Positions 1 through 64,000 of a stretch of 64,000 nucleotides of DNA are shown here, piece by piece. Every line of letters begins with the position of its first letter. The stretch's first letter is position 1. Source of the DNA: an uncultured Elusimicrobia bacterium (GTDB lineage: Bacteria; Elusimicrobiota; Elusimicrobia; UBA1565; UBA9628); NCBI GenBank assembly GCA_903881545.1, contig CAIRTQ010000036.1, forward strand, positions 3,772 to 67,771, written 5' to 3'. The translations under genes were made by a program, and so were the position numbers. The notes under the pieces were generated by a model. The model was not told where the DNA came from. It was given only the letters and a program-made list of their open reading frames with translations, and searched no databases.

Positions 1-448
1 TGGGGCACAGCCGCCGCCCCTTCTCATCCGGCGGCGCGTCGGTCTCGGTCCAGTAGGTCTCGTCCGAGACGCAGTAGTAGCCACGATAGCGGCCCTTGTA
101 GGCATCGCCAGACTCGATCAGCCGCGCGAAACATTCCTGCACCCGGCTCTCGTGGCGCGGCTCGGTGGTGCGGATGAAGTCGTCGTAGCGGATATCCAGG
201 TGGGACCACAGCTCGCGGAAGGCGGCGGAGTTGCGGTCCGCGAATTCCTTGACCCCCAGGCCGGCCTCGGCCGCCGCGTCCTCGATCTTGGAACCGTGCT
301 CGTCGGTGCCGGTCAGCAGGTGCACGGGCCGGCCGCTGGAGCGCCAGAAGCGCGCCAAAACATCGGCCGCCACCGTGGTGTAAGCGTGACCGATGTGGGG
401 CTGGGCATTGACATAATAGAGCGGAGTCGTCAGGTAGTATTTTTTCAT
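1..448 (-). CDS. metG: Methionyl-tRNA synthetase, N-terminal part (gene continues beyond window start)
   Basis: Reverse-strand translation from ATG at 448-446 gives MKKYYLTTPLYYVNAQPHIGHAYTT...GTDEHGSKI, with the class I HIGH motif. ATGA overlap with the holB stop. Not in the ORF track because it runs off the edge. Confidence 0.85.
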   Translation of the reverse strand, partial: MKKYYLTTPLYYVNAQPHIGHAYTTVAADVLARFWRSSGRPVHLLTGTDEHGSKIEDAAAEAGLGVKEFADRNSAAFRELWSHLDIRYDDFIRTTEPRHESRVQECFARLIESGDAYKGRYRGYYCVSDETYWTETDAPPDEKGRRLCP

Positions 449-1383
449 GAATTTGCCGCGGCTTGCTCGGCCGCCAGGCCGGCCAATGTCAGCACGACCT
501 TGGGATCCGCGTTGCAGCGCAGGGCTTGACGCAGGCGCAGAAGTTCGCGCAAGGGCCGCTCGACCTGAGCGAAGGTGCGCGCGCCGCGCAGGTGATTGAG
601 CCGGATGTCCTGAGACAAGGCGAACAGGGCGGCCTCTACCTCGGCGCGGGCCAAGTAGGCCTCGCGCGGCAAGCCGTCAGCGGCTTCGAAGGGGGCCAGC
701 GGGCCCTCCATGAGGGACTCGGGGTAATCCCCGGCGGCCAGCTCCAAGGCCCGCCCGGCCGAGCCCTCGCAGAGCTCCGCCGCGGCCGCGGCGCGACGCG
801 GCTCCACACCCCGCTCTTCTAAAATTGCGGCCACGACCACCGCGGGCAGGGGCGCGCAGGACACGCTGAAGCAGCGGGACAAGACGGTGCGCGGCAGGCG
901 CTCGCGCTGGGAGGTCGCCAGTATCCAGAGAGTCTGGGGGTTGGGCTCCTCGATGATCTTGAGCAGGGCGTTGGCCGATTCCGGCTCCAGAGTGTGCGCG
1001 TCCTCCACGACGGCGGCCTTCCAGCCGCCCGTCAGGGAGTGCATCTCCATGTCCCGGCGCAGGTGCCGGACAGTGTCCACGCGCAAGGTCTTCTGCTTGG
1101 CTGGCTCCTCCTCGCGCAATAAGGCTTGATACTGGGCGTTGACCAAGGCCAGGTCCGGGTGGATGCGCTTGTCCGCGGCCTGGCAATCATGGCATCGGCC
1201 GCAGGCGGGGCCCTGGCCGCGCTTCTGGCAGAACAGGACTTTGGCGAACTCGATGGCCAGCAAGGTCTTGCCCGTCCCTTCCAGGCCATAGAAAATCATG
1301 GCCGCGGGGATGCGGCCCGTCTCGAGCATGCCGGAGAGCACCTTGGCTGCCCGCTCCTGGGCCCTGACCGCGCCAAAGGTCAT
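445..1383 (-). CDS. holB: DNA polymerase III delta-prime subunit
   Basis: 312 aa. Walker-type GLEGTGKT motif and the CGRCHDC zinc module typical of HolB/clamp-loader subunits. Confidence 0.85.
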   Translation of the reverse strand: MTFGAVRAQERAAKVLSGMLETGRIPAAMIFYGLEGTGKTLLAIEFAKVLFCQKRGQGPACGRCHDCQAADKRIHPDLALVNAQYQALLREEEPAKQKTLRVDTVRHLRRDMEMHSLTGGWKAAVVEDAHTLEPESANALLKIIEEPNPQTLWILATSQRERLPRTVLSRCFSVSCAPLPAVVVAAILEERGVEPRRAAAAAELCEGSAGRALELAAGDYPESLMEGPLAPFEAADGLPREAYLARAEVEAALFALSQDIRLNHLRGARTFAQVERPLRELLRLRQALRCNADPKVVLTLAGLAAEQAAANS

Positions 1384-2000
1384 GGCCGCAGGCGCTCCAC
1401 GAGCCGCGCGATCTCTTGGTGGACCTGCGCTAGGCCCTGGCTGCCGTCAAGCAGGACGCAGCGCGGCTCCTTGCGGGCCAGGCGCCGGTAGCCCTCGCGC
1501 ACCAGCCGACGGAAGCGTCGGGGCTCGCGCTCCAGACGGTCCAGCTTGCGGGAGCGGTCGCGGCCCGCGAACTCGGATTCCGGGATGTCGAGCACCACCG
1601 TCAAGTCCGGCCGCAAGCCGCCAGTGGCGATGCGATCCAGGGTGCGAACCATGGGCAGGGGCAGTCGCCGCGCATAGCCCTGGTAAGCCAAGGTGGCCAG
1701 GCTGTAGCGTTCGCAGAGCACCCAAGTTCCGCGTTGCAGGGCCGGCAGGATCTTCTCGCGCGTGTGCTGGGCGCGCGAGGCCTCATAAAGGAAAAGCTCA
1801 GCCAGGGGATCCACCGGGAACTTGCAGTCAAGCAGGACGCCGCGGATGGCTTCGGCCAGCCTGGTCCCACCCGGCTCGCGGGTATGCAAGAAGGAGATTC
1901 CCAGCCGGCGCAGGAGCCGGACCAGGAGTCCCGCCTGCGTGGATTTGCCGCACTTGTCGGGGCCCTCCAGGACGACGAAGCGCCCCCGACGTTTATTCAC
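1380..2000 (-). CDS. tmk: Thymidylate kinase
   Basis: 206 aa starting MNKRRGRFVVLEGPDKCGKST (P-loop) with GTG start. 4-nt overlap with holB. Confidence 0.9.
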   Translation of the reverse strand: MNKRRGRFVVLEGPDKCGKSTQAGLLVRLLRRLGISFLHTREPGGTRLAEAIRGVLLDCKFPVDPLAELFLYEASRAQHTREKILPALQRGTWVLCERYSLATLAYQGYARRLPLPMVRTLDRIATGGLRPDLTVVLDIPESEFAGRDRSRKLDRLEREPRRFRRLVREGYRRLARKEPRCVLLDGSQGLAQVHQEIARLVERLRP

Positions 2001-2099
2001 AACGAGATTTTAGCAAAACTCGGCTCTCGGCCGCTGACGCGGTCTGTGCACGACGGCAACGCATTTCCTGATGCCGTCGGCACCTGAGCGCTAACGCGC

Positions 2100-4628
2100 T
2101 CAGGAGCATTCGGAGAACCCGCAGTCGTGGCAGGTCGGGCCAGAGCAACCCGATTCATAGGAGACGTTGGAGGAGTAGCACTTCGGGCAGTACTCGGCCT
2201 TGGGCAAAGCCAGGAATTCAAGCTGGTTCTTACGCGCCGCGTCCTCGCCCTCAGTAAGCCAGCCGGTCTTCTTCAGGTGCTGGCGCAAAGCAACCGAGAT
2301 GGCGTGGGCCACCGAGTTGATGCGGTTCTCCCCGAAGCCGATGGGCTTGTCGCCCTTGACCGAGTTCAAATGCTTGAGCACCTTGAGCGGGTCGCCCCCT
2401 TCCGCGAAATACTTGGACAGGAGTATGCCCACCAAGGAGGTCAAGGCAGATATCTCCGTGCCCAAGGGCGGGATGTTCGCGAAGACCTGGTAAGGGCCCC
2501 TTTCGTCGTAGTTGATATGGATGTGCAGAGGGCCGTAGCCGGTCTTGATCTGATAGTACTCGGAGGAGGCGCCGAAGGCGGTCTCCGGGTCGCGGCGTCG
2601 GGACTTGGTCGGCGCCGAGGCCAGGTTCAAAACCTGCTGCGCCTTGGATCCGTCGCGATAGATGGTAATGCCCTTGCAGCCCGCTTCGTAGGCCAAGGTG
2701 TAGGCGTTGCGCACATCGCCTACCGTGGCGCCGGCGGGCAGGTTGATGGTCTTGGAGACCCCGTTGTCCGTGTGCTTCTGGAAAGCCGCCTGGATCTGCA
2801 CATGGAAGTCCACGGAGACATCGTGGGCGGTCGGAAAGAGGCGCTGGATCTCGGCCGGAATCTCCGCGATGCCGCGCACCGCCTTGTGGTTCTCGCTGAT
2901 GCGGTTCCAAAGGTCCTTCTCCTTAAGGCCGAAGAAGCCGCGCTGGCGCGCCACCTCCTTGAACAGGGAGTTGACCTCGAAGAACACATCCTTCTCCTCC
3001 GGGGCCTCGCCCTTCTTGACGGCTTCCAGGGCCTTGGCGTTGTAGCGCGTGTAGGCGATGGCGAAGAAAGGCTCGATACCGCTGCCCTGCAGGCCCGCGG
3101 CGATGGCGATAGTGCCGGTAGGCGCAATGGTGGTGCGGGCGCAATGGCGCGGCGTGCGCCTCTCGCCCCGGAAGTGGACCGAGTCCGGGTCGTAGACGGA
3201 GTCCCGCCAATTGGGGAAGACGCCCCGCGACCGGGCCAAGGTTTCAGACGCCGCCAGGGCGGTGTCGTTGATGTAGCGCATGAGCTTGGTCGCAAACTCC
3301 AGAGAGGCCGGAGAGTCGAAGGGAATGCCCAGCTTCACGAGGGCCTCGGCGAAGCCCATCACGCCCAGGCCCACGCGGCGGTTGCTCTTGGCCATGCGCT
3401 CGATCTCGGGCATGGGGTAATTGTTGACTTCGATGACATCATCGAGGAAGCGCAGCGCCAGCTCCACCGCGACGGCCAGGCGCTTATAGTTAAAAGTGCC
3501 GGACATGACCTCGCCGTCGACGAAATTGGCGAGGTTCAAGGACCCCAGGTTGCAGGGCTCCCAAGGCAAAAGCGGCTGCTCGCCGCAGGGGTTGGTGGCC
3601 TCGATCTGGCCCACGGCGGGAGTGGGGTTGGAGCCGGATTCGTTAATACGGTCGAGCACGATGAAGCCCGGGTCGCCGGACTTCCAGGCGCAGTCCACCA
3701 TCAGGTCGAAGACCTCCTTGGCGCGCATCCGGCCCGCCTTCTCTTGGGTGCGCGGATTGATGAGGTCATACTCAGCGTCCGCGGCCACGGCCTTCATGAA
3801 CTTCGCGTCCACGGCGACAGAAACATTGAAGTTCTCCATCACCGCGGACTGGGACTTCATCGTGATGAACTCCCGGATCTCGGGGTGGGTGTAATGCAGG
3901 ATGCCCATGTTGGCGCCCCGGCGCGCGCCGCCCTGCTTGACCACCTCGGTCAGCTTGTCGAACAGCTGCATGAAGGAGATGGCGCCCGAGGCCACCCCTT
4001 GGGTCTTCTTGACGATGTCCCCCTTGGGCCGCAGCCGGCTGAAGGAGAAGCCCGTCCCGCCGCCGGATTTCTGAATCAGCGACTGCGCGGAGAGCGCCTT
4101 GGTGATGGCCTCCATGGAATCAGGCACGGGCAGCACATAGCAGGCGGAAAGCTGCTGGAGCTCCCGCCCCGCGTTCATCAAGGTCGGGGAATTGGGAAGG
4201 AAATCCCAGCGCGCGAGCATATCGTAGTAGCGGTCGCGCCAGAGGTCGGCCAGCTTGCGCGCCTCCGGGACCGCGGCATAGGCGGCTTCCAGGTTCTTGA
4301 ACAGCCGGCAGAAATTCGCCTCCCGCTGGCCGAGCTCGGCCAAGCCCTCATGGAACAGGACCATGCGCGCGGGCCGGGCCCCGGCCGGCGCGCCCACAGA
4401 AGCGGCGGAGCTGCGCACGCCCGCGAAGACGCCCCAGCCCTCGGCGTCGGGGTGCAGCAGGATCTCGGCCAGGGAGATATTATGTGCTACCCCGTCGAGC
4501 CACGCCTCCAAGGAAGGGGCGTCACGCAGGTACTTATCCTTGATAACCTTGTATTGGTTCTCGCCGATCTCCATCCTGGGGTGCTTGCGCGGGGCGTAGT
4601 GGGCATCGGGCGCGGGCTTGTTCTTCAA
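2100..4628 (-). CDS. nrdJ: Adenosylcobalamin-dependent (class II) ribonucleotide reductase with C-terminal Cys-rich zinc ribbon
   Basis: 842 aa. Active-site NPCGEQPL..EPCNLGS motif. C-terminal CPKC...CHDC cysteines. TTG start at 4628. Confidence 0.9.
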   Translation of the reverse strand: MKNKPAPDAHYAPRKHPRMEIGENQYKVIKDKYLRDAPSLEAWLDGVAHNISLAEILLHPDAEGWGVFAGVRSSAASVGAPAGARPARMVLFHEGLAELGQREANFCRLFKNLEAAYAAVPEARKLADLWRDRYYDMLARWDFLPNSPTLMNAGRELQQLSACYVLPVPDSMEAITKALSAQSLIQKSGGGTGFSFSRLRPKGDIVKKTQGVASGAISFMQLFDKLTEVVKQGGARRGANMGILHYTHPEIREFITMKSQSAVMENFNVSVAVDAKFMKAVAADAEYDLINPRTQEKAGRMRAKEVFDLMVDCAWKSGDPGFIVLDRINESGSNPTPAVGQIEATNPCGEQPLLPWEPCNLGSLNLANFVDGEVMSGTFNYKRLAVAVELALRFLDDVIEVNNYPMPEIERMAKSNRRVGLGVMGFAEALVKLGIPFDSPASLEFATKLMRYINDTALAASETLARSRGVFPNWRDSVYDPDSVHFRGERRTPRHCARTTIAPTGTIAIAAGLQGSGIEPFFAIAYTRYNAKALEAVKKGEAPEEKDVFFEVNSLFKEVARQRGFFGLKEKDLWNRISENHKAVRGIAEIPAEIQRLFPTAHDVSVDFHVQIQAAFQKHTDNGVSKTINLPAGATVGDVRNAYTLAYEAGCKGITIYRDGSKAQQVLNLASAPTKSRRRDPETAFGASSEYYQIKTGYGPLHIHINYDERGPYQVFANIPPLGTEISALTSLVGILLSKYFAEGGDPLKVLKHLNSVKGDKPIGFGENRINSVAHAISVALRQHLKKTGWLTEGEDAARKNQLEFLALPKAEYCPKCYSSNVSYESGCSGPTCHDCGFSECS

Positions 4629-4672
4629 CGCGGTCCCTCCTTGCGGCGCAATCGCACATTGACGGCGACTTC

Positions 4673-4701
4673 ACTTTAACATGCCGGCCCCAGGATGTCA
4701 A
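4673..4701 (-). promoter_or_regulatory. Sigma70-like promoter of nrdJ (TTGACA-17 bp-TAAAGT)
   Basis: Reverse complement reads TTGACAtcctggggccggcatgtTAAAGT, about 45 nt upstream of the start. GGAGGG RBS lies 6 nt before the TTG. Confidence 0.5.
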
Positions 4702-4744
4702 ATCCTCCGGCGAAGACGCACCATGTCCCTTAGGACTCTGGAAT

Positions 4745-5962
4745 ATGATTTGCCATAATACCCTGCGCGCAAGACCGCGACAAGAATTTGGAGCTGATGC
4801 CTTCCCCGTGAAGATTCTCATCCTGACCTGGAAAGACCCCGGCGATCCGGAGGCCGGGGGCAATGAGGTGACCCTGCTGGAGCTTGCCCGCCGGCTGGCG
4901 GGCCAGGGCCACTCCGTCACCTGGCTCACGCGCCGCTTCCCGGGGGTTTCTTGCGAAGAGCGCCGGCAGGGGATCCGGTTCGTCAGGATCGGAGGCAAAT
5001 GGACGGTCTATTTCCAGGCTTATCGGTTCTATCGCCGACTTCAGGACAAGCCAGACGTCGTGGTAGACGTCATCAATGTCGCGGGCTGGCTCACGCCGCT
5101 CTACGTGCGGGAACCGATACTGGTGTGGGCCAATCAAATCGTGGACCAGGTCTTCTTCTGCCAATGGCCGTTCCTGCTGGCGCATCTAGGCCGGTACTGT
5201 GAGCGCTTCCAGTATCGCTGGTATAGGGATGTGCCGATGCTCTGCTATTCTCCGAGCGTGCGGAAGGATTTGGAGGATGTCGGCATCCCCGGCGGCAACA
5301 TCCTTCCGATCCCGCTGGGAGTCGACCACCAACGTTACTGGCCAGGAGCCAAATCTGGCACGCCTTTATTCGTCTGCGTGTCACGCTTGGCCAATTGGAA
5401 GCGCATCGACGCCTGCATCCGCGCCATGCCGGAGGTCTGCCGGAAGCATCCTACGGCCAAGCTGGTGGTCGTTGGGAAAGGCCCGGCAGGGGCGCGCCTG
5501 AAGCGGCTTGTTGCGCAATTGCGCTTGGCGGGGAGGATCGAGTTTGAGGATCAGAATGTTTTTTTCTACGAACCCTGTCCTGCCGACAGGAAGATACCCC
5601 TTCTGCAACAAAGCTGGGCCTTGCTGCAGATGTCTATCAAGGAAGGATGGGGCCTGACCATTTCCGAAGCCAACGCCTGCGGGACTCTGGCGATCGTCTC
5701 GGGGGCGCCGGGCTTGCGTGACAATGTGCGCCACATGCATACCGGCTTGGTCCTGGCGGAGCATCCGACGACTGAGGAGATCGCCCGGGCCATGTGTCTT
5801 ATCATCGAGAATCCCGCTCTGCGCGCGGAACTGGAAGGCCACGCCGTGCAAAGCGCCTCGCGGCTGGATTGGCGGCGTTCGGCTGAAACCTTGGAATCGT
5901 ATCTTTTCAGGGTGGCGCCCAGGGCGCGGCCCAATCTGGGCGCCGTGCCACGAAACCCATGA
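4745..5962 (+). CDS. Glycosyltransferase family 4 (group 1 GT)
   Basis: 405 aa with a GT-B/GT4-like C-terminal half (EGWGLTISEANACGT..). True start may be the in-frame GTG near 4808 (VKILILTW..). Confidence 0.8.
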   Translation: MICHNTLRARPRQEFGADAFPVKILILTWKDPGDPEAGGNEVTLLELARRLAGQGHSVTWLTRRFPGVSCEERRQGIRFVRIGGKWTVYFQAYRFYRRLQDKPDVVVDVINVAGWLTPLYVREPILVWANQIVDQVFFCQWPFLLAHLGRYCERFQYRWYRDVPMLCYSPSVRKDLEDVGIPGGNILPIPLGVDHQRYWPGAKSGTPLFVCVSRLANWKRIDACIRAMPEVCRKHPTAKLVVVGKGPAGARLKRLVAQLRLAGRIEFEDQNVFFYEPCPADRKIPLLQQSWALLQMSIKEGWGLTISEANACGTLAIVSGAPGLRDNVRHMHTGLVLAEHPTTEEIARAMCLIIENPALRAELEGHAVQSASRLDWRRSAETLESYLFRVAPRARPNLGAVPRNP

Positions 5963-7928
5963 GACGCCCGTTGAAAGAGGCGCTCTTGCCGCCCTCGCGA
6001 AGCGCCGAAATCTTGCGGCCTTGGGCGGCTTGGCACTGCTTTATGCCGTCATAAATTATATTTGGTTGCGCGGCGACGCCCCTATCCCGCTAGCCAGGGA
6101 CGCACTTTACGCCACCTACATGCTGCCCTATGTCCCATTTCTCAAAAAGTTATCCTGGTCGCTTCATGATTTGAACGCCGCGGCAGACATCGCCGCATTG
6201 TGGCGATGCGAACAACTCCATAGCCCGTATGGCCTCACATATAGTCTGCCGGCCGCGGCGGTCATGGCGCTTTCCAATAATTCTCTGCTGAAGACCGTGC
6301 TCTTCATGAACATCCCGTTCTTCATCCTCTTGCTGGCATCCGTCTATCTGCTGGGCCGGCGCATCGCCGGAAGCAATGCCGGCCTGGCTTCCGCCGTCCT
6401 GCTGGCGCTCTACCCTGCTGTCTTTGGGACCTCGCGGATGTATTGCCCGGATTTTGCGAGCATGGCGATCACCACGTTGAGCATATTGATGCTGCTCCAA
6501 TGCGAGGATTTCACCAAGACCGGATATTCCGTCCTGTACGGGGCGGCGGCGGCTTGGGGGATGCTGACCAAGACCGAGTCCGTAGCGTTCCTTGCGGGCC
6601 CCACGATTTTCATCGTTTCAAAGGCGCTGTATCCCTGGCTCCGGGAGCGGTCGCTGGCCGGCCGCTGGCGGCAGCCATGCAACATCCTGCTGGGCTTGGC
6701 GGCCTGGTACTTCCTGGCTGGCGGGCGCATGGAGCAGTTACTGGGCAAGATCGGCGGCCTGGCCGGAGAAGTCGCACCGCCCGGGATAAATTTCACAACA
6801 TACACGCTGGAACTATCCGAATGCATGTTAGGCGGCTTCTTCTCCCTGGCCTTCCTCTGGGGAGCGGCTGTTTTCTTCCGCAGAGCCGCAATCCCCAGGG
6901 ATACCAAGATCGTATGCGCTCTGTGGCTGCTCTTGCCCTGGTCCATCCTCGTGATGGCGCCCCATCGCGGGACGCACCTCTATGCTTTGATGTACCTGCC
7001 GGACATCGCACTGATGTCCGCGATAGGAATCGCGGGGCTTAGGCCGAACCTCCGGCGCGTCATGATGTCGGCCCTCCTTGCGGTCGGAGCGGTCCAATAT
7101 TACGACTTTTCCTTTACCGGAGGCCCGCATCTGGACCGGTTGCATTGGGATGGGCGCCCCGGGTGGGGCCCAAGTCTGCGCTATTTCCGAACGCACAATG
7201 ACCTCTGCCGCAGAATGGGCTCCGCCACCCAAGCATTCAGGGTTCTCGAAGCCATCGGGTCTTCGGTCGAAAAGAGAATGGCGGAATATCCAGGCCGGAT
7301 GGTATTGGTATGGGCCGCAAACCGTGAGCTTAACAACAAATATGGTCAGCCCCGTTGGAGCGTGCTCGAGGGATTCCGGCAGGCGCCGGGGTTCCTGGCG
7401 TCCCGAGATACTCCGCTCATTTTTGAGCCGCAGATCGTCTACCTCATGTCCGTGGTGGACTTCATGCTGGTCAGCGGGCGCAGCACGGATCCGGACCTCG
7501 CCAGCGCTTCGTGGTTCGATAAGAACCTGCTCCCGGAGAACATGGCGGATACCCCCCCTGAAGCGCGGGAATTCATTAAAAAATATGTCGCCGAGCTAGG
7601 CGGGTTCGATAAGCTGGGACCGCGCCACGTGGCTTCAATGAAACAGTACCACTGCGCCAGACTTTATGAGAACGACGATGATTATGTCGCTTTCTGTCAA
7701 AGACCCCCGGGACCTGTAGGCCGAGAGGAGCGGTCCCTTCTAAGCCGATTACCTATCGAACATTACATCGCGGAGTCCTATTTGGATCTGGCGCATCGTT
7801 ACGAAGAGCAATCCCGATGGATCAAAGCCGAGCAGGCTTATTTGCAAGCCCTGCGCATCGACCCCAAAGCGGTTTATATCCATTCTGATCTAGCCCGCCT
7901 CAACGAAAGGCGGGGCCATAGAGGATAG
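5958..7928 (+). CDS. Polytopic membrane glycosyltransferase (PMT/ArnT-like, GT39/GT83-type) with C-terminal TPR region; 5' end ambiguous or frameshifted
   Basis: About 10 TM helices, then a soluble domain ending in a TPR-like stretch (AEQAYLQALRIDP). Main frame has no ATG after the upstream stop. ATG at 5958 (ATGA overlap with the GT4 stop) is in the +1 frame for only about 12 codons. Confidence 0.6.
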   Translation, partial: HETPVERGALAALAKRRNLAALGGLALLYAVINYIWLRGDAPIPLARDALYATYMLPYVPFLKKLSWSLHDLNAAADIAALWRCEQLHSPYGLTYSLPAAAVMALSNNSLLKTVLFMNIPFFILLLASVYLLGRRIAGSNAGLASAVLLALYPAVFGTSRMYCPDFASMAITTLSILMLLQCEDFTKTGYSVLYGAAAAWGMLTKTESVAFLAGPTIFIVSKALYPWLRERSLAGRWRQPCNILLGLAAWYFLAGGRMEQLLGKIGGLAGEVAPPGINFTTYTLELSECMLGGFFSLAFLWGAAVFFRRAAIPRDTKIVCALWLLLPWSILVMAPHRGTHLYALMYLPDIALMSAIGIAGLRPNLRRVMMSALLAVGAVQYYDFSFTGGPHLDRLHWDGRPGWGPSLRYFRTHNDLCRRMGSATQAFRVLEAIGSSVEKRMAEYPGRMVLVWAANRELNNKYGQPRWSVLEGFRQAPGFLASRDTPLIFEPQIVYLMSVVDFMLVSGRSTDPDLASASWFDKNLLPENMADTPPEAREFIKKYVAELGGFDKLGPRHVASMKQYHCARLYENDDDYVAFCQRPPGPVGREERSLLSRLPIEHYIAESYLDLAHRYEEQSRWIKAEQAYLQALRIDPKAVYIHSDLARLNERRGHRG

Positions 7929-7936
7929 GGCCACCC

Positions 7937-8911
7937 TCAGGGCTTGAACCAATCTGCGAGTCTCATTACAAATCCTATAAGCACATCCGCAGCCAGCACT
8001 TCAGCGGATAGGACGAGCCGTTGCCATACCGACCATAGCGGGTGGCAGAGTCGGATGGGGCCGTCCAAATGAGACCAATACGCGATGTCCGCCCTCATCG
8101 GAAGCCGGTCTCCAGGCTTCGGCCATCGCGCCTCGTGCCAAGGCTTGGGATATCCGACACCGTGCATCATAAGCGTGGCACGGTACGGACGAAATCCCAT
8201 GCCTTCCTTGCCGAGCAGGATCATCGGATGCGGCGTGCTTTCCAAAGCGACGTTGAGCGCACATTGGTCTGGGAAGCAAAACGGAGATTTCCCATCCAAA
8301 CTGGGCCGGCTTTGCAGGCCGCCCAGCGCCGGAGCCAATAGCTCCTGTAGACGCTTCCATAGGCGCAGGAAGTCGATATGTCCCTTCGCGAACCCAATGA
8401 AGCCGGAGTTGACGTAGATGTCGTGGCGAGGATGGTACGGGAATCCTTGGGCGCCGAAATACTCCGTCCAGGTCTGGCGCCACGGGTGGTCCTTGGGTAT
8501 CGGGGAGGCGATATCCTCGCACAAAGCCAAGCCTTGCTGAACCCAATCTTCAAAGAGTTGCCACTGGGCACAGACGGTGATATCGGCGTCGAAATAGAAG
8601 ATGCGATCGGCCTCGATGGCGTGTTCTTCCCATAGGCTCAGGAGGAAATTCGGCTTATAATTGAAGAAAGAGGCAGTGGTGTCGCAAGTAACGAAGCGTA
8701 TCACACAGCCCGGCGCTACCGTAAAATCTTCATAGCGTCCCGCCGGCTTGCTTCCTTTTGCCCACCGGGGGATATCGCCTCGGCCTCCAGCCCAGATGGT
8801 GCCTCGGAATCCCGCGGCGTAGAGAGAGTTGGCGAGAGCCGCCAAGCCATGGTGAAAATCGCCCTCAAAGAGAGTACAGACGGCCGAATGATGGTCACTC
8901 TCCGGGCGCAT
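7937..8911 (-). CDS. Hypothetical nucleotide-diphospho-sugar (GT-A fold) transferase-like protein
   Basis: 324 aa with a DxD-like FYFDADIT motif. No close family recognised. Lies in the glycosylation cluster. Confidence 0.45.
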   Translation of the reverse strand: MRPESDHHSAVCTLFEGDFHHGLAALANSLYAAGFRGTIWAGGRGDIPRWAKGSKPAGRYEDFTVAPGCVIRFVTCDTTASFFNYKPNFLLSLWEEHAIEADRIFYFDADITVCAQWQLFEDWVQQGLALCEDIASPIPKDHPWRQTWTEYFGAQGFPYHPRHDIYVNSGFIGFAKGHIDFLRLWKRLQELLAPALGGLQSRPSLDGKSPFCFPDQCALNVALESTPHPMILLGKEGMGFRPYRATLMMHGVGYPKPWHEARWPKPGDRLPMRADIAYWSHLDGPIRLCHPLWSVWQRLVLSAEVLAADVLIGFVMRLADWFKP

Positions 8912-9683
8912 TGCTGCGTCCCATTATAGATTTTCCAGGCGGCTCCCCGAAAGCGTCATAACGCCCGCGCCAGAGATTCCATCGCAATCGCGCGAGCTCC
9001 GCCAAGGTGACGAACCAGTCCTTTCTCAGACAGAGCCGGCTCTCCTTACGGTCCGTCCAACGGATGGGAAGCTCTTTTGTCCGCAACCCCTGTCTTTGCG
9101 CGATGGTCAGGAGTTCCACGTCAAAGACCCAGCGTGAAAGACGACATCGTGACAGGAATGCCTGGCGAGCCCGCTGGTTGAAGCATTTGAAGCCGCACGC
9201 GGCATCGCTGATGCCGTCCAAATAGAACCTACGGATGAACCAATGATAGGCCCTTCCCAGGATACGGCGCAGCGGCGGCTGCCGCAAGCTGATTACGGCC
9301 CCCGGCAGGCGGCGCGATCCAAAAATGACGTCATGCGATTCGAGATAAGGCTCGAAGGCGGCGAATTCGCTCACGGGTGTCGCCGAATCCGCATCCAAAT
9401 AGAGGCACCATTGCCCGCGGGCCGCGCGCAGCCCTTCCAGGACAGCGCGGCCTTTTCCAAAATTCCTGGCCAGCCGCAGGACCCGCAAGGCGGGCAGAAT
9501 GGACTCCAGCTCTCCGGCTGCGGAAGCGGTGCGGTCCTGACTGCCATCGTCGACCAACAGTATCTCGAATTCGCGGCCCTTTCCTGAAAAATACTCCGAG
9601 ACGGTTCGCAGAGTCGCACAGATGATCTCCTCTTCATTGTAGGCGGGTATGATGATTGATAGATGCATACGAGATCGTGACAT
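8895..9683 (-). CDS. Glycosyltransferase family 2 (dolichyl-phosphate sugar transferase-like)
   Basis: MSRSRMHLSIIIPAYNEEE...LLVDDGSQD...YLDADSA motifs. The ORF-track N-terminal 100 aa extension is rejected as GC-rich read-through. Confidence 0.85.
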   Translation of the reverse strand: MSRSRMHLSIIIPAYNEEEIICATLRTVSEYFSGKGREFEILLVDDGSQDRTASAAGELESILPALRVLRLARNFGKGRAVLEGLRAARGQWCLYLDADSATPVSEFAAFEPYLESHDVIFGSRRLPGAVISLRQPPLRRILGRAYHWFIRRFYLDGISDAACGFKCFNQRARQAFLSRCRLSRWVFDVELLTIAQRQGLRTKELPIRWTDRKESRLCLRKDWFVTLAELARLRWNLWRGRYDAFGEPPGKSIMGRSNAPGE

Positions 9684-9697
9684 AGGGCAGCGAGATT

Positions 9698-10885
9698 CTA
9701 TCGAGCGCCTTCTCCGCGCGCTCCGGGAGAAATCAGCAGCATGGGGACCGCCACCGCCGCGCCGGCCGCGCCCAGCCAAAACGGCGCCTGCGGAGAGATG
9801 TGGGTCCACAGCCAGCCCGCGACGAGGCTGGCCGCCAAAGCCAGTCCGCCGGTGACTCCCTGAAAGACTCCCATGGCCGTGGCGCGGTTCTCCGGGCCAC
9901 AGCACTGCGCCACCGCGGCTTTCAGCGAGCCTTCGGTCAAGGCACCATAGAAGCCGTAGACCGCGAAGAGTATCCAATACCAACCCGGCCCCGTGGCCCG
10001 CGCAAAGCCAAGGTAGGTCGCGGCGAAGACCGCCAACCCCACGGCCACGGCACGCGTACGGCCGATACAGTCCGCCAGCGCGCCGGCGGGGGTTGCGGTC
10101 AAAGCGTAGACCGCGTTATAAAGGACATAAGCCAAAACCATCCGGCTTGGGCTTAAGCCCCCCTGCACGGCCTTGAGCAAAAGGAAGGCGTCGCTGCTGT
10201 TTCCCAGGGCGAATATGCCGTAAATGAGCAGGAGCCGCTTGAACTCCGGACTGAGCGGGGCCGCTGGGGCCGGCGCCGGCCCCAGCGGTGCCGGCTGAGC
10301 CGGGCGCTCTTCTACGAAGGCCGCCAACACCAGCACCCCCAGGACGGCCGGAATCGCGGCGATAAGGAAGATCGACCGATAGCCGAGGCCCCAAACCGAC
10401 ATGAGCGCGACGGTCACCAGCGGCCCGACGACCGCGCCGGCGGTGTCCAGGGCGCGATGGAAGCCGAAGGCTTTGCCCCAGTGCGCAGGCTCTGCCGAGG
10501 CGGTCAGAAGCGCGTCGCGCGCCGAGGTGCGCAGGCCCTTGCCCAGACGGTCCAGGACGCGGCAACCCAGGACGAACGGCCAAACCCCGGCCAAAGCCAG
10601 TAAGGGCTTGCTCAGCGCGGAGAGGCTGTAGCCCCATAGCACGAACGGTTTGCGGCGCCGCGCGCGGTCGGACCACCAACCGCCCGCGGCCTTGAGCAAG
10701 CTGGCCGTGGCCTCGGCCAAGCCCTCAATCAATCCCACCGCGGTCATGGGCGCGTGCAGGACCCCGGTCAGGAAAAGCGGCAGCACGGGATAGATCATCT
10801 CGGAGGATACGTCGGTCAGGCCGCTGACCACCCCCATGAATACGACGTTGCGGCCGATATCCTTTAAGAAGCGCGGACGCTGCAT
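9698..10885 (-). CDS. MFS transporter
   Basis: 12-TM pattern from MQRPRFLKDIGRNVVFMGVV. Start placed at the internal Met; the upstream part of the ORF overlaps rplU on the other strand. Confidence 0.7.
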   Translation of the reverse strand: MQRPRFLKDIGRNVVFMGVVSGLTDVSSEMIYPVLPLFLTGVLHAPMTAVGLIEGLAEATASLLKAAGGWWSDRARRRKPFVLWGYSLSALSKPLLALAGVWPFVLGCRVLDRLGKGLRTSARDALLTASAEPAHWGKAFGFHRALDTAGAVVGPLVTVALMSVWGLGYRSIFLIAAIPAVLGVLVLAAFVEERPAQPAPLGPAPAPAAPLSPEFKRLLLIYGIFALGNSSDAFLLLKAVQGGLSPSRMVLAYVLYNAVYALTATPAGALADCIGRTRAVAVGLAVFAATYLGFARATGPGWYWILFAVYGFYGALTEGSLKAAVAQCCGPENRATAMGVFQGVTGGLALAASLVAGWLWTHISPQAPFWLGAAGAAVAVPMLLISPGARGEGAR

Positions 10886-10954
10886 AGGGCTTCTTCGGAT
10901 GGTATCAAAATCGCTCTTGATAGGGAACCGCCGATTTGATATCCTGTCTTCGTT

Positions 10955-11266
10955 ATGTACGCTATAATAGAAACAGGCGGTAGGCAGTTCTGGGTGGCTC
11001 CCGGCGAGACCATCCGCGTGGAGAAGCTTGAGGTGGAAGCCGGCAAAGAGCTGACTTTCAAGGCGCTCTGGGCGGCGGGCGATGCCGCGGAGGGCAAGGA
11101 ACCCGCGACCTCCCGCGCGGCTGAGGTCACGGTCGAAGTGGTCAAGCAGACCCGCGGCCCCAAGATCATCGTCTTTAAACGGCGGAGCAAGAAGGCCTAC
11201 CGAAAGACCAAGGGCCATCGCCAGAACTACACCGATCTCCGCATCAAGACCATTTCCATCAACTAA
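10955..11266 (+). CDS. rplU: 50S ribosomal protein L21
   Basis: [14 protein letters not shown]... canonical L21. Confidence 0.95.
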
Positions 11267-11271
11267 CTAAC

Positions 11272-11532
11272 ATGGCACACACAAAAGCTCAGGGCTCTTC
11301 CAGCAACGGACGCGACAGCAACGGCCAGCGCCTCGGCGTCAAGCGCTACGGCGGCCAGCGCGTGCTCGCGGGCGCGGTCCTCGTACGCCAGCGCGGCACC
11401 AAATTCCTCCCCGGTCGCAACGTGGGCCGCGGCAAGGACGACACGCTCTTCGCCAAGGCGGCCGGCATCGTCGCCTTCGAGTGGGCGCACAAGGACAAGA
11501 AGCGCATCAGCATCTTGCCCGCGGTCGCCTGA
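11272..11532 (+). CDS. rpmA: 50S ribosomal protein L27
   Basis: [29 protein letters not shown] canonical L27. Confidence 0.95.
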
Positions 11533-11556
11533 CCGGGCTCGGACCCCGGATCCGCA

Positions 11557-12885
11557 GTGGAGTTCATCGACAAAGTCCGTCTTTTCATCACGGCGGGCAA
11601 CGGGGGCAACGGTTGCCTCTCCTTCCACCGCGAGAAATTCATCGAGTTCGGCGGGCCTGACGGCGGCGACGGCGGCCGGGGAGGCTCCGTCTACCTCGAA
11701 GCCTCCCCTCGCCTGACCACGCTCCTGGAACTCGCCCGCAAGCCGCACATCCGCGGCATCGACGGCTGCGCCGGAAAGGGCAAGGGCAAGACCGGGGAAT
11801 CCGCGGCGGAAACGGTCGTCTTCGTACCCGCGGGCACCATGGTCTACCGCGACGGGCTCCTGCTGGCTGATCTCCTGGAGCCAGGGCAACGGATACTGGT
11901 CGCCGATGGCGGCCGGGGCGGCCGCGGCAACCTTTCCTTCAAGAGCCGCCGGGTGATCACCCCGCGGCTTTGCGAACGCGGCGAGCCGGGGGAAGATGTC
12001 GAGATCATGACCGAGCTCAAACTCCTGGCCGACGTGGGCTTGGTGGGCTTTCCCAACGCCGGCAAGTCGAGCCTCCTGGCGCGCATCTCCAACGCCCGGC
12101 CCAAGGTGGCCGCTTATCCCTTTACCACTTTGACCCCGAACCTGGGCGTCGTCGAATACAAGTCCACGAGCTTCGTGGCCGCCGACATCCCGGGCCTCAT
12201 CGAGGGCGCCCACTCCGGTCGGGGCTTGGGCACGGAATTCCTCCGGCACATCGAACGTACGCGCGTCCTGGTACACCTCGTCGACCCCGAGGGCTTCGGC
12301 GGCCGCGGCCCCGTGCCCGGCATAAAAGACATCGAGCATGAGCTCAAGTCCTTCTCGCCCAAGCTCGCAGCCAAACCGCGCCTGCTGGCCGTCAATAAGC
12401 TCGACCTGCCCGGCGGACGCGAGGTCCTGCGCCAGGTCAAGGCCCGCTACCCGCGCCGGACCTTCGGGATATCCGCCGCCACCGGCGAAGGCATCGCGGC
12501 CCTCCTGGACCGCGTCATCCGGGAACTCTCGCGACTGCCCCCGGGACCCGCGACCACGCCCAACGCCCAGGCCGGTAGCCGCGCCCTGCGCATGGACATC
12601 GGCTTCCGGGCCCGGCCTTTGGGCGGGGGGCGTTTCGAGCTCACGGGCCGCTTCGTGCTGCGGGCCGCGGCCATGCTGGAGGCGACGCTGCCCGAGGCGG
12701 TGGAACGATTTCAGGCGGCCCTCAAGCGCATCGGCGTGGATAAGGCACTTAAGCGTCTCGGCATCCGGGAAGGCGACATGGTGCGCTGCGGCGACTTCGA
12801 ATTCGAATGGACGGATGCCGCGCGCCGGCCGCTGCCGCGCCTGCAGGGAGACCGCCGCACCCGTATCGGCATCGGGAAGAAATGA
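11557..12885 (+). CDS. obg: GTPase Obg/CgtA
   Basis: Glycine-rich Obg fold N-terminus ([11 protein letters not shown]) and [12 protein letters not shown]1 motif. Sits in the conserved rplU-rpmA-obg order. Confidence 0.95.
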
Positions 12886-13763
12886 CCGCCCCGGACGCCT
12901 ATGCCGCGCGGCTTGCCGACCCCTCTGACCCTGACGCCGCCCAGGCCTTCTGCATGCGCCTGGCCGCGGAGCGCCGCGCCTTCGGCTGGACGCGGCGACT
13001 GTCCCCCCGGCGCTTATGGCCGCACCTCGCGGCTCTCTACGCTTTCGCGCGCATCACCCGCGACTTGGTCGAAGATCCGGCCCACGAGAGCTCGCGGCCG
13101 CAGCGCCTGACGGACTGGCGCCGCCAACTGCAAGGCCTGGGGCGGGAAGCTCCGGAGCACCCGGTCTTCACGGCCTTGGGGCGCGCGGTGCGCGAATTCG
13201 ACCTGCCGGTCAGCCTACTCGACGACCTGGTGGCGGCCGGCCTGCAGGAAACGGGCCAGACCCGCTACGCGACCTACAACGAACTCCTGGCCCTTTGCCA
13301 CCGCGCTGCCGACCCGCTAGGCCGGCTCGTCCTCATGCTGCACGGCTGTCGCGACGAGGGCGTGCTGCGCTACTCCGACGCGCTGTGCTCGGGGCTGCTG
13401 CAGACCCATTTTTGGCGGGACCTGGCCCTGGACCTCGCGCGCGACCGCATCTACATCCCCGAAGAGGATTTCCGGGCCTTCGGCTACACCGAGGCGGACC
13501 TGCGCATGGGCGTGTGCAACGAGAAGTTCCGCGAACTCATGCGCTTCGAGGTCAACCGGACGCGCGCCCTCTTCGAGCAGGCCCGGCCCCTGCCGGAGAA
13601 GCTGCGCAAGCCCTTCGCCTGGCAGGTGACGCTGGCCTGGTACGGCGGCCGGGAGACCCTGCGGCAGATACGCAAAATGGGCTTCGACACCATCACGCAC
13701 CGCCCGGTCCTGGGCCGCTGGGATTGGCTGCCCCTGGCGCTGCGGACCTTATTGCGGCCATGA
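12882..13763 (+). CDS. Squalene/phytoene synthase family protein (HpnC-like)
   Basis: Isoprenoid synthase fold (YAFARITRDLVED...). ATGA overlap with the obg stop. Paired with a second paralogue, as in hopanoid hpnCD clusters. Confidence 0.7.
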   Translation: MTAPDAYAARLADPSDPDAAQAFCMRLAAERRAFGWTRRLSPRRLWPHLAALYAFARITRDLVEDPAHESSRPQRLTDWRRQLQGLGREAPEHPVFTALGRAVREFDLPVSLLDDLVAAGLQETGQTRYATYNELLALCHRAADPLGRLVLMLHGCRDEGVLRYSDALCSGLLQTHFWRDLALDLARDRIYIPEEDFRAFGYTEADLRMGVCNEKFRELMRFEVNRTRALFEQARPLPEKLRKPFAWQVTLAWYGGRETLRQIRKMGFDTITHRPVLGRWDWLPLALRTLLRP

Positions 13764-14587
13764 GCGGCGAAAGCCGGTCCAATTTCGCTCCGGCGTTCCT
13801 CTTTCTGCCCCGCCCCAAGCGCGAGGCGCTGCGTGCGGTCTACGCCTACTGCCGACTCATCGACGACATCGTCGACTCCGGCGCCTGGCCCGAGGCCGAG
13901 GCGCGGCGGCAACTGGATTTCTGGCGCGAGGAGGTGGAGCGCCTCTTCGCCGGCCGGCCCACGCACGCCGTGGCCCAGAGCCTCTTGCCGCATGTAGCGG
14001 CCTTCCGCCTGCCCAAGGAGGCTTTCCTGGAGATGATCCGGGGCTGCTCCCTGGACCTGGAGGGGACACGCTACCGGACACCCGAGGAATTGGAGAGCTA
14101 TATGCGCGGCGTGGCCTCCTCCGTGGGCCTGCTCGCCGTCGAGATCTTCGGCTACCGGTCCACCCCTCCCGAACGGATCCGCGAGTTCGCAACACTCTTC
14201 GGCTACGCCTTCCAATTGACCAACATCATCCGTGATGTGGGCGCCGACCTGGAGCTGGGACGCATCTACCTGCCGGCCAGCGACATGGAGGCGGCGGGCT
14301 ATACGATGAAATCCCTGATGCTGCGCGAGCACAACGCGGCTTTCGGCAGCCTCATGGCCGCGCTCTACCGCCGGGCCAAGACCTACTACCAGAGGGCGCG
14401 CAGCCTGGTGGATTTCCGCGATCGCCCCGGGCTCGTCGCGGCCGAGGTCATGGCCCATGTCTACGAAGGGCTCCTGGAGGAGATCCGCGAGAACCACTTC
14501 CGGGTCCTGTTCCACCGCAGCAGCCTGTCCTCCTGGCGCAAGACGGTCCTCGCCGGCAAGGGCTGGCTGTATTGCCATGGGCTCTGA
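13760..14587 (+). CDS. Squalene/phytoene synthase family protein (HpnD/presqualene diphosphate synthase-like)
   Basis: Starts MSGESRS. Asp-rich YCRLIDDIVD and second DxxxD-like motif. ATGA overlap with the upstream gene. Confidence 0.75.
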   Translation: MSGESRSNFAPAFLFLPRPKREALRAVYAYCRLIDDIVDSGAWPEAEARRQLDFWREEVERLFAGRPTHAVAQSLLPHVAAFRLPKEAFLEMIRGCSLDLEGTRYRTPEELESYMRGVASSVGLLAVEIFGYRSTPPERIREFATLFGYAFQLTNIIRDVGADLELGRIYLPASDMEAAGYTMKSLMLREHNAAFGSLMAALYRRAKTYYQRARSLVDFRDRPGLVAAEVMAHVYEGLLEEIRENHFRVLFHRSSLSSWRKTVLAGKGWLYCHGL

Positions 14588-14621
14588 GCGCCCGACGCGG
14601 GTTCGGAGGTCCTAAAGACAG

Positions 14622-15188
14622 ATGCTCAAATCCGACAAATGGATCCGCCGGATGTGCCTGGAGCGCCAGATGATCGTCCCCTTCGCGGAGCGGACCGAGG
14701 GGAACGGTCGCATCTCCTTCGGCCTCTCTTCCTACGGCTACGACATCCGGCTTTCCGACGAGTACAAGGTCTTCGCCGGCGCCCCTGGAGCGGTCTTGGA
14801 CCCCAAGGCTTTCGACCGCGCCGCCTGCGCCGAGCACAAAGGCCCCTTCTGCCTCATCCCGCCGAACTCCTTCGCCCTGGCGCGCTCCCTGGAGCTTTTT
14901 TGCATCCCGCGCAGCGTCCTCTGCCTCTGCCTAGGCAAGAGCACCTACGCGCGCTGCGGAATCATCGTCAACGTGACTCCCCTGGAGCCGGGCTGGACCG
15001 GGCACCTGACCATGGAGATTTCCAACACCGCGCCAGTCCCGGCCAAGGTCTACTCGGGAGAGGGCATCGCCCAACTGGTTTTTCTTGAAGCTGATGAGGC
15101 CTGCGAGACGAGCTATGCCGACCGCCGCGGGCTGTATCAGGCCCAGGAAGGCATCGTCCTGCCTCGGGTGCGGCCAGAAGGACCGTGA
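14622..15188 (+). CDS. dcd: dCTP deaminase
   Basis: 188 aa with [13 protein letters not shown] and [11 protein letters not shown] motifs typical of Dcd/dUTPase-fold proteins. Confidence 0.9.
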
Positions 15189-16477
15189 CGGCAGTGGGAC
15201 TCGTGAGACGCCCAGCCTTGATTAAAGAATTCCACAGGGAACTCACCCTGCTTGGCGCCATCCTGCTTTGCCCCGTCTTTGCGGTGGCCCAGCTGACGGC
15301 GCGTACAAGCCCCTGGAGCTACTCCGCCGGCGCCGAAGCCAAAGAGACATACGACGGCAATGTCTTCCTCCAGGACCACGGCAACCTGGCCCGTCGGCAT
15401 TCAATGGTCACAGCCGTCTCGCCCGGCGTCAGCGGGGCTTATCAAGAAAGCCCAGCCTTCAAAGCCGCCCTGTCCTATCTTCTGGATGCGTCGTTCTACC
15501 ATGACGCGCCATCGGAGAGCAATCTCACCCATCGGGGCGCACTCAATTTCAGCGGGCAGGCCGCGGATACGACTTGGGAAGCGCTCAACCGGGCGGTCTG
15601 GATCGACGGGAGCCGGCAGGGCCCGACGTTCACATCCGGCGGGGATGTGCCTGCCATCGGCGGCATCCCGCTACGGGATCGGCGCGCGGCGCTGGTCTGT
15701 TTCAACAGCTTCAAGGCGACCCGGACCTTGGGAAGCTGGTTCGTACGTCCGGTGTTCAATTCGTATGTGCATGACTTCCGCACCGAACAGCATGCCCAGA
15801 CCGGCGCTTACGTGGGCTACGAGAATTATATGAGCCGCAACGAGGTCAGCGGCGGGGCGGATGTGGGATTCGAGGCGGCGCAGCGGCTCTGGGTGGTCTT
15901 GGGCTACCGCTACGGCCACCAGCACCAAGGCCGGCTGTTGGGGAAATCCAGCCCGTACAGCAGCGATTACCAGCGACCCCTGGCCGGAGTCGAGGGCAGT
16001 CCGGTGGACTGGGCGAAGTTCAATCTCTTGATCGGACCGGACATCCGGGCCTTCGCGCCCGGCACGCAGGCGGGCTTCGACCGGAATAAATTATTGCTTT
16101 ACTTCGACGGCTCCCTGACCCTCACGCCAAGCCGGCGAGATACGTTGGTCCTGACCGTCCGCCGCTACGAACAGCCGGCCTTCTCCAGCCAGAGCGTCTA
16201 TGAGGACATCACCTACGATTTTTCCTGGCAGAGGAGATTCAACGAGCGCCTGACCGCCGGCGCGGGATTCAACGCCCACGGCGGCACCTGGCAAGCGCCC
16301 GCCCGGCGGAATGATTGGATCCTGACTCCCAGCGGGATGGCGCGATGGTCGTTTAACAAGAAGCTGGCCGGCGAGGTGAGCTTCCTCTACGACAAGGCCG
16401 AAAGCCTGATTCGGAACACCCAGGGCCGGGAATACACGAGGCCCCTGCTTTCGGCCAGCATGAAGTATTCCTTCTGA
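15185..16477 (+). CDS. Outer-membrane beta-barrel protein, unknown function
   Basis: Signal-peptide-like N-terminus with alternating amphipathic strands. Ends in the ..SMKYSF C-terminal Phe, the OMP sorting signal. Confidence 0.6.
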
Positions 16478-16577
16478 CGCCGGCCCAGGAGACCAGACCG
16501 TATAACCCTTCGTCACAACTTGAACCGCGCCATGACGCCTGCGCTGGTGGACCGCCACATGGCCGAAGCTCCAGCCC

Positions 16578-16630
16578 AGCGCCGCGCGCCGGAGAGAATG
16601 CGGAGCTGCTCCTTAATGACGGCGAATGAA
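16578..16630. repeat. Diverged ~50-bp copy of an internal crotonase-gene segment (left flank of the rSAM insert)
   Basis: Matches gcgcgccNgagagNatgcggaNctgctccttNatgacggc at 18295-18360. Reverse-strand translation gives AVIKEQLRILSGA versus AVIKEQFRILSGA in the crotonase gene. Confidence 0.6.
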
Positions 16631-16650
16631 AAAACGGTCTTTATTTGTCG

Positions 16651-18088
16651 CTAGACCTTCAGATTGAAGATCGCTTTATAGGGATCGACTATGCACCTGA
16701 TGAGGAAGCCCATATAATCAAATATCCTCGTTGGGCGGTAGCGCAAAACTCTATAGAACCCTGATATGACCCGGCCTACCAGGGTATTCCCCGACATAAG
16801 AAAAAAGTAATTCTTTGAGTCGATATTCGCGATGCGATGCATCCTGATCATTTCCGCCTTCGGGAATCGATCGGTCTCAAAAAACACGGGCGGCTTCGCC
16901 GACCAGGTCCCGTGCCTGCAATCGACTTCTTGGAAGAAACGGCCGTTGGTCTGGACCCAATCATACAGCGGAGTTCCGGCAAATGGCATGGCTATATACC
17001 ATCGCGCGGGGATATCCAGTTTCCTAATAAATCCCATAGACCGGTAGACGGAATCCTTGTCCGTCCCAATGAGTCCGATGATCATAAAAGCTTCTACGGG
17101 AATCCCATGTCTCTTGATTAGCTTGACGGCCTTTTCAATGTCATCCAAGCTCTCGCCTTTCCGCACATAGTCAAAGGTTGCTGGGTCGCCGTTCTCCACT
17201 CCGATCGCCACCCGACAACAGCCGGCATCTCTCAATAGGGACACCAATTCTTCATCGATCCTATCGGCGCGGATACCGTTCCCTAATGCGAACTGGATAT
17301 TGAATCCTCCGGCGATGATTCGTCTTAGTATCCCCTTCGCCCTCTCGAGGTCCAGCGTGAAATTGTCGTCGACAATGGAAAAATTGCGGCATCCGGACTT
17401 CTCAACAACGAATCTTATTTCCGCAATGACATTCTCTACACTTCTTCCCCTCCACTTCTTGTCCCAGACAATCCCGTTCATACAGAAAACACAGCTGTAA
17501 GGGCAGCCTCGACTCGATAAGATCGGATAATAATAGTGTTTGGCTTTTTGGATCGCCACATCCGGGTAAGGGAGGACATCGACGATCAGCAACGGCCGGG
17601 GCGGATTGAGCCTGATATTCCCACCGTCTCGATAGATGAGCCCAGCGATATCTTTCAATTGCTTCCTGCCCGATAATGCTTCCAACAAATCCGCTGTTGT
17701 CTCTTCCCCTTCCCCGTAGATGGCATGGTCAAAGACAGGATTATCCTGCAGGAAGGCTTCCTTATGAAGGGCAACAGAGCTTCCACCTGCAATATATACG
17801 GCATTACACTTCTTTCTCAACACCGATGCGATTTCCAGCGCGCTGTCATGGCTCAATTCCATGATTGTGATGCCGATGATGTCGGGCTTCCAAGCTATGC
17901 AATCCTGGTAATGCGCCTTAGCCAGACCAGAACCCTTCAACATCCTGTGCAGCCCAAGAGGCTTGGTGCCTATATTAGCTTCGAAATTCCGTATCAGTAC
18001 ATCATGTCCCTTCCCTTTGAGAAACGACGCGATATACGCTAGGCCGAGATTGTAATCGTCTAGTGGATTGATTAACAATACGCGCATT
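16651..18088 (-). CDS. B12-binding-domain radical SAM protein (class B rSAM)
   Basis: N-terminal cobalamin-binding Rossmann fold (MRVLLINPLDDY...). CPYSCVFC radical-SAM CxxxCxxC motif. Markedly lower GC than its neighbours. Confidence 0.8.
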
Positions 18089-18166
18089 TGTTTGTAGATA
18101 ACCCCACACTTGGCCCTTCGCCGCGCCCAGATCTTCCGTCCCTTTGCGCTCCTTCCCGCTTCAGGC

Positions 18167-18946
18167 CTAATCGCCGCGGAACGCCGGGCGGCGCTTTTCC
18201 AGGAAGGCCCGCAGACCCTCAGCGTAGTCGTGGCTCTCGAAGACCGTGCGGCGCAGTCCCTCGACCCGCTCAAATGTGTCGGGGCTGATGGGGTGCGCGC
18301 CAGAGAGGATGCGGAACTGCTCCTTGATGACGGCCACGGAAAGCGGCGAATGCGCCGCGATCTTGCGGGCCAGTCCTAAAGCGAAGCCCTCCAGCTCCTC
18401 GGCCGGAACCAGATGGTTGAGGATGCCGAACTCCAAGGCGCGCGGGGCTTCCACCGGCTCAGCCGTAAAGAACATCTCTTTGGCGCGGTTGAGGCCGAGG
18501 TGGTTGATGAAATGGAGTATGCCCGAGGCGTTGTACGGGATGCCCACCTTGACCGGCGTGATGGCGAAAGCCGCGGTGGCGTCGCCCACGATCATGTCGC
18601 AGGTTAACGCCAGGTCGCAGGCCCCGCCCCAAACGCCGCCGCGCACCATGGCGATGACCGGGCCGGGATAGGACTCGATGGCGCGCAGGGCGATCTCCAA
18701 GGGGCTGTCGTAGGAGAGCGGATCGTGCTGCGACTTTTCGATCTCCTCCAGATCAAGGCCCGCGGACCACACCTTCGCGCCCGGCGCCGCGGCCAGGATT
18801 ACCACAGGCACATGGCTAGCCTGTAGCTGCGCCAGGGCCGCAGTCAGCTCTTCAAGGAGCTTGGCGCCCAAGGCGTTGCGCCGGTCCGGATTGGAAAAGG
18901 TGATGCGGCCGATCTTATCTTCGGCCGAGACTTGGACGAATGCCAT
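18167..18946 (-). CDS. Enoyl-CoA hydratase/isomerase (crotonase) family protein
   Basis: 259 aa with crotonase-fold motifs (ITFSNPDRRNALG... AAPGAKVWSAGLDL). Confidence 0.85.
   Translation of the reverse strand: MAFVQVSAEDKIGRITFSNPDRRNALGAKLLEELTAALAQLQASHVPVVILAAAPGAKVWSAGLDLEEIEKSQHDPLSYDSPLEIALRAIESYPGPVIAMVRGGVWGGACDLALTCDMIVGDATAAFAITPVKVGIPYNASGILHFINHLGLNRAKEMFFTAEPVEAPRALEFGILNHLVPAEELEGFALGLARKIAAHSPLSVAVIKEQFRILSGAHPISPDTFERVEGLRRTVFESHDYAEGLRAFLEKRRPAFRGD
18295..18360. repeat. Right copy of the repeat flanking the rSAM gene (inside the crotonase gene)
   Basis: See 16578-16630. The right copy carries an extra 13 nt relative to the left copy. Confidence 0.6.
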
Positions 18947-18955
18947 GCCTGCCTC

Positions 18956-21274
18956 CTACTTCTTGGCCCGGATGGCCGCCAGCACCTTCTCCGGTGTGAA
19001 CGGCGGGTTGAACAGCCGCACCCCCACCGCGTTGTAGATCGCGTTGGCGATGGCCGGCTGGGGCCCGTTGATTCCGATCTCGGAAACCGACTTGGCCCCG
19101 AACGGCCCGTCCGCCTCGTAAGTCGGAATCAAGATCGTCTTAAACGGCGGCGCGTCCGCGGCCGAGAAGATCTTGTAGTTCCGGAACGAAGCATTGAGCA
19201 TGGCCCCCGAGGGGCTAAACCGCATCTCCTCCGTCAGAGCGTAGGAGAGGCCGTTCAAGACCGCGCCGTCGTTCTGGCCTTCCGCCAGCGCCGGATTGAT
19301 CGCGGTGCCGCAATCCACCGTGGAGACATAGTCCAGGATCGTCACCTGGCCCGTCTCCGTGTCCACCTCCACCTCGGCGAAGTGCGCCGCGAACGGCGGT
19401 GGCGAGCTCTGCGCGATGTGCGAGGCCACGCCCATGATCTGGTGCTGGTCGTGGTAGTAGAACGCGGTGTTGGCCACTTCCGCGAGGGCGCAGCTGCGCC
19501 CCGAGCGGCCCACGGCCTTGCCGTCCTTGAGGTCGATGTCCTCGGGCTTCTCATCCAGGATCTTGGCCGCGATCTTGAGGATCTGCTCCCGGGCGTGCAG
19601 GGCGGCCTTCTTGACCGCGTTGCCAGAAATGAAGGTGGTCGAGGAGGCGTAGGCTCCCACGTCGAAAGGCGTCAGGTCGGTGTCCGAGGACAGCACGATC
19701 ATGTCCTTGGCGGTCACGCCCAGGACCTCGGCCGCGATCTGGGCCAGCACCGTGTCGGAGCCCGTGCCCAGATCGGTGGCGCCCATGTGAAGGTTGAAGG
19801 AACCATCCTCGTTCATCTTGAGGAAGGCGGCGGCCATGTCCACCTCCGGGATGCCGGAGCCCTGCATCAGGCAGGCGCAACCCACGCCCCGGCGCTTGAC
19901 GCCCGTCTGCTTGGCGTTGCGCTTCTTCTTCTCTTCCCAGCGGAAGGCGGCCAGGCCTTGGGAGATGCACTCGTCCATGCCGCAGGAGCCGATCTTCTGC
20001 TCGATGCCCTCGCGGCCCTCGCCCATGGCCTTGAAGACCGGGGAGCCTTCGCCGGAGCGGATATAGTTCTTCTTGCGAAACTCGATAGGGTCGAGCCCCA
20101 GCTTCTCGGCCATCATGTCCATCTGGCTTTCCCATGCGAAGAAGCCCTGGGTGGCCCCGAAGCCGCGGTAGGCGCCGCCCACCGGGAGGTTGGTGTAGAC
20201 CGAGCGGCCGATGAATCGGCTATTCTTGGCCTGATACATGGGCAGGGTGTGGGAGCCCGAGCACATCATCACAGTGAGGCTGTGCGCGCCGTAGGCGCCG
20301 TTGTCGCAGTAGACTTCCATGTGCGCATCGGTGATGGTGCCGTCCTTCTTGGCGCCGGTCTTGAGCCGGAGGACGAAGGGATGGCGCGTGCGCGAGGAGA
20401 CGAAGGTCTCCTTGCGGGAGAACTCGATCTTGACCGGCCGCTTGGTCGCCAAGGTCAGGGCCGCGCAGATGGGTTCGAGCAGGACCTCCTGCTTGGAGCC
20501 GAAGCCTCCTCCGATGCGCGGCTTGATGACCCGGATGGACTTCAGCGGCAGCTGCAGGACGCGTGCCGTGATGCGCCGCGCGTGGAAGGGGACCTGGGTC
20601 GAAGTGCGTATGACCAGCCGGCCGTCGCCGTCGAAATAGGTGACGGTGACATGGGGCTCCAGCGCGCAGTGCTGGGCCCACTGGGTCTTATACCACTGGT
20701 CTACCACCACTTCGGCCTCGGAGAACCACTCCGACTCCTTGACCTCAAAGTCGAACTTGGCGCAAATATTGTGCTGGGCGTCCGGGATGTTCTTGGAGTC
20801 GGCCTCGTCGTGGATGACGGGCGCGCCCTCCTGGATGGCCTTCATGGTGTCGAAGACCGCGGGCAGGACTTCGTAGTCCACCTGGATCTTGGACAGGGCC
20901 TCCTCGGCAGCCTCGGGCGTCTCGGCGGCAACGGCCGCAATACGGTCGCCCACATAGCGGGCCTTCTCGCTGAGGACCAAGGTGTCGTAGGGCGAGGGCT
21001 CGGGGTAGCCCTGCCCGGCCGTGGTGTGGCGCACGCGGGGCAGGTCTTCGTGGGTCAGCACCGCCAGCACTCCCGGCACCTTCTTGGCCGCCCGGGTGTC
21101 GATGCTCTTGATGCGGGCGTGCGCGTGGGGGCTGAACAGTATCCGACCGGTGAGCAGGCCCCGAATGTCCAGATCGTCGGTGAACTGGGCCGTGCCGCAG
21201 GCTAGGGCCAGCGCGTCGATCTTCTCGACGCGGTGATTGACGACCGTGAATTCCCGCTTATCCGAGACGCTCAT
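18956..21274 (-). CDS. Xanthine dehydrogenase / aldehyde oxidase family molybdopterin-binding large subunit
   Basis: About 770 aa from MSVSDKREF. GGGFGSK motif of XDH-type enzymes rather than the CODH VAYRCSFR loop. ATGA overlap with the 2Fe-2S subunit. Confidence 0.85.
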   Translation of the reverse strand: MSVSDKREFTVVNHRVEKIDALALACGTAQFTDDLDIRGLLTGRILFSPHAHARIKSIDTRAAKKVPGVLAVLTHEDLPRVRHTTAGQGYPEPSPYDTLVLSEKARYVGDRIAAVAAETPEAAEEALSKIQVDYEVLPAVFDTMKAIQEGAPVIHDEADSKNIPDAQHNICAKFDFEVKESEWFSEAEVVVDQWYKTQWAQHCALEPHVTVTYFDGDGRLVIRTSTQVPFHARRITARVLQLPLKSIRVIKPRIGGGFGSKQEVLLEPICAALTLATKRPVKIEFSRKETFVSSRTRHPFVLRLKTGAKKDGTITDAHMEVYCDNGAYGAHSLTVMMCSGSHTLPMYQAKNSRFIGRSVYTNLPVGGAYRGFGATQGFFAWESQMDMMAEKLGLDPIEFRKKNYIRSGEGSPVFKAMGEGREGIEQKIGSCGMDECISQGLAAFRWEEKKKRNAKQTGVKRRGVGCACLMQGSGIPEVDMAAAFLKMNEDGSFNLHMGATDLGTGSDTVLAQIAAEVLGVTAKDMIVLSSDTDLTPFDVGAYASSTTFISGNAVKKAALHAREQILKIAAKILDEKPEDIDLKDGKAVGRSGRSCALAEVANTAFYYHDQHQIMGVASHIAQSSPPPFAAHFAEVEVDTETGQVTILDYVSTVDCGTAINPALAEGQNDGAVLNGLSYALTEEMRFSPSGAMLNASFRNYKIFSAADAPPFKTILIPTYEADGPFGAKSVSEIGINGPQPAIANAIYNAVGVRLFNPPFTPEKVLAAIRAKK

Positions 21275-21798
21275 TTCTTTGCTCCCTGGGGCTTGCGCAG
21301 CCGCCGGGCGGCCAGCAGCGCGCCCTCGACCTGCTTGACGTAACCCGTGCAGCGGCAGAGGTTGCCGTCCAAAGCCCGGCGCACCGCGCCCTCGTCGGGG
21401 TCCGGGTCCTCGTCCAAAAGGGCCTTGGTGACCAGTACCATGCCCGGGATGCAGAAGCCGCACTGCACCGCGCCCACGTCGGCGAAGGCCTGCTGGATGG
21501 GATGGGGCTGGTTCGGCGTGCCCAGGCCCTCGATGGTCGTCACGCGCCGGCCGTGCGCCTGGGCCGCGAACATCATGCAGGAAAGCGCGGGCTTGTCGTC
21601 CAAGAGGATCGTGCAGGTGCCGCAGTCGCCGCCGTCGCAGCCCTTCTTGACGCCCTTATAGCCCTCGCGCCGCAGGGCGTCCAGGAGATATTCGCCGGGG
21701 GCCACCTTCATGGCCACCGCCTTGCCGTTGATATTGACCAGGATATCGAGCTTGCCGTCCACTACCCGCAGCGTGCCGCGTCCTTTCTTTTGGGGCAT
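21271..21798 (-). CDS. [2Fe-2S] iron-sulfur subunit of the molybdenum hydroxylase
   Basis: CDGGDCGTC and CGFCIPG / CRCTGY cysteine motifs of XdhA/CoxS-type subunits. Confidence 0.9.
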   Translation of the reverse strand: MPQKKGRGTLRVVDGKLDILVNINGKAVAMKVAPGEYLLDALRREGYKGVKKGCDGGDCGTCTILLDDKPALSCMMFAAQAHGRRVTTIEGLGTPNQPHPIQQAFADVGAVQCGFCIPGMVLVTKALLDEDPDPDEGAVRRALDGNLCRCTGYVKQVEGALLAARRLRKPQGAKK

Positions 21799-21807
21799 GA
21801 TGTCTCC

Positions 21808-22659
21808 TCAGGCTTGAAAAGCTTCGCACAGCGCCCGCCGCACCAGCACTCCGGCCATCTCACGGGCGTAGGCCTTGGCCGCGGAACCGGCCGCAAGTTC
21901 CTCCAGTTCCGCGACGACCGCCGCGGCCGCCTTGCGGGCGATCGCCTCCGTCGCGGGCTGACCCGCGAGCAGGGCTTCGGCCCGAGCCATGCGCGCGGCC
22001 CGGGGGATGACGGCGCTCACCGCGATGGCGCCGCCGCGGCAGACGCCGCCCTTGCGGTCCACCACCACCACGCAACTGGCGTAGGATTCCCAATCGCTCT
22101 TCGTTAACGCGAGCCGCTCGGAGGCGGCAGCCCATTTTTTGGTGCGCGCCGGCACGCGGACCTCGGTCAGCAGATAGCGCGAGCCGAATTCGCGCATGCC
22201 CTCGGGCTTGAGCAATTCCGCGAAAGGCAGGACTTTCTCGCGCCGACCGTCCGTGCCCACGACCACGGCGTCCAAAGCCAGGAACAGGGGCGGGAGGTTA
22301 TTATAAGGATGCGCCCGCACCACGTTGCCGCCCATGGTTCCCATGCCCCGAGAGAACGAGTTGCTGCCGAAGCCGGCGGTCTTGGCGATGACCCCGCAAG
22401 CCCAGCGGGCCAGCAAGGGCGATTTCTCCATCTCGTCTATGGTGCACAAGGCGCCGATGCGCAGCCAGGCCTTGTCGGCCTTGATGTGCTTGAGCGGCAG
22501 GTCCGAGATGTCCACCACGGTGTCCACCGCGGGCGGGATGGCGCGCGCCAGGCGAGTGCCGCCCGCCACGATGAGAGCTTTGGATTTGAGGCGGTTCATG
22601 AGCCCCACCGCCTCCGAGACGCTGGCGGGGAAACAGAACTGCCGGATGTTGTTTTTCAT
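21808..22659 (-). CDS. FAD-binding subunit of the molybdenum hydroxylase (CoxM/XdhB-like)
   Basis: 283 aa with ALIVAGGTRL FAD-binding PCMH-type motif. Confidence 0.85.
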   Translation of the reverse strand: MKNNIRQFCFPASVSEAVGLMNRLKSKALIVAGGTRLARAIPPAVDTVVDISDLPLKHIKADKAWLRIGALCTIDEMEKSPLLARWACGVIAKTAGFGSNSFSRGMGTMGGNVVRAHPYNNLPPLFLALDAVVVGTDGRREKVLPFAELLKPEGMREFGSRYLLTEVRVPARTKKWAAASERLALTKSDWESYASCVVVVDRKGGVCRGGAIAVSAVIPRAARMARAEALLAGQPATEAIARKAAAAVVAELEELAAGSAAKAYAREMAGVLVRRALCEAFQA

Positions 22660-22674
22660 ATTGAGGGCTCCGGG

Positions 22675-22953
22675 CTAACCTCCCGATATGGGAGGGAAGA
22701 TGTGCAGGACGTTGCCGTCTTTGAGGCGGACCTTCTTGAGGGCGCCGCGGTCGAGGATCTCCGAGTCGAGCGCCAGGAGGAACTCGTTGCGCACCACGCC
22801 CTTGTCGTCGAACAGTATCTTGGCGACCTCGGAACCGCCCAGGGCCGCGACCGCCGCGACCGCGTCGGCCGCGGTGGCGCCCTCGACCCAGACCTGGTCC
22901 TTGCGCAGGCGCAGGCGCAGAGTGGTGTAGAGCTTGACCAGTATCTGCGGCAT
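22675..22953 (-). CDS. MoaD/ThiS-family ubiquitin-like sulfur-carrier protein (ends -GG)
   Basis: 92 aa from [13 protein letters not shown]..., beta-grasp-like, C-terminal PISGG. ATGA overlap with the upstream amidohydrolase. Confidence 0.7.
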   Translation of the reverse strand: MPQILVKLYTTLRLRLRKDQVWVEGATAADAVAAVAALGGSEVAKILFDDKGVVRNEFLLALDSEILDRGALKKVRLKDGNVLHIFPPISGG

Positions 22954-24320
22954 CAGGCCGCCTTCTCCAGCATCTCCTGGGAGAGCTTGTTGGCTTGGCG
23001 GGCCAACGCCACCTGGTCCACCAAAGCGAGCCGCCCATTCTCCACCACGGGACGGCCGTCGACTAGCACATGTTTGGCCCTGACGCCGGCGCCGCAGAAC
23101 AGCACGGCCGCCACGGGGTCGGACAAAGAGCCCGCGAAATCGATGTCGCTCAAATCGAAGATGGAAAGGTCGGCCGCCTTGCCCGGGGAAAGCTCGCCGA
23201 TATCGTCGCGGCCCAGCACCTCGGCGCCGCCGCGCGTGGCCAGCCACAGGGCGTCGCGCGCCGGCATGGAGTCCACGCCGGATTTGACCCGGGCCACGAG
23301 CATGGCCTGGCGCGCCTCGGGGAGCATGGCGGAGCTGTCGTTGGAAGCCGAACCGTCCACTCCCAAGCCCACGGGGACCCGGTCCTTAAGATACATGCGC
23401 ACGGGCGCGATGCCCGAGCCCAGGCGCAGGTTGGAAGAGGGGCAGTGGGCGACCCCGGTGCGGGTCTGACCCATGAGCCGCGACTCGGCCTCGTTCATGT
23501 GCACGCAGTGGGCAAACCAGGCCCGGCCCCCCTCCAGCCAACCCACGGACTCCATGTAGGCCAGGGGCCGCATCTTGTGGGTGGCGAGGCAGAAGGCCTC
23601 CTCGTCGATGGTCTCGGCCAGATGGGTGTGCAGGCGCACATCCCACTGCTTGGCCATCACGGCGGAGAGCTTGAGGAGTTCGGTCGTGACCGAGAAGGGC
23701 GAGCAGGGCGCCAGAGCGATGCGCGTCATGGCGCAAGGCTTGCGGTCGTGGTAGGCCTGGACCAAGCGCTCGCAGTCCCGCATGATCTCGTCCTCGGTCT
23801 GCACCACATCGTCGGGCGGCAGGCCGCCCTTGGACCGGCCGCGCGACATGGAGCCGCGGCAGGCGTGGAAGCGCATGCCCACGGAGCGCGCGCCCTCGAT
23901 TTCCCGGTCGATGAGGTCCGCGCTCTTGCCGCCGGGAAACAGGTAGAAGTGGTCGGAGCTGGTGGTGCAACCGGTCAGGAGCAGTTCGCCCAGTCCGACT
24001 TGGGCGCTCACATAAACGCCCTCGGGGGTGACATGGCGCCAGACTTCATAGAGATAGAGGAGCCAGTCGAAAAGCTTGCTATCCTGGACCGCAGGCAGGT
24101 TGCGCGTCAGGGTCTGATAGAGGTGGTGGTGGGTGTTGACGAAACCGGGCAGAACCACGCAATCCTTGGCATCGATGACGCGGTCGGCCCGGGCCTGGAT
24201 GTCCCGGCCCACCTGCTTGATGAGGTTTCCCTCGACAAGGATATCGCCGCCCGCAATCTCCTCGCGGGCGTCGTTCATGCGCGCGATGCGCAGGGCGTTC
24301 TTTATAAGGATGGTTTTCAT
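22953..24320 (-). CDS. Metal-dependent amidohydrolase of the chlorohydrolase / cytosine-guanine-deaminase (SsnA/8-oxoguanine deaminase-like) family
   Basis: 455 aa from [17 protein letters not shown] metal-binding motif and later HCVHM / DGSASND motifs. Confidence 0.8.
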
Positions 24321-24331
24321 GCAGGAATTAG

Positions 24332-25171
24332 ATGTGTCGCGCTTATGATAACATATCTTTTCGTGTGCTAACTTCAACGCAAAAGAAGCGATTGCGGGCC
24401 CTTTTGGGCTCGCGCCGGAGCCTGGACCAAGCCGGGGTTTCGTCGTTGGCCGCACAAGCCAAAGCCCCCCTGCGCGAGGTCGAGGCTTTCGCCTTGTCCC
24501 AGGGCGCGACTCCCAAGCGCTACGAACGCAACCTGGGCACCTTGGGCCGCGACGGCCAAAGCCGGCTTTTAGGGGCCTCGGTCTTGGTGGTGGGCCTGGG
24601 CGGCCTGGGCGGCCATGTGGTGGAGATGCTGGCGCGGCTGGGCGTAGGCCGCATCACGGGCGTGGACGGAGACAGCTTCGACGAGACCAACCTGAACCGC
24701 CAGATCTTCGCGGACTTGGAGAACCTGGGCCGCCCCAAGTCTGAAGTGGCGCGGGAGCGCGTGCGGCGCATCAACCCGGCCGTGGAGTTCACACCTCATG
24801 CCGCGCGCCTGGAGACCTTGGGGCCTGGGATGTTGCGGGGCTGCGGCTTGGCGTTCGACTGCCTGGACAGCATCCCGTCAAGGCTCGCCTTGGCCGCGTT
24901 GTGCTCGCGCGCCCGAGTGACCTTGGTGCACGGCGCCATAGCGGGCTGGTGCGGACAGGTGGGCGTCTGCCCGCCGGGCGGGGATCTGTTCCACAAACTC
25001 TACGGCGAGGCCAAGGGCCCGCGCGGGGCGGAGGTAGAGCTGGGCAATCTGCCCATGACCGCGGCCGTTGCCGCCAATCTGATGGTGGCCGCGGGTCTGC
25101 CGATCCTGCTGGGCAAGCCGGTGCCGCGGCGAAGCCTCCGCTTCTTCGACCTGCAGGAAGGAAACCTCTAG
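24332..25171 (+). CDS. ThiF/MoeB/HesA-family E1-like adenylyltransferase (start uncertain)
   Basis: [11 protein letters not shown] nucleotide-binding loop with [13 protein letters not shown]. Divergent to the amidohydrolase-MoaD operon. Only 11 bp separates the two ATGs, so the true start may be an internal TTG. Confidence 0.7.
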
Positions 25172-26235
25172 TCTCCCAACACGGACTCCGGGCGCAGGTA
25201 GTGGCAGGTGTAGCCGTGCGGGTGATTCTTCAAGTAGTCCTGATGGCTTCCCTCGGCCCGGTAGAAAGGCCCCGCCTTCACGATCTCGGTGACTATGGGG
25301 CCGCCCCAGTGCCCTTTCTTATTCAGATGCGCCTTCATGGTCTCAGCGGCCTTGCGCTCGTCCTCGGTGTGGTAGAAGATGACCGAGCGATAGGAGGTGC
25401 CAACATCATTGCCTTGCCGGTCCGGGGTGGTCGGATCATGCATCCGAAAGAACCAGCGCAAGAGCTGTTCAAACGACAATTTATCCGGATCGAAGACCAC
25501 GCGCACGGCTTCCGCGTGGCCGGTCTCCCCAGAATGAACATCCTCATAATGGGGGTCCTTCATGTTGCCCCCGATGTAACCGACATCGGTGCGCAGAACC
25601 CCAGGGACATTGCGCAAGATCGCCTGCATGCCCCAGAAGCAGCCGCCCGCTAGCTCGACGATCTCTTCGCGGGGAGTCTTCTTGGCGGCGGCTTTCTCCG
25701 CCACCCCGAACGACTTCAGGTATCGGCCATAGCCTTCCGCCTCTAGGCGGTCCAGGGGGATGAACCGTAGCGAGGCGGAGTTGATGCAATAGCGCAGCCC
25801 GGTCGGCGCGGGGCCGTCGTTGAAGACATGGCCGAGGTGCGAGCCGCCCTGGCGCGAGCGGACCTCCGTGCGCTCCATCCCGAAGGACCGATCCGTCTTC
25901 TCAGTGACCTCGTCTTTGGCGATGGGCTTGGTGAAGCTGGGCCAGCCTGACCCGGAATCGAACTTGTCGAGCGAAGAGAACAAAGGCTCGCCGCTCACCA
26001 CGTCGACATATATGCCGGGCTCATGGTTGTTCCAATAGGCATTGTGGAAAGCAGGCTCCGTCCCCCCCTGGCACGCCACCTGGAACTGTTCGGGCGTCAG
26101 CTTGCTCCTCAAATCGTCATCCGAGGGCCGCTGGTAGGAAGTACCGGTCTTATCCATGTTCATATCCTGGGCCGACATGCAGAGTGTTCCAAAGGTCCCG
26201 ATCAGCAATAGCGTCGCTCCGAACCCTGATGGCAT
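25168..26235 (-). CDS. msrAB: Bifunctional peptide-methionine sulfoxide reductase MsrB-MsrA with signal peptide
   Basis: MsrB SelR signature ([29 protein letters not shown]) followed by MsrA GGCFWG. N-terminal hydrophobic leader. Confidence 0.85.
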
Positions 26236-26270
26236 CACATATTCTCCTATATTCTGCATATTAAGAGATA

Positions 26271-26294
26271 ATATCCCGATGGATATCCCGATGG
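26271..26294. repeat. Perfect 12-bp tandem duplication ATATCCCGATGG x2 in the msrAB / GDT1 divergent region
   Basis: Read directly from the sequence. Creates two in-frame ATGs (MDIPMDW). Confidence 0.8.
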
Positions 26295-26872
26295 ATTGGA
26301 AACTGTTCTTATCCCTGTTTGCGTTGATCTTTGTCGCGGAGCTTCCCGGGAAGTCCACCTTGGCCAGCCTCCTCATGGCCGCGCGCGCAAAGCCTCTGCC
26401 GGTCTTCCTCGGCGCCTGCGCGGCCTATGTCGTTCATAGCGCGCTCGCCGTGGCGGCAGGGAGTTTGGTCGGGCTCCTGCCGGTTCGCCCGGTCCAAATA
26501 GCGGTTGGGACGATCTTTCTGGCCTTGGCAGTGTTCCTCTGGCGGCATCAAGGGATGACCCCATACGAAACGAGCGCGTCCGGAGCGCGCTCTACCAAGA
26601 CAATGATGACGGCATTCACCGTGGTCTTCATCGCACAATGGGGCGACCCGACCCAGATAGCGACCGCGGCCCTGGCCGCCAAGTACGCCTCCGCGCCCTG
26701 GACAGTCTTTCTTTCAGCGACGCTGGCGCTTGGGGCCGTCACCGGCCTGGCCGTCATCATCGGCCATCACGCCAAGACAAAATTCCATCCGGCCGCTCTT
26801 CAGAAGGTCGCTTCAGTTATCTTCGCCGGGGTCGGGCTCGTCCTCCTGGCCCAAGCCATCCGCCATCCCTGA
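26279..26872 (+). CDS. GDT1/TMEM165 (UPF0016) family cation transporter
   Basis: Two E-x-G-D-K/R-T/S motifs (AELPGKST and QWGDPTQIA), 6 TM segments. Confidence 0.75.
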
Positions 26873-26883
26873 CCGCAAGCCGC

Positions 26884-29007
26884 CTACGCCAGATCCACCC
26901 AGTCCCACTCCTTCTCATACAGCGCCAGCAGACGCGCGCGCAAGCCGGCGTGCTCCGGCAGCAGCAGCTTGGCATCCTCGCTCAAGGCCCGCTCCGCGTC
27001 CTGCCGCGCCACGGACAAGAGCGCCGCGTCCCTGAACACATCCCCCATCTTCAAGGCCACTTCCCCATGCTGGGCCGTGCCCATGAACTCTCCCGGCCCG
27101 CGCAGTTTCAAATCCTCCTCCGCGATCCTGAACCCGTCCGAAGATGCCGCCAGCGTCTCCAGCCGATGCCGGGCCTGGGGCGTCTTGGGCTGGGCCACCA
27201 AGAAGCAAGTAGAATCCAGCCGCCCCCGGCCGATGCGCCCGCGCAACTGATGCAAGGACGCCATGCCGAATCGGTCCGCGTTCTGGATCACCATCACGGT
27301 CGCGTTGGCCACATCGATGCCCACCTCGATGACCGGCGTCGCCACCAGCACCTGCCACTGCCCCGCGGCGAACTCGCTCATAATCTTCGCCTTCTGCCCT
27401 CCCGGCATGGCCCCATGGATGAGCGCCACCTTCAGGCCCGCCAAAGGCCCGGCACGCAGGCGCTCGTACTCCATCTTGGCCGACTGTAAGTCTAGGCGGC
27501 TGGACTCCTCGATGATCGGATAGACGATGTAAGACTGGCGGCCGGCCGCGGCCTCGGCCTTCACTAATTCCAAGGCCTCGGCCTCCGGCGCCCGCACGGT
27601 CCGCGCCGTGGTCTTGCCCGGCGGCAGTTCGTCCAAGGTGGAGACATCCAGGTCACCGTAAAGCGCCAGCGCCAGGGTGCGCGGGATGGGCGTCGCGGTC
27701 ATGACCAAAAGGTCCATGAGCCCGCTCTTCTGGCGCAGGGTGGTGCGCTGGCGCACGCCGAAGCGATGCTGCTCGTCTACCACCGCCAGGCGCAGGCGCG
27801 GGAACTGCACATCCTCCTCCAAGAGCGCGTGCGTGCCCACCACGATGTCCGCCTCGCCGCGGCGCACCTGGGTGAGGGCCGCCTCGCGCTCCTTGGCCTT
27901 TAGGCGCGAGGTCAGCAGGACGGCGCGCACCGGCAGGCCGCGCAGAAAATTGAGCATGGTGCCCAGGTGCTGGTCCGCCAAAATCTCGGTCGGCGCCATG
28001 AACGCGCCCTGGAAGCCGTTCTCCACGGCCAGCAGCAGCGCCGAAAGCGCCACCACGGTCTTGCCCGAGCCCACGTCGCCTTGCAGCAGGCGCGTCATGG
28101 GCCGGCCTTGTCGCATATCGTCGAAGATCTCGTTGATGACCCGGATCTGCGCGTGGGTCAGCTCGAATCCCAACTGCTTGCGGAACGGCGTCAGCAAGGA
28201 CCTCTTGATCTCATAGCCGAAGCCCTTGACCAGGACCTGATTTTGCCGGCGCTTCAAAAACCAGGCCAGCTCCAACAGCAGGAACTCATCGTAAGCCAAG
28301 CGGTTGCGCGCCGCGTCGCGCTCAGGCCACGAGGCCGGAAAATGCGCGCCGCGCAGGGCTTGAACATAAGACAGAAGGCCCCTTTCTTGCAGGAGGCGCG
28401 GCGGCAGGCTCTCGTGCAATTCGCCGTCGGCCGCGGTCAGTGCCCCCTGCACCAGCTCCCGGAGCAGACGCTGGGAGATGCCCTCGGTCAGGTCGTAGAT
28501 CGGCACGATGCGGCCCACATGCAGGCTGGCCCGGGGGTCGTCTGCGAGGTAATACTCTTCAGCCCGCACCTCGCGCGCGCCCAAGAGGTCCGGCTCGCAG
28601 CGGCCCACCACCCAAACCTCGGCCCCCGGCGCCATGTCGCGCTTCAACGAGGTGAAGACATCGTAGCGGCGGGTCGCATGCTTGAACCAAAGGGCCGCGA
28701 TCTCGCCGGCAGGCGTAGCCAGGATAGCCTTGAAGATGGACATGCGCGGGCCGGCCCGATGGCCCTCGGCCCGGACCACGCGGCCCCGGACCACGGCCAG
28801 CGGGCTCTCGGCCGGCCGCGAGAGGTCCGTGGGCTCCCGCCGATCCTGCCAGTCGCGCGGATAATGCCCCAGAAGGTCGGCCAGGCTCTCGATGCCGAGA
28901 CGGGCCAGGGCCGCGGCGCGGCGGGGGCCGACCCCTTTCAGGAACTGGACCGGCTGCTTGAGGTGATCTCCCCCGACTCCAGAATCCCGCGAAGCAAGTT
29001 GCCCCAT
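26884..29007 (-). CDS. recG: ATP-dependent DNA helicase RecG
   Basis: Wedge domain, DVGSGKT Walker A, DEQHRFG motif II. Start taken at ATG 29007. Confidence 0.9.
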   Translation of the reverse strand: MGQLASRDSGVGGDHLKQPVQFLKGVGPRRAAALARLGIESLADLLGHYPRDWQDRREPTDLSRPAESPLAVVRGRVVRAEGHRAGPRMSIFKAILATPAGEIAALWFKHATRRYDVFTSLKRDMAPGAEVWVVGRCEPDLLGAREVRAEEYYLADDPRASLHVGRIVPIYDLTEGISQRLLRELVQGALTAADGELHESLPPRLLQERGLLSYVQALRGAHFPASWPERDAARNRLAYDEFLLLELAWFLKRRQNQVLVKGFGYEIKRSLLTPFRKQLGFELTHAQIRVINEIFDDMRQGRPMTRLLQGDVGSGKTVVALSALLLAVENGFQGAFMAPTEILADQHLGTMLNFLRGLPVRAVLLTSRLKAKEREAALTQVRRGEADIVVGTHALLEEDVQFPRLRLAVVDEQHRFGVRQRTTLRQKSGLMDLLVMTATPIPRTLALALYGDLDVSTLDELPPGKTTARTVRAPEAEALELVKAEAAAGRQSYIVYPIIEESSRLDLQSAKMEYERLRAGPLAGLKVALIHGAMPGGQKAKIMSEFAAGQWQVLVATPVIEVGIDVANATVMVIQNADRFGMASLHQLRGRIGRGRLDSTCFLVAQPKTPQARHRLETLAASSDGFRIAEEDLKLRGPGEFMGTAQHGEVALKMGDVFRDAALLSVARQDAERALSEDAKLLLPEHAGLRARLLALYEKEWDWVDLA

Positions 29008-29018
29008 GACCAACTATA

Positions 29019-29033
29019 TTGTAAAATTTACAA
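29019..29033. promoter_or_regulatory. Perfect 15-bp palindrome TTGTAAAaTTTACAA in the 46-bp recG / rpmB divergent spacer (candidate operator)
   Basis: Read directly from the sequence. Overlaps a TATATT -10-like hexamer. Confidence 0.4.
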
Positions 29034-29053
29034 CCTCAATAAAGGAAATAACC

Positions 29054-29248
29054 ATGGCATTCAAGTGTTCCATCTGCGAGAAGGGCCCGGTCGCGGGCTT
29101 TAGCTACAGCCATTCCAACCGAGGCACCAAACGCATCTTCCGGCCCAATCTCCAGCGGCAGAAGGTCGTCCTCGACGGGCGCACGCGCACGGCCTATGTC
29201 TGCACGGACTGCATCAAGTCCGGACGGGCCGTCCGCCCCGTCCGCTGA
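29054..29248 (+). CDS. rpmB: 50S ribosomal protein L28 (zinc-ribbon C+ form)
   Basis: MAFKCSICEKGPVAGFSYSHSNRGTKRIFRPNLQ..CTDC. AAGGAAAT RBS. Confidence 0.85.
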   Translation: MAFKCSICEKGPVAGFSYSHSNRGTKRIFRPNLQRQKVVLDGRTRTAYVCTDCIKSGRAVRPVR

Positions 29249-29550
29249 AGAACCCCAAGGCCGAAGGCCTTTGCTGGAATTGCCGCAAGCCGGCCGCGGC
29301 CGAAGACAACTTCTGCCGTTTCTGCGGCAATTCCCTCACCGGGTTCCCCTGGTACTACCAGCACTGGGGCATCATCCTGCTCTCGCTGCTGGCGTTGGGC
29401 CCCTTCGGCCTCATATTGGTGTGGCGCTCCCCCGTGCTCTCGCGGACCGCGCAGTGGGTCTATACCGCAATCATATTGCTCCTCACTTACCGGCTCGCCA
29501 TCATCTGCTACCGCGCCTGGCTACTCATCAGCGGACTGCTGGCGGCATGA
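29248..29550 (+). CDS. Small zinc-ribbon (CxxC..CxxC) membrane protein, no canonical start codon
   Basis: Frame 1 translation is KNPKAEGLCWNCRKPAAAEDNFCRFCGNSLTGFPWYYQHWGIILLSLLALGPFGLILVW...AA*. Classic zinc-ribbon plus 2 TM. Frame is open back to 29104 with no ATG/GTG/TTG, and it lies -1 relative to the rpmB stop. Confidence 0.4.
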   Translation, partial: KNPKAEGLCWNCRKPAAAEDNFCRFCGNSLTGFPWYYQHWGIILLSLLALGPFGLILVWRSPVLSRTAQWVYTAIILLLTYRLAIICYRAWLLISGLLAA

Positions 29551-29585
29551 TGCACGGCGCTCTGCCCGTCGGCTTCTGAGCCGGT

Positions 29586-30668
29586 ATGTCCGAAACCCTG
29601 GCGCTCTTCCGCCTCCTGACATCGGTCCCGACCGCACCTTTCTACGAGTCCGCGGTCTCGGATAAAGCCCTGGGCTGGATCCGCCGCAGGCTGGGCGGCC
29701 GCGTCCAGGTCCGCCGCCTGCGGGGCGGCCTGATCGTTTCTTATCGCGGCGCCGGTCCGGGTCCGGCCTTGGTCCTGGCCGCGCACCTGGACCATCCCGG
29801 CTTCCATCTGCAGGCGGTCACCTCCCGAGGCGCCCGCGCCCTCTTGCGCGGCGGACACCCAAGACATCTGCTCGCGGGAGCGTCAGTGGAAGCCTTCTTG
29901 GACAAGCCCAAGGACAACCGGCCGGCGGCGATCGGCGTGCTCGGAGTCGCTCCTAAACGGGGCGACGCCTTCGCTTTGACCTGGACCAAGAAACCCCAGC
30001 CAGGGGCCAAACCGACTTTTGCGGTCCTCTCCTTGGTCCCTTGCCAGGTGCGCGACGGCTGGCTGGCCTCCCGATCCATAGACGACATCGCGGGCTGCGC
30101 CATCATCCTAGAGACCCTGCGCAGCGTCGTCCGGGCGCGCCTGAAGACCAACCTCAAGGTCTTCCTGCATCGGGCCGAAGAGGTCGGGTTCGTCGGCGCG
30201 CTCGATTTCGCGCGGCGCGGCCTGGCCGCGCCGGGAGATTCGGTCCTCTCCATAGAAGCCTCGCGCTCCCTTCCCGGCGCGCGGCCGGGCCGAGGCCCGG
30301 TGGTGCGCACGGGCGACAAGGCCGTCCTCTTCGACGCGAACCTTCTGGCCTTGCTGGACTCGGCCGCGTCCGGCCTGCGCCGGCGCCGCATCCCGGTCCA
30401 AAGGAAACGCCTGACCGGCGGCACCTGCGAGGCCACCGCCTACCAAGCCTTCGGCTACGAGACCGCGGGCGTGGCCATCCCTCTGCGCAACTATCACAAC
30501 GGCATCGGCGCGCGGCGCATCGCGCCAGAGCTAGTCCGCCGCGATGATGTCTCGGGCTGCGTGGAGCTTCTCTGCGCGGCCGCCCGCCTCTTCCCGGCCG
30601 CGCCTTTGCGCGGCCATTGGCGCCGCCGCCTAGAGCTGCGCCAGCGCCGCGGCGAGCGTCAGCTTTAA
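29586..30668 (+). CDS. M42-family metallopeptidase (FrvX/glutamyl aminopeptidase-like)
   Basis: 360 aa with AAHLDHPGF metal-binding motif and IDDIAGCA. Confidence 0.75.
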   Translation: MSETLALFRLLTSVPTAPFYESAVSDKALGWIRRRLGGRVQVRRLRGGLIVSYRGAGPGPALVLAAHLDHPGFHLQAVTSRGARALLRGGHPRHLLAGASVEAFLDKPKDNRPAAIGVLGVAPKRGDAFALTWTKKPQPGAKPTFAVLSLVPCQVRDGWLASRSIDDIAGCAIILETLRSVVRARLKTNLKVFLHRAEEVGFVGALDFARRGLAAPGDSVLSIEASRSLPGARPGRGPVVRTGDKAVLFDANLLALLDSAASGLRRRRIPVQRKRLTGGTCEATAYQAFGYETAGVAIPLRNYHNGIGARRIAPELVRRDDVSGCVELLCAAARLFPAAPLRGHWRRRLELRQRRGERQL

Positions 30669-30674
30669 TCCGGC

Positions 30675-31661
30675 CTAGCCTTTATTGCCGCCACCGAAAA
30701 AACGCTGCCACCACGGGGACTTCTCCGGGATGTCCAGCGCGGCGCGCACGACCCGTAGGCGCTGCGCGGCCGGGACCTCCGCGTCGCCGCAGACTCCGGC
30801 GGAGAAGCGGACCCGCACCAGCAGCGCTGGGGACTCCGCGCTGGCGCCGCCGGCGGGGGCCGCCTCGATGGCCTCCACCAACGCTGGGATGGGCGCGGGG
30901 CCTTTTTCTGAATGCCCGCCGAGGAACTTGGCCAGATACTTGGCGATGTCGCGGTCATCGGCGATACAGGCTGCCGCCATATCCCCGGCGCGCAGTTCGG
31001 CCGCGGGCATGCCGTCCGGGTCTTGTTCCAGGTTGACCGTCAGGATCAACAGCTCGTCAAGCCAGGGGCCGCGGACCACGGCGGGGCGCACCCGGTCCAG
31101 ACGCGCCGCCGCCGGCTGCAAGGATTGGAATTGCCCCATGTCCAGGACGTCCTTCTTCAGTTTGAGTTCGAGCGCCCGGGTGCGCAGGCTGCGCCTCAGC
31201 AGCTCGGCCAGGTCGGCCTGGACCGTCTCCGTCCCTCCGGGCTGGGAGTCAAAATGCCCGGCCGCGGCGCTGGAGCGCAGGTGGTTGGCCACCGCGACCT
31301 CCAGTTCCAGGCTCTCGTTGGGCAGGCTCCCTTCCCACAGGCGGCAGCCGCACAAGTGCTTCTCGAACTCGAACCAATCCTTCTCCAGGCTCACGGCGCA
31401 GACCGCGGGGTTGAAGGAAATCACCGCCCGGCAGCGCAAGACCGCGCGTGACTTCGTGTTGAGCACCGCGAGCAGAAGCCCATAAAGGTTCTGCTCGGAA
31501 TCGATGAGCTTGCCCTTGAAGACCACGACGCTCTTGTGCAGCTTGGGGATGGCCTTGACCGCCTCCTCAACGACATAGCCACACATCTCCAGGGCGAGCT
31601 CCGCCTCGCCCCGGTCGCAGCCGGTCTCCTCCATCAGCAGGACGATCTTATCCGGGATCAT
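30675..31661 (-). CDS. Hypothetical protein with N-terminal UBA-like helical domain
   Basis: MIPDKIVLLMEETGCDRGEAELALEMCGYVVEEAVKAI resembles NAC/UBA-type three-helix bundles. The rest has no recognisable family. Confidence 0.4.
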   Translation of the reverse strand: MIPDKIVLLMEETGCDRGEAELALEMCGYVVEEAVKAIPKLHKSVVVFKGKLIDSEQNLYGLLLAVLNTKSRAVLRCRAVISFNPAVCAVSLEKDWFEFEKHLCGCRLWEGSLPNESLELEVAVANHLRSSAAAGHFDSQPGGTETVQADLAELLRRSLRTRALELKLKKDVLDMGQFQSLQPAAARLDRVRPAVVRGPWLDELLILTVNLEQDPDGMPAAELRAGDMAAACIADDRDIAKYLAKFLGGHSEKGPAPIPALVEAIEAAPAGGASAESPALLVRVRFSAGVCGDAEVPAAQRLRVVRAALDIPEKSPWWQRFFGGGNKG

Positions 31662-32566
31662 GCCGCCGGCCTCTCCGGGGCGCGCGGATGCGCCTTCCGG
31701 TAGACCTCTTGAAGCTTCTCCAAGGAGATATGGGTGTAGATCTGGGTAGTAGCCAGGCTCCGATGGCCGAGCATCTCCTGCACCGCGCGCAGATCACAAC
31801 CAGCGTTGAGGAGGTGCGTGGCGAAGCTATGCCGGAAAGCGTGCGGGGTAACGGACTTCAGCCAGCCGGCGCGCCGCAGCCAGGCCTTGAGGATGAAGGC
31901 CACCCCCGCGTCCGAAAGCCGCTGCCCCCGCGCGTTGACGAAGAGCGGGCTATCGCCGCGGGCCGAGCCGGGACCTCTCTGGCGCAGGTAGTCGCGCAGC
32001 CCAGTCAGGGCGGAAAGTCCCACGGGCACGATCCGCTCCCGGGAGCCTTTCCCGAAGACCCGAACGAATCCCGATACGAAGTCCACATCGCCGACGCTGA
32101 GCGCCGCGAGCTCCGAACGGCGCAGGCCGCTGGAATAGAGCAGCTCCAGGATGGCCCGGTCGCGCTCCCGGAAAGGGGAGCGGGCCGGCGCGGCGCGGCT
32201 CAAGAGCCCGCCCATCTCGCCCTCGGTCAGAAACTTGGGCAGGCGCGCCTCCTTGCGGGGCAGAGGCAAGGCGCAAAAAGGATCCCCGGTCATGGCGCCC
32301 TCCTGACGCAGGAACCGGAAGAAGGCCCGCAGTGCCGATATCCGGCGCAGGACCGTGTTGCGGCTGTAGACGACCGCGCCGGCGCCGGCTCCGGGCAGCT
32401 CGGCCAGATAGGTCCGGACCTGGTTGCGGGATATGTCGGCCGGCCCGGCATCGGGGAAGCGCTTGAGGAACCGCTCCAGATCCGACTCATAGGCGCGCAA
32501 GGTGTGGGCCGAATAGTTACGCGCGCCCCGCAAGTGCATGAGGAACTTCCGCGCCCAATTGCGCAA
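31658..32566 (-). CDS. Tyrosine recombinase XerC/XerD family (chromosome dimer resolution)
   Basis: R..H..R..Y catalytic residues (HAFRHSFATHLL...LGHRSLATTQIYTH). Sits in the housekeeping dprA-topA-xer context. Confidence 0.85.
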   Translation of the reverse strand: MRNWARKFLMHLRGARNYSAHTLRAYESDLERFLKRFPDAGPADISRNQVRTYLAELPGAGAGAVVYSRNTVLRRISALRAFFRFLRQEGAMTGDPFCALPLPRKEARLPKFLTEGEMGGLLSRAAPARSPFRERDRAILELLYSSGLRRSELAALSVGDVDFVSGFVRVFGKGSRERIVPVGLSALTGLRDYLRQRGPGSARGDSPLFVNARGQRLSDAGVAFILKAWLRRAGWLKSVTPHAFRHSFATHLLNAGCDLRAVQEMLGHRSLATTQIYTHISLEKLQEVYRKAHPRAPERPAA

Positions 32567-32577
32567 CGGCCGCTCCC

Positions 32578-34953
32578 CTACGCGGCCGGCGCGCGCCGGG
32601 CCCGGAGCGCCTCAGCCTCGCCGTGCAGCGCTGCCCCTTCCTCTTTGGAAACAGGCTTGATGTTGCGGCACTTCGGGAAGCCCGCACAGGCGAGAAAATG
32701 GCCCCGCTTGCCTAGGCGCAGCCACATGAAGGTGCCGCACTTCTCGCATTTGCGGGAGGTGGCGACGGGCCGGGAGCCCTCGATCTTGCGGCCCTCAGCG
32801 TCGAGCGAGAAGGTGTTCTTGCAAGCGGGATAGCCGGAACAGGCCAGGAAGCGCCCCTTGCGCCCCATGCGGATAACCATGGGTTTGCCGCAGATATCGC
32901 AGGACTCGTCGGTCTTTTCGGGCACGATCTTCTCTCCATCCGCGCCGATCTGCACCTTGCCCTTGCACTTAGGGAAGGCGGTGCAGGAGAGGTATTTTCC
33001 GAAGCGGCTCTCGCGGATGAGCATGGGCTGCCCGCAGACCGGGCATTTCTCATCCGATTTCTTGGGCTCGACCCGGGAGACCTTCATGTCCTTGGCCGCG
33101 GCCTGCAGGGCCCGGTGGAAGGGCTGGTAGAAATCACCCACCACCTGCGTCCAGCGGCCATGTCCCTCCGCGATCTGGTCGAGGCGCTCCTCGACCTCGG
33201 CCGTGTAGGTGAGGCTGACCACATCCGGAAAGTGGCCCTTGAGCTTCTCCGTGACCAGCACGCCCAGGTCCGTGGGCAGGAGCCTGCGGTCCTTTATCCC
33301 ACGCCGGACATAGCCGCGGTCGACGATGGTCTTGATGGTCGGGGCGTAGGTCGAAGGCCGGCCGATGCCATGCTTTTCCATGGCCCGGATCAGGCTGGCC
33401 TCGTTGTAGAACGGAGGCGGGCTGCTGCGGTGCTCCTGCGGCTTGAGTTCGGAGAGCTTGAGGATGTCCCCCACCTCCAAGGACGGCAGCCGGCCGGCCG
33501 TCTCCTCGTCTGCGGCATCCTCATCTGCGGCCTCGCCCTCGGCAGTGGTCGGGAGCTGATGAGCCTTGAGGAAGCCGTCGAAGCGCAGCGTGCGGCCCGT
33601 GGCGTGGAACAGAGCCGGCCCGCTCTCGATGTCGGCGGCGACGGTATCGTAAAGGGCCTCGGTCATCTGGCTGGCCACGAAGCGCTTCCAGATGAGCTCG
33701 TAGAGGCGAGCCTGGTCCGGGTTAAGGCGCGCGGCCATGTCCTCCGGCCGGCGCTTGACGCTGGTCGGGCGGATGGCCTCGTGCGCCTCCTGCGCGCCCC
33801 GGGCCTTGGTCTGGTAGGAAGGCGGCTGGGCCGGGACATACTCCGGGCCGTATTGCTCGCGGATGAAAGCGGCGGCCTCCTGAACGGCCGACTTGGATAT
33901 GAAGAAGGAATCCGTGCGCATGTAGGTGATGAGACCCTCGGACTCTCCCGCGCCCAGGTCCACGCCTTCGTAGAGGGACTGGGCCACGCGCATGGTGCGC
34001 TCGGCCGCGAAGCCCAAGCCGCCAGAGGAGGCCTGCTGCATGGTGCTGGTGGAGAAAGGCGCCGGCGGCCGGCGCCGGGCCTCCTTGCGCTCCACCTTGA
34101 CCACCTTGAAAGCCCCGGCGGAGAGGGCCTGGACCACGCCCTGGGCCTGCTCGGCGGACTTGAGCGTCGTGGTCTTGACGCGGTACTGCTCGGCGAAGAG
34201 CTCGTAGCTGCGCCCCGACTCGACCTTCTCACCCTGCCAATGGGATAGCTGCGCCTCGAAGGGCGGCGGCGCGCCTGCCTTTTCCAGGACCGCCGACAAG
34301 GACCAGAACGCCTCGAGGGCGAACTCCCGGATCTCCCGGTCCCGCTCCGCGATGAGCCGCACGGCCACGGACTGCACCCGGCCAGCGGAGAGGCCGCTCT
34401 GGATCTTGGTCCAAAGCAACGGAGAGAGCAAATAGCCCACCAGACGGTCGATGACGCGCCGGGCCTGCTGGGCTTGCACCAGATGGGCGTCGATATGCCG
34501 CGGCGCGGCCAAGGCCTCGGCGATGGCGTGATGAGTGATCTCATGGAAAGTGATGCGCCGGACTTTGTGTGCGTCGAGGCCCAGGACCTCTACGAGATGC
34601 CAGGCGATGGACTCGCCTTCCCGGTCATGGTCGGTCGCGAGATAGACCGCCGGAGCCTTGGCCGCCAAAGCCTTGAATTCCGGCAACATCTTCTTAGCCC
34701 GGGGCAGGACCACATATTGCGGATTGAATTTGTCCTCCACATCCACCCCGAGCTTCTTGACCGGCAGGTCGCGGACATGGCCATAGGAGCTGCGCACGAT
34801 ATACTCGTCCTTTAGAAAACGGGCGATAGTCCTTTCCTTGGCCGGCGACTCCACGATGACCAGGCAGGGCGAAAGAATCTTCTTCTTGGCCGCCTTAGCG
34901 GCCGGGGTCACGGCGACCTTCTTAGTTACCTTCTTAGTCGGCTTTTTTGGCAT
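32578..34953 (-). CDS. topA: DNA topoisomerase I with C-terminal zinc ribbons
   Basis: Toprim TDHDREGE, CAP-domain Tyr region, four C4 zinc-ribbon repeats at the C-terminus. Confidence 0.9.
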   Translation of the reverse strand: MPKKPTKKVTKKVAVTPAAKAAKKKILSPCLVIVESPAKERTIARFLKDEYIVRSSYGHVRDLPVKKLGVDVEDKFNPQYVVLPRAKKMLPEFKALAAKAPAVYLATDHDREGESIAWHLVEVLGLDAHKVRRITFHEITHHAIAEALAAPRHIDAHLVQAQQARRVIDRLVGYLLSPLLWTKIQSGLSAGRVQSVAVRLIAERDREIREFALEAFWSLSAVLEKAGAPPPFEAQLSHWQGEKVESGRSYELFAEQYRVKTTTLKSAEQAQGVVQALSAGAFKVVKVERKEARRRPPAPFSTSTMQQASSGGLGFAAERTMRVAQSLYEGVDLGAGESEGLITYMRTDSFFISKSAVQEAAAFIREQYGPEYVPAQPPSYQTKARGAQEAHEAIRPTSVKRRPEDMAARLNPDQARLYELIWKRFVASQMTEALYDTVAADIESGPALFHATGRTLRFDGFLKAHQLPTTAEGEAADEDAADEETAGRLPSLEVGDILKLSELKPQEHRSSPPPFYNEASLIRAMEKHGIGRPSTYAPTIKTIVDRGYVRRGIKDRRLLPTDLGVLVTEKLKGHFPDVVSLTYTAEVEERLDQIAEGHGRWTQVVGDFYQPFHRALQAAAKDMKVSRVEPKKSDEKCPVCGQPMLIRESRFGKYLSCTAFPKCKGKVQIGADGEKIVPEKTDESCDICGKPMVIRMGRKGRFLACSGYPACKNTFSLDAEGRKIEGSRPVATSRKCEKCGTFMWLRLGKRGHFLACAGFPKCRNIKPVSKEEGAALHGEAEALRARRAPAA

Positions 34954-36040
34954 AGCGTTGTCCGGGCACGGCCGAGATGAGGTCCTGAAGCTCCATTTCG
35001 ATGAGAGTGTGGGAAAGATTTCCGATTTCCAGCCCCGACTCCAGACCCAGCTCTTCCAGAGAGCGCGTCTCGGAGCCCAGCAATTCTAGGATTTTTTTGT
35101 GCGCGGGAGCGAGGAGAAGCGCCTCTTTGCCGGCAACCGGCTCCGGCGTTCGGCCCCGGCAGCCCGGCGGGAGCTCCGGCCAAACATCGGCCATGGACCG
35201 CGCCAGCTTGGCGCCCTGGCTGATGAGGCGCAAGGGCGCCTCGCTCAAAGGCGAATCCGCGGGGCCGGGCACGGCGAAGACCTCCCGGCCTTGTTCCACG
35301 GCCAGGCGCGCGGTGATCAGCGCGCCGGACTTATCCCGCCCTTCCACCACCACGGTGCCCCAACTCAGGCCCGCCACGACGCGGTTGCGGCGCGGGAAAT
35401 TCCCCGGCCAAGGCTCGGTGTCGAGAGGGAACTCGCTGAGCACGCAGCCGCCCGCCGCCGCGATCTCATGCGCCAGGGCAGCATTCTCCGGAGGGTAGAT
35501 ATTGGCCAAACCGCTGCCCAGGACCGCCCAAGTGGTCCCGCCCGCCTGCAAGGCGGCCTGATGCGCCTCGGTGTCTATGCCGCGCGCCAGGCCGCTGACG
35601 ATGACCAGGCGGCTGGCCGCCTCCCGGGCAAACCGCCGGGCCATGCGGCGGCCGTAGGGCGTGGGCTGGCGCGAGCCGACGATGGCCAAGGCGTCGCGCT
35701 GGCCGTCGAGGGTCCCCCAGGCATACAGCACCAGCGGGGCGTCGGCCACGGACCTCAAGGCGTCCGGAAAATCCGGCTCATCCCAGGCCAAGACGCGCAA
35801 CCCTAGATCCTGAGCCCGCTCCCACTCGCGCAGAGGGTCGTACTGGCTCAGTGCATGCCGCAGGCGCTCGGCGTCATCGAACCTGAGTTCGCCGGCCGCG
35901 GCCAGTCCGGCCGCGGAGGCTTGGCTCAGCTGATCCAGGCCCACCTTGCCGGCGATGCGGCGCAGCAGGTCCGGCCGCAAGGACGAGGCCGCATTGAGCC
36001 GCAGCCAGGCCGCGAGCGTCCCGGATGGGGCCTGGCTCAC
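34934..36040 (-). CDS. dprA: DNA processing protein DprA (Smf)
   Basis: LAIVGSRQPTPYGRRMARRFA...GLARGID Rossmann-fold DprA signature. Confidence 0.85.
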   Translation of the reverse strand: MSQAPSGTLAAWLRLNAASSLRPDLLRRIAGKVGLDQLSQASAAGLAAAGELRFDDAERLRHALSQYDPLREWERAQDLGLRVLAWDEPDFPDALRSVADAPLVLYAWGTLDGQRDALAIVGSRQPTPYGRRMARRFAREAASRLVIVSGLARGIDTEAHQAALQAGGTTWAVLGSGLANIYPPENAALAHEIAAAGGCVLSEFPLDTEPWPGNFPRRNRVVAGLSWGTVVVEGRDKSGALITARLAVEQGREVFAVPGPADSPLSEAPLRLISQGAKLARSMADVWPELPPGCRGRTPEPVAGKEALLLAPAHKKILELLGSETRSLEELGLESGLEIGNLSHTLIEMELQDLISAVPGQRYAKKAD

Positions 36041-36504
36041 AAGAGTTCCTCGGAGAATCGCTCCTGCCGCCGGGTCCGCTCGGGCTGGGGCGGCCGCGCC
36101 GGCGCGGCCGCTTCCGGCTCGGAAACACGGGCGGCTACGGGGAGCCGCGCGGTGCGGCGGCCGGCCCCGGCGGCCAGCGCATGGACCTCACGGAAAAGCT
36201 CCGGGTCATCCCAGAGCGCCCGCCAGTCGGAGGGTATGCGGCCGGCCGAAACGATGAGCTCGGCCGCGTCCATCTCCAAGGCCGCGGCGATACGCCGCAG
36301 GGAGGCCTCATCGGACGGCGGGCTGCGCTTGCCCGAGAGGACCTTGGAGAAAAAGGAGGGGTCTAGGCCGGCCAGCCGGCAGAGGCCGCGCAGGGTCAAG
36401 CCGCGACGGCGCATGCCGGCCTCTACGCGCTGAGCGAACGGGTCTTTGGATTCCATAGGCGATGTTGTTGACGGCAGGTCATTATCCCAAAAATTCAGTG
36501 CCAT
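36037..36504 (-). CDS. XRE-family helix-turn-helix transcriptional regulator
   Basis: RRGLTLRGLCRLAGLDPSFFSKVLSGKRSP HTH. ATGA overlap with dprA. Confidence 0.65.
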   Translation of the reverse strand: MALNFWDNDLPSTTSPMESKDPFAQRVEAGMRRRGLTLRGLCRLAGLDPSFFSKVLSGKRSPPSDEASLRRIAAALEMDAAELIVSAGRIPSDWRALWDDPELFREVHALAAGAGRRTARLPVAARVSEPEAAAPARPPQPERTRRQERFSEELL

Positions 36505-36508
36505 GTCT

Positions 36509-38041
36509 TTAGGGCCTCAGCCGTTCCAGGCTCCGGTACTGCAAGGCCTCGGCGATGTGCCGGGCCAGGACGCCCCCGCCGCCGTCCAAGTCCGCGATGG
36601 TGCGGGCCACCCTGAGGACCCGGTCCAGGCTGCGGGCGGAGAGGCCGAGCTTGCGCGCCGCCTCGCCGAGGATCTGGACCCCGGCCGGTTCCAAGGCGCA
36701 GGCGCGGCGCAGATCCCGCGGCGGGATGTGGGCGTTGACCGAGAAGTCCTGGGAAGCAAAACGCTCCTGTTGGATGAGCCGCGCCCGCTTGACCCTCTCC
36801 AGGATGCGGCCGGAGGCCTCTTCCTGGCGCGCGGGCCCGGAGGCCGCCCACTGTTCGAACGGCACCGGCGAGACCTCGACCTGGATGTCGATGCGGTCCA
36901 GCAGAGGGCCGGAGAGCCGGGCCAGGTATCGCAACAGGGCCGGGGGCGTGCACAGGCAGGAGCGCACCGGATGCCCTCTCCAGCCGCAAAAGCACAGGTT
37001 GCACGCCGCGACCAAGGAAAATCTGGCCGGGTACTCCACGGTTTCGCGGGCCCGAGCCACCACCACCTTACCATCCTCTAAAGGCTGGCGCAGGGCTTCC
37101 AGGGCCTGTCTGCTGAACTCGGCCAGTTCGTCCAGGAAGAGGACCCCGCCGTGGGCCAAGGAGACCTCGCCGGGCTTAGCCGAGGCTCCGCCCCCGATCA
37201 GGGCCACATGGGAAGCGCCGTGGTGCGGAGCGCGAAACGGCCGCCGGCTGATGAGGCCGGCGCCGCCGCGGTCCTGGCAGACGGAATGGATGCGGGTGAC
37301 TTCCATGGCCTCTTCGCGCGAGAGCCCCGGCAGAATGCCCGGCAAACGCCGGGCCAGCATGGATTTGCCCGAGCCCGGAGGCCCCACCAGTAAGAGATGA
37401 TGCCCGCCGGCCGCGGCAATCTCGAGCGCACGCTTGGCCAAGGGCTGGCCGCGCACATCGGCCAGGTCCAAGTCCCATCCCGCCTCGGCCTCCGGCTCCG
37501 CGGCCGCGCAGGCGGAGAGGGCGGCGCCCGGTTCGCCCCCGAGGAAGCCGGCCACCTCGCGCAGGCTGGCGGCCCCATAAGCGGCGAGGCCCGTGGCCGC
37601 GGCCTCGGACGCATTGTCGCGAGGCACGACGATACCCAGGAATCCCTGCTCCTTGGCCTTAGCCGCCATGGCCAGGACGCCGCGCACCGGCCGCAGGTTT
37701 CCGTCCAGGGCCAACTCGCCCGCGAAGCAAAAGCGCTTCGTCCATTCCCCCGCGAAAAGCTGGCCGGAAGCGCAGAGCGCGGCCAGGGCGATGGGGAGGT
37801 CGAAATGCGAGCCTTGCTTCCTGGACTGGGCCGGCGCCAGGTTGACCGTGACGCGACGCGGCGGGAATTTATAGCCAGAGTTGCGCACCGCGGCGCAGAC
37901 CCGCTCGCGGGCTTCGCGCACCGCCGCGTCCGGCAAGCCGACCGTGGTAAAACCGGGCAGGCCATTGGCCAGGTCCAATTCCACCGTGACCAGGTAGCCC
38001 TCCACCCCGCGCAGGCCGAAAGAGAAGATTCTGGAAAGCAT
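36509..38041 (-). CDS. comM: Mg-chelatase-like AAA+ ATPase YifB/ComM
   Basis: N-terminal Lon-protease-like domain (MLSRIFSFGLRGVEGYLVTVE) and AAA+ GPPGSGKSMLARR. Confidence 0.9.
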   Translation of the reverse strand: MLSRIFSFGLRGVEGYLVTVELDLANGLPGFTTVGLPDAAVREARERVCAAVRNSGYKFPPRRVTVNLAPAQSRKQGSHFDLPIALAALCASGQLFAGEWTKRFCFAGELALDGNLRPVRGVLAMAAKAKEQGFLGIVVPRDNASEAAATGLAAYGAASLREVAGFLGGEPGAALSACAAAEPEAEAGWDLDLADVRGQPLAKRALEIAAAGGHHLLLVGPPGSGKSMLARRLPGILPGLSREEAMEVTRIHSVCQDRGGAGLISRRPFRAPHHGASHVALIGGGASAKPGEVSLAHGGVLFLDELAEFSRQALEALRQPLEDGKVVVARARETVEYPARFSLVAACNLCFCGWRGHPVRSCLCTPPALLRYLARLSGPLLDRIDIQVEVSPVPFEQWAASGPARQEEASGRILERVKRARLIQQERFASQDFSVNAHIPPRDLRRACALEPAGVQILGEAARKLGLSARSLDRVLRVARTIADLDGGGGVLARHIAEALQYRSLERLRP

Positions 38042-38110
38042 GGCGTTCCCTGTAACATACGAGCGAGGGCGCTTTTAGTTCCACCCTCCGCGGCCGAGCC
38101 TCCGGCGCAT

Positions 38111-38122
38111 TTTTGATATAAT
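38111..38122 (+). promoter_or_regulatory. Extended -10 promoter (TTTTGATATAAT) placed for a leaderless transcript of the following gene
   Basis: TGaTATAAT ends 6 nt before the ATG at 38129. No room for an RBS. Confidence 0.45.
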
Positions 38123-38128
38123 CCGGCC

Positions 38129-38944
38129 ATGATTTTGGAGCCCATCAACAGCATCACCAGCATCGAATTCTATAAGAAAGTCGCCCAGCGTTCTCCAGGG
38201 CGGACCATCCTCTACCTGGCGTACCTGTCCGCGCTCTATGCCGTAGGCTCCGCAGTCTGGCTGAACTTATACTCGATGCCCTTGCAGATGAAGACCGTCG
38301 AGTGGCTGGCAGACAAGGTCCCGACCCTCACCTTCGCCGAGGGCCGGCTCTCCAGCGCCGCCAAAGAGCCGGTCACGATCCGGCACCCCGACATCACGCA
38401 GGTCGCGTTCACCTTGGACACCGGGCGCACCGACCCGGTCACTCCCAAGATTCTGCAGGACAGCAAGGTCGCGGCCTATATAACCGGAAACGCCATGTAC
38501 ACCTTGACCCCCAAGGGCCAAATGGAAGTCCACGATTTCTCCAAGGCCCGGACCCTCAAACCCCTGATCATCGACGCCGCGCGCTGGCGCGCCATGGGCC
38601 AGACCATGTCCACGGTCGAGTATCCCGTGGCGTTGTGCGGCTGCTGGCTGGTCTACTTCCTCTGGAAGCTCGCCGCAGCGGCTTTCTTTTCTCTCGTCGC
38701 GCTTTCCATCAACCGCTCGGCTGGGGCCGGCCTGAGCTACCGGGCGCTCTTCAGCATCAGCGCCTACGCCCAGACCCTGACTTTGGCCCTGACTCTGATC
38801 GCGATGCTGGCCTCGGACCGCCTGCCGCCCTTGCTGCACCTGCTCAACGGCAACGCGAACATCATAGCGTTGAGCATCACGACCATCTACATCTGGCTGG
38901 CCGTCAGGAAGAACGCGCCTCTGCCGCCCCAGCCGGTCTCGTGA
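38129..38944 (+). CDS. Hypothetical integral membrane protein
   Basis: 271 aa with an N-terminal TM, a periplasmic-looking middle domain and 3-4 C-terminal TM helices. Confidence 0.55.
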   Translation: MILEPINSITSIEFYKKVAQRSPGRTILYLAYLSALYAVGSAVWLNLYSMPLQMKTVEWLADKVPTLTFAEGRLSSAAKEPVTIRHPDITQVAFTLDTGRTDPVTPKILQDSKVAAYITGNAMYTLTPKGQMEVHDFSKARTLKPLIIDAARWRAMGQTMSTVEYPVALCGCWLVYFLWKLAAAAFFSLVALSINRSAGAGLSYRALFSISAYAQTLTLALTLIAMLASDRLPPLLHLLNGNANIIALSITTIYIWLAVRKNAPLPPQPVS

Positions 38945-39342
38945 AGCGGCTGCTCGTCGCGGTAGCCGCGGCCGTGGCACTGGCGTCCGGCTGCGCCCAG
39001 CGAGAGTTTCGGCTCTCCGGGACCATCACCGTCGCCGCGAGCCTCCAGCACCGGGCGCCGAAGGACAATGTGGTCCTGTTCATCGTGGCCAAGAACCGCG
39101 GCGATGTGCCCGTGGCGGTCCAGCGCATCGTCAACCCGCAGTTCCCGGTGGAGTTCACCCTGGGGCCGGAAGACCTCATCGTGCCCGCCCTGCCGACGGA
39201 CACGCCCCTGCGCGTCGAAGTAGAGATGAACACGCACGGCGCCATGGGCAAGCCCCAGCACGGGGACATGGGAGGGACGCACCCCAACCTGGTCTATCCC
39301 GGCAAGCGGCGCGTCCACCTAGTCATCGACCGGCAGTTTTAG
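38941..39342 (+). CDS. Small lipoprotein, unknown function
   Basis: GTG start overlapping the upstream stop (GTGA). Lipobox LASGC. Beta-rich domain. Confidence 0.5.
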   Translation: MKRLLVAVAAAVALASGCAQREFRLSGTITVAASLQHRAPKDNVVLFIVAKNRGDVPVAVQRIVNPQFPVEFTLGPEDLIVPALPTDTPLRVEVEMNTHGAMGKPQHGDMGGTHPNLVYPGKRRVHLVIDRQF

Positions 39343-39419
39343 TCCGTAGATAACCCCAAGCAGCAGGCCGACTGGGCATACCGGTGACCTAATTGCGGGT
39401 AATGGCGAGAAGCCCAGCC

Positions 39420-41021
39420 TTAGAACGCTAAAGCCAGTTGTAACGCGACGGCTGCGGAAGACGGCACTTTTTGCGACTTGCTTCCGCTGTTCCCGCTATT
39501 GACCTGAGTTTGTTCCGAGCTGATGGCGCCGCCCACATCAACCCTGAGGTGCGCGAGGTTGACGCCGAAACCGGCGGTATAGGCCAGCTTGGAGGAGGCA
39601 TTAGCGATGTTCTGCATGATGCCGGCGCGCAGAGGGATGTTGATCCAGGACCGGTTGAAGACATTGACTTCGGTTCCCACGCCGAACATGCGGGAATGAT
39701 ATCCCGGCAACGGGGTGAGGTTGTTGGTCAGGTCAATGTCCGCCGCGATATTCCAGAAATGCAGGGGCGTGAGAGCGACGCCCATGCGGACTTGGCCGTT
39801 TTCGGAATAATGCGCGGACTCCCCGTTGGTGATGGCGATCGCGGGTTGGTCGAACTTGGGGTCATTGAGGTTGCGGCCGACGACGCCGATCCGGGGCCTA
39901 CAGGGCAGGGAGGTGAAGAGCTTGTCCGCCTGCCATAAGGCGCCCAGGTCGATGCCGGGCTGGAGGCTGGTGGCGATGTTGTCCCGGAAGTGGCTCAGGG
40001 TGGAGTTATTGTTGTTGAGGATGTCGTAGCGGACGTAGCTGACCGTACCCACGATGGCCTTGAGGTTGCCGCCGACATAAAGCCCCGGGAGGAAGAAAGA
40101 GTGGCCGTAGCTCATGGCTATGTCCGTGAAGGAGCCGCCCTTAAGGGTCAGGTTGGAGGTGTTGTCTTTGTAGACATTGGTCGCGGTCTTGCCTTGGATG
40201 ATCGGCGCGACAGCTGCCGCGTTTTGGCTGATTGTTGTGGCGGCATCTAAGATTTGTGCAGTGGTCATGCCGTTATATGCCGCTATATTTACTAGGGCAT
40301 CACCGATATTACCTGAAGTGATGCCGCCAGCAGACAGCGCTCCGCCGGTAAGGGCGTCGAGCGAAGCGTATTGACTTCCCAGAGCAGTCTGAATGGTAGT
40401 AGCCGCAACCGTATTCGCGGACGTAGCTGCTCCGGTGCAGGAACTGCCACCGCATAAAGTCGTACTCGCGTTTGTGAAAGTGACGCCGCTCAATCCCGAG
40501 CCGCTGCCCAGTCCGATGTTCTGTAAATCCACATATGGCGCGGCGCCGACCTGGGTGAAATTATTAACCGAGAAGGCGAACTTTCCGATCTTGAAGTTGG
40601 CGCCGCCGTTCACATCGGCCAAGGCGCCCTTCCCAGGATTGTTAAGATCTGCGATGGCGGCCAAACCCTTATAAAAGGCTCCGATTTGGGTGACATTCAT
40701 GGCGCCGGCGGCACCGCTACCCTGTGAGGTTTGGATCGCTTTGAACTGCGAGGACAGATCCATCAAGGTGTTGGCATCCTTCAGGACGCCGCCCGTGAAA
40801 TCGGCCTTGGCGCCGACCGGAATCGCAATCTCCCATTTCACATTATCCAACTCCTCAGCCAAGCCCGCCGGGTTCCAGTGCTGCGCCAGACTCCCTTCAG
40901 CCATACCCACAAATGCGCCGCCCATGCCTAGGGGGCGCGGCCCCAGGATCGACCAAGCGTCGGCATAGGACAAAGACGGCAGGCCCAGGCACACGACAAG
41001 AGTCAGCGTTTTATAAAGCAT
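39420..41021 (-). CDS. FadL/TodX-like outer-membrane beta-barrel transporter
   Basis: Signal peptide. N-terminal GMGGAFVGMAEGSLAQHWNPAGLA hatch-domain motif of the FadL family. C-terminal ...LALAF. Lower GC than the flanks. Confidence 0.65.
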   Translation of the reverse strand: MLYKTLTLVVCLGLPSLSYADAWSILGPRPLGMGGAFVGMAEGSLAQHWNPAGLAEELDNVKWEIAIPVGAKADFTGGVLKDANTLMDLSSQFKAIQTSQGSGAAGAMNVTQIGAFYKGLAAIADLNNPGKGALADVNGGANFKIGKFAFSVNNFTQVGAAPYVDLQNIGLGSGSGLSGVTFTNASTTLCGGSSCTGAATSANTVAATTIQTALGSQYASLDALTGGALSAGGITSGNIGDALVNIAAYNGMTTAQILDAATTISQNAAAVAPIIQGKTATNVYKDNTSNLTLKGGSFTDIAMSYGHSFFLPGLYVGGNLKAIVGTVSYVRYDILNNNNSTLSHFRDNIATSLQPGIDLGALWQADKLFTSLPCRPRIGVVGRNLNDPKFDQPAIAITNGESAHYSENGQVRMGVALTPLHFWNIAADIDLTNNLTPLPGYHSRMFGVGTEVNVFNRSWINIPLRAGIMQNIANASSKLAYTAGFGVNLAHLRVDVGGAISSEQTQVNSGNSGSKSQKVPSSAAVALQLALAF

Positions 41022-41191
41022 TATATACTCCTATATAATCGCAAGTTAATCCCCAGCATCCAGGCCCCATCAGCCGCCTAGCAAATACTATAATAGCACA
41101 CCCCCCGCCGAATTACACGCCCAAAAACTTGTCATGAGATTCTCTTTCTGGTATTATTAACTTACATTTCCGAAAGGATAAGGTGCCCACA

Positions 41192-42340
41192 ATGAAAAAG
41201 GCAATAAAAAGACTGCTCGCAATAATGCTGTGCGCGCTGGCGCCCTTGACGCTTTCTCCTGTATGTTCGGCCGACACTCCGGCCGTCGATAAGTTTCTTA
41301 CCACGGAAGGGGTTGCGCTGAATTCCTACATTAAATCCATCATCGCCGGGACTGGCTATCCCTATTGGTCTGTCGGGGACCACCTGGATTCCGTAATGGC
41401 GAACTATAAAGCCACCGGGGACCGCCGGCTCCTCTCCTTCCTGGTCGACGCAGGAGACGGGCTTCTATTCCTGACCAGCACCAAACTCGGCCGGAAGGAT
41501 GAATATAGGAAGAAATTGGTCGATACCTGGATCTCAAGCCAGTACAGTTGCGGAAAGAACTACGCGGAAATGGTGCACGCCATGGTCATGATCGCTCCGG
41601 TGGCCGAGGCGTACGCGATCCTGCTGTCCGGGCCGCAGCTCGATGCCGGTATGCGGGCGAGGATCAGCTCGGGCGCCACGGAGATGGAGAAGGTCTTCAC
41701 CACCTTCAACGACCTCTACAACTCCCAAGGGTTCTACGCAATTTCACCCCTGGAGAAATCCGCCGCGTGCTCTGCCTTCAAGCTGCCGCCGAAGAGCGTC
41801 ATGCCCCTGAACATGGTTTCGGCGGCCGCGCGCGCGCATTTCCACATGTACTATGTCGAAGCCGCTTTAAACCAGGGCGCTAAAAGCGACTTTCATAAGG
41901 CCCGGTTCACAAGCATCGCGAAATATGTAAGATCTCAGATACACACGACTACCTGGAAAAATAAGTCGGTTTTGGTATGGAAATATGCTGCTACCCAAAG
42001 CTGGGCGGAGGATCCTTCCCACGGCTACCTGACGCTACAGCTGGCGCAAGCGCTTTATCAGAAGGGCTGGGGCCCCTTCACCAAGACGGACATGACCAAC
42101 CTGGCGAATACTTTTGACATGCTTTACAATGGCTTCCTTAATTCAAAAGTACGCACGAAATTCTCCGTGAACAGCGCCCTGAGTTCGGCGGTACCCGATC
42201 TCCTGCCCCTGACGCGCTATGTCGGGCTTTGTGTCTATGAGAAGAGCATAAAAGCCAATGTGGCCACACTAAGGGCTGCCGGGGCCAAAAACACCTTGGG
42301 CGATTCGCTCTTTGCACAAGCCTCGGTTTCCTGCCCCTGA
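41192..42340 (+). CDS. Secreted hypothetical protein
   Basis: Signal peptide MKKAIKRLLAIMLCALAPLTLSPVCSA. Helical-repeat-like body. No family recognised. Lower GC. Confidence 0.5.
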   Translation: MKKAIKRLLAIMLCALAPLTLSPVCSADTPAVDKFLTTEGVALNSYIKSIIAGTGYPYWSVGDHLDSVMANYKATGDRRLLSFLVDAGDGLLFLTSTKLGRKDEYRKKLVDTWISSQYSCGKNYAEMVHAMVMIAPVAEAYAILLSGPQLDAGMRARISSGATEMEKVFTTFNDLYNSQGFYAISPLEKSAACSAFKLPPKSVMPLNMVSAAARAHFHMYYVEAALNQGAKSDFHKARFTSIAKYVRSQIHTTTWKNKSVLVWKYAATQSWAEDPSHGYLTLQLAQALYQKGWGPFTKTDMTNLANTFDMLYNGFLNSKVRTKFSVNSALSSAVPDLLPLTRYVGLCVYEKSIKANVATLRAAGAKNTLGDSLFAQASVSCP

Positions 42341-42362
42341 CCCCGCCAAAACGGAGACGGGG

Positions 42363-43715
42363 TCAGGACTCGTACAGCTTGCGGAAGCTCTCCGCAGTCG
42401 AGTCACGGTTGCGACCCAAAGCCTCGCGCGCCAAATGCCTGGCCAAGCCCGTGCCGAGATAAGCCAAAGCGTGCAGTTCCCTGAGGTACGGGTGGTGCCG
42501 AAGGAAGCTCTTGGCCGCCCGCCAAGGCTTCGGGAAGGAGAGCCTCTCCGCCAATAGCCCGCCCTCCAATGTCTCCCTGGCGGTGCGGCAGGGCACCGCC
42601 CGCCCCAGCTTGACGCAAGCCGCGTCCGTGACCGCCTCGGCCATGATCCTGAAGTCGGAAAGCTTGCCGCCCCCGATCGTCAACAACCCCTCCACCCCGT
42701 CGCGTTTGGCATGGTCGAAAACCTCGAACTCGCGGGACAACAGCTTCTCGCTGCCCGATTGGCCCAAGATGGGGCGGGCGCCCACGATAGTCGAATCATA
42801 TCTTTCGGGAAAGTCGGCAAAATAGCGTCTGACTGATGCCAGGAGATAGGAGATCTCCTCAGGGTCCGTGGCGATGCGCTCGGGGTCTGCCGGCGCCGAA
42901 ATGTCCGTTGGTCCGACCAAGGTCCCTTGCTCGGAGGGGATGACGAAGACATAGCGGCAGCCGCCTTCGGCCTCGAGGATCAGGCCCACCGGGGTCAAAC
43001 GCTCCCGGTAGCAAAGGTGGGTACCCTTTTGAAGCCGCAGGGGGATCCGTAGGCCCGCCATCCGGGCGGTCTTGTCAGCCCAGGGCCCCGAGGCGTTGAT
43101 GACCACGCGGCCAGGATACTCGGCGCCTTGAGCGGCGACCCCGCAGACCTTCCCGTCGCGGCGCAAGATCTCCGTGACGGCAGAACCGGTCTCGACCCGC
43201 GCTCCGTGGCGCGCAGCCGAGTCGAGGTTCTTAGCGACCAAGGCCACCGGATCGACCCACCACTCGTCGAAAGAGAACGCCCCGATGAGGCCCTCCCGCT
43301 TGAGGCCCGGCAGCAACCGCAGCGCCTCCTCTGGGCGCAGGCGCAGGTGAGGCAGACCGCCCTTCATGCGCTGAAAGCCGTCGTAGGCCTCGAGCAAGGT
43401 CTCCACCGTAGTCATGCCATGCGCATGGCCCTTGTAGACGGGCCAGATGACGGGCAGGCGCCTGAGCAATGGCGCCGCGATGCGGATGATGTGGCCCGAG
43501 TCCCAGCAGGTAGTATGGGTGGTCAGCCGGTCGTAGAGGAGGTAGCGCAGCCCGCCGTGGATCAGGTGAGTAGATGACGCCGTGGTGGCCCCGCCGGGAG
43601 AGCCCTTCTCGAAAAGGAGGACCTTCAAGCCGCGCATCGCGCAGTCGCGCGCCGTCCCCGCGCCGGTGACGCCGCCGCCGATTATGATCACGTCATGCAT
43701 GGTCTCCTCCCGCAA
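42363..43715 (-). CDS. FAD-dependent glycerol-3-phosphate dehydrogenase family oxidoreductase (GlpD/GlpA-like)
   Basis: DVIIIGGGVTGAGTARDCAMRGLKVLLFEK dinucleotide fold plus a DAO domain. Confidence 0.75.
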   Translation of the reverse strand: MREETMHDVIIIGGGVTGAGTARDCAMRGLKVLLFEKGSPGGATTASSTHLIHGGLRYLLYDRLTTHTTCWDSGHIIRIAAPLLRRLPVIWPVYKGHAHGMTTVETLLEAYDGFQRMKGGLPHLRLRPEEALRLLPGLKREGLIGAFSFDEWWVDPVALVAKNLDSAARHGARVETGSAVTEILRRDGKVCGVAAQGAEYPGRVVINASGPWADKTARMAGLRIPLRLQKGTHLCYRERLTPVGLILEAEGGCRYVFVIPSEQGTLVGPTDISAPADPERIATDPEEISYLLASVRRYFADFPERYDSTIVGARPILGQSGSEKLLSREFEVFDHAKRDGVEGLLTIGGGKLSDFRIMAEAVTDAACVKLGRAVPCRTARETLEGGLLAERLSFPKPWRAAKSFLRHHPYLRELHALAYLGTGLARHLAREALGRNRDSTAESFRKLYES

Positions 43716-44987
43716 TCAACGCCCCGGCGGACTGGCCTGCGCGCTGCGGCCCAGCGGCACCGCCGCCGCGATCCAGGCCCCGGCCGCGGCCAGACTGATA
43801 GCCGGGAAAGCCCATCCGGGCAAAACGCCCAGGGACATCCTGGCCAAGGAGATGCCTCCGGCGACCGCGCCCTTGGAGAAACGATAGGTGAAGGCGTCCA
43901 CCACCTGCTTGGCCCGGTAGCGCACATCGAAGGAAAGCGGGATGTAGAGCAGTTCCTTGCTGGCCCGAAAAATGGAATAGTCCAGCCCCTTGAAGATGAT
44001 CAAGGACCAAGCGGCCACGGGCAGGGCCGGAATCCCGAGCATCAGCACGGCCATAATCATATGCACGACTGGGATGCCGATCAGCACGACGGAGAGGCGC
44101 AGGCGCCGCAACAGCAACGGCGTCACCACGAACTGCATGAAGAAGGCCAGGCAGTTGACCTTCATAAACAGCAAAGCCAGGTAGGCCGTGCGGACATCCT
44201 TGTTCGGCATAGCGGTCTCCACGAGCGCATAGACGCGCAGGTTGGTGGCGGTAGCGAAGAACTGGGAGAGCGCTATCACCAGCGCGATGAAGAGCAGAAC
44301 CTTGTGTTCCAGGATAAGGCGCAGGCGCAGCGCCCCCCCCCCCATCCCGCTCTCCTTGGCCGAAGGTCGGGGCTCGCCGGCCAGGCGATAGGCGGCGTAG
44401 GCCAGGCCGGCCGTGGGCACGAGGCTCAAACTTGTGAGCAGCACGAACATCTTGGACCCCAAGACGGACGCGAACCGGCCAACGAAGAGGCCCGCGAGTA
44501 TCGGCCCGATCGAGGCGCAACCCAGGATGGGCCCGTTGAACATTTTGGCGTTGGCTTGGTTCAAGGTGCTATTGATGAAGGACCAGAACTGCTCGACCAG
44601 AATGACGATGTATATCTCGGCGAAAATATAGAACGCGACCACGGCGGCCCTGCTCCCGGTGCGCAGGGCCAGATACGCGTCGAAGAATGCCGCCGCGAAG
44701 AACCCCAAGGAGGCCTGGAGGGTCCACAAGCTGCCCAGGCGCGTGAGCACGCGACCGTAGCAGTAGATGACCAAGACCATGAACACCGGCACCACGCTCA
44801 TGGCGTACGGCATGGGACCCGAGCCGAAGGCCTCGATGAAGAGGGATGCCGCGGTGCTGCGCGCAAACTCGTAGCCGCCCACCAGGCAAGCGGCCGACAG
44901 AGAGATGCAGACCATGGCCGCGATGAGGCGGCGCCTGGGCCGAGCCAAGGCCTCGCCGCTGGCAGCCGGCGAAAAGCGACTTTGCAT
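43716..44987 (-). CDS. Polytopic transporter, possibly TLC (Npt1/Npt2 ATP/ADP translocase-like) or MFS-related
   Basis: 423 aa, about 11-12 TM. N-terminal YEFARSTAASLF.. and later RASKELLYIPL resemble TLC-family motifs. Assignment is tentative. Confidence 0.4.
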   Translation of the reverse strand: MQSRFSPAASGEALARPRRRLIAAMVCISLSAACLVGGYEFARSTAASLFIEAFGSGPMPYAMSVVPVFMVLVIYCYGRVLTRLGSLWTLQASLGFFAAAFFDAYLALRTGSRAAVVAFYIFAEIYIVILVEQFWSFINSTLNQANAKMFNGPILGCASIGPILAGLFVGRFASVLGSKMFVLLTSLSLVPTAGLAYAAYRLAGEPRPSAKESGMGGGALRLRLILEHKVLLFIALVIALSQFFATATNLRVYALVETAMPNKDVRTAYLALLFMKVNCLAFFMQFVVTPLLLRRLRLSVVLIGIPVVHMIMAVLMLGIPALPVAAWSLIIFKGLDYSIFRASKELLYIPLSFDVRYRAKQVVDAFTYRFSKGAVAGGISLARMSLGVLPGWAFPAISLAAAGAWIAAAVPLGRSAQASPPGR

Positions 44988-45067
44988 CTTTCAATAATAC
45001 AACAATAAGACTCCTGCTCAGAGAATGGCTCGGACTGGAACCAGGATGAAATTTTATAGACTGATGC

Positions 45068-45961
45068 ATGCCCTGGCGCGCGGAACTGACGGACCGCTTC
45101 AAAGACCGCTGCCTCCTCGGCGAGCCACTGAGCCGGCACACTTCCTTCAAGATAGGCGGCCAGGCTGAGATAATGGTCTGGCCCGACCGCGAGGAGGAAT
45201 GGTCCTGGCTCCTCGGTTTCGTTCGGCAAAAGGGCCTGCCGCTGACGGTCCTGGGCCTGGGCTCCAACGTCATCGTCAGCGACGCGGGCCTAGCCGGCGT
45301 GGTGGCCTCGACTTGCCGCATGTGCCGCTGCGAAGTCTCCGGCCATGGCATCAGCGCCCAATCCGGCGCCGCCCTCGACGCCGTGGTGGCGCGCTGCGTG
45401 GAGGCGGGATTGTCCGGCATGGAGAAACTCTCCGGCATCCCCGGCACGGTGGGAGGCGCCCTCTGGATCAACGCCGGCGCCTTCGGCCAAGAGGCCTACG
45501 ACCGCCTGGTATCATTCACCGCGCTGGATCCCGAGGCCCGGCTCGTGCGCCGCGCCAAGGGCGAAGTCGCCTTCGGCTACCGCAAAGTGGAGGGGATCTC
45601 CGGCCTCGTTTTCCTGGCCGCCGAGTGGGCCTTGACCCCCGGCGACCCGGCCGCCCTGCGCGAGATCCGCGCCGCGACCCTGCAAGCCCGAGCCGACAAG
45701 CAGCCTCTGGAATTGCCGTCCGCGGGGAGCGTGTTCAAAAGGCCGCCGGAAGGCTACGCCTCGCGGCTCATCGACGCCTGCGGCCTGAAAGGCCTCACGG
45801 TCGGGCGCGCCCAGGTCTCGCCCAAGCACGCCGGCTTCATCGTCAATCTCGGCGGGGCCACGGCGCGCGACGTCATGGAACTCATCGGCCGGGTGCGCGA
45901 GGCGGTGCTCGCAAAAACCGGCGTCCGGCTGGAGTTGGAGCAGATCCCTTTAGGCTTCTGA
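45068..45961 (+). CDS. murB: UDP-N-acetylenolpyruvoylglucosamine reductase
   Basis: FAD-binding PCMH domain (LGLGSNVIVSD) and the MurB C-terminal domain. Confidence 0.9.
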   Translation: MPWRAELTDRFKDRCLLGEPLSRHTSFKIGGQAEIMVWPDREEEWSWLLGFVRQKGLPLTVLGLGSNVIVSDAGLAGVVASTCRMCRCEVSGHGISAQSGAALDAVVARCVEAGLSGMEKLSGIPGTVGGALWINAGAFGQEAYDRLVSFTALDPEARLVRRAKGEVAFGYRKVEGISGLVFLAAEWALTPGDPAALREIRAATLQARADKQPLELPSAGSVFKRPPEGYASRLIDACGLKGLTVGRAQVSPKHAGFIVNLGGATARDVMELIGRVREAVLAKTGVRLELEQIPLGF

Positions 45962-45970
45962 GGAGGACAC

Positions 45971-47164
45971 ATGGCAGGCCCATTCCAGGCAGTCAAGGTC
46001 ACGGACAAAGTCTACTGGGTCGGGGCGATCGATTGGGACATCCGTGACTTCCACGGCTACTCCACCAACCGCGGCACCACCTACAACGCCTATCTGGTCA
46101 TGGCGGACAAGCCCACATTGATCGACACGGTCAAGGCGCCATTCTTCGACGAGATGCTCTCCCGCATCGCCTCGGTCTGCGACCCCAAGGCGATCCGTTA
46201 CGTCGTCTCCAACCACTCCGAACTGGACCACTCCGGCGGCTTGCCCCGCCTCATCAATCTGATCCGGCCGGAGAAGGTTGTCGCGTCAACGATGGGGGTC
46301 AAGGCGCTACAGGCGCATTTTCATTGGGACGTTCCAGTCCAGGCGGTCAAGGACGGGGAGAAGCTCGACCTGGGCACAGACCAGCTGGCCTTCACCGAGG
46401 CCCGCATGGTGCACTGGCCGGACAGCATGTTCTCCACCCTCGAAGGCGCGGGAGTGCTCTTCTCCAACGATGGCTTCGGCATGCACCTAGCGGACTCGCG
46501 GCGCTTCGACGACGAGACCCCGGATTGGCACACCGAGGCGGCCAAATACTACGCCAACATCCTACTGCCATTCTCGGACACGGTCCTGGCGCTCTTGGAC
46601 AAGCTCGCCAAGGCCGGCTTCGCGCCGAAGTTCATCGCCCCGGACCACGGCCCTATCTGGCGCAAGGACGCGGCCAAAATCATGTCGCTCTGGGCGCAAT
46701 GGGCACGCCAGAAGCCAACGAACAAGGCCGTGGTGATCTACGACACCATGTGGGGCTCGACCGAACTGCTGGCTCGCGCCGCAGCTGACGGCCTGGCCTC
46801 GGCCGGGACCAAGGCCGTGGTCATGCCCCTGCGCGGCAGCCACCGCAGCGATGTGGCCACCGAGTTGCTGGAGGCCGGAGCGCTTCTGGTCGGATCGCCC
46901 ACCATCAACCGCCAGATGTTCCCCACCGTAGCCGACTGCCTGAGCTACCTCAAGGGCTTGAAGCGCAAGAACCTGACGGGCGCGGCCTTCGGCTCCTACG
47001 GCTGGGGCGGCGAGTCCATCAAGCTGGTCCATGACGCCTTGACCGAGATGGGCGTGGCGGTTGGCGAACCGATGAAATGCCAATATGTGCCGGACCAGGC
47101 GGCGCTCGCCGCAGCCTACGCTTTGGGCCAGAAGGTCGCGGCCGGACTCAAACAATTATCCTAG
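45971..47164 (+). CDS. Flavodiiron protein (FprA / rubredoxin:oxygen oxidoreductase type): metallo-beta-lactamase plus flavodoxin domains
   Basis: HSELDHSGG di-iron motif and a C-terminal flavodoxin-like domain (VVIYDTMWGSTE). Confidence 0.85.
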   Translation: MAGPFQAVKVTDKVYWVGAIDWDIRDFHGYSTNRGTTYNAYLVMADKPTLIDTVKAPFFDEMLSRIASVCDPKAIRYVVSNHSELDHSGGLPRLINLIRPEKVVASTMGVKALQAHFHWDVPVQAVKDGEKLDLGTDQLAFTEARMVHWPDSMFSTLEGAGVLFSNDGFGMHLADSRRFDDETPDWHTEAAKYYANILLPFSDTVLALLDKLAKAGFAPKFIAPDHGPIWRKDAAKIMSLWAQWARQKPTNKAVVIYDTMWGSTELLARAAADGLASAGTKAVVMPLRGSHRSDVATELLEAGALLVGSPTINRQMFPTVADCLSYLKGLKRKNLTGAAFGSYGWGGESIKLVHDALTEMGVAVGEPMKCQYVPDQAALAAAYALGQKVAAGLKQLS

Positions 47165-47204
47165 AAAAGCGGGGAGCGCCACGCCGAAGCGCCGATTAGC
47201 GGGA

Positions 47205-48143
47205 CTACAGACCGGCCATCTTCCTGAGCTCGCCGTAGGTAATGAGGAGCTTGTTGATGTCGCACTTCCCAACGGTCGAAAAGCTGTGCGGCTGCATTCC
47301 GTAGACTCCGTTCGTGAACTGCCAGATGGCCGTCGCCTTCGGGGGCGTGCTGATGTAGGAGGCGACCCAGCGGGGGCAATTAGCCAGCAGACCGGTGGTG
47401 CGGACATTATGGAGGCTCGTATAGAGAAACGGATAGCGGCCGGTCTTCTTATAAACGCGAGTGACAAACGCCTCCGCCTCGGCGGTGCTCATCGATCGGC
47501 CGTCGGGGTTGTTCTCCAAGTCGAGCACAAAAATGCGGCCGGGATTGGTGTCCGTGGTGACGGTACTCTTGACGCCGTTGACTATCTCGGTGGTCGTGGT
47601 CACCACGCTGGGAGGGAACATGACCAGGGCCGTATCGGCCTGGGTCGTGCCGCTTATCCCTCCGATTCCGAAGACATAGCCGATGATGATCATCTTCCGC
47701 GAGAGAGCCTGCTGGTAATTCTGGACAAAATTGGCGAGCATTTGCGCATTAATCTTCGAGCTCTGGACCCCGGACTGCCAGACCTTGATGCCCACGATGC
47801 CGTGAGAGGCGCTTTCGAACGTGTCCCAATTACTCACGCTCCTGAACATGTTGAGGTCCGGAAACATGAGGCCGGTCGCGCTGAGAGCCGCGCGCACGGG
47901 AATCGGAGTCGTCGCATCTGCTGTCCCGCTTGGAATACAAGAAACGACTTGACCATTGCAATAACTCGCCTTTATCGTATTTGATGGGCACACGCCCTTA
48001 ACCGGGGCCACCGCGTCAGCAATCGAAATGTAGCTTCCGTTTCCGTTCGGACAAGAAACCGTCGCCGCTACCGCGCGAGACAGCGCGCAGACGACTAGAA
48101 TCGCTATCAAAACGAAGACATTCGGCTTGCTTGCTTTTTCCAT
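47205..48143 (-). CDS. Secreted protein with GH25-lysozyme-like C-terminal region and Cys-rich N-terminal region
   Basis: Signal peptide. C-terminus IWQFTNGVYGMQ...KCDINKLL resembles the GH25 W-Q-Y-T..G.V.G..D.N motif. Lower GC. Confidence 0.4.
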   Translation of the reverse strand: MEKASKPNVFVLIAILVVCALSRAVAATVSCPNGNGSYISIADAVAPVKGVCPSNTIKASYCNGQVVSCIPSGTADATTPIPVRAALSATGLMFPDLNMFRSVSNWDTFESASHGIVGIKVWQSGVQSSKINAQMLANFVQNYQQALSRKMIIIGYVFGIGGISGTTQADTALVMFPPSVVTTTTEIVNGVKSTVTTDTNPGRIFVLDLENNPDGRSMSTAEAEAFVTRVYKKTGRYPFLYTSLHNVRTTGLLANCPRWVASYISTPPKATAIWQFTNGVYGMQPHSFSTVGKCDINKLLITYGELRKMAGL

Positions 48144-48265
48144 GGAGCCCCTCGCGAACTCAACTGCCGCTCATTGATTACGAGAGGCATTGTAGGATAG
48201 CGGCCTACATCTGTCAATGCTTTGCACTGATCCCCAATCCTCAAACAAGGAGGATCAATAATCTT

Positions 48266-48517
48266 TTAATAAACCCTGACCAAACCCATGATCGCTAAAA
48301 TTCCGAGGAAGGAGAAGCCGACGACGATGGTCCAGGGCAGGATGAGCGCCACGATGCCTTCGAGCCGAAGATCCCAGGGCAATTTATCCTTGGAGCGAAC
48401 TTTATCGACATCCTTGTCATAGGACACATATCCGATGTCATCCGTCGTCCAAATGTTGTCGGTCTCGGATTCCTGATCCGACTTCATGCTGGTATTCCTA
48501 CTCATATAATTCGGCAT
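48266..48517 (-). CDS. Small membrane protein (83 aa) whose start and 5' region lie inside the conserved 83-bp element
   Basis: MPNYMSRNTSMK..., acidic middle, one C-terminal TM. The first 12 codons are conserved at DNA level with ORF 62000-62221. Confidence 0.4.
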   Translation of the reverse strand: MPNYMSRNTSMKSDQESETDNIWTTDDIGYVSYDKDVDKVRSKDKLPWDLRLEGIVALILPWTIVVGFSFLGILAIMGLVRVY

Positions 48518-48569
48518 GTCTGCCGGTGCCTATATCTTACGACCTTTAGGTCAAGGCAAGGTCAAGAAC
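48487..48569. repeat. Conserved 83-bp element, copy A (84 % identical to 62192-62273)
   Basis: Direct alignment: 70 of 83 nt identical, last 28 nt perfect (acctttaggtcaaggcaaggtcaagaac). Confidence 0.85.
48549..48566. promoter_or_regulatory. Pho-box-like direct repeat CTTGACC-TTGC-CTTGACC (minus-strand reading), candidate OmpR/PhoB-type response-regulator site
   Basis: 7-nt repeat plus 4-nt spacer gives 11-bp periodicity. Immediately upstream of the minus-strand small ORF and 35 bp upstream of the response-regulator ATG on the plus strand. Confidence 0.45.
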
Positions 48570-48600
48570 GGCTCCCCCGTGCGCTTTGGCTATCAAAAAA

Positions 48601-49328
48601 TGCAATCATATGGTTTCGTCAAAGGCACCGTGTCCCTGCAACGAATCCTCGTCGTCGAAGACTACCCGGACATGCAGAAATTCTACGCCGACATGCTGCG
48701 CCAGCTTTCCCGCAAGACTCCGCTGGAATTCTTCATAGCCGGGACCGTGCCCAAGGCCCGCGAGATACTCGGCCGCCATGCCGTGGACTTCATCATCCTC
48801 GACTGGATGATGCCCGGCGTCTCGGGCCTTGATTTCATGAAGGAACTGCGCTCCCAGCCCGAGCACAAAGACGTCCTGGTCATCATGGTCACGGCCAGAA
48901 GCACGGCCCAGGACTGCGCCGAGGCCCTCTACGCCGGGGCCGACGATTTTCTCTCCAAGCCGTTCAATGGGGACGTGCTCCTGGCGCGGTTGCACAGCCT
49001 GGCGCGACGCAAGGGACGGCTCTGGGAGGCCGGGGCCCCCATCGTGCACGGCGACATCCGCCTCGACCCGGCCCGCTGCGAGGCGACAGTCTCGGGCAAA
49101 CCGGTGCGGCTGCCCCCCAAGGAGCTGCACCTGCTGGAACTTTTTCTTAGGCGTCCCAATGTCCTGCATTCGGCCGCCTCCCTCTGGGAGAGCGGCTGGG
49201 GCATGGACACCGAGAACTGGCATCACATCCTGATCGCGACCATCTCGCACCTGAAGAAGCTACTGGGCCCGAAGCACGGGGCGCACATCAAGACCCGCCG
49301 GGGCCTGGGCTACATCTTCGAACCCTAA
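48601..49328 (+). CDS. OmpR/PhoB-family response regulator (receiver plus winged-helix), no adjacent histidine kinase
   Basis: RILVVEDYPD, phospho-acceptor D in FIILDWMMPG, and a C-terminal trans_reg_C domain (..RRGLGYIFEP). Start taken at ATG 48601. Confidence 0.8.
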
Positions 49329-49427
49329 GCGCAGTTGGCGTTCCCCCGCCCACGCCGCCCACCACCGCGCGTTTTTTTGGTATCCTCTGGCCGTCGCGTT
49401 GGAAAGCCTTCTCCAGGAGAGCCGAAC

Positions 49428-51365
49428 ATGCCCGAGTTCAAGCCCTACATCGACGATGCCGCCGACATCGCGGAGTTCTCCCTCAAGGCGGTCGTCCTAG
49501 GCGCCCTCTTCGGCGTCCTCTTCGGCGCCTCGACCGTCTACCTGGCCCTGCGCGCCGGCCTGACCGTCTCCGCCTCCATCCCCATCGCGGTCCTGGCCAT
49601 CGCCGTGTTCAAAAAGCTCGGCAAGTCCACCATCCTGGAGAACAACATCGTGCAGACCATCGGCTCCGCCGGCGAGTCCATCGCCGCGGGCGTGGTCTTC
49701 ACCGTGCCCGCGCTCATGTTCCTCAGCAATGGCGCGCAGTACTTCCGCTACTTCCAGATATTCACCCTTTCCCTGGTAGGCGGCATCCTAGGCATCCTTT
49801 TTATGATTCCCTTGCGCCGCGCCCTCATCGTCAAGGAGCACGGCTCTTTGCCTTACCCCGAAGGCACCGCCTGCGCGGAGGTCCTGGTGGCTGGCGAGAA
49901 GGGCGGCAACCTCGCCAAGATGGTCTTCTCCGGGGTGTGGACCGCCATCGCCTACAAGCTGCTGATGAGCGTGTTTGGCCTCTGGAAGGACACGCCCGAA
50001 TTCGTCACCTCCCGCGCCTCCCAATTGCCCAACCTCACCGTCAACTCCGAGATCACGCCCGAGTACCTGGGCGTGGGCTACATCATCGGGCCCCTGGGCT
50101 CGGCCCAGATCGTGGCCGGCTCGGTCCTCTCCTGGATGGTGCTCATCCCGCTCATCACCCTCTTCGGCGACAAGATCCCCTCGGCCATGCTGCCGGGCTG
50201 GCATGACAAGCTCATCAGCCAGATGGACCCGCTGGATATCTTCAAGGGCTATGTCCGCTACATCGGGGCCGGCGCGGTCGCGGCCGGCGGCCTCTTCACT
50301 TTGGTGCGCACCATCCCCACCATCATCTCGTCATTCCAGGGCAGCCTCAAGGACTTGAAAAACGCCGGCCAGGGCGGTAGCCGCAAGCGCACGGAACGCG
50401 ACATCCCCATGAACTATGTCCTGTGGGGCTCGCTGGCCCTGGCCTTGGTCATGGCGGTCCTGCCCCAGTTCCCGGGCAAGTTCCCCGCGACCTTGGTCAT
50501 GTCCCTCATGATCCTGGTCTTCGGATTCTTCTTCGTGACCGTGTCCAGCCGCATCGTGGGCATCATCGGCTCATCCTCCAACCCCATCTCGGGCATGACC
50601 ATCGGAACCATCATGGCCACCTGCCTCATCTTCGTGGCCATGGGCTGGACCGGAGACGCCTACCAGGCCATCGCCCTGTTCGTGGGCGCGGTGGTATGCA
50701 TCGCCTCAGCCAACGCCGGGGCCACCTCCCAGGACCTCAAGACCGGCTATATCGTGGGCGCCACGCCGTGGAAGCAGCAGCTGGGCCTCATCATCGGGGT
50801 CCTGGCCTCGGTCTCAGTCGTGGGCCTGACCTTGTTCCTCCTGCACAACTCGCCCTACGGCCCCATCGGCTCGGAGAAGCTCTCCGCGCCCCAGGCGACC
50901 TTGATGGCCACCCTCATCAAGGGCCTCCTGGCACGAGAGCTGCCCTGGGGCCTGGTCTTCATCGGCATCCTGATCTCGGTCTTCGTGGAGCTGCTGGGCG
51001 TGCGCTCCCTGCCGGTGGCGGTCGGTGTGTATCTGCCGCTGGCGACGACCATGCCGATATTCGTGGGTGGGATGATCAATCCCGCCGTGGCCTGGTGGAC
51101 GAAGCGCAAGGCCGAAGCCGAGGGCGAGATCAGCTCGGGCATGCTCTATTCCACCGGCCTGGTCGCGGGCGGGTCCTTGGCTGGCGTCGGCATCGCGGTG
51201 CTGGCCGGCGTGCACGAGGGCTACTTCGCCAGATTGCTCAATTTTGGACTGAAGATCAACGCCGTAGGATCCTTCGGCGCTTACGCCGACTTGGTATCGG
51301 TAGCGGCTTTCGCGGCGCTGGCATTCATGCTGTTCCATGCCGCGTGCCGCAAGGTCCCGCGTTGA
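49428..51365 (+). CDS. OPT-family oligopeptide transporter
   Basis: About 645 aa and about 16 TM, starting MPEFKPYIDD. Confidence 0.75.
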   Translation: MPEFKPYIDDAADIAEFSLKAVVLGALFGVLFGASTVYLALRAGLTVSASIPIAVLAIAVFKKLGKSTILENNIVQTIGSAGESIAAGVVFTVPALMFLSNGAQYFRYFQIFTLSLVGGILGILFMIPLRRALIVKEHGSLPYPEGTACAEVLVAGEKGGNLAKMVFSGVWTAIAYKLLMSVFGLWKDTPEFVTSRASQLPNLTVNSEITPEYLGVGYIIGPLGSAQIVAGSVLSWMVLIPLITLFGDKIPSAMLPGWHDKLISQMDPLDIFKGYVRYIGAGAVAAGGLFTLVRTIPTIISSFQGSLKDLKNAGQGGSRKRTERDIPMNYVLWGSLALALVMAVLPQFPGKFPATLVMSLMILVFGFFFVTVSSRIVGIIGSSSNPISGMTIGTIMATCLIFVAMGWTGDAYQAIALFVGAVVCIASANAGATSQDLKTGYIVGATPWKQQLGLIIGVLASVSVVGLTLFLLHNSPYGPIGSEKLSAPQATLMATLIKGLLARELPWGLVFIGILISVFVELLGVRSLPVAVGVYLPLATTMPIFVGGMINPAVAWWTKRKAEAEGEISSGMLYSTGLVAGGSLAGVGIAVLAGVHEGYFARLLNFGLKINAVGSFGAYADLVSVAAFAALAFMLFHAACRKVPR

Positions 51366-51841
51366 GCCACCCCCCCTCGGCCTCACCCGAGCACACACAT
51401 GCGCGGGTACCGCCGCCCCTTATCCTGGCCGTTTTCTTCACCTTGGGCATCCTCTGCGAGCGGTGGTTCCCCACGCCGACGATCCCGGCACCATGGCGCC
51501 AGCTATCCGCGGGCTTCTGCTTGGCCGCCTCCGGCGTCCTCTTCGCCTGGGGCTTGACGTGCTTCGCGCGGGCGCGCACCAATCCCATCCCCTTCCACAA
51601 CAGCGCGGCCCTGCTGACCTCCGGGCCCTACCGCTTCTCCCGCAATCCTCTCTATGTGAGCGCCGCCCTTCTCTACGCCGGTCTGGCTTTGTGGTGGAAA
51701 GTGCTTTGGGCCTTGCCCCTACTGCCTCTCGCCCTGGCGGCGCTGCGGCGCCTGGTCATCGACAAGGAGGAAAGCCTCCTGGGAAGCAGGTTCGGCGCGG
51801 AATATCTGGCCTACAAAGGGCGGGTGCGGCGGTGGCTCTGA
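51362..51841 (+). CDS. ICMT/PEMT-family membrane methyltransferase (isoprenylcysteine carboxyl methyltransferase-like)
   Basis: SGPYRFSRNPLYVSAALLYAG ... GSRFGAEYLAYKGRVRRWL C-terminal signature. Only TTG 51362 (TTGA overlap with the OPT stop) is available as a start. Confidence 0.6.
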   Translation: MSHPPSASPEHTHARVPPPLILAVFFTLGILCERWFPTPTIPAPWRQLSAGFCLAASGVLFAWGLTCFARARTNPIPFHNSAALLTSGPYRFSRNPLYVSAALLYAGLALWWKVLWALPLLPLALAALRRLVIDKEESLLGSRFGAEYLAYKGRVRRWL

Positions 51842-51851
51842 AGCGGGCAGA

Positions 51852-52808
51852 ATGAACGACAAGCAAGCGCTGGCGGTTGGCCTCGTCATGGACGAGCTCT
51901 TCGACCTTTCCCTGTATAGGGAATTGGCCAAGACCGTTTCTGGGCCGCTCCAGGCCATGCTGAAAGAGCTCATCATCGTGGAAGAGCGGCACTGCGCCTT
52001 CTGGCAGGAATTCTTCGGCCTGAAAGTGGACAGGCTCGACCTCAGACGCCGAGTCAAGCTCCGGATCATCGTCCTGACCTGCCGGCTCTTCGGAGCCACG
52101 GCCGTGCATTTGGTCCTGGACGCGACCGAGGTCTACGGCATCCGGAAATACCTCGCGGCCTGGGAGCGCTACCGAGACCAGCCTTTGGGACAGGCCATCA
52201 AGGAAGTCCTGAAGGATGAATTTCAGCACGAGGCCGACATCGTCTCCGGGATGTCGCAGAGGCACATCAACCCCGATCGGGTGCGCAACATCTTCTTCGG
52301 CCTCAACGACGGCTCGATAGAAATCCTGGGAGCCCTGAGCGGATTCTTCGCGGCCTTCCATCGCCCGGACCTGGTCCTCATGGCCGGCTCCAGCGTGGCC
52401 GTAGCCGGAGCCCTCTCCATGGCGGCCGGCGCCTACGGCGCCTCCAGTTCGGAGCGGGAGATTCTCCAGATCCAAAGCCGGAAGGAAACGTTCCTGGGCA
52501 AGCCCGCATCGGCCGCCGGATCCGCGGACGGCCCGGTCCAAGCCGCGGCCGTCATAGGGGCGTCCTTCTTCGTGGGCGCCATGATTCCCTTGGCCCCGGT
52601 GCTCCTCGGGGCCAGAAGCGTCTTGCCCCCTCTCTTTTTCTCGGGCTGCGCGATAGCCGGGATATCCTCGGTGCTGGCCTACTTATCCGGTATGGCCATG
52701 CGCAAGCGCGTCCTTAGCAATCTCGCTATCATGGCGGCCGCGGTGGCAATCACTTATCTGATCGGAGTCTTGGCCAAGAACCTGTGGGGGATCAGCCTGG
52801 GAGGTTGA
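51852..52808 (+). CDS. Membrane-bound ferritin-like / VIT1 (CCC1) fusion protein, MbfA-like iron-manganese exporter
   Basis: N-terminal ferritin-like four-helix region (EERHCAFWQEF...EFQHEAD). GLNDGSIEILGALSG VIT-family motif plus about 4 TM. Confidence 0.7.
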   Translation: MNDKQALAVGLVMDELFDLSLYRELAKTVSGPLQAMLKELIIVEERHCAFWQEFFGLKVDRLDLRRRVKLRIIVLTCRLFGATAVHLVLDATEVYGIRKYLAAWERYRDQPLGQAIKEVLKDEFQHEADIVSGMSQRHINPDRVRNIFFGLNDGSIEILGALSGFFAAFHRPDLVLMAGSSVAVAGALSMAAGAYGASSSEREILQIQSRKETFLGKPASAAGSADGPVQAAAVIGASFFVGAMIPLAPVLLGARSVLPPLFFSGCAIAGISSVLAYLSGMAMRKRVLSNLAIMAAAVAITYLIGVLAKNLWGISLGG

Positions 52809-52810
52809 TT

Positions 52811-53923
52811 ATGAATCATAAGAATATGAAGTTGGTCTTTATTGTGACAGGTCTGCTCGTAGCGCTTGCGGGGGCCAGGGCCGGGTGGTGCGGCCCCGGA
52901 GAGGACGCACTACTCGCCTTGGGCGTCGATAATCAACGCGCCTTGGACTTGGCCGAGCCCGCCGCGAAGCAGGGCGACCCCCTCGCGCAGTATGTGCTGG
53001 GGCGCATCTATGCCGAAGGCCGCAACGTCACCAAGAATGAAGCCGAGGGCGCCAAATGGTTCGCGCTGGCTGTCCCAAGGGTCAAGGCGCTTGCCGAATC
53101 CGGCAACGCCCCCGCGCAATTCGCTCTGGGCAGCCTCTATAATCGCGGGCAAGCCGTCAGCCAGGATTACTCGCAGGCGGCCGCCTGGTTCCGCAAGGCG
53201 GCCACACAGGGATACGCACCGGGCCAAAACGCCCTTGGCGTATGCTATGTCTCGGGCCAGGGCACGGCCCAGGACTTGGCCCAAGGGGTCAAATGGTACC
53301 GCAAGGCGGCCGAACAAGGGTTTGCCATAGCCCAGAACAACCTCGGCACCCTATACGCCAGCGGGCAAGGCGTCGCGCCGGACACCGGCAAGGCGGCCCT
53401 ATGGTTCCGCAAAGCCGCGGACCAAGGCAATGCCTACGCCCAAGTCAGCCTCGGCTCGATGTATTCCAACGGCATCGGCGTGGCCAAGGCCGCCGCCGAA
53501 GCCGTCAAATGGTTCCGCAAGGCCGCCGACCAGGGCAATGCGGAGGCCCAGCGCGACCTCGGCGTGAGCTATTTCAACGGGCAGGGCGTGGCCCAGGACT
53601 TCCCGGAGGCGGCCAAGTGGTATCGCAAGGCCGCGGAACAGGGCAACGCCGAGGCGCAGAGCATCATCAGCTCCATGTATCTCGATGGGCAGGGCGTCGC
53701 CAAGGACGCCGTCGAAGCTGACCGATTCTTAAAAATGGCATGCGGCAGTGGGGACCAACAGGCTTGCCTGAAATCCCAGGCCCTGGCCGAGCAAAAGGCC
53801 GCGAACGAAAAGCGCAGACGCGCCGGACTGATCCGGGTCATAGTCACGGGGCTTTTCGCGCTGGGAGCGGTCCTGTTCGTCCTTTATTGGATCTCGGGGA
53901 CGGCCAAGGAGAACGCCTCCTAG
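52811..53923 (+). CDS. Sel1-repeat (TPR-like) protein with signal peptide and C-terminal membrane anchor
   Basis: About 8 tandem Sel1 repeats (..AQYNLG..Y..G.GV.QD..KAVKWYRKAAEQG..). C-terminal TM. Confidence 0.8.
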   Translation: MNHKNMKLVFIVTGLLVALAGARAGWCGPGEDALLALGVDNQRALDLAEPAAKQGDPLAQYVLGRIYAEGRNVTKNEAEGAKWFALAVPRVKALAESGNAPAQFALGSLYNRGQAVSQDYSQAAAWFRKAATQGYAPGQNALGVCYVSGQGTAQDLAQGVKWYRKAAEQGFAIAQNNLGTLYASGQGVAPDTGKAALWFRKAADQGNAYAQVSLGSMYSNGIGVAKAAAEAVKWFRKAADQGNAEAQRDLGVSYFNGQGVAQDFPEAAKWYRKAAEQGNAEAQSIISSMYLDGQGVAKDAVEADRFLKMACGSGDQQACLKSQALAEQKAANEKRRRAGLIRVIVTGLFALGAVLFVLYWISGTAKENAS

Positions 53924-53966
53924 GATGCGCTGGGCGAAACGCCAGCTTTTGCTATCATAGCCTCTC

Positions 53967-54464
53967 ATGGACAAGATATTCCACGCTCTCTTGGCGACCA
54001 GCGTAGTGGTCGCGGCCGCGGTCGGGGCCAGCTATGCCGTCATCAGGTGGGTCCCGTCAGGCTCCACGCGCAACGCGGCGGAACGCTGGCTCATCGCCCC
54101 CGGCGAAGCGCTCTACGCCCGAGCGCAAGAGCGGGATGTGCAGACCAGTATCCGCGAAGGGCGGCAATGCCTCGCCCGCGCCGGCGTCGAGATCAGAAAG
54201 CTCCAAAACACGCCCTTGGGCCGCCAGGCCAGCCAAGCCGCGACCAAGGCCGAGGTCGGCACCCGGCGCCTTCTGCACCTCTACAACGCGGGGGCCTGGG
54301 CCGCCACGGGGTTCGCCGTCTGCCTCCTCCTCACGCTCCTCTTCGGGGTCTCCTCGATCAAATCCGCGTTGTCCCTGGGGTTCAAGGTCACGCTCTTCTT
54401 GATTGTCCTGCAGGCGACCCTGATCCTGGGCGGCTTCCTGGCCCTGCACAAGCACGCGGGCTAG
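53967..54464 (+). CDS. Hypothetical membrane protein
   Basis: N-terminal TM, basic coiled region, 2 C-terminal TM. No family recognised. Confidence 0.45.
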   Translation: MDKIFHALLATSVVVAAAVGASYAVIRWVPSGSTRNAAERWLIAPGEALYARAQERDVQTSIREGRQCLARAGVEIRKLQNTPLGRQASQAATKAEVGTRRLLHLYNAGAWAATGFAVCLLLTLLFGVSSIKSALSLGFKVTLFLIVLQATLILGGFLALHKHAG

Positions 54465-54482
54465 CAAACGGCCCCTACTCCA

Positions 54483-55790
54483 TTGACTAAATCCATGCGC
54501 CCCATCCGCATCGCGGTGGCAGGCCTCGGCGTGGTCGGCTCGGAGACCGTGCGGCTCCTGAGGGCCCGAAGCGAAAGCCTGCGCCAGCGCATGGGCACGC
54601 GGATCGAGATCGCGGCGGTCTGCGACCGGCACGCCTCGGCCATGGCCAAACGGCTCGGCCTGCCCGCCTCGGTGCGCCGCCTCAGCGACCCCCGCCTCCT
54701 GCCCGGCTTGCCAGGGGTGGACGCCGTGGTCGAACTCATGGGCGGGCTGGATGCGCCGCGGAGCCTGGTCCTGGCCTCCCTGCGCCAAGGCCGCCATGTG
54801 GTCACGGCCAACAAGCGCCTCCTGGCCCATTGCTGGAAGGAGCTCGGCCAAGCCGCGGCGCAGGGCCGCAGCCGACTCCATTTCGAGGCCAGCGTGGCCG
54901 GCGGCATCCCTATCCTCAAAGCCCTGGACACCAGCCTCGCGGGCGACCGCATCGAAGCCGTCTACGGCATCTTGAACGGCACCACGAACTTCATCCTCAC
55001 GCGCATGGCCGAAGGCATGGACCCCGCCGCGGCCCTGCGCCGCGCCCAGGAGTTGGGCCTGGCCGAGGCCGACCCAACGCGTGATCTCAGCGGCCAGGAC
55101 ACTGCGGACAAGGTCTCCATCCTGGCGTCCTTGGTCACCGGCTCCTGGCTCAGGCCCGCTCAGGTGAACACCTCCGGCATCACCGGCGTCGCCCCGGAGG
55201 ACATGGCTTTCGCTGAGACCGTGCTCGGACGCCGGATCAAGCTCCTGGGCACGCTGCGCGTCCTGAGCCGCGCGGGAAGAAGGCCCGCGGTCGAAGCCTT
55301 CGCGGCGCCGGTCTTGATCCCTCTCGCCCACCCCTTGGCCGCGGTCCGCGACGAGTTCAACGCGGTGCTGGTCCGCGCCACCTCGGCCGGGGACCTCATG
55401 TTCTACGGCCGCGGCGCGGGCGCGGGGCCCGCAGCGAGCGCGGTCTTGGGCGACATCCTGGCCCTGGGCCGCGAGCTGGTTTCGGGCGCGGCGCCCGCCT
55501 CCGCGCCTCCGGGCCCGGCGCCGGTCTTGGGCGAAAGCGCCTGCTCCTTCTATCTGCGCCTGGCCGCGCTGGACCGGCCCGGAGTGCTCAGCGCGGTCAC
55601 CCAGGTCCTGGGCGGGCTTGGCATCTCGATCTCCACCATCCACCAGCCCGGGGCCTGCGGTCCGAAGCACATCCCCATCATGCTCACCACGCACCCCGCC
55701 CGCCCCGAGACTTTCCGCCGGGCCCTGCGCCGCATCCTCGCCTTGCCCGATATCTCGCGCCGCCACACCGTCATGAGGCTGCTCCCATGA
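54483..55790 (+). CDS. hom: Homoserine dehydrogenase
   Basis: NAD-binding [12 protein letters not shown], catalytic domain, C-terminal ACT domain. Confidence 0.9.
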
Positions 55791-56806
55791 GCGGCCTCAT
55801 AGCGCGCTACCGCGACCGCCTGCCGGTCACGGCCGCCACACCCATCGTCACCCTGGACGAGGGTGCGACCCCGCTGCTGCGCGCCGACCGGCTGGCCGCG
55901 GCCGCGGGACTGCGGCTGGGCTCCGTGCACCTCAAATTCGAGGGCGCCAACCCCACCGGTTCTTTCAAGGACCGCGGCATGACCTTGGCCATGTCCAAGG
56001 CCCTGGAGGAACACAGCCGCGGCGTCTTGTGCGCCTCGACCGGCAACACCGCGGCCTCGGCCGCGGCGTACTCCGCCCGGGCCGGTCTGCGCTGCGTGGT
56101 CTTCCTGCCCCGGGGCGCGGTGGCCGCGGGCAAGCTCGCCCAGGCCATGATGCACGGCGCCGAGATCGTGGATGTGCCGGGAAATTTCGACGAGGCCCTG
56201 GCTGCGGCGCTGGCCGTCGCCGCCGAGCAGGGCTTCACCGTGGTCAATTCCTCAAATCCCTACCGCATCGAGGGGCAGAAGACCGCGGCCTTCGAGGTGG
56301 TCGAGGCCTTGGGCCGCGCCCCGGATTTCCAGTTCATGCCCGTAGGCAACGCCGGCAACATCACGGCCTACTGGAAAGGCTATAAGGAACTCGGCGGCGC
56401 GCGACCGAAGATGATGGGCTTCCAAGCCGCGGGCGCGGCGCCATTGGTCTTGGGGCATGCGGTCAAGAATCCCAAGACCTTGGCCACGGCCATCCGCATC
56501 GGCGACCCCTATTCCCGGGCCGGGGCCCTGGCCGCGCGCGACGAATCCGGCGGGGCCATCGCGGCGGTCAGCGACGCCGAGATAGTGGCCGCCTACCGGT
56601 TCTTGGCCCGGGAGGAAGGCGTTTTCTGCGAGCCAGCCAGCGCGGCCGGCGTGGCCGGTCTGCTCAAGCTCGCGCGCGCGGGCCGCAAGCCCCGGGGCGT
56701 CGTGGTCTGCGTGCTCACGGGCCACGGCCTCAAGGACCCCGAGACCGCCCAAAAGACCCCCTGCCGCAGGCGTACTTTCCGGGCAGGCCGGAGATTCCAG
56801 CTTTGA
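55787..56806 (+). CDS. thrC: Threonine synthase
   Basis: PLP-lysine motif [14 protein letters not shown]. 4-nt overlaps on both sides. Confidence 0.9.
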
Positions 56807-57723
56807 GCGTGCTGCGGCGGGTGCGCGTGCGGGTGCCAGCCTCTACGAGCAACCTCGGCCCGGGCTTCGACTGCCTGGGCATGGCCCTGGGACTTTACAA
56901 CGACCTGGTCGTGGAGATGCACTCTGAGGACGGCCCCAGCGTAGTCGCGGTGCGGGGCGAAGGGGCCGGGTCTTTGCCCTCAGACGAGAAAAACCTCATG
57001 GTGCAGGCCGCGGCCAGGGCCATCGCCGGCCGGTTCAAGAACCGCTTGGTCTTCAAGGCCGTCAACCGCATCCCCTTGGCCCGGGGCCTGGGTTCGAGCG
57101 CCGCCGCCATCGTGGCCGGGCTGGCCGCGGGCAGCCGGCTGGTTCGGCGCGGTCCGCTGGACCGGGAACAGATTTTCGCCCGCGCGGCCGAGCTTGAAGG
57201 CCACCCGGACAACGCGGCGCCCGCCGTCTTCGGCGGGGTCTCGGTCTGCGTGAAGGACGGCGCATCGATGAGCCGCTTCGCCCTCCGGCCGCATCGGGAC
57301 CTCGTGGCCGTGCTCTGCATCCCCAACTTCGAGCTGGCCACGGCCAAGGCCCGGGCCGCGCTGCCCCGGACCGTGCCGCGCGCGACCGCGGTCGCCAACA
57401 TCTCACGCGCCCTGCTCCTGGCCTCGGCCATCGAGCGCGGCCGCTGGGACGACCTGGCTTGCGCCATGGAGGACAGTCTGCACCAGCCTTATCGGGCGCC
57501 GCTCATCCCCGGCTTCTCCGAGGTGCTCGCCGCAGCGCGCGCCGCCGGCGCCTGCGGGGCCGCGCTCTCCGGCTCAGGCTCCGCCATGCTGGCGCTCTGC
57601 CGCAGAGGGCCCCGGGCCGCGGCCATCGGCGCGGCCATGCGCCGAGCCTTCGCCGCGCGCCGCGTGGCCAGCCGCGCCGTGGTCCTGCCCATCGCGCGCC
57701 AAGGCGTGAGCGTCCAGGAATGA
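56803..57723 (+). CDS. thrB: Homoserine kinase
   Basis: GHMP kinase motif [20 protein letters not shown]. Confidence 0.9.
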
Positions 57724-58970
57724 AAATGACCGCCCGCCAGAACATCCTGGTCATGAAGTTCGGCGGCACCTCGGTGGCCGACCCGGAGAAGATCCAGCGC
57801 GCCGCGGACCGGGCCGTGGCCGCGCGGCGCCGGGGCCGCGCCGTGGCGGTCGTGGTCTCTGCCCCGGGCGACATGACCGACGAGCTTCTAACCCTGGCCC
57901 GTCGCGTCGCGGCCGAACCCGACGACCGCGAGCTCGATCAGCTGCTGGCCACGGGCGAGCAGGTCGGCATCGCGCTCTTCGCCATGGCCTGCCGCGCGCG
58001 CGGGGCGCCGGCGGTATCGCTGACCGGGGCGCAAGCCGGCATCGACGCGGGCGGCGACCACACCCGCGCCCAGATCGTGCGCATCCGCGCGGGCAAGATC
58101 CTCCGGGAACTCCAGGCCGGCCGCATCGTGACCGTGGCGGGATTCCAGGGCGTCACCCCGGGCCGCGACGTGGCGACCCTCGGCCGGGGCGGCTCGGACC
58201 TGACCGCCGTGGCCCTGGCCTGCGCGCTCAAGACCCGCGAGTGCGAGATCTACACCGACGTCAAGGGCGTCTACACCGCGGACCCGCGCATCGTCTCGGA
58301 GGCGCGCAAGCTCGACCGGATCACGGCCGCGGAGATGCTGGAGCTCGCCGGAGCCGGGGCCCAGGTCATGCAGCCGCGTTCCATGGAGGTCGCGGAGCGC
58401 TTCGGCGTGTCCATCCATGTGCGTTCGGCCTTCCACCCGCAGCCGGGCACCTGGATCATTCCCAAGGAGAAAGCCATGCTGGAAAAAGCCTTCGTCTCGG
58501 CGCTGGCCCTCGACAAGAGCGAGGTGCGCCTCAACCTCATGGACCTACCGGACCGGCCAGGCGTGGCGGCGCAGGTCCTGGCGGCCCTGGCCGAGGCGCG
58601 CATCCCGGTGGACATGATCGTGCAATCCGCCCCCGCGCGAACGGGCGTCAACGCCATCTCGCTGATGACCCCGCGCGCCTTCGCCGCCAAGGCCCAAGAG
58701 GCGCTGGCGCCCATCGCCCGGCGCCTGGGCGCCCGCGTGGACATCCGCGACCAGGTAGCCAAGATCTCGGCCGTGGGCACGGGCTTCCGGCACCACCCCT
58801 GGATCGCGGCCAAGATGTTCGCGGCTTTGGCCGAGCACAAGATCAACATCCACATGATTGTAGCCTCGGACCTGCGCATCTCGGCCGTGGTGGACGCGCA
58901 CCACGGCGAGACCGCCCTGCGCGCCCTGCACCGGGCCTACGGATTGGCGCGCAAGAAAAAGTCGCGATGA
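57720..58970 (+). CDS. lysC: Aspartate kinase (two ACT domains)
   Basis: Starts [23 protein letters not shown] overlap with thrB. C-terminal ACT pair. Confidence 0.9.
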   Translation: MKMTARQNILVMKFGGTSVADPEKIQRAADRAVAARRRGRAVAVVVSAPGDMTDELLTLARRVAAEPDDRELDQLLATGEQVGIALFAMACRARGAPAVSLTGAQAGIDAGGDHTRAQIVRIRAGKILRELQAGRIVTVAGFQGVTPGRDVATLGRGGSDLTAVALACALKTRECEIYTDVKGVYTADPRIVSEARKLDRITAAEMLELAGAGAQVMQPRSMEVAERFGVSIHVRSAFHPQPGTWIIPKEKAMLEKAFVSALALDKSEVRLNLMDLPDRPGVAAQVLAALAEARIPVDMIVQSAPARTGVNAISLMTPRAFAAKAQEALAPIARRLGARVDIRDQVAKISAVGTGFRHHPWIAAKMFAALAEHKINIHMIVASDLRISAVVDAHHGETALRALHRAYGLARKKKSR

Positions 58971-59512
58971 GGCCCGCCGCGCATCTTCCCTGCTTCGCCG
59001 CCATAGACTTCGAGACCGCAGACCAGGGCTCCGACTCCGCTTGCGCCGTGGGCGTGGTGCGCGTCGAGGACGGCCGCGTGGCCGCGCGCCTGAGCCTGCT
59101 CATCCGGCCGCCGCGGCAGAACTTCCTCTTCACCTACATCCACGGCATCACTTGGACCCAGGTCAGCCAAGAGCCCGGATTTGGCGAGCTCTGGCCCAAA
59201 ATCCGCGAAGCCATCGGCGCGGCGGAATTCCTCGCCGCTCACAATGCCAGCTTCGACCGCCGGGTCCTGGAGGCCTGCTGCCGGGCCGCGGGCCTGCCCT
59301 CGCCGCCGCATGAGTTCGTCTGCACCGTCCAGCTCGCGCGCCGCACTTGGTCAATCTATCCCACCCGCCTGCCCCTGGTCTGCGACCACCTGGGCATCAA
59401 ACTCAACCACCACGAGGCGCTCTCCGACGCCGAGGCCTGCGCGCACATCGTCCTGGCCGCGCTCAAGACCGGCTGGCGGCCCGGCGCGGCAGCTGGCGCT
59501 CCGGCGTCCTAA
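58966..59512 (+). CDS. DnaQ-like 3'-5' exonuclease (DEDDh family)
   Basis: FAAIDFETAD (Exo I), AHNASFDRRVL (Exo II), H..LSDAEA (Exo III). 182 aa. Confidence 0.8.
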
Positions 59513-59604
59513 CTGTTTAAAAACTTTCTCCTTCGGAATAATTGCAATCCCAAGCCGGGAGTTGATATCATGGCTCGCCGGCCGCCGCGGGCGCCCGCGC
59601 GCAC

Positions 59605-60684
59605 ATGGAAATCGGCATCGTCGGCCTGCCCAACGTTGGAAAATCCACGGTCTTCAACGCCCTGACCGCGGGCCATGCCCCGGCCTCCAACTATCCTTTC
59701 ACCACGGTCGAGCCCAACATCGGCATCGTGGCTGTCCCAGACCCCAGGCTCGACCGACTGCACCAACTCTTCAGCTCCAAGACCAAGGCGCCGGCCGTGG
59801 TGCGCTTCGTGGACATCGCGGGCCTAGTCAAAGGCGCGGCCGCGGGCGAAGGCCTGGGCAACAAATTCCTCGCCCACATCCGCGAGGTGGACGCCATCCT
59901 CATGCTGGTGAGGCTCTTCCAAGACCCGGACGTGGCGCATACCATGGGCGGGGTGGACCCCCGGCGCGACATCGAGGTAATCGAAACCGAGCTCATCCTG
60001 GCGGACCTGGCTGGCGCGGAGAAGCAGATCGAGAAGCTCACCACCAAGGCCCGCACCGGGGACAAGGACGCGCGCAGCTCCCTGGCACTCCTGGAACAGG
60101 TACGGGCGGGGTTGGCCGCCGGCAAGCCGGTGCGCGCGCTAGGCTTGCCGCCCGCCGAACTCAAGCCCCATTGCTTTCTCACCGCCAAGCCCGTGCTCTT
60201 CGCCGCCAACACGGATGAAAAACCCGACCCTGCGCGGTTGGCCGAGATAGAGGCCTTGGCCCAAGAGCGCAAAGCCGGCTGCGTGGCTCTCTGCGGCAAG
60301 CTCGAAGCCGAGATGATTCAGTTGGCCGCCGGAGACCGACAGGCCTTCATGTCCGAATTGGGGCTCACGGCCACCGGACTGGAGCGCGTCATCGTAGCGG
60401 CCTACCAGCTTCTCGGCCAGATCAGCTTCTTCACCATCGGAGACTATGAGGTCCGGGCCTGGGCCCTGACCGCGGGCTGGAAGGCGCCCCAGGCAGCCGG
60501 CATCATCCACAGCGACTTCGAGAAGGGCTTCATACGGGCGGAGGTCTACCGGTTCGCGGACCTGGACCGGCACGAAAAAGAATCAGTCCTGCGCGAAAAG
60601 GGCCTGATCCGCTCCGAGGGCAAGGACTATGTGGTCAAGGATGGCGATGTCTGCTTCTTCAAATTCTCCCCGCCTGAAAAGTGA
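59605..60684 (+). CDS. ychF: Ribosome-binding ATPase YchF (Obg-like)
   Basis: MEIGIVGLPNVGKSTVFNALT. C-terminal TGS domain. Confidence 0.95.
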   Translation: MEIGIVGLPNVGKSTVFNALTAGHAPASNYPFTTVEPNIGIVAVPDPRLDRLHQLFSSKTKAPAVVRFVDIAGLVKGAAAGEGLGNKFLAHIREVDAILMLVRLFQDPDVAHTMGGVDPRRDIEVIETELILADLAGAEKQIEKLTTKARTGDKDARSSLALLEQVRAGLAAGKPVRALGLPPAELKPHCFLTAKPVLFAANTDEKPDPARLAEIEALAQERKAGCVALCGKLEAEMIQLAAGDRQAFMSELGLTATGLERVIVAAYQLLGQISFFTIGDYEVRAWALTAGWKAPQAAGIIHSDFEKGFIRAEVYRFADLDRHEKESVLREKGLIRSEGKDYVVKDGDVCFFKFSPPEK

Positions 60685-61861
60685 GCCGGCAGTGAACCAC
60701 GCGGCGCGCTGTATCCACTTCGGCGTCTGCGGCGGCTGTTCCATGCAGGACCGGCCTTACGAGGGGCAACTTCAGCTCAAGACCGAGAGGGTCCAGGCTT
60801 GCCTTTCCGTTATTAAGGCTATCCCCGCGCCTCGGACCCAAGCCTCGCCCGACATCTGGTTTTACCGCAACAAGATGGAGTTCAGCTTCGGCGATGTGTA
60901 CCCGCCGCAGGCCGCGGGCCCGACCGTGAAACTCGGCTTGAAGCCTAAAGGCCGCTGGTACGAGATATTGGACCTGCAAGAGTGCTTCCTCTTATCCCAG
61001 GAGACAGCCGGCCTCTTGGCCGGCGTCCGGGCTTGGGCTGAAAAGGAAAAGCTGACTCCGTACAACGGCCACAAGAAGACGGGATTTTTACGGCACCTGG
61101 TCCTCCGGGAAGCCAAGGGCTCGGGAGAGCGCATGGTCGTCCTGGTCACGTCGCCCGGCGAGTTGCCCGAGGCGTCGTTCCTGGAAGCGGTCCGGGCCGC
61201 TTACCCGGCGACCACCGTGCTCTGGGGCGTCAACGAGAAGGCCGCCGATGTGGCCGTGAGCGACCGCCTGCGCGTCCTGGCCGGGCCCGGGCACATCACG
61301 GAAGAACTGCGCTTCGGCGAACGCGCCCTGCGCTTGCGCATCTCCCCGCATTCTTTCTTTCAGACCAATACCCACGCGGCCAACCACCTTTACTCTCTCC
61401 TGCGCGATTGGGTCCGGGCGGAAGGCGCGAACACCGTGCTGGACCTTTACTGCGGCGGCGGCGGCATCACGCTCTCGGTGGCGGACCTCTGCCGCAAGCC
61501 GGTCGGCGTGGAGTCGAACCCGGCGGCGGTGGCCGATGCCCGGGCCAACGCGGCGCTCAACGGGTCGGACCACGCGGAGTTCTACTCCGGCGCGGTGGAG
61601 ATATTGCTGCCCGCGCTTTTGGCCCTGGAGCCGCAGGTCGTGATCTGCGACCCGCCCCGGGCCGGCATGCACGCGGCCGCGGCCGCCGCCCTGGCCGCGG
61701 GTGGGCCGCGCACGGTCATCTATGTCTCCTGCAACCCGAAGTCCTTGGCCCGGGATCTGGAAATCCTGGCGGCCGGCTACGGCGTGGAACGGCTGGAAAT
61801 CTGCGACCTGTTCCCGCACACGGAGCACGTAGAGACCGCGGTCCTGCTCCGGCGCAAATAA
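60629..61861 (+). CDS. 23S rRNA (uracil-C5)-methyltransferase RlmD/TrmA family, lacking the TRAM domain (start uncertain)
   Basis: [4Fe-4S] cysteines CIHFGVCGGC, SAM-fold LDLYCGGGG, and catalytic ICDPPRAG. The first ATG overlaps ychF by 56 nt; an in-frame GTG near 60699 is an alternative. Confidence 0.8.
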   Translation: MWSRMAMSASSNSPRLKSEPAVNHAARCIHFGVCGGCSMQDRPYEGQLQLKTERVQACLSVIKAIPAPRTQASPDIWFYRNKMEFSFGDVYPPQAAGPTVKLGLKPKGRWYEILDLQECFLLSQETAGLLAGVRAWAEKEKLTPYNGHKKTGFLRHLVLREAKGSGERMVVLVTSPGELPEASFLEAVRAAYPATTVLWGVNEKAADVAVSDRLRVLAGPGHITEELRFGERALRLRISPHSFFQTNTHAANHLYSLLRDWVRAEGANTVLDLYCGGGGITLSVADLCRKPVGVESNPAAVADARANAALNGSDHAEFYSGAVEILLPALLALEPQVVICDPPRAGMHAAAAAALAAGGPRTVIYVSCNPKSLARDLEILAAGYGVERLEICDLFPHTEHVETAVLLRRK

Positions 61862-61863
61862 GC

Positions 61864-61869
61864 TATAAT
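61864..61869 (+). promoter_or_regulatory. TATAAT -10 hexamer 22 nt upstream of the tRNA
   Basis: agcTATAATttcgg. No convincing -35. Confidence 0.4.
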
Positions 61870-61891
61870 TTCGGCCTTCGCGGCACTTAAA

Positions 61892-61966
61892 GCGCTCGTA
61901 ACACAATGGATAGTGTCCAAGCCTGCGAAGCTTGGTATATAGGTTCGATTCCTATCGAGCGCACCA
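61892..61966 (+). tRNA. tRNA-Arg with anticodon GCG (CCA encoded), followed by a T-run
   Basis: Hand-folded cloverleaf. Acceptor GCGCTCG/CGAGCGC, D-arm ACAC-AATGGATA-GTGT, anticodon arm CAAGC-CTGCGAA-GCTTG, T-arm ATAGG-TTCGATT-CCTAT, discriminator A, CCA. Followed by TTTTTT. Confidence 0.75.
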
Positions 61967-61999
61967 TTTTTTGGCGGAAAGCCAGCATTTCCTGCGGCC

Positions 62000-62221
62000 T
62001 CAGGGCCGCAATTCCGGGCTAAAAACAGCGACGGCGGGGGGGCAGCGCGTCATCCGCCACGTCCCCGATTCTCCTGCAGGCAGTCCGCTGTTGTGCAAAA
62101 GAGTGCCCGCGCACGCGTGTTGGCTGGAACAGGTCCCTGTCCACGGGCCTTGTCCGCAATCTATGGTCCAAGATGTTCCTGTCACTTTCAAGCTGGTATT
62201 CTCCCTCATATAACTCGGCAT
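62000..62221 (-). CDS. Small Cys-rich ORF (73 aa) paralogous at its 5' end to ORF 48266-48517; coding status uncertain
   Basis: MPSYMRENTSLK... shares only the first ~12 codons and the upstream region with copy A. The rest is Cys/Gly/Thr-rich with no TM. Confidence 0.3.
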   Translation of the reverse strand: MPSYMRENTSLKVTGTSWTIDCGQGPWTGTCSSQHACAGTLLHNSGLPAGESGTWRMTRCPPAVAVFSPELRP

Positions 62222-62273
62222 GCCTGTCGGCGTCTACAACTTAGAACCTTTAGGTCAAGGCAAGGTCAAGAAC
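62192..62273. repeat. Conserved 83-bp element, copy B
   Basis: See copy A. Identical 28-nt core including CTTGACC-TTGC-CTTGACC at 62253-62270. Confidence 0.85.
62253..62270. promoter_or_regulatory. Second copy of the Pho-box-like direct repeat
   Basis: Perfectly identical to 48549-48566. Confidence 0.45.
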
Positions 62274-62384
62274 CCTAAATCCTCAACGAAGCCATGAATG
62301 ATGCGCGTGAGCCAAACCCAGGCCGCTTTCCTTATTAATGACTGAATTTTGGAAAAAAAACGATAATTTGATAGAGTGGGCGCT

Positions 62385-62516
62385 ATGCATCATATCCATC
62401 ATGCAAATTGGACGCATGCGATGAACCTGCATTCAGTCCCGCAAATGGTTGTGATTATTGTGGCTGTTATCGTTGTTCTCGTGCTGTACATGATGTTCGG
62501 GCCGACGTCCCGGTAG
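62385..62516 (+). CDS. Putative 43-aa His-rich single-TM peptide (MHHIHHANWTHAM...)
   Basis: ATG preceded by an AT-rich GATAAT-like -10. His-rich head plus one hydrophobic helix. Below the ORF-track size cut-off. Confidence 0.25.
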   Translation: MHHIHHANWTHAMNLHSVPQMVVIIVAVIVVLVLYMMFGPTSR

Positions 62517-62546
62517 CGCCCGAGAAAATTCCCGCGGCGGCGGGCT

Positions 62547-63161
62547 TTGAAAAGAACGATGACTCTATCCCGTCGCTCCCAGCCAGCGCCCCGACAAGCA
62601 AAATCGTTCCGGTCCATCATCACGGGATTCGGGCTATTCTTCTGTAGCCTCCTGATTTGCCTAGGCGCCATCGAGTTGGCGATGCGCGCCGGCGGCGCCT
62701 TCCTCCTCTGGCGGCAAGCCGGCCACCGTTGGAACGGCTCGGCCGCCTCCACCACCAAACCAGCCCTGCGCATCCTGTGCATAGGGGAATCCACCACTGG
62801 CCCCAAAGAAGGGAACGACTGGCCCCACCAACTCTACGAGATCCTCAGCGCCCGGCGCCCGGACCTCGGTGTCCAGGTCATCAATGAGGGTGCTGGCTGC
62901 ACGAACTCCGCCCGGATCGTCGCGGCGGTCCCGGACTGGGTCCGCCTATTCCGTCCCCACATCGTCATAGCCATGATGGGAATCAACGACGTCGAATGGT
63001 ATGGTTTTTCGGAACCCCAAAACAGCAGCCCGCCCTTCGTCAAACTGTCCCGCCTGAGACTCTGGAAATTGGCCCCCATTAATAATCCCAAGTCCAGATT
63101 GCTTCCCAGGCTATTAAGGGCTACAATTCCAAAGACCACCAACCATAGACTAAGCCAATAA
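62547..63161 (+). CDS. Membrane-anchored SGNH/GDSL-hydrolase-like protein
   Basis: N-terminal TM, ILCIGESTT (block I-like) and MMGINDVEW (GxND block III). Short protein, so fold membership is tentative. Confidence 0.4.
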   Translation: MKRTMTLSRRSQPAPRQAKSFRSIITGFGLFFCSLLICLGAIELAMRAGGAFLLWRQAGHRWNGSAASTTKPALRILCIGESTTGPKEGNDWPHQLYEILSARRPDLGVQVINEGAGCTNSARIVAAVPDWVRLFRPHIVIAMMGINDVEWYGFSEPQNSSPPFVKLSRLRLWKLAPINNPKSRLLPRLLRATIPKTTNHRLSQ

Positions 63162-63173
63162 TCAGGAGGTTCC

Positions 63174-64000
63174 ATGAGGTATTGGGTCAAGAGCGGGGAG
63201 AAGGTCATTGGTCCCTATTCCCCAGAGGACTTGAAGACATCTGCGATCCTTAGTCCCGACACTCTGGTAGCGCCTGAAGGTGCCACGAGTCCAGCCGCTT
63301 GGAGACCAGCAAATAGCTATGAAGAGCTACGGGGAATTCTTGCAAAGCCCCCCTCGCCTCCGGCGCCGTCTCTCCACGAGGCCCAGGGCATGAACCGATG
63401 CTCTCAGTGTGGTGCCCAAAACGATGCAGATGCCGATTGCTGTGACCAATGCGGCAACGCCGTGGAAAAACATATTAACACCCCTACCGGCACCAGCGAG
63501 GAAATCAGGGCGGGACAACCTCATCACCAAGGAGAAAACTTCATGGCTCTTCCTTTTGTGTCTTGGCAAGTAAATGAAAAAGCTGTCGACGGGGTCTATG
63601 TCAAAATCATTGGACAGTCCTCCGGGATCATCTCTGGGATATTGGCGAAAATGGGAATTGATTCAATCACGAGCTTCACGGTCACTGAAGACAAAGTCCA
63701 TATCGAATCAGGAACATGGAAGGGAAAAAATAAGGTTATTGTCCCATTGCGCTCGGTAACCCGGTGCTGTTGGGGTCATAAAAAGCCTTGGGAGATAACT
63801 CTTCTCGTTGGGTTGCTCTTCGCCGCGCGAATCTACTCAAGCTGTGACTCTATAACTTCGTTCTTCACAACATTATTTATGCTTCCCATCTGGGCTTTGA
63901 TTATTGTCGGTGTCCTCCTTTACTATTATGGGTCTTCGTCCCGGCGAGTGGGTGATTTTCACCTGATTTCAGATCGGATCAAGCATGCACGTGAGGACCT
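63174..64000 (+). CDS. DUF4339-like N-terminal domain plus zinc-ribbon plus C-terminal TM protein (runs off window end)
   Basis: AGGAGG RBS. MRYWVKSGEKVIGPYSPEDLKTSAILSPDTLVAPEGATSPAAW (W...GP...L...W pattern). CSQCGAQNDADADCCDQCG. Hydrophobic segments near the end. Absent from the ORF track because no stop falls inside the window. Confidence 0.5.
   Translation, partial: MRYWVKSGEKVIGPYSPEDLKTSAILSPDTLVAPEGATSPAAWRPANSYEELRGILAKPPSPPAPSLHEAQGMNRCSQCGAQNDADADCCDQCGNAVEKHINTPTGTSEEIRAGQPHHQGENFMALPFVSWQVNEKAVDGVYVKIIGQSSGIISGILAKMGIDSITSFTVTEDKVHIESGTWKGKNKVIVPLRSVTRCCWGHKKPWEITLLVGLLFAARIYSSCDSITSFFTTLFMLPIWALIIVGVLLYYYGSSSRRVGDFHLISDRIKHARED

Follow-up and report, generated by a model that had tools for sequence, protein, structure and literature searches.

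A crotonase-derived 48-nt repeat next to a B12-binding radical-SAM gene as a probable rearrangement scar in a variable envelope locus of an uncultured Elusimicrobia bacterium

In the 64,000-nt stretch of Elusimicrobia DNA analysed here (hereafter the window), a low-GC gene for a B12-binding radical-SAM (rSAM) protein lies between two imperfect direct copies of a 48-nt crotonase sequence. The ectopic copy (copy A) is very probably the scar of a rearrangement in a variable envelope locus, and this is common to the two main routes considered below. Comparison with related strains reveals a mosaic, in which the beginning of a PAP2 phosphatase gene has been replaced by a 1.5-kb unit consisting of a leader, the rSAM gene and a short tail; leader and rSAM are shared with a sibling strain. 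Our explanation as a whole, namely that copy A marks a breakpoint and is not a target-site duplication, and that the rSAM unit replaced the PAP2 start with templated filler at the join, is put forward with moderate confidence.

Taken overall, the locus exemplifies ordinary plasticity of the genome in a lineage of uncultivated Elusimicrobiota. The biology appears to be that of a plastic surface or envelope locus in which an old, horizontally acquired rSAM gene is present, PAP2 has been destroyed and recombination has left a 48-nt scar. Its novelty is modest and consists in the recoverable states before and after the event and in the glycan-associated clade to which the rSAM belongs. The locus is also a worked example of how repeats around a low-GC gene can mimic the footprint of an insertion, while comparison with siblings reveals a relic mosaic produced by illegitimate recombination.

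The direct repeat and its source

A preliminary description of the region had reported imperfect direct repeats of about 50 bp around the rSAM gene, and these withstand a proper alignment. In a repeat search, positions 16584-16631 (copy A) and 18295-18342 (copy B), both on the minus strand, gave the single standout direct repeat, with 41 matches in 48 positions and no gap. When the 173-nt spacer at 16478-16650 was searched against the whole window by blastn-short, the pair had an E value of 3.5e-8, and the runner-up match had 0.002. The edges of the repeat are sharp, with identity in the flanks at random level (6/29 and 4/24). Local alignment of the remaining flanks found neither a second block of similarity nor a longer or degenerate repeat (score 17, against a shuffle mean of 16.8).

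As the preliminary description had also stated, one copy is coding and the other non-coding yet translatable, and the repeat derives from the crotonase gene. Copy B, which has the source-type sequence, lies within the crotonase ORF (nt 605-652 of the gene) and encodes AVIKEQFRILSGA. Copy A is an ectopic non-coding fragment corresponding to the same nt 605-652, and one of its frames still reads AVIKEQLRILSGA. It matches the resident crotonase gene at 41/48 positions, the orthologues of the V-type and U-type relatives (described below) and of contig L084 at 39-41/48, and distant orthologues at 31-34/48. Since the orthologues of this clade are matched better than distant ones, the source of copy A appears to be the window's own clade. 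Comparison with at least 90 loci resolves the source only to this clade level, and within the clade the resident crotonase gene is probably the source. An exact-pattern scan of JGI metagenomes gave 0 matches to an A-type (Leu) crotonase allele.

Both junctions of the arrangement are reproduced by contigs from other samples and assemblers. The crotonase-rSAM junction is present in contigs L001 and L002, and the rSAM-copy A-porin junction in L093 and L094, both 100% identical; a 6087-bp ENA contig gives further support. An assembly chimera or artefact was ruled out, because independent contigs carry both junctions. The decay in place of a second crotonase paralogue was likewise rejected, since the relatives have a single copy, with PAP2 at that position.

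The crotonase and radical-SAM genes

The crotonase-fold gene (18167-18946, minus strand; PF00378, E 8e-48) is intact. Its product passes the NF008506 equivalog cut-off, with 368.8 bits against 257, and is a predicted methylmalonyl-CoA decarboxylase of the crotonase fold. The gene closes a conserved block of the order amidohydrolase-ThiS-FAD-FeS-Mo-crotonase and is colinear with its relatives through the stop codon, including the 128 nt after copy B (18167-18294). The preliminary description had read the repeats as the footprint of an insertion or cassette that duplicated its target. Because the crotonase gene is intact and relative-like to its stop codon, more than inserted DNA lies between the two copies, and that reading is upheld only in part.

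The rSAM gene (16651-18087, minus strand) begins 79 nt past the end of the crotonase gene. It had been recognised correctly in the preliminary description apart from its upper coordinate, placed at 18088, which proved to be one base too far. The 478-aa product contains the domains PF02310 (E 9e-13) and PF04055 (E 4e-22) and a CxxxCxxC motif at C195/C199/C202. This combination of a cobalamin-binding domain with a CxxxCxxC radical-SAM core is that of the class B radical-SAM definition. The composition of the gene is AT-rich and foreign, as had been noted: its GC content is 0.496, against 0.65 for the crotonase gene and 0.656 for the Mo subunit gene (63-66% for the neighbours overall), and its GC3 is 0.60, against 0.79-0.88 for the neighbours. 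On the fine scale the low-GC block spans about 16632-18105, and it is the lowest-GC kilobase of the window, the window's extreme end excepted.

In having an N-terminal B12-binding domain and a radical-SAM core, the protein resembles the class B enzymes BchE, HpnJ, PhpK, AprD4, TsrM and TokK. It differs from them in lying far under every curated cut-off and in belonging to a clade associated with glycan clusters. Among 31 NCBIfam matches none reached its curated family cut-off, the best being BchE with 134 bits against 481, and a sequence search of the PDB gave, as solved structures, only distant class-B relatives (E 1e-17 or weaker). Since both searches yielded superfamily-level matches only, a specific functional assignment was rejected. 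The label "methyltransferase-type" that had been attached to the gene is not retained, the protein falling short of the curated family threshold for a class B radical-SAM methyltransferase.

The nearest homologues outside the rSAM's own lineage have 43% identity or less and are located in glycosyltransferase (GT), Wzy, GLF and AftD clusters, on contigs whose GC content is 35-40%. This fits an ancestral origin of the gene from a low-GC donor, as well as a role in surface-glycan chemistry. The protein appears to be a member of an uncharacterised clade of B12-binding radical-SAM proteins tied to surface-glycan clusters, to which the present locus draws attention.

Comparison with related strains

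A search with the crotonase among species-representative genomes assigns the window to Elusimicrobiota. Sibling strains were reached through cluster members at 90% identity or more. In the closest relatives, whose crotonase is about 95% identical, a PAP2 phosphatase gene comes next after the crotonase gene, ahead of a porin-like gene on the opposite strand. The U-type contigs L095, L096 and L083 have this crotonase-PAP2-porin order, and the V-type contigs L098 and L099 have the same crotonase-PAP2 start as the U-type. PAP2 of the relatives is 321 aa long, and its start overlaps the crotonase stop; an intact PAP2 gene appears to be the ancestral condition. That orthologous loci without the rSAM gene should exist, as the preliminary description had supposed, was borne out, since the gene is absent at this position in every relative examined.

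The porin-like gene next to PAP2 in the relatives has an orthologue in the window, the porin-like beta-barrel gene p430 (15185-16477, plus strand), which is convergent with the rSAM gene. Window positions 16544 to 15216, which cover the final 32 nt of PAP2, the spacer between the genes and the porin gene itself, are 92% identical in nucleotides to L095 11707-13034. Homologues of p430 have PF10082, and there is a weak match to TIGR03016. The dCTP deaminase gene dcd (14622-15188, plus strand; PF22769), which is syntenic with contigs L004 and L084, is the conserved gene that bounds the variable region on its far side. Synteny breaks off only a few bases from the crotonase stop and returns at dcd and two squalene/phytoene-synthase genes, and sequence divergence climbs towards the locus boundary. 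In L084 and L004 this interval contains a 7.5-kb cluster of PMT_2/MFS/GT2/GT2/epimerase/nucleotidyltransferase genes, and in the window it contains the rSAM gene and p430 only. In its conserved flanks (crotonase; dcd-SQS) and in the different gene sets found in each relative, the locus is like variable loci of the O-antigen or capsule type. It is unlike the whole-cluster homologous replacement of such loci in consisting of two genes and an illegitimate join.

The rSAM gene was found at another position in a sibling strain. A V-type 9448-bp contig (ENA ERZ1426829), which was compared by gene map and proteins and which shares its sample with a window-type contig, has the order crotonase-PAP2-porin(-)-rSAM(+)-p653(-)-dcd(-). 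The sibling rSAM gene is therefore on the other side of the porin gene relative to the window, where rSAM and p653 are missing between porin and dcd. The sibling protein is 93% identical to residues 76-478 of the window protein, a degree of divergence comparable to that seen in the native genes on either side. In the window a GC-rich 48-nt leader, U48 (18109-18156, minus strand), lies upstream of rSAM. The leader is also upstream of rSAM in the sibling strain, where it adjoins the porin gene: positions 1-48 of L097, the V-type porin contig, match it at 44/48 (E 1e-13). The spacing of the leader agrees as well, 69 nt and 62 nt making 131 nt, against 132 nt implied by the map of the 9448-bp contig.

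Leader and rSAM thus appear to travel as one unit, placed differently in sibling strains. Since a 93% identical rSAM gene with the same leader lies elsewhere in the sibling, the gene seems to be an older resident of the variable envelope locus that was relocated rather than newly arrived, and the former view of a fresh capture is given up. The preliminary description had further placed the gene at the tail of the molybdoenzyme operon. Since the unit occupies different positions among sibling strains, this adjacency is best regarded as incidental; the link is absent in the sibling and hence positional only. The locus warns against taking the rSAM gene as a member of the molybdoenzyme operon.

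The spacer mosaic and its junctions

The spacer 16478-16650, between the rSAM gene and the porin gene, is a mosaic, explained over its whole length, of the 19-nt rSAM tail, the crotonase fragment, a PAP2 relic (16513-16583) and the native spacer up to the porin stop. The AT-rich 19-nt tail at the 3' side of the rSAM unit (16632-16650, minus strand) was delimited by fine-scale GC and by sequence, which places the first junction within the spacer, J1, at 16631/16632. Two parts of the PAP2 relic can be distinguished, both on the minus strand. Part 1 (16548-16583) corresponds to PAP2 nt 822-857, matching L095 11594-11629 at 35/36 positions and also L096 and L097, and part 2 (16513-16544), which aligns with L095 11707-11738, is the last 32 nt of the gene including its stop. 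Between the two parts there is an internal deletion of 77 nt, where 3 nt are left (16545-16547).

The first 821 nt of PAP2 are replaced in the window by the 1.5-kb rSAM unit. The true target was the PAP2 gene downstream of crotonase, not the crotonase gene, to which the preliminary description had assigned the insertion: in L095, L096 and L097, PAP2 nt 822 sits 942 nt from crotonase nt 652. No other PAP2 orthologue was detected within the window by tblastn, and relocation of the gene elsewhere in the window was rejected on this ground.

The proximal junction J0 (18157-18166, minus strand) was read by comparing the window, L095 and L097 with one another. Two nucleotides after the crotonase stop are shared with the relatives; these are followed by 8 orphan nt (CTGAAGCG) and then by the leader. 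At J1 the rSAM tail meets crotonase nt 605, with at most an ambiguous T-run in common. At J2 (16583/16584) crotonase nt 652 meets PAP2 nt 822 bluntly, with no microhomology visible at this join of copy A and PAP2.

Possible routes to the present arrangement

The mechanism that we propose would start from the state kept in the closest relatives, i.e., crotonase, PAP2 phosphatase and a convergent porin-like gene. A 1.5-kb unit, composed of the 48-nt GC-rich leader, the low-GC rSAM gene and the 19-nt tail, would have displaced the first 821 nt of PAP2. The illegitimate join would have left the eight orphan bases at the proximal junction and, at the distal one, a patch of 48 nt that reproduces crotonase nt 605-652, a segment located about 0.94 kb upstream of that breakpoint. 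We infer that this patch was templated filler, acquired by template switching or short-patch capture in repair or replication. The leftover PAP2 tail would later have decayed, shedding 77 nt. This route, in which one illegitimate insertion-deletion places filler at each of the two junctions, is favoured tentatively, at a little short of an even chance. The direction and the source of the move bear on the number of events, which is one if the unit came from a sibling strain and two if the ancestor was V-like; a sibling-like ancestor needs a second deletion that removes the old rSAM copy and p653. Copy A may have been joined to the rSAM tail already before the move.

Short ectopic patches of this kind are known as SPDIR, a bacterial mutation class in which patches of 3 to about 100 bp are derived from an intragenomic or extragenomic source (bioRxiv 10.1101/2023.11.22.568220). 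The patch in the window is comparable in that it has 48 nt, a length within this range, and is of the same-genome type, from 0.94 kb away and in the same orientation. SPDIR events are microindels bounded by microhomologies, at which the patches normally anneal, whereas the window locus has a 1.5-kb insertion, a 0.8-kb deletion and a blunt join of copy A to PAP2. The event is thus of kilobase scale, beyond a microindel, and lacks microhomology at J2, so that microhomology is not found at both junctions; these observations speak against the filler route, as does the fact that a tandem duplication with deletions yields an identical end product. If the filler reading is true, a natural case is added to a mutation class known mostly from laboratory assays in Acinetobacter. 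It is possible, though rather doubtful, that the locus represents a natural and datable templated-filler rearrangement, produced by template switching or in an SPDIR-like manner, in which a leader-rSAM-tail unit without a recombinase moved inside the variable envelope locus and left a 48-nt patch, with the pre-event state still recoverable through sibling strains.

The alternative route by duplication begins with a V-like ancestor of the order crotonase-PAP2-porin-leader-rSAM-p653-dcd. The stretch that runs from crotonase nt 605 through the rSAM tail would have been tandemly duplicated, bringing the rSAM tail next to crotonase nt 605. Later, one deletion would have taken away PAP2 and porin of the first copy, a second one crotonase nt 653 through PAP2 nt 821 in the second copy, and a third one rSAM of the second copy together with p653, with copy A as the leftover. 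This explains why the gene orders of the window and the sibling strain look circularly permuted, and it accounts for the direct orientation of copy A, its crotonase origin and its place just past the rSAM tail, and for the missing rSAM and p653 between porin and dcd. However, four illegitimate events are required, the 8 orphan nt at J0 still need an explanation, and the intermediate arrangement was seen in none of the contigs examined. Furthermore, a tandem duplication of about 3.9 kb would normally be lost first through collapse by homologous recombination. We therefore consider this route unlikely, while giving it serious weight.

That copy A has been retained for a function is very improbable. 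As part of the 3' UTR of the porin mRNA it could act antisense to the crotonase mRNA, since the plus strand of 16584-16631, 107 nt past the porin stop, is complementary to that mRNA at 41/48 positions; it could otherwise be a terminator or a protein-binding site. However, the spacer has no terminator-like site and no Rfam match except a distant tRNA, and no stable structure is predicted. In addition, 6 of the 48 positions of copy A carry changes unique to it, as neutral drift predicts, and the element is absent in the U-type relatives that were read across the interval.

The least probable explanation, to which we give hardly any credence, is a foreign rSAM cassette that was inserted in or beside the crotonase gene and duplicated a target of about 50 bp, either as a target-site duplication or by integron-like capture. 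What the window shares with transposon target-site duplications and integron cassettes is that a single low-GC gene of foreign composition, with very short flanks, lies between two direct repeats of the same orientation. However, the 128 nt of orthologous crotonase coding sequence and the sibling-shared leader also lie between the repeats, copy A is followed on its right by PAP2 nt 822 and not by crotonase nt 653, the flanks are not contiguous in the empty site, and the 48-nt repeats, being 85% identical (15% diverged), are far longer than known target-site duplications. Terminal inverted repeats were not found, there being only weak 14-22-nt GC-rich inverted matches, and folding of 16470-16660 on both strands gave no attC-like imperfect palindrome 3' of the rSAM gene (z-scores -0.03 and -1.1). 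The identified flanking genes in the window are all ordinary metabolic or envelope genes and include no transposase, integrase or other mobile-element gene. Target-site duplication is excluded on the combined ground of the native crotonase sequence between the repeats, the non-contiguous empty-site flanks, the long and diverged repeats, and the lack of inverted repeats and of an attC-like fold.

Age of the rearrangement

The JC distance between copies A and B is 0.16, which is comparable to the divergence at 4-fold sites from contig L083 (0.13-0.27). On this comparison the drift of copy A, about 13-15%, suggests that the event took place at roughly the time when the sibling strains split.

Loss of the PAP2 gene and the end of the crotonase gene

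A remnant of the PAP2 phosphatase gene is found at 16513-16583 of the window, and consists of the final ~145 nt of the gene from which 77 nt have been deleted internally. The closest relatives still have an intact copy, so this PAP2 copy has been lost in the window lineage. In the comparison with L083, a contig of the closest relative, identity is ~95% over the molybdoenzyme operon, only 85-89% over the final 300 nt of the crotonase gene (18183-18482), and collapses at the crotonase stop codon. Such a pattern would be expected beside an island swapped by recombination.

Sibling-strain gene and gene boundaries

For the B12-binding radical-SAM gene of the sibling strain, carried on a 9448-bp contig (ENA ERZ1426829), the called start is an internal Met, and the resulting 403-aa product has no B12-domain match as called. 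The spacing on this contig leaves room for a full-length gene, and a frameshift or stop may lie within the N-terminal B12 domain.

Mechanically defined ORFs were too long for two genes in the window. The 523-aa squalene/phytoene-synthase ORF (12882-14587) represents two adjoining genes of this type, at about 12882-13760 and 13760-14584, and the molybdoenzyme-subunit ORF at 18956-21463 has its start in orthologues near 21274, not 21463.

Other low-GC regions

A glycan or envelope gene cluster of lower GC (0.57-0.62) occupies 4745-11218 and encodes GT1/GT4, a PMT_2-like protein of 736 aa and GT2, as well as an MFS transporter and two unknowns. It is located on the far side of the block formed by the dCTP deaminase gene (dcd) and the squalene/phytoene-synthase genes, whereas the glycan cluster of relatives lies between crotonase and dcd. 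A TraF_2-like protein of 533 aa is encoded in a second low-GC patch (0.53-0.57) at 39420-42340, as is a protein of 385 aa that matches no Pfam family. At the window end (61892-64000), GC falls to 0.50-0.58 after a tRNA gene (61892-61963), and the low-GC part may be an element integrated at the tRNA.

Follow-up and report, generated by a model that had tools for sequence, protein, structure and literature searches.

A sulfur-carrier-like protein and a MoeB-class E1 in a putative molybdenum purine oxidoreductase locus of Elusimicrobia

We propose, with moderate confidence, that a locus within a 64-kb stretch of Elusimicrobia DNA (the window, meaning the whole of the DNA analysed) is an operon for an XdhD/YgfM-type molybdenum purine oxidoreductase that has its own sulfur carrier and E1 for cofactor maturation, namely molybdopterin synthesis. 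The link of the MoaD-like protein and the E1 to this enzyme of the xanthine dehydrogenase (XDH) family is real and recurs. What appears to be new here is the occurrence of a sulfur carrier and its activating enzyme inside a purine molybdoenzyme locus. Because tungsten enzymes with a dedicated carrier and E1 are already known, we view the locus as a variant and not as a new kind of system. Its genes are as follows.

22953-24320, minus strand: aminohydrolase, 8-oxoguanine deaminase family; opens the operon (Pfam Amidohydro_1; NCBIfam NF006055)
22675-22953, minus strand: 92-aa MoaD/SAMP1-type beta-grasp sulfur-carrier-like protein ending in FPPISGG (Pfam ThiS; AF2/Foldseek; synteny)
21808-22659, minus strand: FAD-binding subunit, YgfM-like (Pfam FAD_binding_5, CO_deh_flav_C)
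21271-21798, minus strand: 2x[2Fe-2S] subunit (Pfam Fer2, Fer2_2)
18956-21274, minus strand: molybdopterin-binding catalytic subunit, XdhD-type (Pfam Ald_Xan_dh_C, MoCoBD_1, MoCoBD_2)
18167-18946, minus strand: crotonase-fold protein, scoring as methylmalonyl-CoA decarboxylase (NCBIfam NF008506)
24332-25171, plus strand: ThiF/MoeB-class E1-like adenylyltransferase ("type A"), divergent from the operon (Pfam ThiF, 151.8 bits)

Reading of the open reading frames and Pfam searches confirmed all seven genes and their domains, and the picture drawn in the first-pass annotation, of six closely coupled minus-strand genes with a ThiF-family E1 head-to-head, agrees with the coordinates, domains and junctions. 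The six genes run closely packed from aminohydrolase through MoaD-like, FAD, 2Fe-2S and Mo genes to crotonase. Read directly, the MoaD-like start lies on the aminohydrolase stop (TGATG, 1-nt overlap), 15 nt separate the MoaD-like and FAD genes, 9 nt containing GGAG separate FAD from FeS, the FeS and Mo genes overlap by 4 nt (ATGA), and 9 nt containing GGAGG precede the crotonase. The start codons of the E1 and aminohydrolase genes lie 11 nt apart on opposite strands. The arrangement is not due to chance, as it is seen again in dozens of independent Elusimicrobia contigs. Among the ORFs tested over the whole 64 kb, none carried an XdhC, MocA, MoaA/C/E, MoeA, JAMM or E2 domain, in accord with the earlier statement that XdhC, JAMM and E2 are absent, and the 92-aa protein is the only GG-ended beta-grasp ORF of the window.

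The molybdoenzyme, the aminohydrolase and the crotonase

Domain profile searches bore out the first-pass annotation broadly for gene identities, and its recognition of a link between the MoaD-like/E1 pair and an XDH-family enzyme stood, while its assignment of SsnA, its 4-hydroxybenzoyl-CoA reductase (4-HBCR) model and its role for the crotonase in CoA chemistry did not. The three subunits carry the Pfam domains and the GGGFGSK motif of a molybdenum hydroxylase, as it had reported, and by sequence comparison we assign them to a purine oxidoreductase of the E. coli XdhD/YgfM type. Identity of the Mo subunit to its E. coli counterparts is higher for XdhD (38%) than for XdhA (34%). Its SVSEIG motif contains the catalytic Glu, it carries KAMGEGREGIE, a loop specific to XdhD, and its E419 aligns with Glu606 of XdhD, where XdhA has a gap. 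Against the NCBIfam XdhA_XDHase model it scored 715.8 bits (cut-off 780). The FAD subunit, which is under the cut-off of every NCBIfam equivalog, matched YgfM (28%) and none of the other E. coli proteins tested, among them XdhB, and the 2Fe-2S subunit shares 42% identity with the FeS subunit of E. coli, XdhC.

The aminohydrolase had been called SsnA/guanine-deaminase-like. It is indeed an aminohydrolase, but it lies far under the cut-offs of the NCBIfam SsnA (152 bits, cut-off 444) and guanine deaminase models, is 24% identical to SsnA and 28% to GuaD of E. coli, and passes the 8-oxoguanine deaminase model NF006055 instead (637.7 bits, cut-off 532). The deaminase and Mo enzyme probably handle oxidised purines; in one plausible route, the former would convert 8-oxoguanine to urate and the latter would interconvert urate and 2,8-dioxopurine.

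These assignments bear on a highly improbable reading, which goes back to the first-pass annotation and in which the carrier and E1 supply sulfur for a small-molecule product such as a thio-purine or thio-heterocycle, while CoA thioesters are the substrates of the Mo enzyme, within a 4-HBCR-like pathway that includes the crotonase. The best solved relative of the Mo subunit by sequence is the 4-HBCR alpha subunit (1rm6_A, 373 bits), the fold matches of the MoaD-like protein include carriers of the CysO and BexX type, which serve to insert sulfur into small molecules, the MoaD-like gene is translationally coupled to the aminohydrolase, and the crotonase follows the Mo gene at 9 nt. A 4-HBCR-type enzyme was nevertheless rejected: the Mo subunit reaches only 570 bits against that NCBIfam model (cut-off 995), under its scores for the XdhA and XdhD-type models, and possesses the XdhD-specific Glu loop, while the YgfM-like FAD subunit, of 283 aa, shows in its sequence neither a cysteine cluster nor the extra Fe-S insertion of 4-HBCR. 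Furthermore, no CoA ligase, CoA transferase, sulfurtransferase or ThiG/CysM-like acceptor is present in any locus examined. The crotonase had been taken to point to CoA-thioester substrates. It follows the Mo subunit in only four closely related loci (window/L066, L018, L023 and L060) and passes the methylmalonyl-CoA decarboxylase cut-off of NF008506 (368.8 bits, cut-off 257), and is therefore uninformative on such substrates. It is probably co-transcribed with the operon and, being limited to those four loci, is a lineage-specific passenger outside of the conserved module.

The carrier, the E1 and their genomic neighbours

The 92-aa protein ending in PISGG belongs to the ThiS/MoaD family by Pfam (ThiS, 30.3 bits, cut-off 22.5), as first described. 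Its profile matched Ta0895, a MoaD-related protein of T. thermophilus and SAMP1 in the PDB, and its AF2 model (pLDDT 91.5) found SAMP1, MoaD and CysO as best Foldseek matches; the C-terminal GG is invariant. The E1 is under the cut-off of all NCBIfam ThiF, MoeB and UbaA equivalogs, and its best matches among solved structures are ThiF and MoeB of E. coli. It keeps GxGxxG, NLNRQ, the conserved Lys and the Asp of DCLD, and thus an intact adenylation site, and lacks the CxxC zinc motifs, whose Cys residues are replaced, and the crossover-loop Cys. An N-terminal helical extension of approximately 55 aa is conserved in homologues, which supports a predicted start at or near 24332. A GTG at 24365 offers an alternative start.

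The FAD subunit gene directly follows the MoaD-like gene in 24 of 26 distinct sequences at least 60% identical to that of the window, the other two being without usable downstream context, and a head-to-head E1 is present in 8 of the 15 loci with enough upstream flank. Neighbourhood conservation therefore upholds the proximity of a GG-ended MoaD-like protein and a ThiF-type E1 to XDH subunits. The earlier remark that such pairs are not normally wired to XDH-family enzymes likewise agrees with our literature search, which found no published description of this link or of a sulfur carrier and E1 in XDH operons. In sister lineages the order is aminohydrolase, MoaD-like, MocA-like NTP transferase, XdhC, FAD, FeS and Mo (L038/L039, L040 and L044), once with a YgfK-like gene inserted after the MoaD-like gene (L041); L029/L037 keep the L038-type order from the MoaD-like gene onward, with no upstream aminohydrolase found. 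In Riflebacteria a MoaD-like gene is followed by mocA (L014), and one protein, P0369, is an apparent MoaD-like/MocA fusion. These neighbours place the MoaD-like protein among known Moco maturation genes.

More distant relatives of the carrier (30-47% identical) are directly upstream of tungsten aldehyde ferredoxin oxidoreductase (AOR) genes (L068 and L085; L081-L083 by locus layout), and in L061, L062 and L071 the MoaD-like gene comes directly after a MoeB-like gene and has no enzyme gene in its vicinity, which would be expected of a generic molybdopterin-synthase carrier. The Zn-less E1 type follows a 74-aa MoaD in all three of the other loci examined, including one in which an AOR gene comes first (L032) and one inside a cluster of MoeA/MoaA, MoaC, MOSC, MoaB/MogA-type (MoCF_biosynth) and ModABC genes (L030). 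Other Elusimicrobia have at the same head-to-head position a canonical MoeB, 36-42% identical to that of E. coli over its full length, so that two different MoeB-class enzymes share this place.

Cofactor synthesis and the alternatives to it

The carrier/E1 pair most likely makes the molybdopterin dithiolene for the enzyme of its own operon. The E1 would adenylate the C-terminal Gly of the 92-aa carrier, which a persulfide donor would convert to a thiocarboxylate; together with a MoaE encoded elsewhere, the carrier would then provide both sulfurs of the dithiolene, so that cPMP becomes molybdopterin, and the pterin would take up Mo, probably be cytidylylated, and be inserted into the Mo subunit. 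It is also plausible that the pair is simply the generic MoaD/MoeB of the organism.

Several observations run against molybdopterin synthesis. The carrier is under the curated cut-offs of the SAMP1, moaD_arch and moaD models, and its clade stands apart and is small, with 25 clusters at E<=1e-10 in a set of 1.84 billion representatives; the E1 has neither the zinc site nor the loop Cys found in ThiF and MoeB. The closest relatives of the Mo subunit from lineages other than Elusimicrobia and Riflebacteria (L015 and L016) have no MoaD-like neighbour. The MoaD-like gene is preceded by an aminohydrolase in most related loci, and in L028 this pair adjoins YgfK-like and SsnA-like genes with no XDH genes nearby; it is thus tied to the aminohydrolase more constantly than general cofactor synthesis requires. 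Finally, MoaE, MoaA, MoaC and MoeA are absent from the 64-kb window and from about 10 kb around every XDH-linked locus, leaving the partner needed for molybdopterin synthesis unobserved.

Some of the same observations would suit an unlikely alternative, in which Moco bound by XdhC or by the enzyme receives its terminal sulfido (Mo=S) ligand from the carrier thiocarboxylate that the E1 forms; this would replace the persulfide of a cysteine desulfurase, which serves in Rhodobacter. Members of the XDH family require a sulfurated cofactor, the window cluster lacks XdhC, and XdhC is one gene away from the carrier in the sister-lineage order; the carrier clade is bound to this enzyme outside of moa operons, and no MoaE is seen nearby. 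Nevertheless, relatives of the carrier flank AOR-type tungsten enzymes, for which we know of no XdhC-type sulfuration, or stand alone after MoeB. MoaD and thiocarboxylate are absent from a 2026 review of Moco sulfuration, and new chemistry would be required where a known one suffices. Use of a thiocarboxylate for either the Mo=S ligand or a thio-heterocycle is less parsimonious than ordinary molybdopterin synthesis because the MoaD-like gene lies with mocA and xdhC in sister lineages, its more distant relatives are AOR-linked MoaDs, and the E1 types are MoeB itself or an E1 linked to AOR and Moco clusters.

Very unlikely, too, is a role of the MoaD-like protein as a SAMP-like, ubiquitin-like modifier that the E1 would attach to the enzyme or to other targets for regulation, or else as a chaperone or subunit of the enzyme with no catalytic part. 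SAMP1, both modifier and sulfur carrier, is among its nearest structural matches, the adjoining E1 supports activation, and its fixed position just ahead of the enzyme subunits would fit an assembly factor. Against this, neither the window nor the related loci examined contain a JAMM/MPN protease or E2, bacterial precedents for ubiquitin-like conjugation are, to our knowledge, few, and the presence of MocA, XdhC and MoeB genes as neighbours indicates cofactor chemistry.

Relation to known systems

An AOR-linked MoaD class was assigned to dedicated pterin-cofactor synthesis by Iyer, Burroughs and Aravind in 2006, whose survey does not list an XDH-family link (PMC1779556); AorD/AorE of Aromatoleum (PMC6365974) and TK1065 and TK2118/TK2117 of Thermococcus (PMC11323500) are further precedents. 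As in those modules, a GG-ended MoaD-family carrier lies strictly next to an oxidoreductase that requires a pterin, in many cases accompanied by a MoeB-class E1, and away from the main moa operon, and both the carrier family and the E1 type of the window recur beside AOR genes. In contrast, the client enzyme of the window belongs to the XDH family of Mo enzymes and presumably contains sulfurated Moco/MCD rather than the bis-pterin tungsten cofactor of AOR, and the carrier gene stands between those for a purine aminohydrolase and the FAD subunit. The canonical MoaD-MoaE/MoeB (E. coli) and SAMP1/UbaA (Haloferax) systems share the beta-grasp fold, the C-terminal GG and the intact E1 adenylation site, and the carrier tail is of the archaeal FPP(I/V)SGG type found in this comparison group; they differ in the carrier scores, the unobserved MoaE, and the CxxC pairs and N-terminal domain of the E1.

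In E. coli the reductive uric acid pathway includes an ssnA-ygfM-xdhD module (Li et al. 2025, PMC12507026). The window shares with it the order of aminohydrolase, FAD subunit and Mo/FeS enzyme as well as the XdhD and YgfM similarities, and the gene content of L028 recalls it; however, the 2Fe-2S domain of the window is a separate subunit and not fused, and its aminohydrolase is not SsnA. The E. coli cluster in turn lacks MoaD and MoeB, with mocA and the XdhC-family gene yqeB nearby. XDH operons may embed maturation genes for XdhC/PucA-type chaperones and MocA/PucB-type cytidylyltransferases. The Elusimicrobia loci likewise place cofactor-maturation genes beside an XDH-family enzyme, with MocA and XdhC following the MoaD-like protein in the sister lineages, whereas the window has lost or relocated these two and keeps only the carrier and E1.

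Cluster layout and conservation of its gene order

The seven genes of the cluster all lie where the first-pass annotation had placed them, with the following Pfam assignments:

18167-18946, minus strand: crotonase (ECH_1)
18956-21274, minus strand: Mo subunit (Ald_Xan_dh_C, MoCoBD_1, MoCoBD_2)
21271-21798, minus strand: 2Fe-2S (FeS) subunit (Fer2, Fer2_2)
21808-22659, minus strand: FAD subunit (FAD_binding_5, CO_deh_flav_C)
22675-22953, minus strand: 92-aa ThiS/MoaD-family protein with the end FPPISGG (the MoaD-like carrier)
22953-24320, minus strand: amidohydrolase (the aminohydrolase)
24332-25171, plus strand: ThiF-family protein (the E1)

As read from the sequence, the aminohydrolase and MoaD-like genes overlap by 1 nt (TGATG), the MoaD-like and FAD genes are separated by 15 nt and the FAD and FeS genes by 9 nt that include GGAG, the FeS and Mo genes meet at ATGA, and the Mo and crotonase genes lie 9 nt apart with an intervening GGAGG. 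The divergent starts of the aminohydrolase and the E1 are 11 nt apart, and an E1 start at or near 24332 is supported by the conservation of its N-terminal extension among homologues. Scanning for promoters and terminators revealed nothing informative within the operon. Pfam scans of the 64 kb identified the other ORFs as ordinary housekeeping genes; none of them encodes XdhC, MocA, MoaA/C/E, MoeA, a JAMM protease or an E2, in agreement with the earlier statement that an XdhC-type factor, JAMM protease and E2 are absent, and the 92-aa gene is the sole GG-ended beta-grasp ORF in the window. In NCBI, close homologues of the cluster proteins are named as coming from uncultured Elusimicrobia of high GC.

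The gene that immediately follows the E1, and is convergent with it, encodes a methionine sulfoxide reductase in which MsrB and MsrA are fused and the N-terminus carries a hydrophobic segment (25168-26376, minus strand). Elsewhere, a tyrosine recombinase gene is found beside topA and dprA (31658-32566), and a region of lower GC (0.55; 39420-42340) encodes a TraF_2-like protein and an ORF without a Pfam match. The longest ORF at 13016-14587 (plus strand) contains a squalene/phytoene synthase domain in residues 253-508 only; because its Pro/Arg-rich N-terminal 250 aa are probably untranslated, its true start is likely to be later.

A word-indexed protein search with the carrier returned 59 homologues of 64-99% identity, every taxon-named one of which was from Elusimicrobia, and wider relatives were reached by a profile search of representatives and a metagenome scan. 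From neighbourhood look-ups, a species-representative genome scan and the metagenome scan, 55 distinct MoaD-like sequences with flanks were collected and annotated by local tblastn (related loci, designated by L numbers). The MoaD-like gene is truly wired to the xanthine dehydrogenase (XDH)-family enzyme: the neighbourhood that the first-pass annotation had proposed comparing across genomes is conserved, with the FAD subunit gene following directly in 24 of the 26 sequences that are at least 60% identical to that of the window, the remaining two having no usable downstream context. In most loci the aminohydrolase gene directly precedes the carrier gene. On a low-GC (48%) Elusimicrobiales contig (L028, 3175-10279), the aminohydrolase/MoaD-like pair occurs with no XDH genes downstream; its neighbours are a divergent YgfK-like reductase, a methyltransferase and an SsnA-like aminohydrolase, a setting that connects the pair with the reductive urate pathway. 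Mobile-looking inserts separate the E1 or aminohydrolase from the MoaD-like operon in L009 (7834-8447 and 4444-5210) and L026 (4600-9900), comprising toxin-antitoxin pairs (PhdYeFM/ParE, barnase/barstar) and other small mobile-looking genes in these lineages. The Mo subunit gene of L009 (DMEZ01000056, 11678-14099) is split into ORFs of 578 aa and 169 aa and is intact on the near-identical metagenome contig L010 (11678-14002); the split is probably an assembly or frameshift artefact.

In sister lineages (L029/L037, L038/L039, L040, L044), the order is aminohydrolase, MoaD-like, MocA-like NTP transferase, XdhC, FAD, FeS and Mo, with no aminohydrolase found upstream of the MoaD-like gene in L029/L037; the L038/L039 contigs span 0.6-1.4 Mb. 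L041 has the same order with a YgfK-like gene inserted after the MoaD-like gene. MocA and XdhC were recognized by the Pfam domains NTP_transf_3 and XdhC_CoxI/XdhC_C, and this fuller maturation set lies at 10001-11703 of L029 and 8632-15502 of L038, and is also present in L040, L041 and L044. The Riflebacteria locus L014 contains aminohydrolase, MoaD-like and MocA genes with the enzyme 2.4 kb downstream, and P0369, a Riflebacteria protein, is an apparent MoaD-like/MocA fusion. These sister-lineage and Riflebacteria layouts therefore place the carrier among known XDH-family maturation genes. It is common for MocA and XdhC genes to be embedded in such operons. L029 and L041 also have a second, divergent XDH-like set (~32% identity), located between the maturation genes and those of the orthologous enzyme.

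Identity of the catalytic enzyme, aminohydrolase and crotonase

The aminohydrolase, which the first-pass annotation had labelled SsnA/guanine-deaminase-like, passed the NCBIfam model for 8-oxoguanine deaminase (NF006055, 637.7 bits, cut-off 532) and scored far below the cut-offs for both SsnA and guanine deaminase, which rules out the SsnA identity and favours the 8-oxoguanine deaminase family. The metal-binding HxH of amidohydrolases is present in its sequence (NTHHHLYQ). For the Mo subunit, the closest curated NCBIfam models are of the XdhA type. Because it falls below the cut-offs of the XdhA-type (XdhA_XDHase NF043082, 715.8 bits, cut-off 780), XdhD-type (TIGR03313, 611.6 bits, cut-off 1101.9) and 4-hydroxybenzoyl-CoA reductase (4-HBCR) alpha models (TIGR03194, 570 bits, cut-off 994.55), the Mo subunit is placed by sequence in a distinct subfamily, close to the XdhA and XdhD types and with an unfused FeS domain.

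In comparison with E. coli K-12 proteins, the Mo subunit shares 38% identity with XdhD and 34% with XdhA, the FeS subunit is 42% identical to E. coli XdhC, and YgfM was the sole match of the FAD subunit among the E. coli proteins compared. In a three-way alignment, the Mo subunit retains the catalytic Glu (in SVSEIG), and its E419, in the loop KAMGEGREGIE, aligns with Glu606 of XdhD at a position where XdhA is gapped. E. coli XdhD-YgfM reduces urate to 2,8-dioxopurine with NADH, and Glu606 has been proposed as an orienting residue in this enzyme (Li et al. 2025, PMC12507026). The order aminohydrolase, FAD, FeS/Mo also mirrors the E. coli ssnA-ygfM-xdhD module. Because of these identities, the YgfM match, the gene order and the Glu606-type loop, the catalytic part of the cluster is assigned to a new member of the XdhD/YgfM type of purine oxidoreductase together with an 8-oxoguanine-deaminase-family enzyme, with exact substrates that we infer. 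This assignment would tie an 8-oxoguanine-deaminase-family enzyme to the recently described enzymes of the reductive urate pathway, in an uncultured phylum.

The crotonase had been taken in the first-pass annotation as a sign of CoA-thioester substrates, a reading that did not survive comparison with related loci and curated models. Only in the window/L066 pair, L018, L023 and L060 does this gene come after that of the Mo subunit, and because of this confinement we regard it as a lineage-specific passenger that is uninformative on substrates; its product passed the model for methylmalonyl-CoA decarboxylase (ScpB/YgfG, NF008506, 368.8 bits, cut-off 257). The 4-HBCR alpha subunit (HcrA) is the best solved relative of the Mo subunit by sequence, because no XdhA- or XdhD-type structures have been solved. 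The 4-HBCR models are far from being reached (for the gamma-subunit model, 152.8 bits against a cut-off of 257.8), the 283-aa FAD subunit has no Cys cluster able to hold the extra [4Fe-4S] of HcrB, and the XdhD loop is present, so that a 4-HBCR/CoA-thioester pathway was rejected. We consider it very improbable that the carrier serves a CoA pathway or inserts sulfur into a small molecule. Just downstream of the crotonase in the window is a gene for a B12-binding radical SAM protein (16651-18090, minus strand; local GC 0.54 compared with ~0.65), and in L018 and L023 no such gene was found beside the crotonase.

The carrier and two types of E1

An AlphaFold (AF2) model of the carrier shows a beta-grasp fold with a flexible C-terminus (pLDDT 91.5), for which the best Foldseek matches are SAMP1, mycobacterial and E. 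coli MoaD, and CysO (TM 0.7-0.84). The protein reaches the Pfam ThiS cut-off (30.3 bits, cut-off 22.5) and falls below the curated cut-offs for SAMP1 (29.6 bits, cut-off 60), moaD_arch (28.1, 49.5) and moaD (20.4, 66.15). All 27 diverse family members compared keep the Gly-Gly that immediately precedes the stop codon. Searched as a profile, the family matches Ta0895, a Thermus MoaD-related protein, SAMP1 homologues and Pyrococcus MoaD. The clade is small, with 25 clusters at E<=1e-10 among 1.84 billion representatives, and its named members belong to Elusimicrobia and Riflebacteria. Two proteins of the representative library contain a MoaD-like domain of this clade in a fusion, in P0308 with a CoA-binding (CoA_binding_2) domain and in P0321 with a PHP-like region of ~400 aa.

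The E1 that the first-pass annotation had seen head-to-head with the operon recurs in that position in 8 of the 15 loci with enough upstream flank. The window protein matches Pfam ThiF with 151.8 bits and has intact adenylation residues (GLGGLGG, NLNRQ, the conserved Lys and the Mg-binding Asp of DCLD) that align to E. coli ThiF, and it reaches none of the named-equivalog cut-offs, the best being adenyl_thiF (115.5 bits, cut-off 275), with MoeB PRK05690 at 108 (266). It represents one of two E1 types. Type A, in the window, L021, L033, L054 and L066, consists of proteins of ~270-279 aa that have no CxxC zinc motifs and no crossover-loop Cys, the chain ending before the second motif position. 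These have an N-terminal extension of ~55 aa (24332-24500 in the window) that is conserved across ~275-aa homologues of several lineages, contains the invariant residues R20, L21 and A40, and has no Pfam domain match. Type B, in L009 (6936-7682), L011 (4903-5637) and L049, is a canonical MoeB with CLRC and CPVCG that has 36-42% full-length identity to E. coli MoeB.

Type A homologues of ~275 aa are numerous, and those among the matches listed are 49-72% identical. All three type A homologues whose context was examined lie directly after a 74-aa MoaD/ThiS gene; the two genes follow an AOR (tungsten aldehyde ferredoxin oxidoreductase) gene in L032, stand alone in L031, and end a cluster of MoeA/MoaA, MoaC, MOSC, MoaB/MogA-type (MoCF_biosynth) and ModABC genes in L030. 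The presence of two E1 types in the same head-to-head position suggests replacement or independent recruitment, and this recruitment of two different MoeB-class enzymes to one position argues strongly for a functional carrier/E1 pair. It argues, in addition, that the pair performs molybdopterin-type chemistry.

Proposed role of the carrier/E1 pair

MoaD genes strictly adjacent to AOR genes, often accompanied by MoeB, have been read as dedicated to pterin synthesis for the tungsten cofactor (Iyer, Burroughs and Aravind 2006, PMC1779556), and later examples of the AOR type include AorD/AorE (PMC6365974) as well as TK1065 and TK2118/TK2117 (PMC11323500). The carrier/E1 principle is already established for AOR enzymes. 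Among our loci, MoaD-like relatives with 30-47% identity lie directly upstream of AOR genes in L068 and L085 and, by locus layout, in L081-L083. Directly before the MoaD-like gene of L061, L062 and L071 is a MoeB-like gene, with no client enzyme nearby, as would be expected for a carrier that serves molybdopterin synthase in general. L068 (3-6120) has a partial aminohydrolase homologue (57% identical), followed by the MoaD-like gene and two tandem AOR genes, so that the pairing of aminohydrolase and MoaD-like genes may reach into AOR contexts as well.

For function, the decisive neighbourhoods are those that place the carrier among XDH-family maturation genes, those of its AOR-linked relatives and those with a MoeB-like/MoaD-like pair but no client enzyme. 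As the most parsimonious reading, we propose, with moderate confidence, that the carrier/E1 pair, either as a dedicated paralogue or as the only MoaD/MoeB of the genome, makes the molybdopterin dithiolene for the enzyme's cofactor together with MoaE encoded elsewhere. The E1 would adenylate the carrier, which would then be converted to a thiocarboxylate and, with MoaE, would supply the dithiolene sulfurs of molybdopterin. In the XDH family, the pair would thereby correspond to the AOR-MoaD-MoeB module. Three observations fit this proposal poorly: no MoaE gene is near any XDH-linked locus, or in the window or any fetched locus, and we infer its partnership with the carrier; the carrier and aminohydrolase genes stay paired even where no XDH genes adjoin them, as in L028; and no MoaD-like gene neighbours the closest relatives of the Mo subunit in other phyla. 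No other genes for the molybdenum cofactor (Moco) were found next to the XDH-linked MoaD-like copies in the window or the fetched loci.

Alternatively, the carrier might be a dedicated thiocarboxylate donor of the terminal Mo=S ligand and not, or not only, a molybdopterin-synthase small subunit, acting alongside XdhC in loci that have it and taking the place of the XdhC/cysteine-desulfurase route in those that, as in the window, lack it. Such donation would be a new way of sulfurating the molybdenum cofactor and would matter much more, but no such route appears in a 2026 review of Moco sulfuration, and we consider it unlikely. A role of the carrier in ubiquitin-like conjugation or as a chaperone is quite unlikely; conjugation was rejected on finding no JAMM/MPN peptidase or E2 among the window ORFs or the Pfam-annotated neighbours of the related loci.

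In the literature searched, no XDH-family operon was found described as containing MoaD/E1 genes. If the pair does make the dithiolene, the principle of an enzyme-carried MoaD/MoeB would extend from the tungsten AOR enzymes to the xanthine-oxidase family, and the cluster would define a small MoaD clade of Elusimicrobia and Riflebacteria together with a Zn-less, N-terminally extended MoeB-class E1. This clade and E1 type would be useful for annotation and for the heterologous expression of XdhD-type urate-metabolising enzymes, in which cofactor supply is limiting.

Follow-up and report, generated by a model that had tools for sequence, protein, structure and literature searches.

A putative regulator-dependent promoter-leader cassette and its single duplicate in an uncultured Elusimicrobia bacterium

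The repeated cassette and the genes around copy A

The window (the whole 64-kb stretch of DNA that was analysed) contains a single long high-identity repeat family, detected by a repeat scan. It consists of two minus-strand copies of 87 nt, at 48483-48569 (copy A) and 62187-62273 (copy B), which align with 85% identity, 13 mismatches and no gaps; no third copy is present within the 64 kb. The first-pass annotation had described a duplicated 83-bp element with a perfect 28-nt core, and both are present, the element being slightly longer and the core lying at 48542-48569 and 62246-62273. The core includes a box, CTTGACC-TTGC-CTTGACC, which has the 7-4-7 layout and the 11-bp period of the direct repeat claimed at that stage, and which may also be parsed as 8-3-8 (CTTGACCT-TGC-CTTGACCT). 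The 18-mer CTTGACCTTGCCTTGACC has exactly 2 occurrences when up to three mismatches are allowed, compared with 0.00 expected from shuffles. On the minus strand the box is followed by TAAAGGT and TAAG(A/T)T, as had been reported.

In these sequence comparisons constraint is concentrated on the box. Among window copy A, window copy B and copy A of the sister strain L001, 15 columns differ, and all 15 are outside the 28-nt core (P=0.0015). The changes in the related strain contigs L032/L033 fall into the spacer and into the stretch between the box and the -10 hexamer, leaving the hexamers of the box untouched. For the A-B pair by itself, a perfect 28-nt run given 13 mismatches in 87 nt is of marginal significance (P=0.056). 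Beyond the box, ~59 nt are 78% identical between the two copies.

Two further features of the element may be recorded. Both copies sit in low-GC pockets. The distal half of the element, GCTGGTATTC...CATATAAT, resembles regulator-proximal sequence in the metagenome contigs L026 and L028, where the similar motif is found on the other side of the box.

Copy A (48483-48569, minus strand) has the anatomy of a promoter-leader cassette and is kept in the sister strains L001/L002 and L032/L033. Box A occupies 48549-48566 on the minus strand, with hexamers at 48560-48565 and 48549-48554 that are invariant in three strains, and scores 24.8 bits with a position weight matrix (PWM), the maximum among shuffles being 17. 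The -10 hexamer TAAGAT (48534-48539, minus strand; TAATAT in L032) stands 9 nt downstream of the box, and the transcript is predicted to start near 48527, which would place box A at about -39 to -22. In the 5' UTR of ~40 nt (48488-48527, minus strand), a Shine-Dalgarno-like AGGA precedes the start codon of the target gene by 8 nt.

The target gene (48266-48487, minus strand) encodes a protein of 73 aa that is acidic in its N-terminal part, carries a transmembrane helix in its C-terminal part and matches no known family. Its in-frame GC3 of 0.68 exceeds the out-of-frame values of 0.46 and 0.35; for the part encoding the transmembrane helix, pN/pS is about 0.36. A longer ORF had been proposed, with its first 12 codons conserved between the copies. 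The likeness of MPNYMSRNTSMK to MPSYMRENTSLK is real, but it is not evidence of coding: codons 1-10 show 4 non-synonymous and 0 synonymous changes relative to L001, and are therefore untranslated leader. The same counts bear out the earlier view that selection acts on the DNA and not on the peptide. Codons 1 and 5 of the longer ORF are two upstream ATGs within the 5' UTR, and the true start is codon 11, which is also where the gene model in the database (P0002, 73 aa; NCBI and ENA sources) begins; exact look-up finds a record for the 73-aa version and none for the 83-aa version. The same small ORF in the strain represented by L008/L009 is preceded by a canonical sigma-70-type promoter instead, and control by the box is thus dispensable for it. 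Downstream of the 73-aa ORF lies a GH25 muramidase/endolysin-like gene (47205-48143, minus strand). A promoter-like site of its own, TTGACA-17-TACAAT at 48189-48217, makes dependence of this gene on the box improbable.

On the other side, and diverging from copy A, is the plus-strand gene of an OmpR/PhoB-family response regulator of 232 aa (48630-49328; Pfam Response_reg and Trans_reg_C), with box A ending 64 nt upstream of its start codon. A regulator gene had been placed downstream of copy A with a start at 48601. The gene is there, but that start is out of frame; the real one is GTG 48630, and L001 has ATG at the matching codon. The best NCBIfam model is that of PhoB (TIGR02154), at 146 bits under the cut-off of 296, and NF007546 gives 102 bits with a cut-off of 471; by these two models the protein does not classify as a PhoB orthologue. 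Identity with proteobacterial PhoB is 37-39%, and the best PDB match is RegX3 (2oqr). The usual acidic residues of the receiver domain, including the Asp of ...ILDW..., are kept in all aligned members of the clade, which is so far known from uncultured Elusimicrobia alone. The recognition helix (NWHHILIATISHLKK) differs strongly from that of PhoB (ERTVDVHIRRLRK), so that PhoB-like contacts are not simply to be assumed.

Paired hexamers beside orthologous regulators

Orthologues of the regulator, with 42-67% identity, are encoded at five other loci in Elusimicrobia metagenome contigs (64-66% in L026/L027/L028, 58% in L030 and about 42-43% in L031). The description of the regulator as an orphan holds for this genome, but not for these orthologues, which adjoin a GAF-PAS hybrid kinase; tblastn searches of the window detect none of the partners found at the orthologous loci (a cytidylate-kinase-like gene, 110-aa and 101-aa ORFs, and the hybrid kinase). 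The five loci have 11 sites in all, 1-3 per locus, of the pattern (T/C/G)TGA(C/T)N-N5-(T/C/G)TGA(C/T)N-N9/11-TAnnnT. The gap between box and -10 is 9 nt in eight of them and 11 nt in the other three, which are orthologous to each other and one of which has TCCTAT in place of TAnnnT. Over all listed sites the gap is 9 nt in 12/15 and 11 nt in 3/15, and the 11-bp phasing of the direct repeat recurs in 13 further sites.

Each of the 11 sites aims at a gene start 55-113 nt off, and lies no more than ~2.1 kb from the regulator gene, a distance that holds in 6/6 regulator lineages examined. The genes behind the sites differ between loci and are mutually unrelated, and include small membrane or surface proteins, the cytidylate-kinase-like gene and the GAF-PAS hybrid kinase. 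Some sites in the orthologues precede the downstream kinase operon, which implies feedback on the regulator's own system. The box and the -10 are kept at the orthologous loci; the leader sequence is not.

With a PWM trained on only 4 sites, and with significance taken from 300 shuffles, held-out sites were recovered in every regulator locus. The scores of L026-5776, L027-4104, L030-2290 and L031-6791 were reached by 0/300 shuffles, and those of the remaining held-out sites by a fraction of 0.003-0.07. The PWM gave no sites in the regulator-free control locus L029 and none above noise in the rest of the 64-kb window outside copies A and B.

The same architecture beside orthologous regulators at five loci supports the earlier proposal of a shared regulator-dependent promoter module. 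Because the orthologous loci repeat this architecture, which is laid out like a Pho box, the most likely role of the box is that of operator for the regulator, the basis for this candidate role being co-localisation in six lineages.

Wider database scans cover other DNA. An exact 25-mer of the element has 0 matches in genome contigs, a collection without this species: the regulator relatives found there are distant, with no more than 31% identity over the full protein, which indicates that the species is not represented. Among metagenome contigs, a degenerate box scan gave 10 matches, all in unrelated contexts, with those in L016/L021/L023 being TTGACCA arrays; the related JGI contig L032 escaped detection, as the copy there reads TAAAGA. 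Viral contigs gave 0 matches.

Copy B and competing readings of the element

Copy B (62187-62273, minus strand) has box B at 62253-62270, identical to box A, and the -10 hexamer TAAGTT at 62238-62243, both on the minus strand, and its transcript is predicted to start near 62231. A chimeric ORF of 63 aa (62000-62191, minus strand) begins at the TTG of the cassette. At the sequence level copy B is a fusion of the duplicated cassette with a 5'-truncated lipoprotein gene. Lipoprotein sequence occupies positions 62045-62200, which code for the C-terminal ~50 residues of a family whose full-length members have 146-161 aa (67% identity over 52 aa, E=1e-18, tblastn); relatives of the ORF include P0245 (E=3e-13) and P0249, and the likeness to these two begins exactly where the similarity to copy A stops. 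The N-terminal ~95 residues of the lipoprotein, signal peptide included, are missing from the ORF, and tblastn finds no match to this part anywhere in the window. The usual stop of the family after ...WRMTR is read through. A tRNA-Arg(GCG) gene (61892-61966, plus strand), convergent with the copy B transcript, forms the conserved border of the variable region containing copy B. Copy B is a lineage-specific duplicate: it is missing from the syntenic RlmD-tRNA-Arg locus L029. The only sister-strain contig with a 92%-identical RlmD ends at that gene.

Copy B may be non-functional, since its ORF has no signal peptide and runs through the family stop. A wider reading takes copy B as a functionless neutral relic of one rearrangement, in which the likeness of A and B has no regulatory meaning and box A may nevertheless work; we regard this as a serious possibility, if on balance a doubtful one. 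It is favoured by the 5'-truncated lipoprotein gene downstream, with its missing signal peptide and lost normal stop, by the presence of two copies only in the window, and by the marginal probability of the perfect core for the A-B pair alone. Copy B is also separated from the inferred ancestral A by only ~6 changes (roughly 7%), similar to between-strain divergence, and has thus had little time for decay. On the other hand, the B-specific changes spare the hexamers, A2 and T6 of the -10, the Shine-Dalgarno region and the start codon, and the limits of the duplicated segment are the functional limits of the cassette. The copy B case comes near to the outcome that the first-pass annotation had set against its own proposal, namely two remnants of one duplicated gene 5' end; the operator role of the box has independent support elsewhere. 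Of the small regulon suggested for the regulator, the operator at copy A and at the orthologous loci is supported, but the membership of copy B, a one-off duplicate, is weakened.

The block had also been read on the plus strand, as carrying TATAAT/TATAAC upstream of genes. TATAAT is found only in window copy A, with TATAAC in copy B, L001 and L032/L033. A plus-strand promoter is unsupported, because TATAAC lacks the key final T, no -35 is present, and the His-rich ORF beyond copy B has a promoter-like site of its own. Of the plus-strand genes named there, the His-rich 46-aa ORF stands. The ORF after it has only sub-threshold GDSL/SGNH matches (Pfam), and the next one is likewise sub-threshold for GYF_2 (DUF4339), with 20.1 bits vs a cut-off of 25.8.

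It is unlikely that the motif is a housekeeping or alternative sigma-factor promoter (ECF-like or long-spacer sigma-70) unconnected with the regulator. TTGACC would make a good -35 hexamer, an ECF-like TGACCTT-N16-CGTAA/TCTAA can be read in the window strains, and the unrelated metagenome contig L017 has CTTGACCCCGCCTTGACCTAAAGGTCATAGTAT before a glutaminyl-tRNA synthetase gene. However, the ECF -10 (CGTAA/TCTAA) is lost in the orthologous sites (CCTAT, CCTAG, CATAG and others), where TAnnnT is kept. The sites are found only around the regulator gene, with none elsewhere in the window or in L029, and paired hexamers with fixed 11-bp phasing are not needed by a single -35. In a consensus scan the element yields no sigma-70 promoter, nor a -35 at 16-18-nt spacing. 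Its geometry agrees with a Pho box rather than with sigma-70, since the distal hexamer is 20 nt and the proximal hexamer 9 nt away from the -10, neither distance being 16-18 nt. Near the element, the genome uses canonical TTGACA-17-TACAAT promoters.

We consider it very unlikely that the block is a structured RNA, such as a small RNA, a riboswitch-like leader or a leader-peptide attenuator. The 78% identity of the ~59 nt past the box and the short upstream ATGs would agree with such a function, as would a 5-bp leader hairpin, CGGCA-N4-TGCCG, in three A-type strains; this hairpin is mismatched in copy B. Rfam searches at gathering and permissive thresholds give only tRNA-Arg and one noise match, the element having no match at the former and noise at the latter, and folding yields z-scores of -1.4 and +0.25 for the minus strand and of about 0 for the plus strand. 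The small-RNA option of the first-pass annotation is thus left with no Rfam match and no folding signal for either copy on either strand. The 'peptide' has only the non-synonymous changes given above, and the leader, unlike the box and the -10, is not kept at orthologous loci.

A miniature mobile element (MITE/REP-like), or an att-type repeat bounding an island by tRNA-Arg, is more improbable still. It would account for direct repeats 13.7 kb apart, one of them 220 bp from a tRNA gene, and for the low-GC pockets. Neither copy has terminal inverted repeats or target-site duplications, however; only two copies are present in the window, the repeat does not overlap the tRNA, and viral contigs have no match. 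The 13.7 kb between the copies are housekeeping in content (OPT transporter, VIT1, PLP enzyme, aspartate kinase, YchF and RlmD). A MerR-type promoter with TTGACC as -35, for which the 20-bp spacer of the window copies holds a dyad ACCTT-N11-AAGGT superficially like a CueR operator, is scarcely credible and was rejected as contradicted by comparative data: the dyad is missing at orthologous sites, where the direct repeat is kept (e.g. TTGACCTTGTTTTGACAGAACCTTCC), its right arm is AAGAT in L032, and no MerR gene is adjacent in annotated flanks.

Proposed working and likeness to known systems

The 87-nt element is probably an activator-dependent minus-strand promoter with its leader, serving as the operator of the adjacent regulator and duplicated once. 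In this promoter two TTGACC hexamers, 11 bp apart and at about -38 and -27, would stand in for the -35, and would be followed by 9 nt, the -10 (TAAGAT/TAAGTT), the ~40-nt 5' UTR, the Shine-Dalgarno sequence and the start ATG/TTG. We infer that the phosphorylated PhoB/RegX3-like regulator binds the hexamer pair as a head-to-tail dimer and, like PhoB at the Pho box, recruits RNA polymerase, so activating rather than repressing transcription from the predicted starts. Copy A would have the ancestral position beside the regulator gene and would drive the 73-aa membrane protein. Copy B would come from a single duplication of a segment that starts 4 nt upstream of the box and stops 2 nt beyond the start codon, and the duplicate would have landed 13.7 kb away beside tRNA-Arg, displacing the 5' two-thirds of the lipoprotein gene. 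The outcome would count as 'promoter propagation', in which the product of copy B may be a dead remnant.

That the cassette is a regulator-dependent promoter unit in active propagation, with additional copies elsewhere in the genome of this Elusimicrobia lineage bringing genes for envelope and surface proteins under a PhoB-derived regulator, seems improbable. If this were true, copy B would be regulon growth by promoter copy-and-paste caught in the act; the recognition helix of that regulator, NWEHILVATIS, would be non-canonical and its half-site, TTGACC, new. The cassette is an ordinary kind of regulatory element with a conventional mechanism, and its value lies in annotation and as an example, not in a new concept. 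The uncharacterised PhoB/RegX3-like clade gains a candidate operator motif, TTGAC(C)-N5-TTGAC(C), located 9 nt ahead of the -10, together with a predicted local regulon of small size. We know of no described transcription-factor binding site in Elusimicrobia. The cassette also offers a clean example of promoter duplication, with operator, -10, leader and start codon copied as a unit and fused to another gene.

The closest likeness is to the Pho box and the promoters of PhoB-type regulators, among them E. coli PhoB, Synechocystis SphR and mycobacterial RegX3. In E. coli the Pho box consists of 8-bp repeats separated by a 3-bp linker and stands 10 bp upstream of the -10 (PMC1906773). Both the Pho box and the element have two direct repeats of 11-bp period (8-bp unit and 3-bp linker) that replace the -35 and end ~9-10 bp upstream of a TAnnnT -10. 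The unit of the element, CTTGACCT, is one base off the SphR consensus, the Synechocystis SphR box being CTTAACCT (PMC1906773). In PhoB systems and here the regulator is a winged-helix protein of the OmpR/PhoB family, and PhoB is the best-scoring curated family. The regulator differs from PhoB in its recognition helix, and its score is half the PhoB equivalog cut-off. Unlike in the Pho regulon, the kinase of the orthologues is a GAF-PAS hybrid and not PhoR, and there is no tie to phosphate: none of the 15 sites has pst, pho, phoR or other phosphate-acquisition genes (phoA, phoU) beside it.

Generic OmpR-family operators, in which head-to-tail dimers occupy direct-repeat half-sites and neighbouring genes are regulated locally, have the same half-site phasing, with sites beside the regulator gene, and here also direct-repeat half-sites co-occur with a winged-helix regulator gene across lineages. 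To our knowledge, the half-site TTGAC(C) with such spacing has been assigned to no characterised regulator.

The A-B pair also corresponds to the definition of a putative mobile promoter, having 87 nt at 85% identity with unlike genes on both sides (PMC3488235). Downstream are the 73-aa transmembrane ORF (A) and the lipoprotein remnant (B), upstream the regulator (A) and the His-rich ORF (B). In a survey of putative mobile promoters, 68% of families were two-membered (Matus-Garcia et al., 2012, PMC3488235); the cassette is likewise a two-member family, conserved from the start codon to about -85. Here the recipient is a truncated gene, so that any adaptive rewiring is hypothetical. As a further difference, the propagated block can be dissected into operator, -10, leader and start codon.

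The duplicated element and its anatomy

The one outstanding repeat of the window joins positions 48483-48569 (copy A) and 62187-62273 (copy B), which align over 87 nt without gaps at 85% identity (window repeat search and alignment). The repeat is genuine, and it can be explained conventionally, as a response-regulator operator-promoter that was duplicated a single time together with its leader. Read on the minus strand, the first 28 nt (GTTCTTGACCTTGCCTTGACCTAAAGGT) are the same in both copies. The 18-mer CTTGACCTTGCCTTGACC occurs exactly twice in the window with up to 3 mismatches (expected 0.00), and a window scan for TTGACC-N5-TTGACC with 2 mismatches adds matches at chance level only. The two-copy conserved element of the first-pass annotation is thus borne out.

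Both copies lie in pockets of 49-50% GC in a genome of 64% GC. Copy A is flanked on the left by a small ORF (48266-48517, minus) and then a GH25 muramidase gene (47205-48143, minus), and on the right by a plus-strand OmpR/PhoB-type regulator gene (48630-49328; true start GTG at 48630, 232 aa), behind which comes an OPT transporter. Copy B stands 220 bp past tRNA-Arg(GCG), which comes after RlmD; the opposite flank of copy B holds a His-rich 46-aa ORF and two ORFs with sub-threshold matches, one to GDSL/SGNH and one to GYF_2. The 13.7 kb separating the copies encode housekeeping functions, with no histidine kinase among the genes. The nearest named relatives of the regulator and RlmD are Elusimicrobia MAGs. 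Lake metagenomes are the source of the near-identical and sister-strain contigs; no close relative was found in the species-representative genome collection searched. The longest ORFs of YchF (59605-60684, plus) and RlmD (60629-61861, plus) share 56 nt; since RlmD homologues have 398-404 aa, RlmD probably starts a few codons further on than 60629.

On the minus strand the cassette consists of the box TTGACC-TTGCC-TTGACC, a 9-nt gap, a -10 hexamer (TAAGAT in copy A, TAAGTT in copy B), a leader of about 40 nt, a Shine-Dalgarno region (AGGA/GGGAGA) 8 nt before the start codon, and the start codon itself (ATG in copy A; TTG in copy B, the sister-strain contig L001 and the third strain, L032/L033). 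The hexamers stand 20 and 9 nt from the -10, neither of them at 16-18 nt, and a consensus scanner detects no sigma-70 promoter within the cassette. Only 300 bp off, the same scanner finds a near-perfect TTGACA-17-TACAAT (48189-48217, minus) ahead of the GH25 gene. The organism therefore uses canonical promoters, and the cassette appears to be of the activator-dependent type.

Copies A and B and the L001 copy of A differ in 15 columns, and the 28-nt core contains none of these (P=0.0015); judged on A and B only, an unbroken match as long as the core is of marginal significance (P=0.056). In the third strain both hexamers are intact, with linker TTGCT, AAAGAT between box and -10, and TAATAT as the -10. 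L001 differs from copy B at 8 positions and from copy A at 9, and copy A is the most derived of the copies. The distal half of the element (48483-48510, plus strand GCTGGTATTCCTACTCATATAAT) resembles a GGTAT-N9-13-TATAAn stretch at two orthologous regulator loci (L028, about 4200-4260; L026, about 6990-7030), where it lies between box and regulator start, on the opposite side of the box from its place in the window. This likeness could be a coincidence or a second shared module.

What had been read as 12 conserved codons behind the box is mostly leader. Codons 1-10 show 4 non-synonymous and 0 synonymous differences between the window and L001 (94% DNA identity), and the NCBI/ENA gene model begins at codon 11 (P0002, a 73-aa protein); the transmembrane part of the small ORF is under purifying selection in the same comparison. 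The plus-strand TATAAT of the first-pass annotation is present in copy A only, all other copies having TATAAC without the critical final T, so a plus-strand promoter is a weak reading; the His-rich ORF has a promoter-like site of its own.

Promoter duplication and exchange

Behind copy B lies an ORF that is not paralogous to the gene of the 73-aa protein. From the junction on it corresponds to the last ~50 residues of lipoproteins that are 146-161 aa long (P0245, 67% identity over 52 aa, tblastn E=1e-18; P0249, E=5e-10), and it reads through that family's stop after WRMTR. The lipoprotein N-terminal ~95 residues, signal peptide included, are found nowhere in the window. The likeness to copy A ends exactly where the lipoprotein homology starts, and its other limit lies 4 nt upstream of the box. 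L029, from a relative with 74% identity, has the RlmD-tRNA-Arg locus, and there the post-tRNA DNA differs and the element is absent. Because of this exact junction and of its absence from L029, copy B is a lineage-specific duplicate of a promoter-leader-start cassette fused to a 5'-truncated gene. As such it fits the operational definition that has been published for putative mobile promoters (PMC3488235). Copy B may still be active or may be a dead remnant: no private substitution touches its hexamers, key -10 positions, Shine-Dalgarno region or start codon, but it is also young, having diverged by about 7% from the ancestral A sequence as inferred.

The region downstream of the tRNA gene is variable (window 61892-64000, L029 7200-7900): the order RlmD, tRNA-Arg(GCG) is kept and the DNA that follows is entirely different. 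In the window this region has a GC content of 0.48-0.54 and holds the lipoprotein remnant, the His-rich 46-aa membrane peptide (MGAMHHIHHANWTH...), the SGNH-like ORF and the GYF_2-like ORF.

A related case of promoter exchange is seen beside relatives of copy A. In two contigs from JGI lake metagenomes (L008 1-340 and L009) the small ORF and GH25 pair is present and the box cassette is replaced by unrelated DNA, beginning from about ATCAGGAATCC upstream, with TTGGAC-18-TACAAT in place of the box. The N-terminal codons of the small ORF are out of frame there, so that all that is left is a 53-aa version with a GTG start. The promoter seems to have been swapped in the same junction region. The pair itself is kept in L001, L008/L009 and L032. 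The GH25 protein has an N-terminal signal-like segment and matches phage endolysin PHROGs, and the two genes together recall a holin-endolysin pair; further phage genes are not seen in the vicinity of the GH25 gene. The reading of the repeat as a MITE or att site was found wanting, as was that as an RNA, including the small-RNA option of the first-pass annotation, which was tested.

The adjacent regulator and its predicted operator

Regulator orthologues show 58-67% identity, one more relative 42%, and the next in line, proteobacterial PhoB, 38-39%. At the five orthologous loci compared (L026, L027, L028, L030, L031) the intergenic DNA does not align to the window at large. At four of them the promoter of the regulator-divergent gene aligns gapless to the cassette from the distal hexamer through the -10: TTGACC TTGTT TTGACA gaaccttcc TATGAT (L027), TTGACC TTGTT TTGACA gatctttcc TAGGAT (L028), TTGACG TTGCT CTGACC cagccttca TAGAAT (L026) and TTGATG TTATT TTGACC ttggtccat TAGTAT (L030). 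In L031 the site (GTGACG TTGCT GTGACT ttagcctct TAAACT) is found right behind the regulator gene and precedes a giant Ig-repeat gene. Two further sites are present in each of L026, L027 and L028: the first precedes a cytidylate-kinase-like gene and has an 11-nt gap before TACTAT or TCCTAT, and the second comes directly after the regulator gene and precedes a small ORF and a GAF-PAS hybrid kinase.

A PWM trained on four sites was checked on held-out sites against 300 shuffles; the score was reached by 0/300 shuffles for four sites and by a fraction of 0.003-0.07 for four. It finds no site in the regulator-free control locus L029, syntenic with the copy B flank, nor in the rest of the 64-kb window (next-best 12.3 bits, under the shuffle mean). 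L029 carries a weak direct repeat with 11-bp phasing, ATTCTAACAGATTCTGACCT (7749-7768, plus). It lies between genes for a single-domain receiver and a methyltransferase and, at a PWM score of 9.4, does not rise above noise. Three unrelated metagenome contigs have TTGACCA/TTGAAC repeat arrays ending TTGACCTAAAGG (L016, about 2275-2330; L021 and L023, about 2520-2565), caught only through the search pattern.

The regulator gene alone is common to all sites, and the target genes vary. Predicted targets are the 73-aa membrane protein, a 110-aa ORF, a 4344-aa Ig-repeat protein, the kinase operon, the cytidylate-kinase-like gene and a Big_5 protein with weak, sub-threshold matches to a type IX secretion sorting domain. 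Such co-localisation is the expected signature of a regulator's own operator, and points to the box as this operator. The related-genome comparison, with the same architecture at five orthologous loci and none in the control, thus supports the earlier proposal of a regulator-dependent promoter module. MerR and ECF readings were found wanting on comparative evidence. Confidence is high in the anatomy and duplication history of the cassette, and good, from indirect evidence, in binding of the box by the adjacent regulator.

Dimers of OmpR/PhoB winged-helix proteins bind direct repeats. If the regulator acts as PhoB does, its phosphorylated form would occupy the pair of half-sites in head-to-tail orientation, at about -39 to -22, stand in for the absent -35, and activate transcription that begins at about 48527 (A) and 62231 (B). 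A site preceding the kinase operon, as in the orthologues, implies that the system feeds back on itself. Behind the regulator gene in L026 (7809-10404), L027 (7004-9651) and L028 (5068-7323) come the small ORF and then the GAF-PAS hybrid histidine kinase (about 750 aa). The window has an OPT oligopeptide transporter (49335-51365) there instead, and none of the partner genes of the orthologous loci is present. With the kinase lost from this locus, the regulator is locally orphaned, through a rearrangement. Since box A ends 64 nt upstream of the regulator start codon, it may be speculated that it also influences the regulator's own weak promoter candidate (TTGGCT-17-TATGGT, 48586-48614; 8/12, under the scanner threshold).

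For a regulator clade of uncultured Elusimicrobia these results supply an operator motif that can be put to the test; they also document promoter propagation in a clean case.

Comparison with the Pho box

The cassette would work like a Pho box, which has an 8-bp repeat with a 3-bp linker and lies 10 bp upstream of the -10 (PMC1906773). The cyanobacterial SphR box CTTAACCT and the cassette unit CTTGACCT are one base apart. The cassette is nevertheless no member of the phosphate regulon, because the regulator reaches only half of the PhoB equivalog cut-off, its closest solved relative, at modest similarity, is RegX3, its recognition helix differs, and no phosphate-related genes are associated with any site. 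Most positions differ between the PhoB helix ERTVDVHIRRLRK and the NWEHILVATISxLKK of the clade. The latter helix is kept down to the most distant relative aligned, with 43% identity in the alignment and 42% in the homology search, which suggests that the clade has a distinct DNA specificity within the OmpR/PhoB family.
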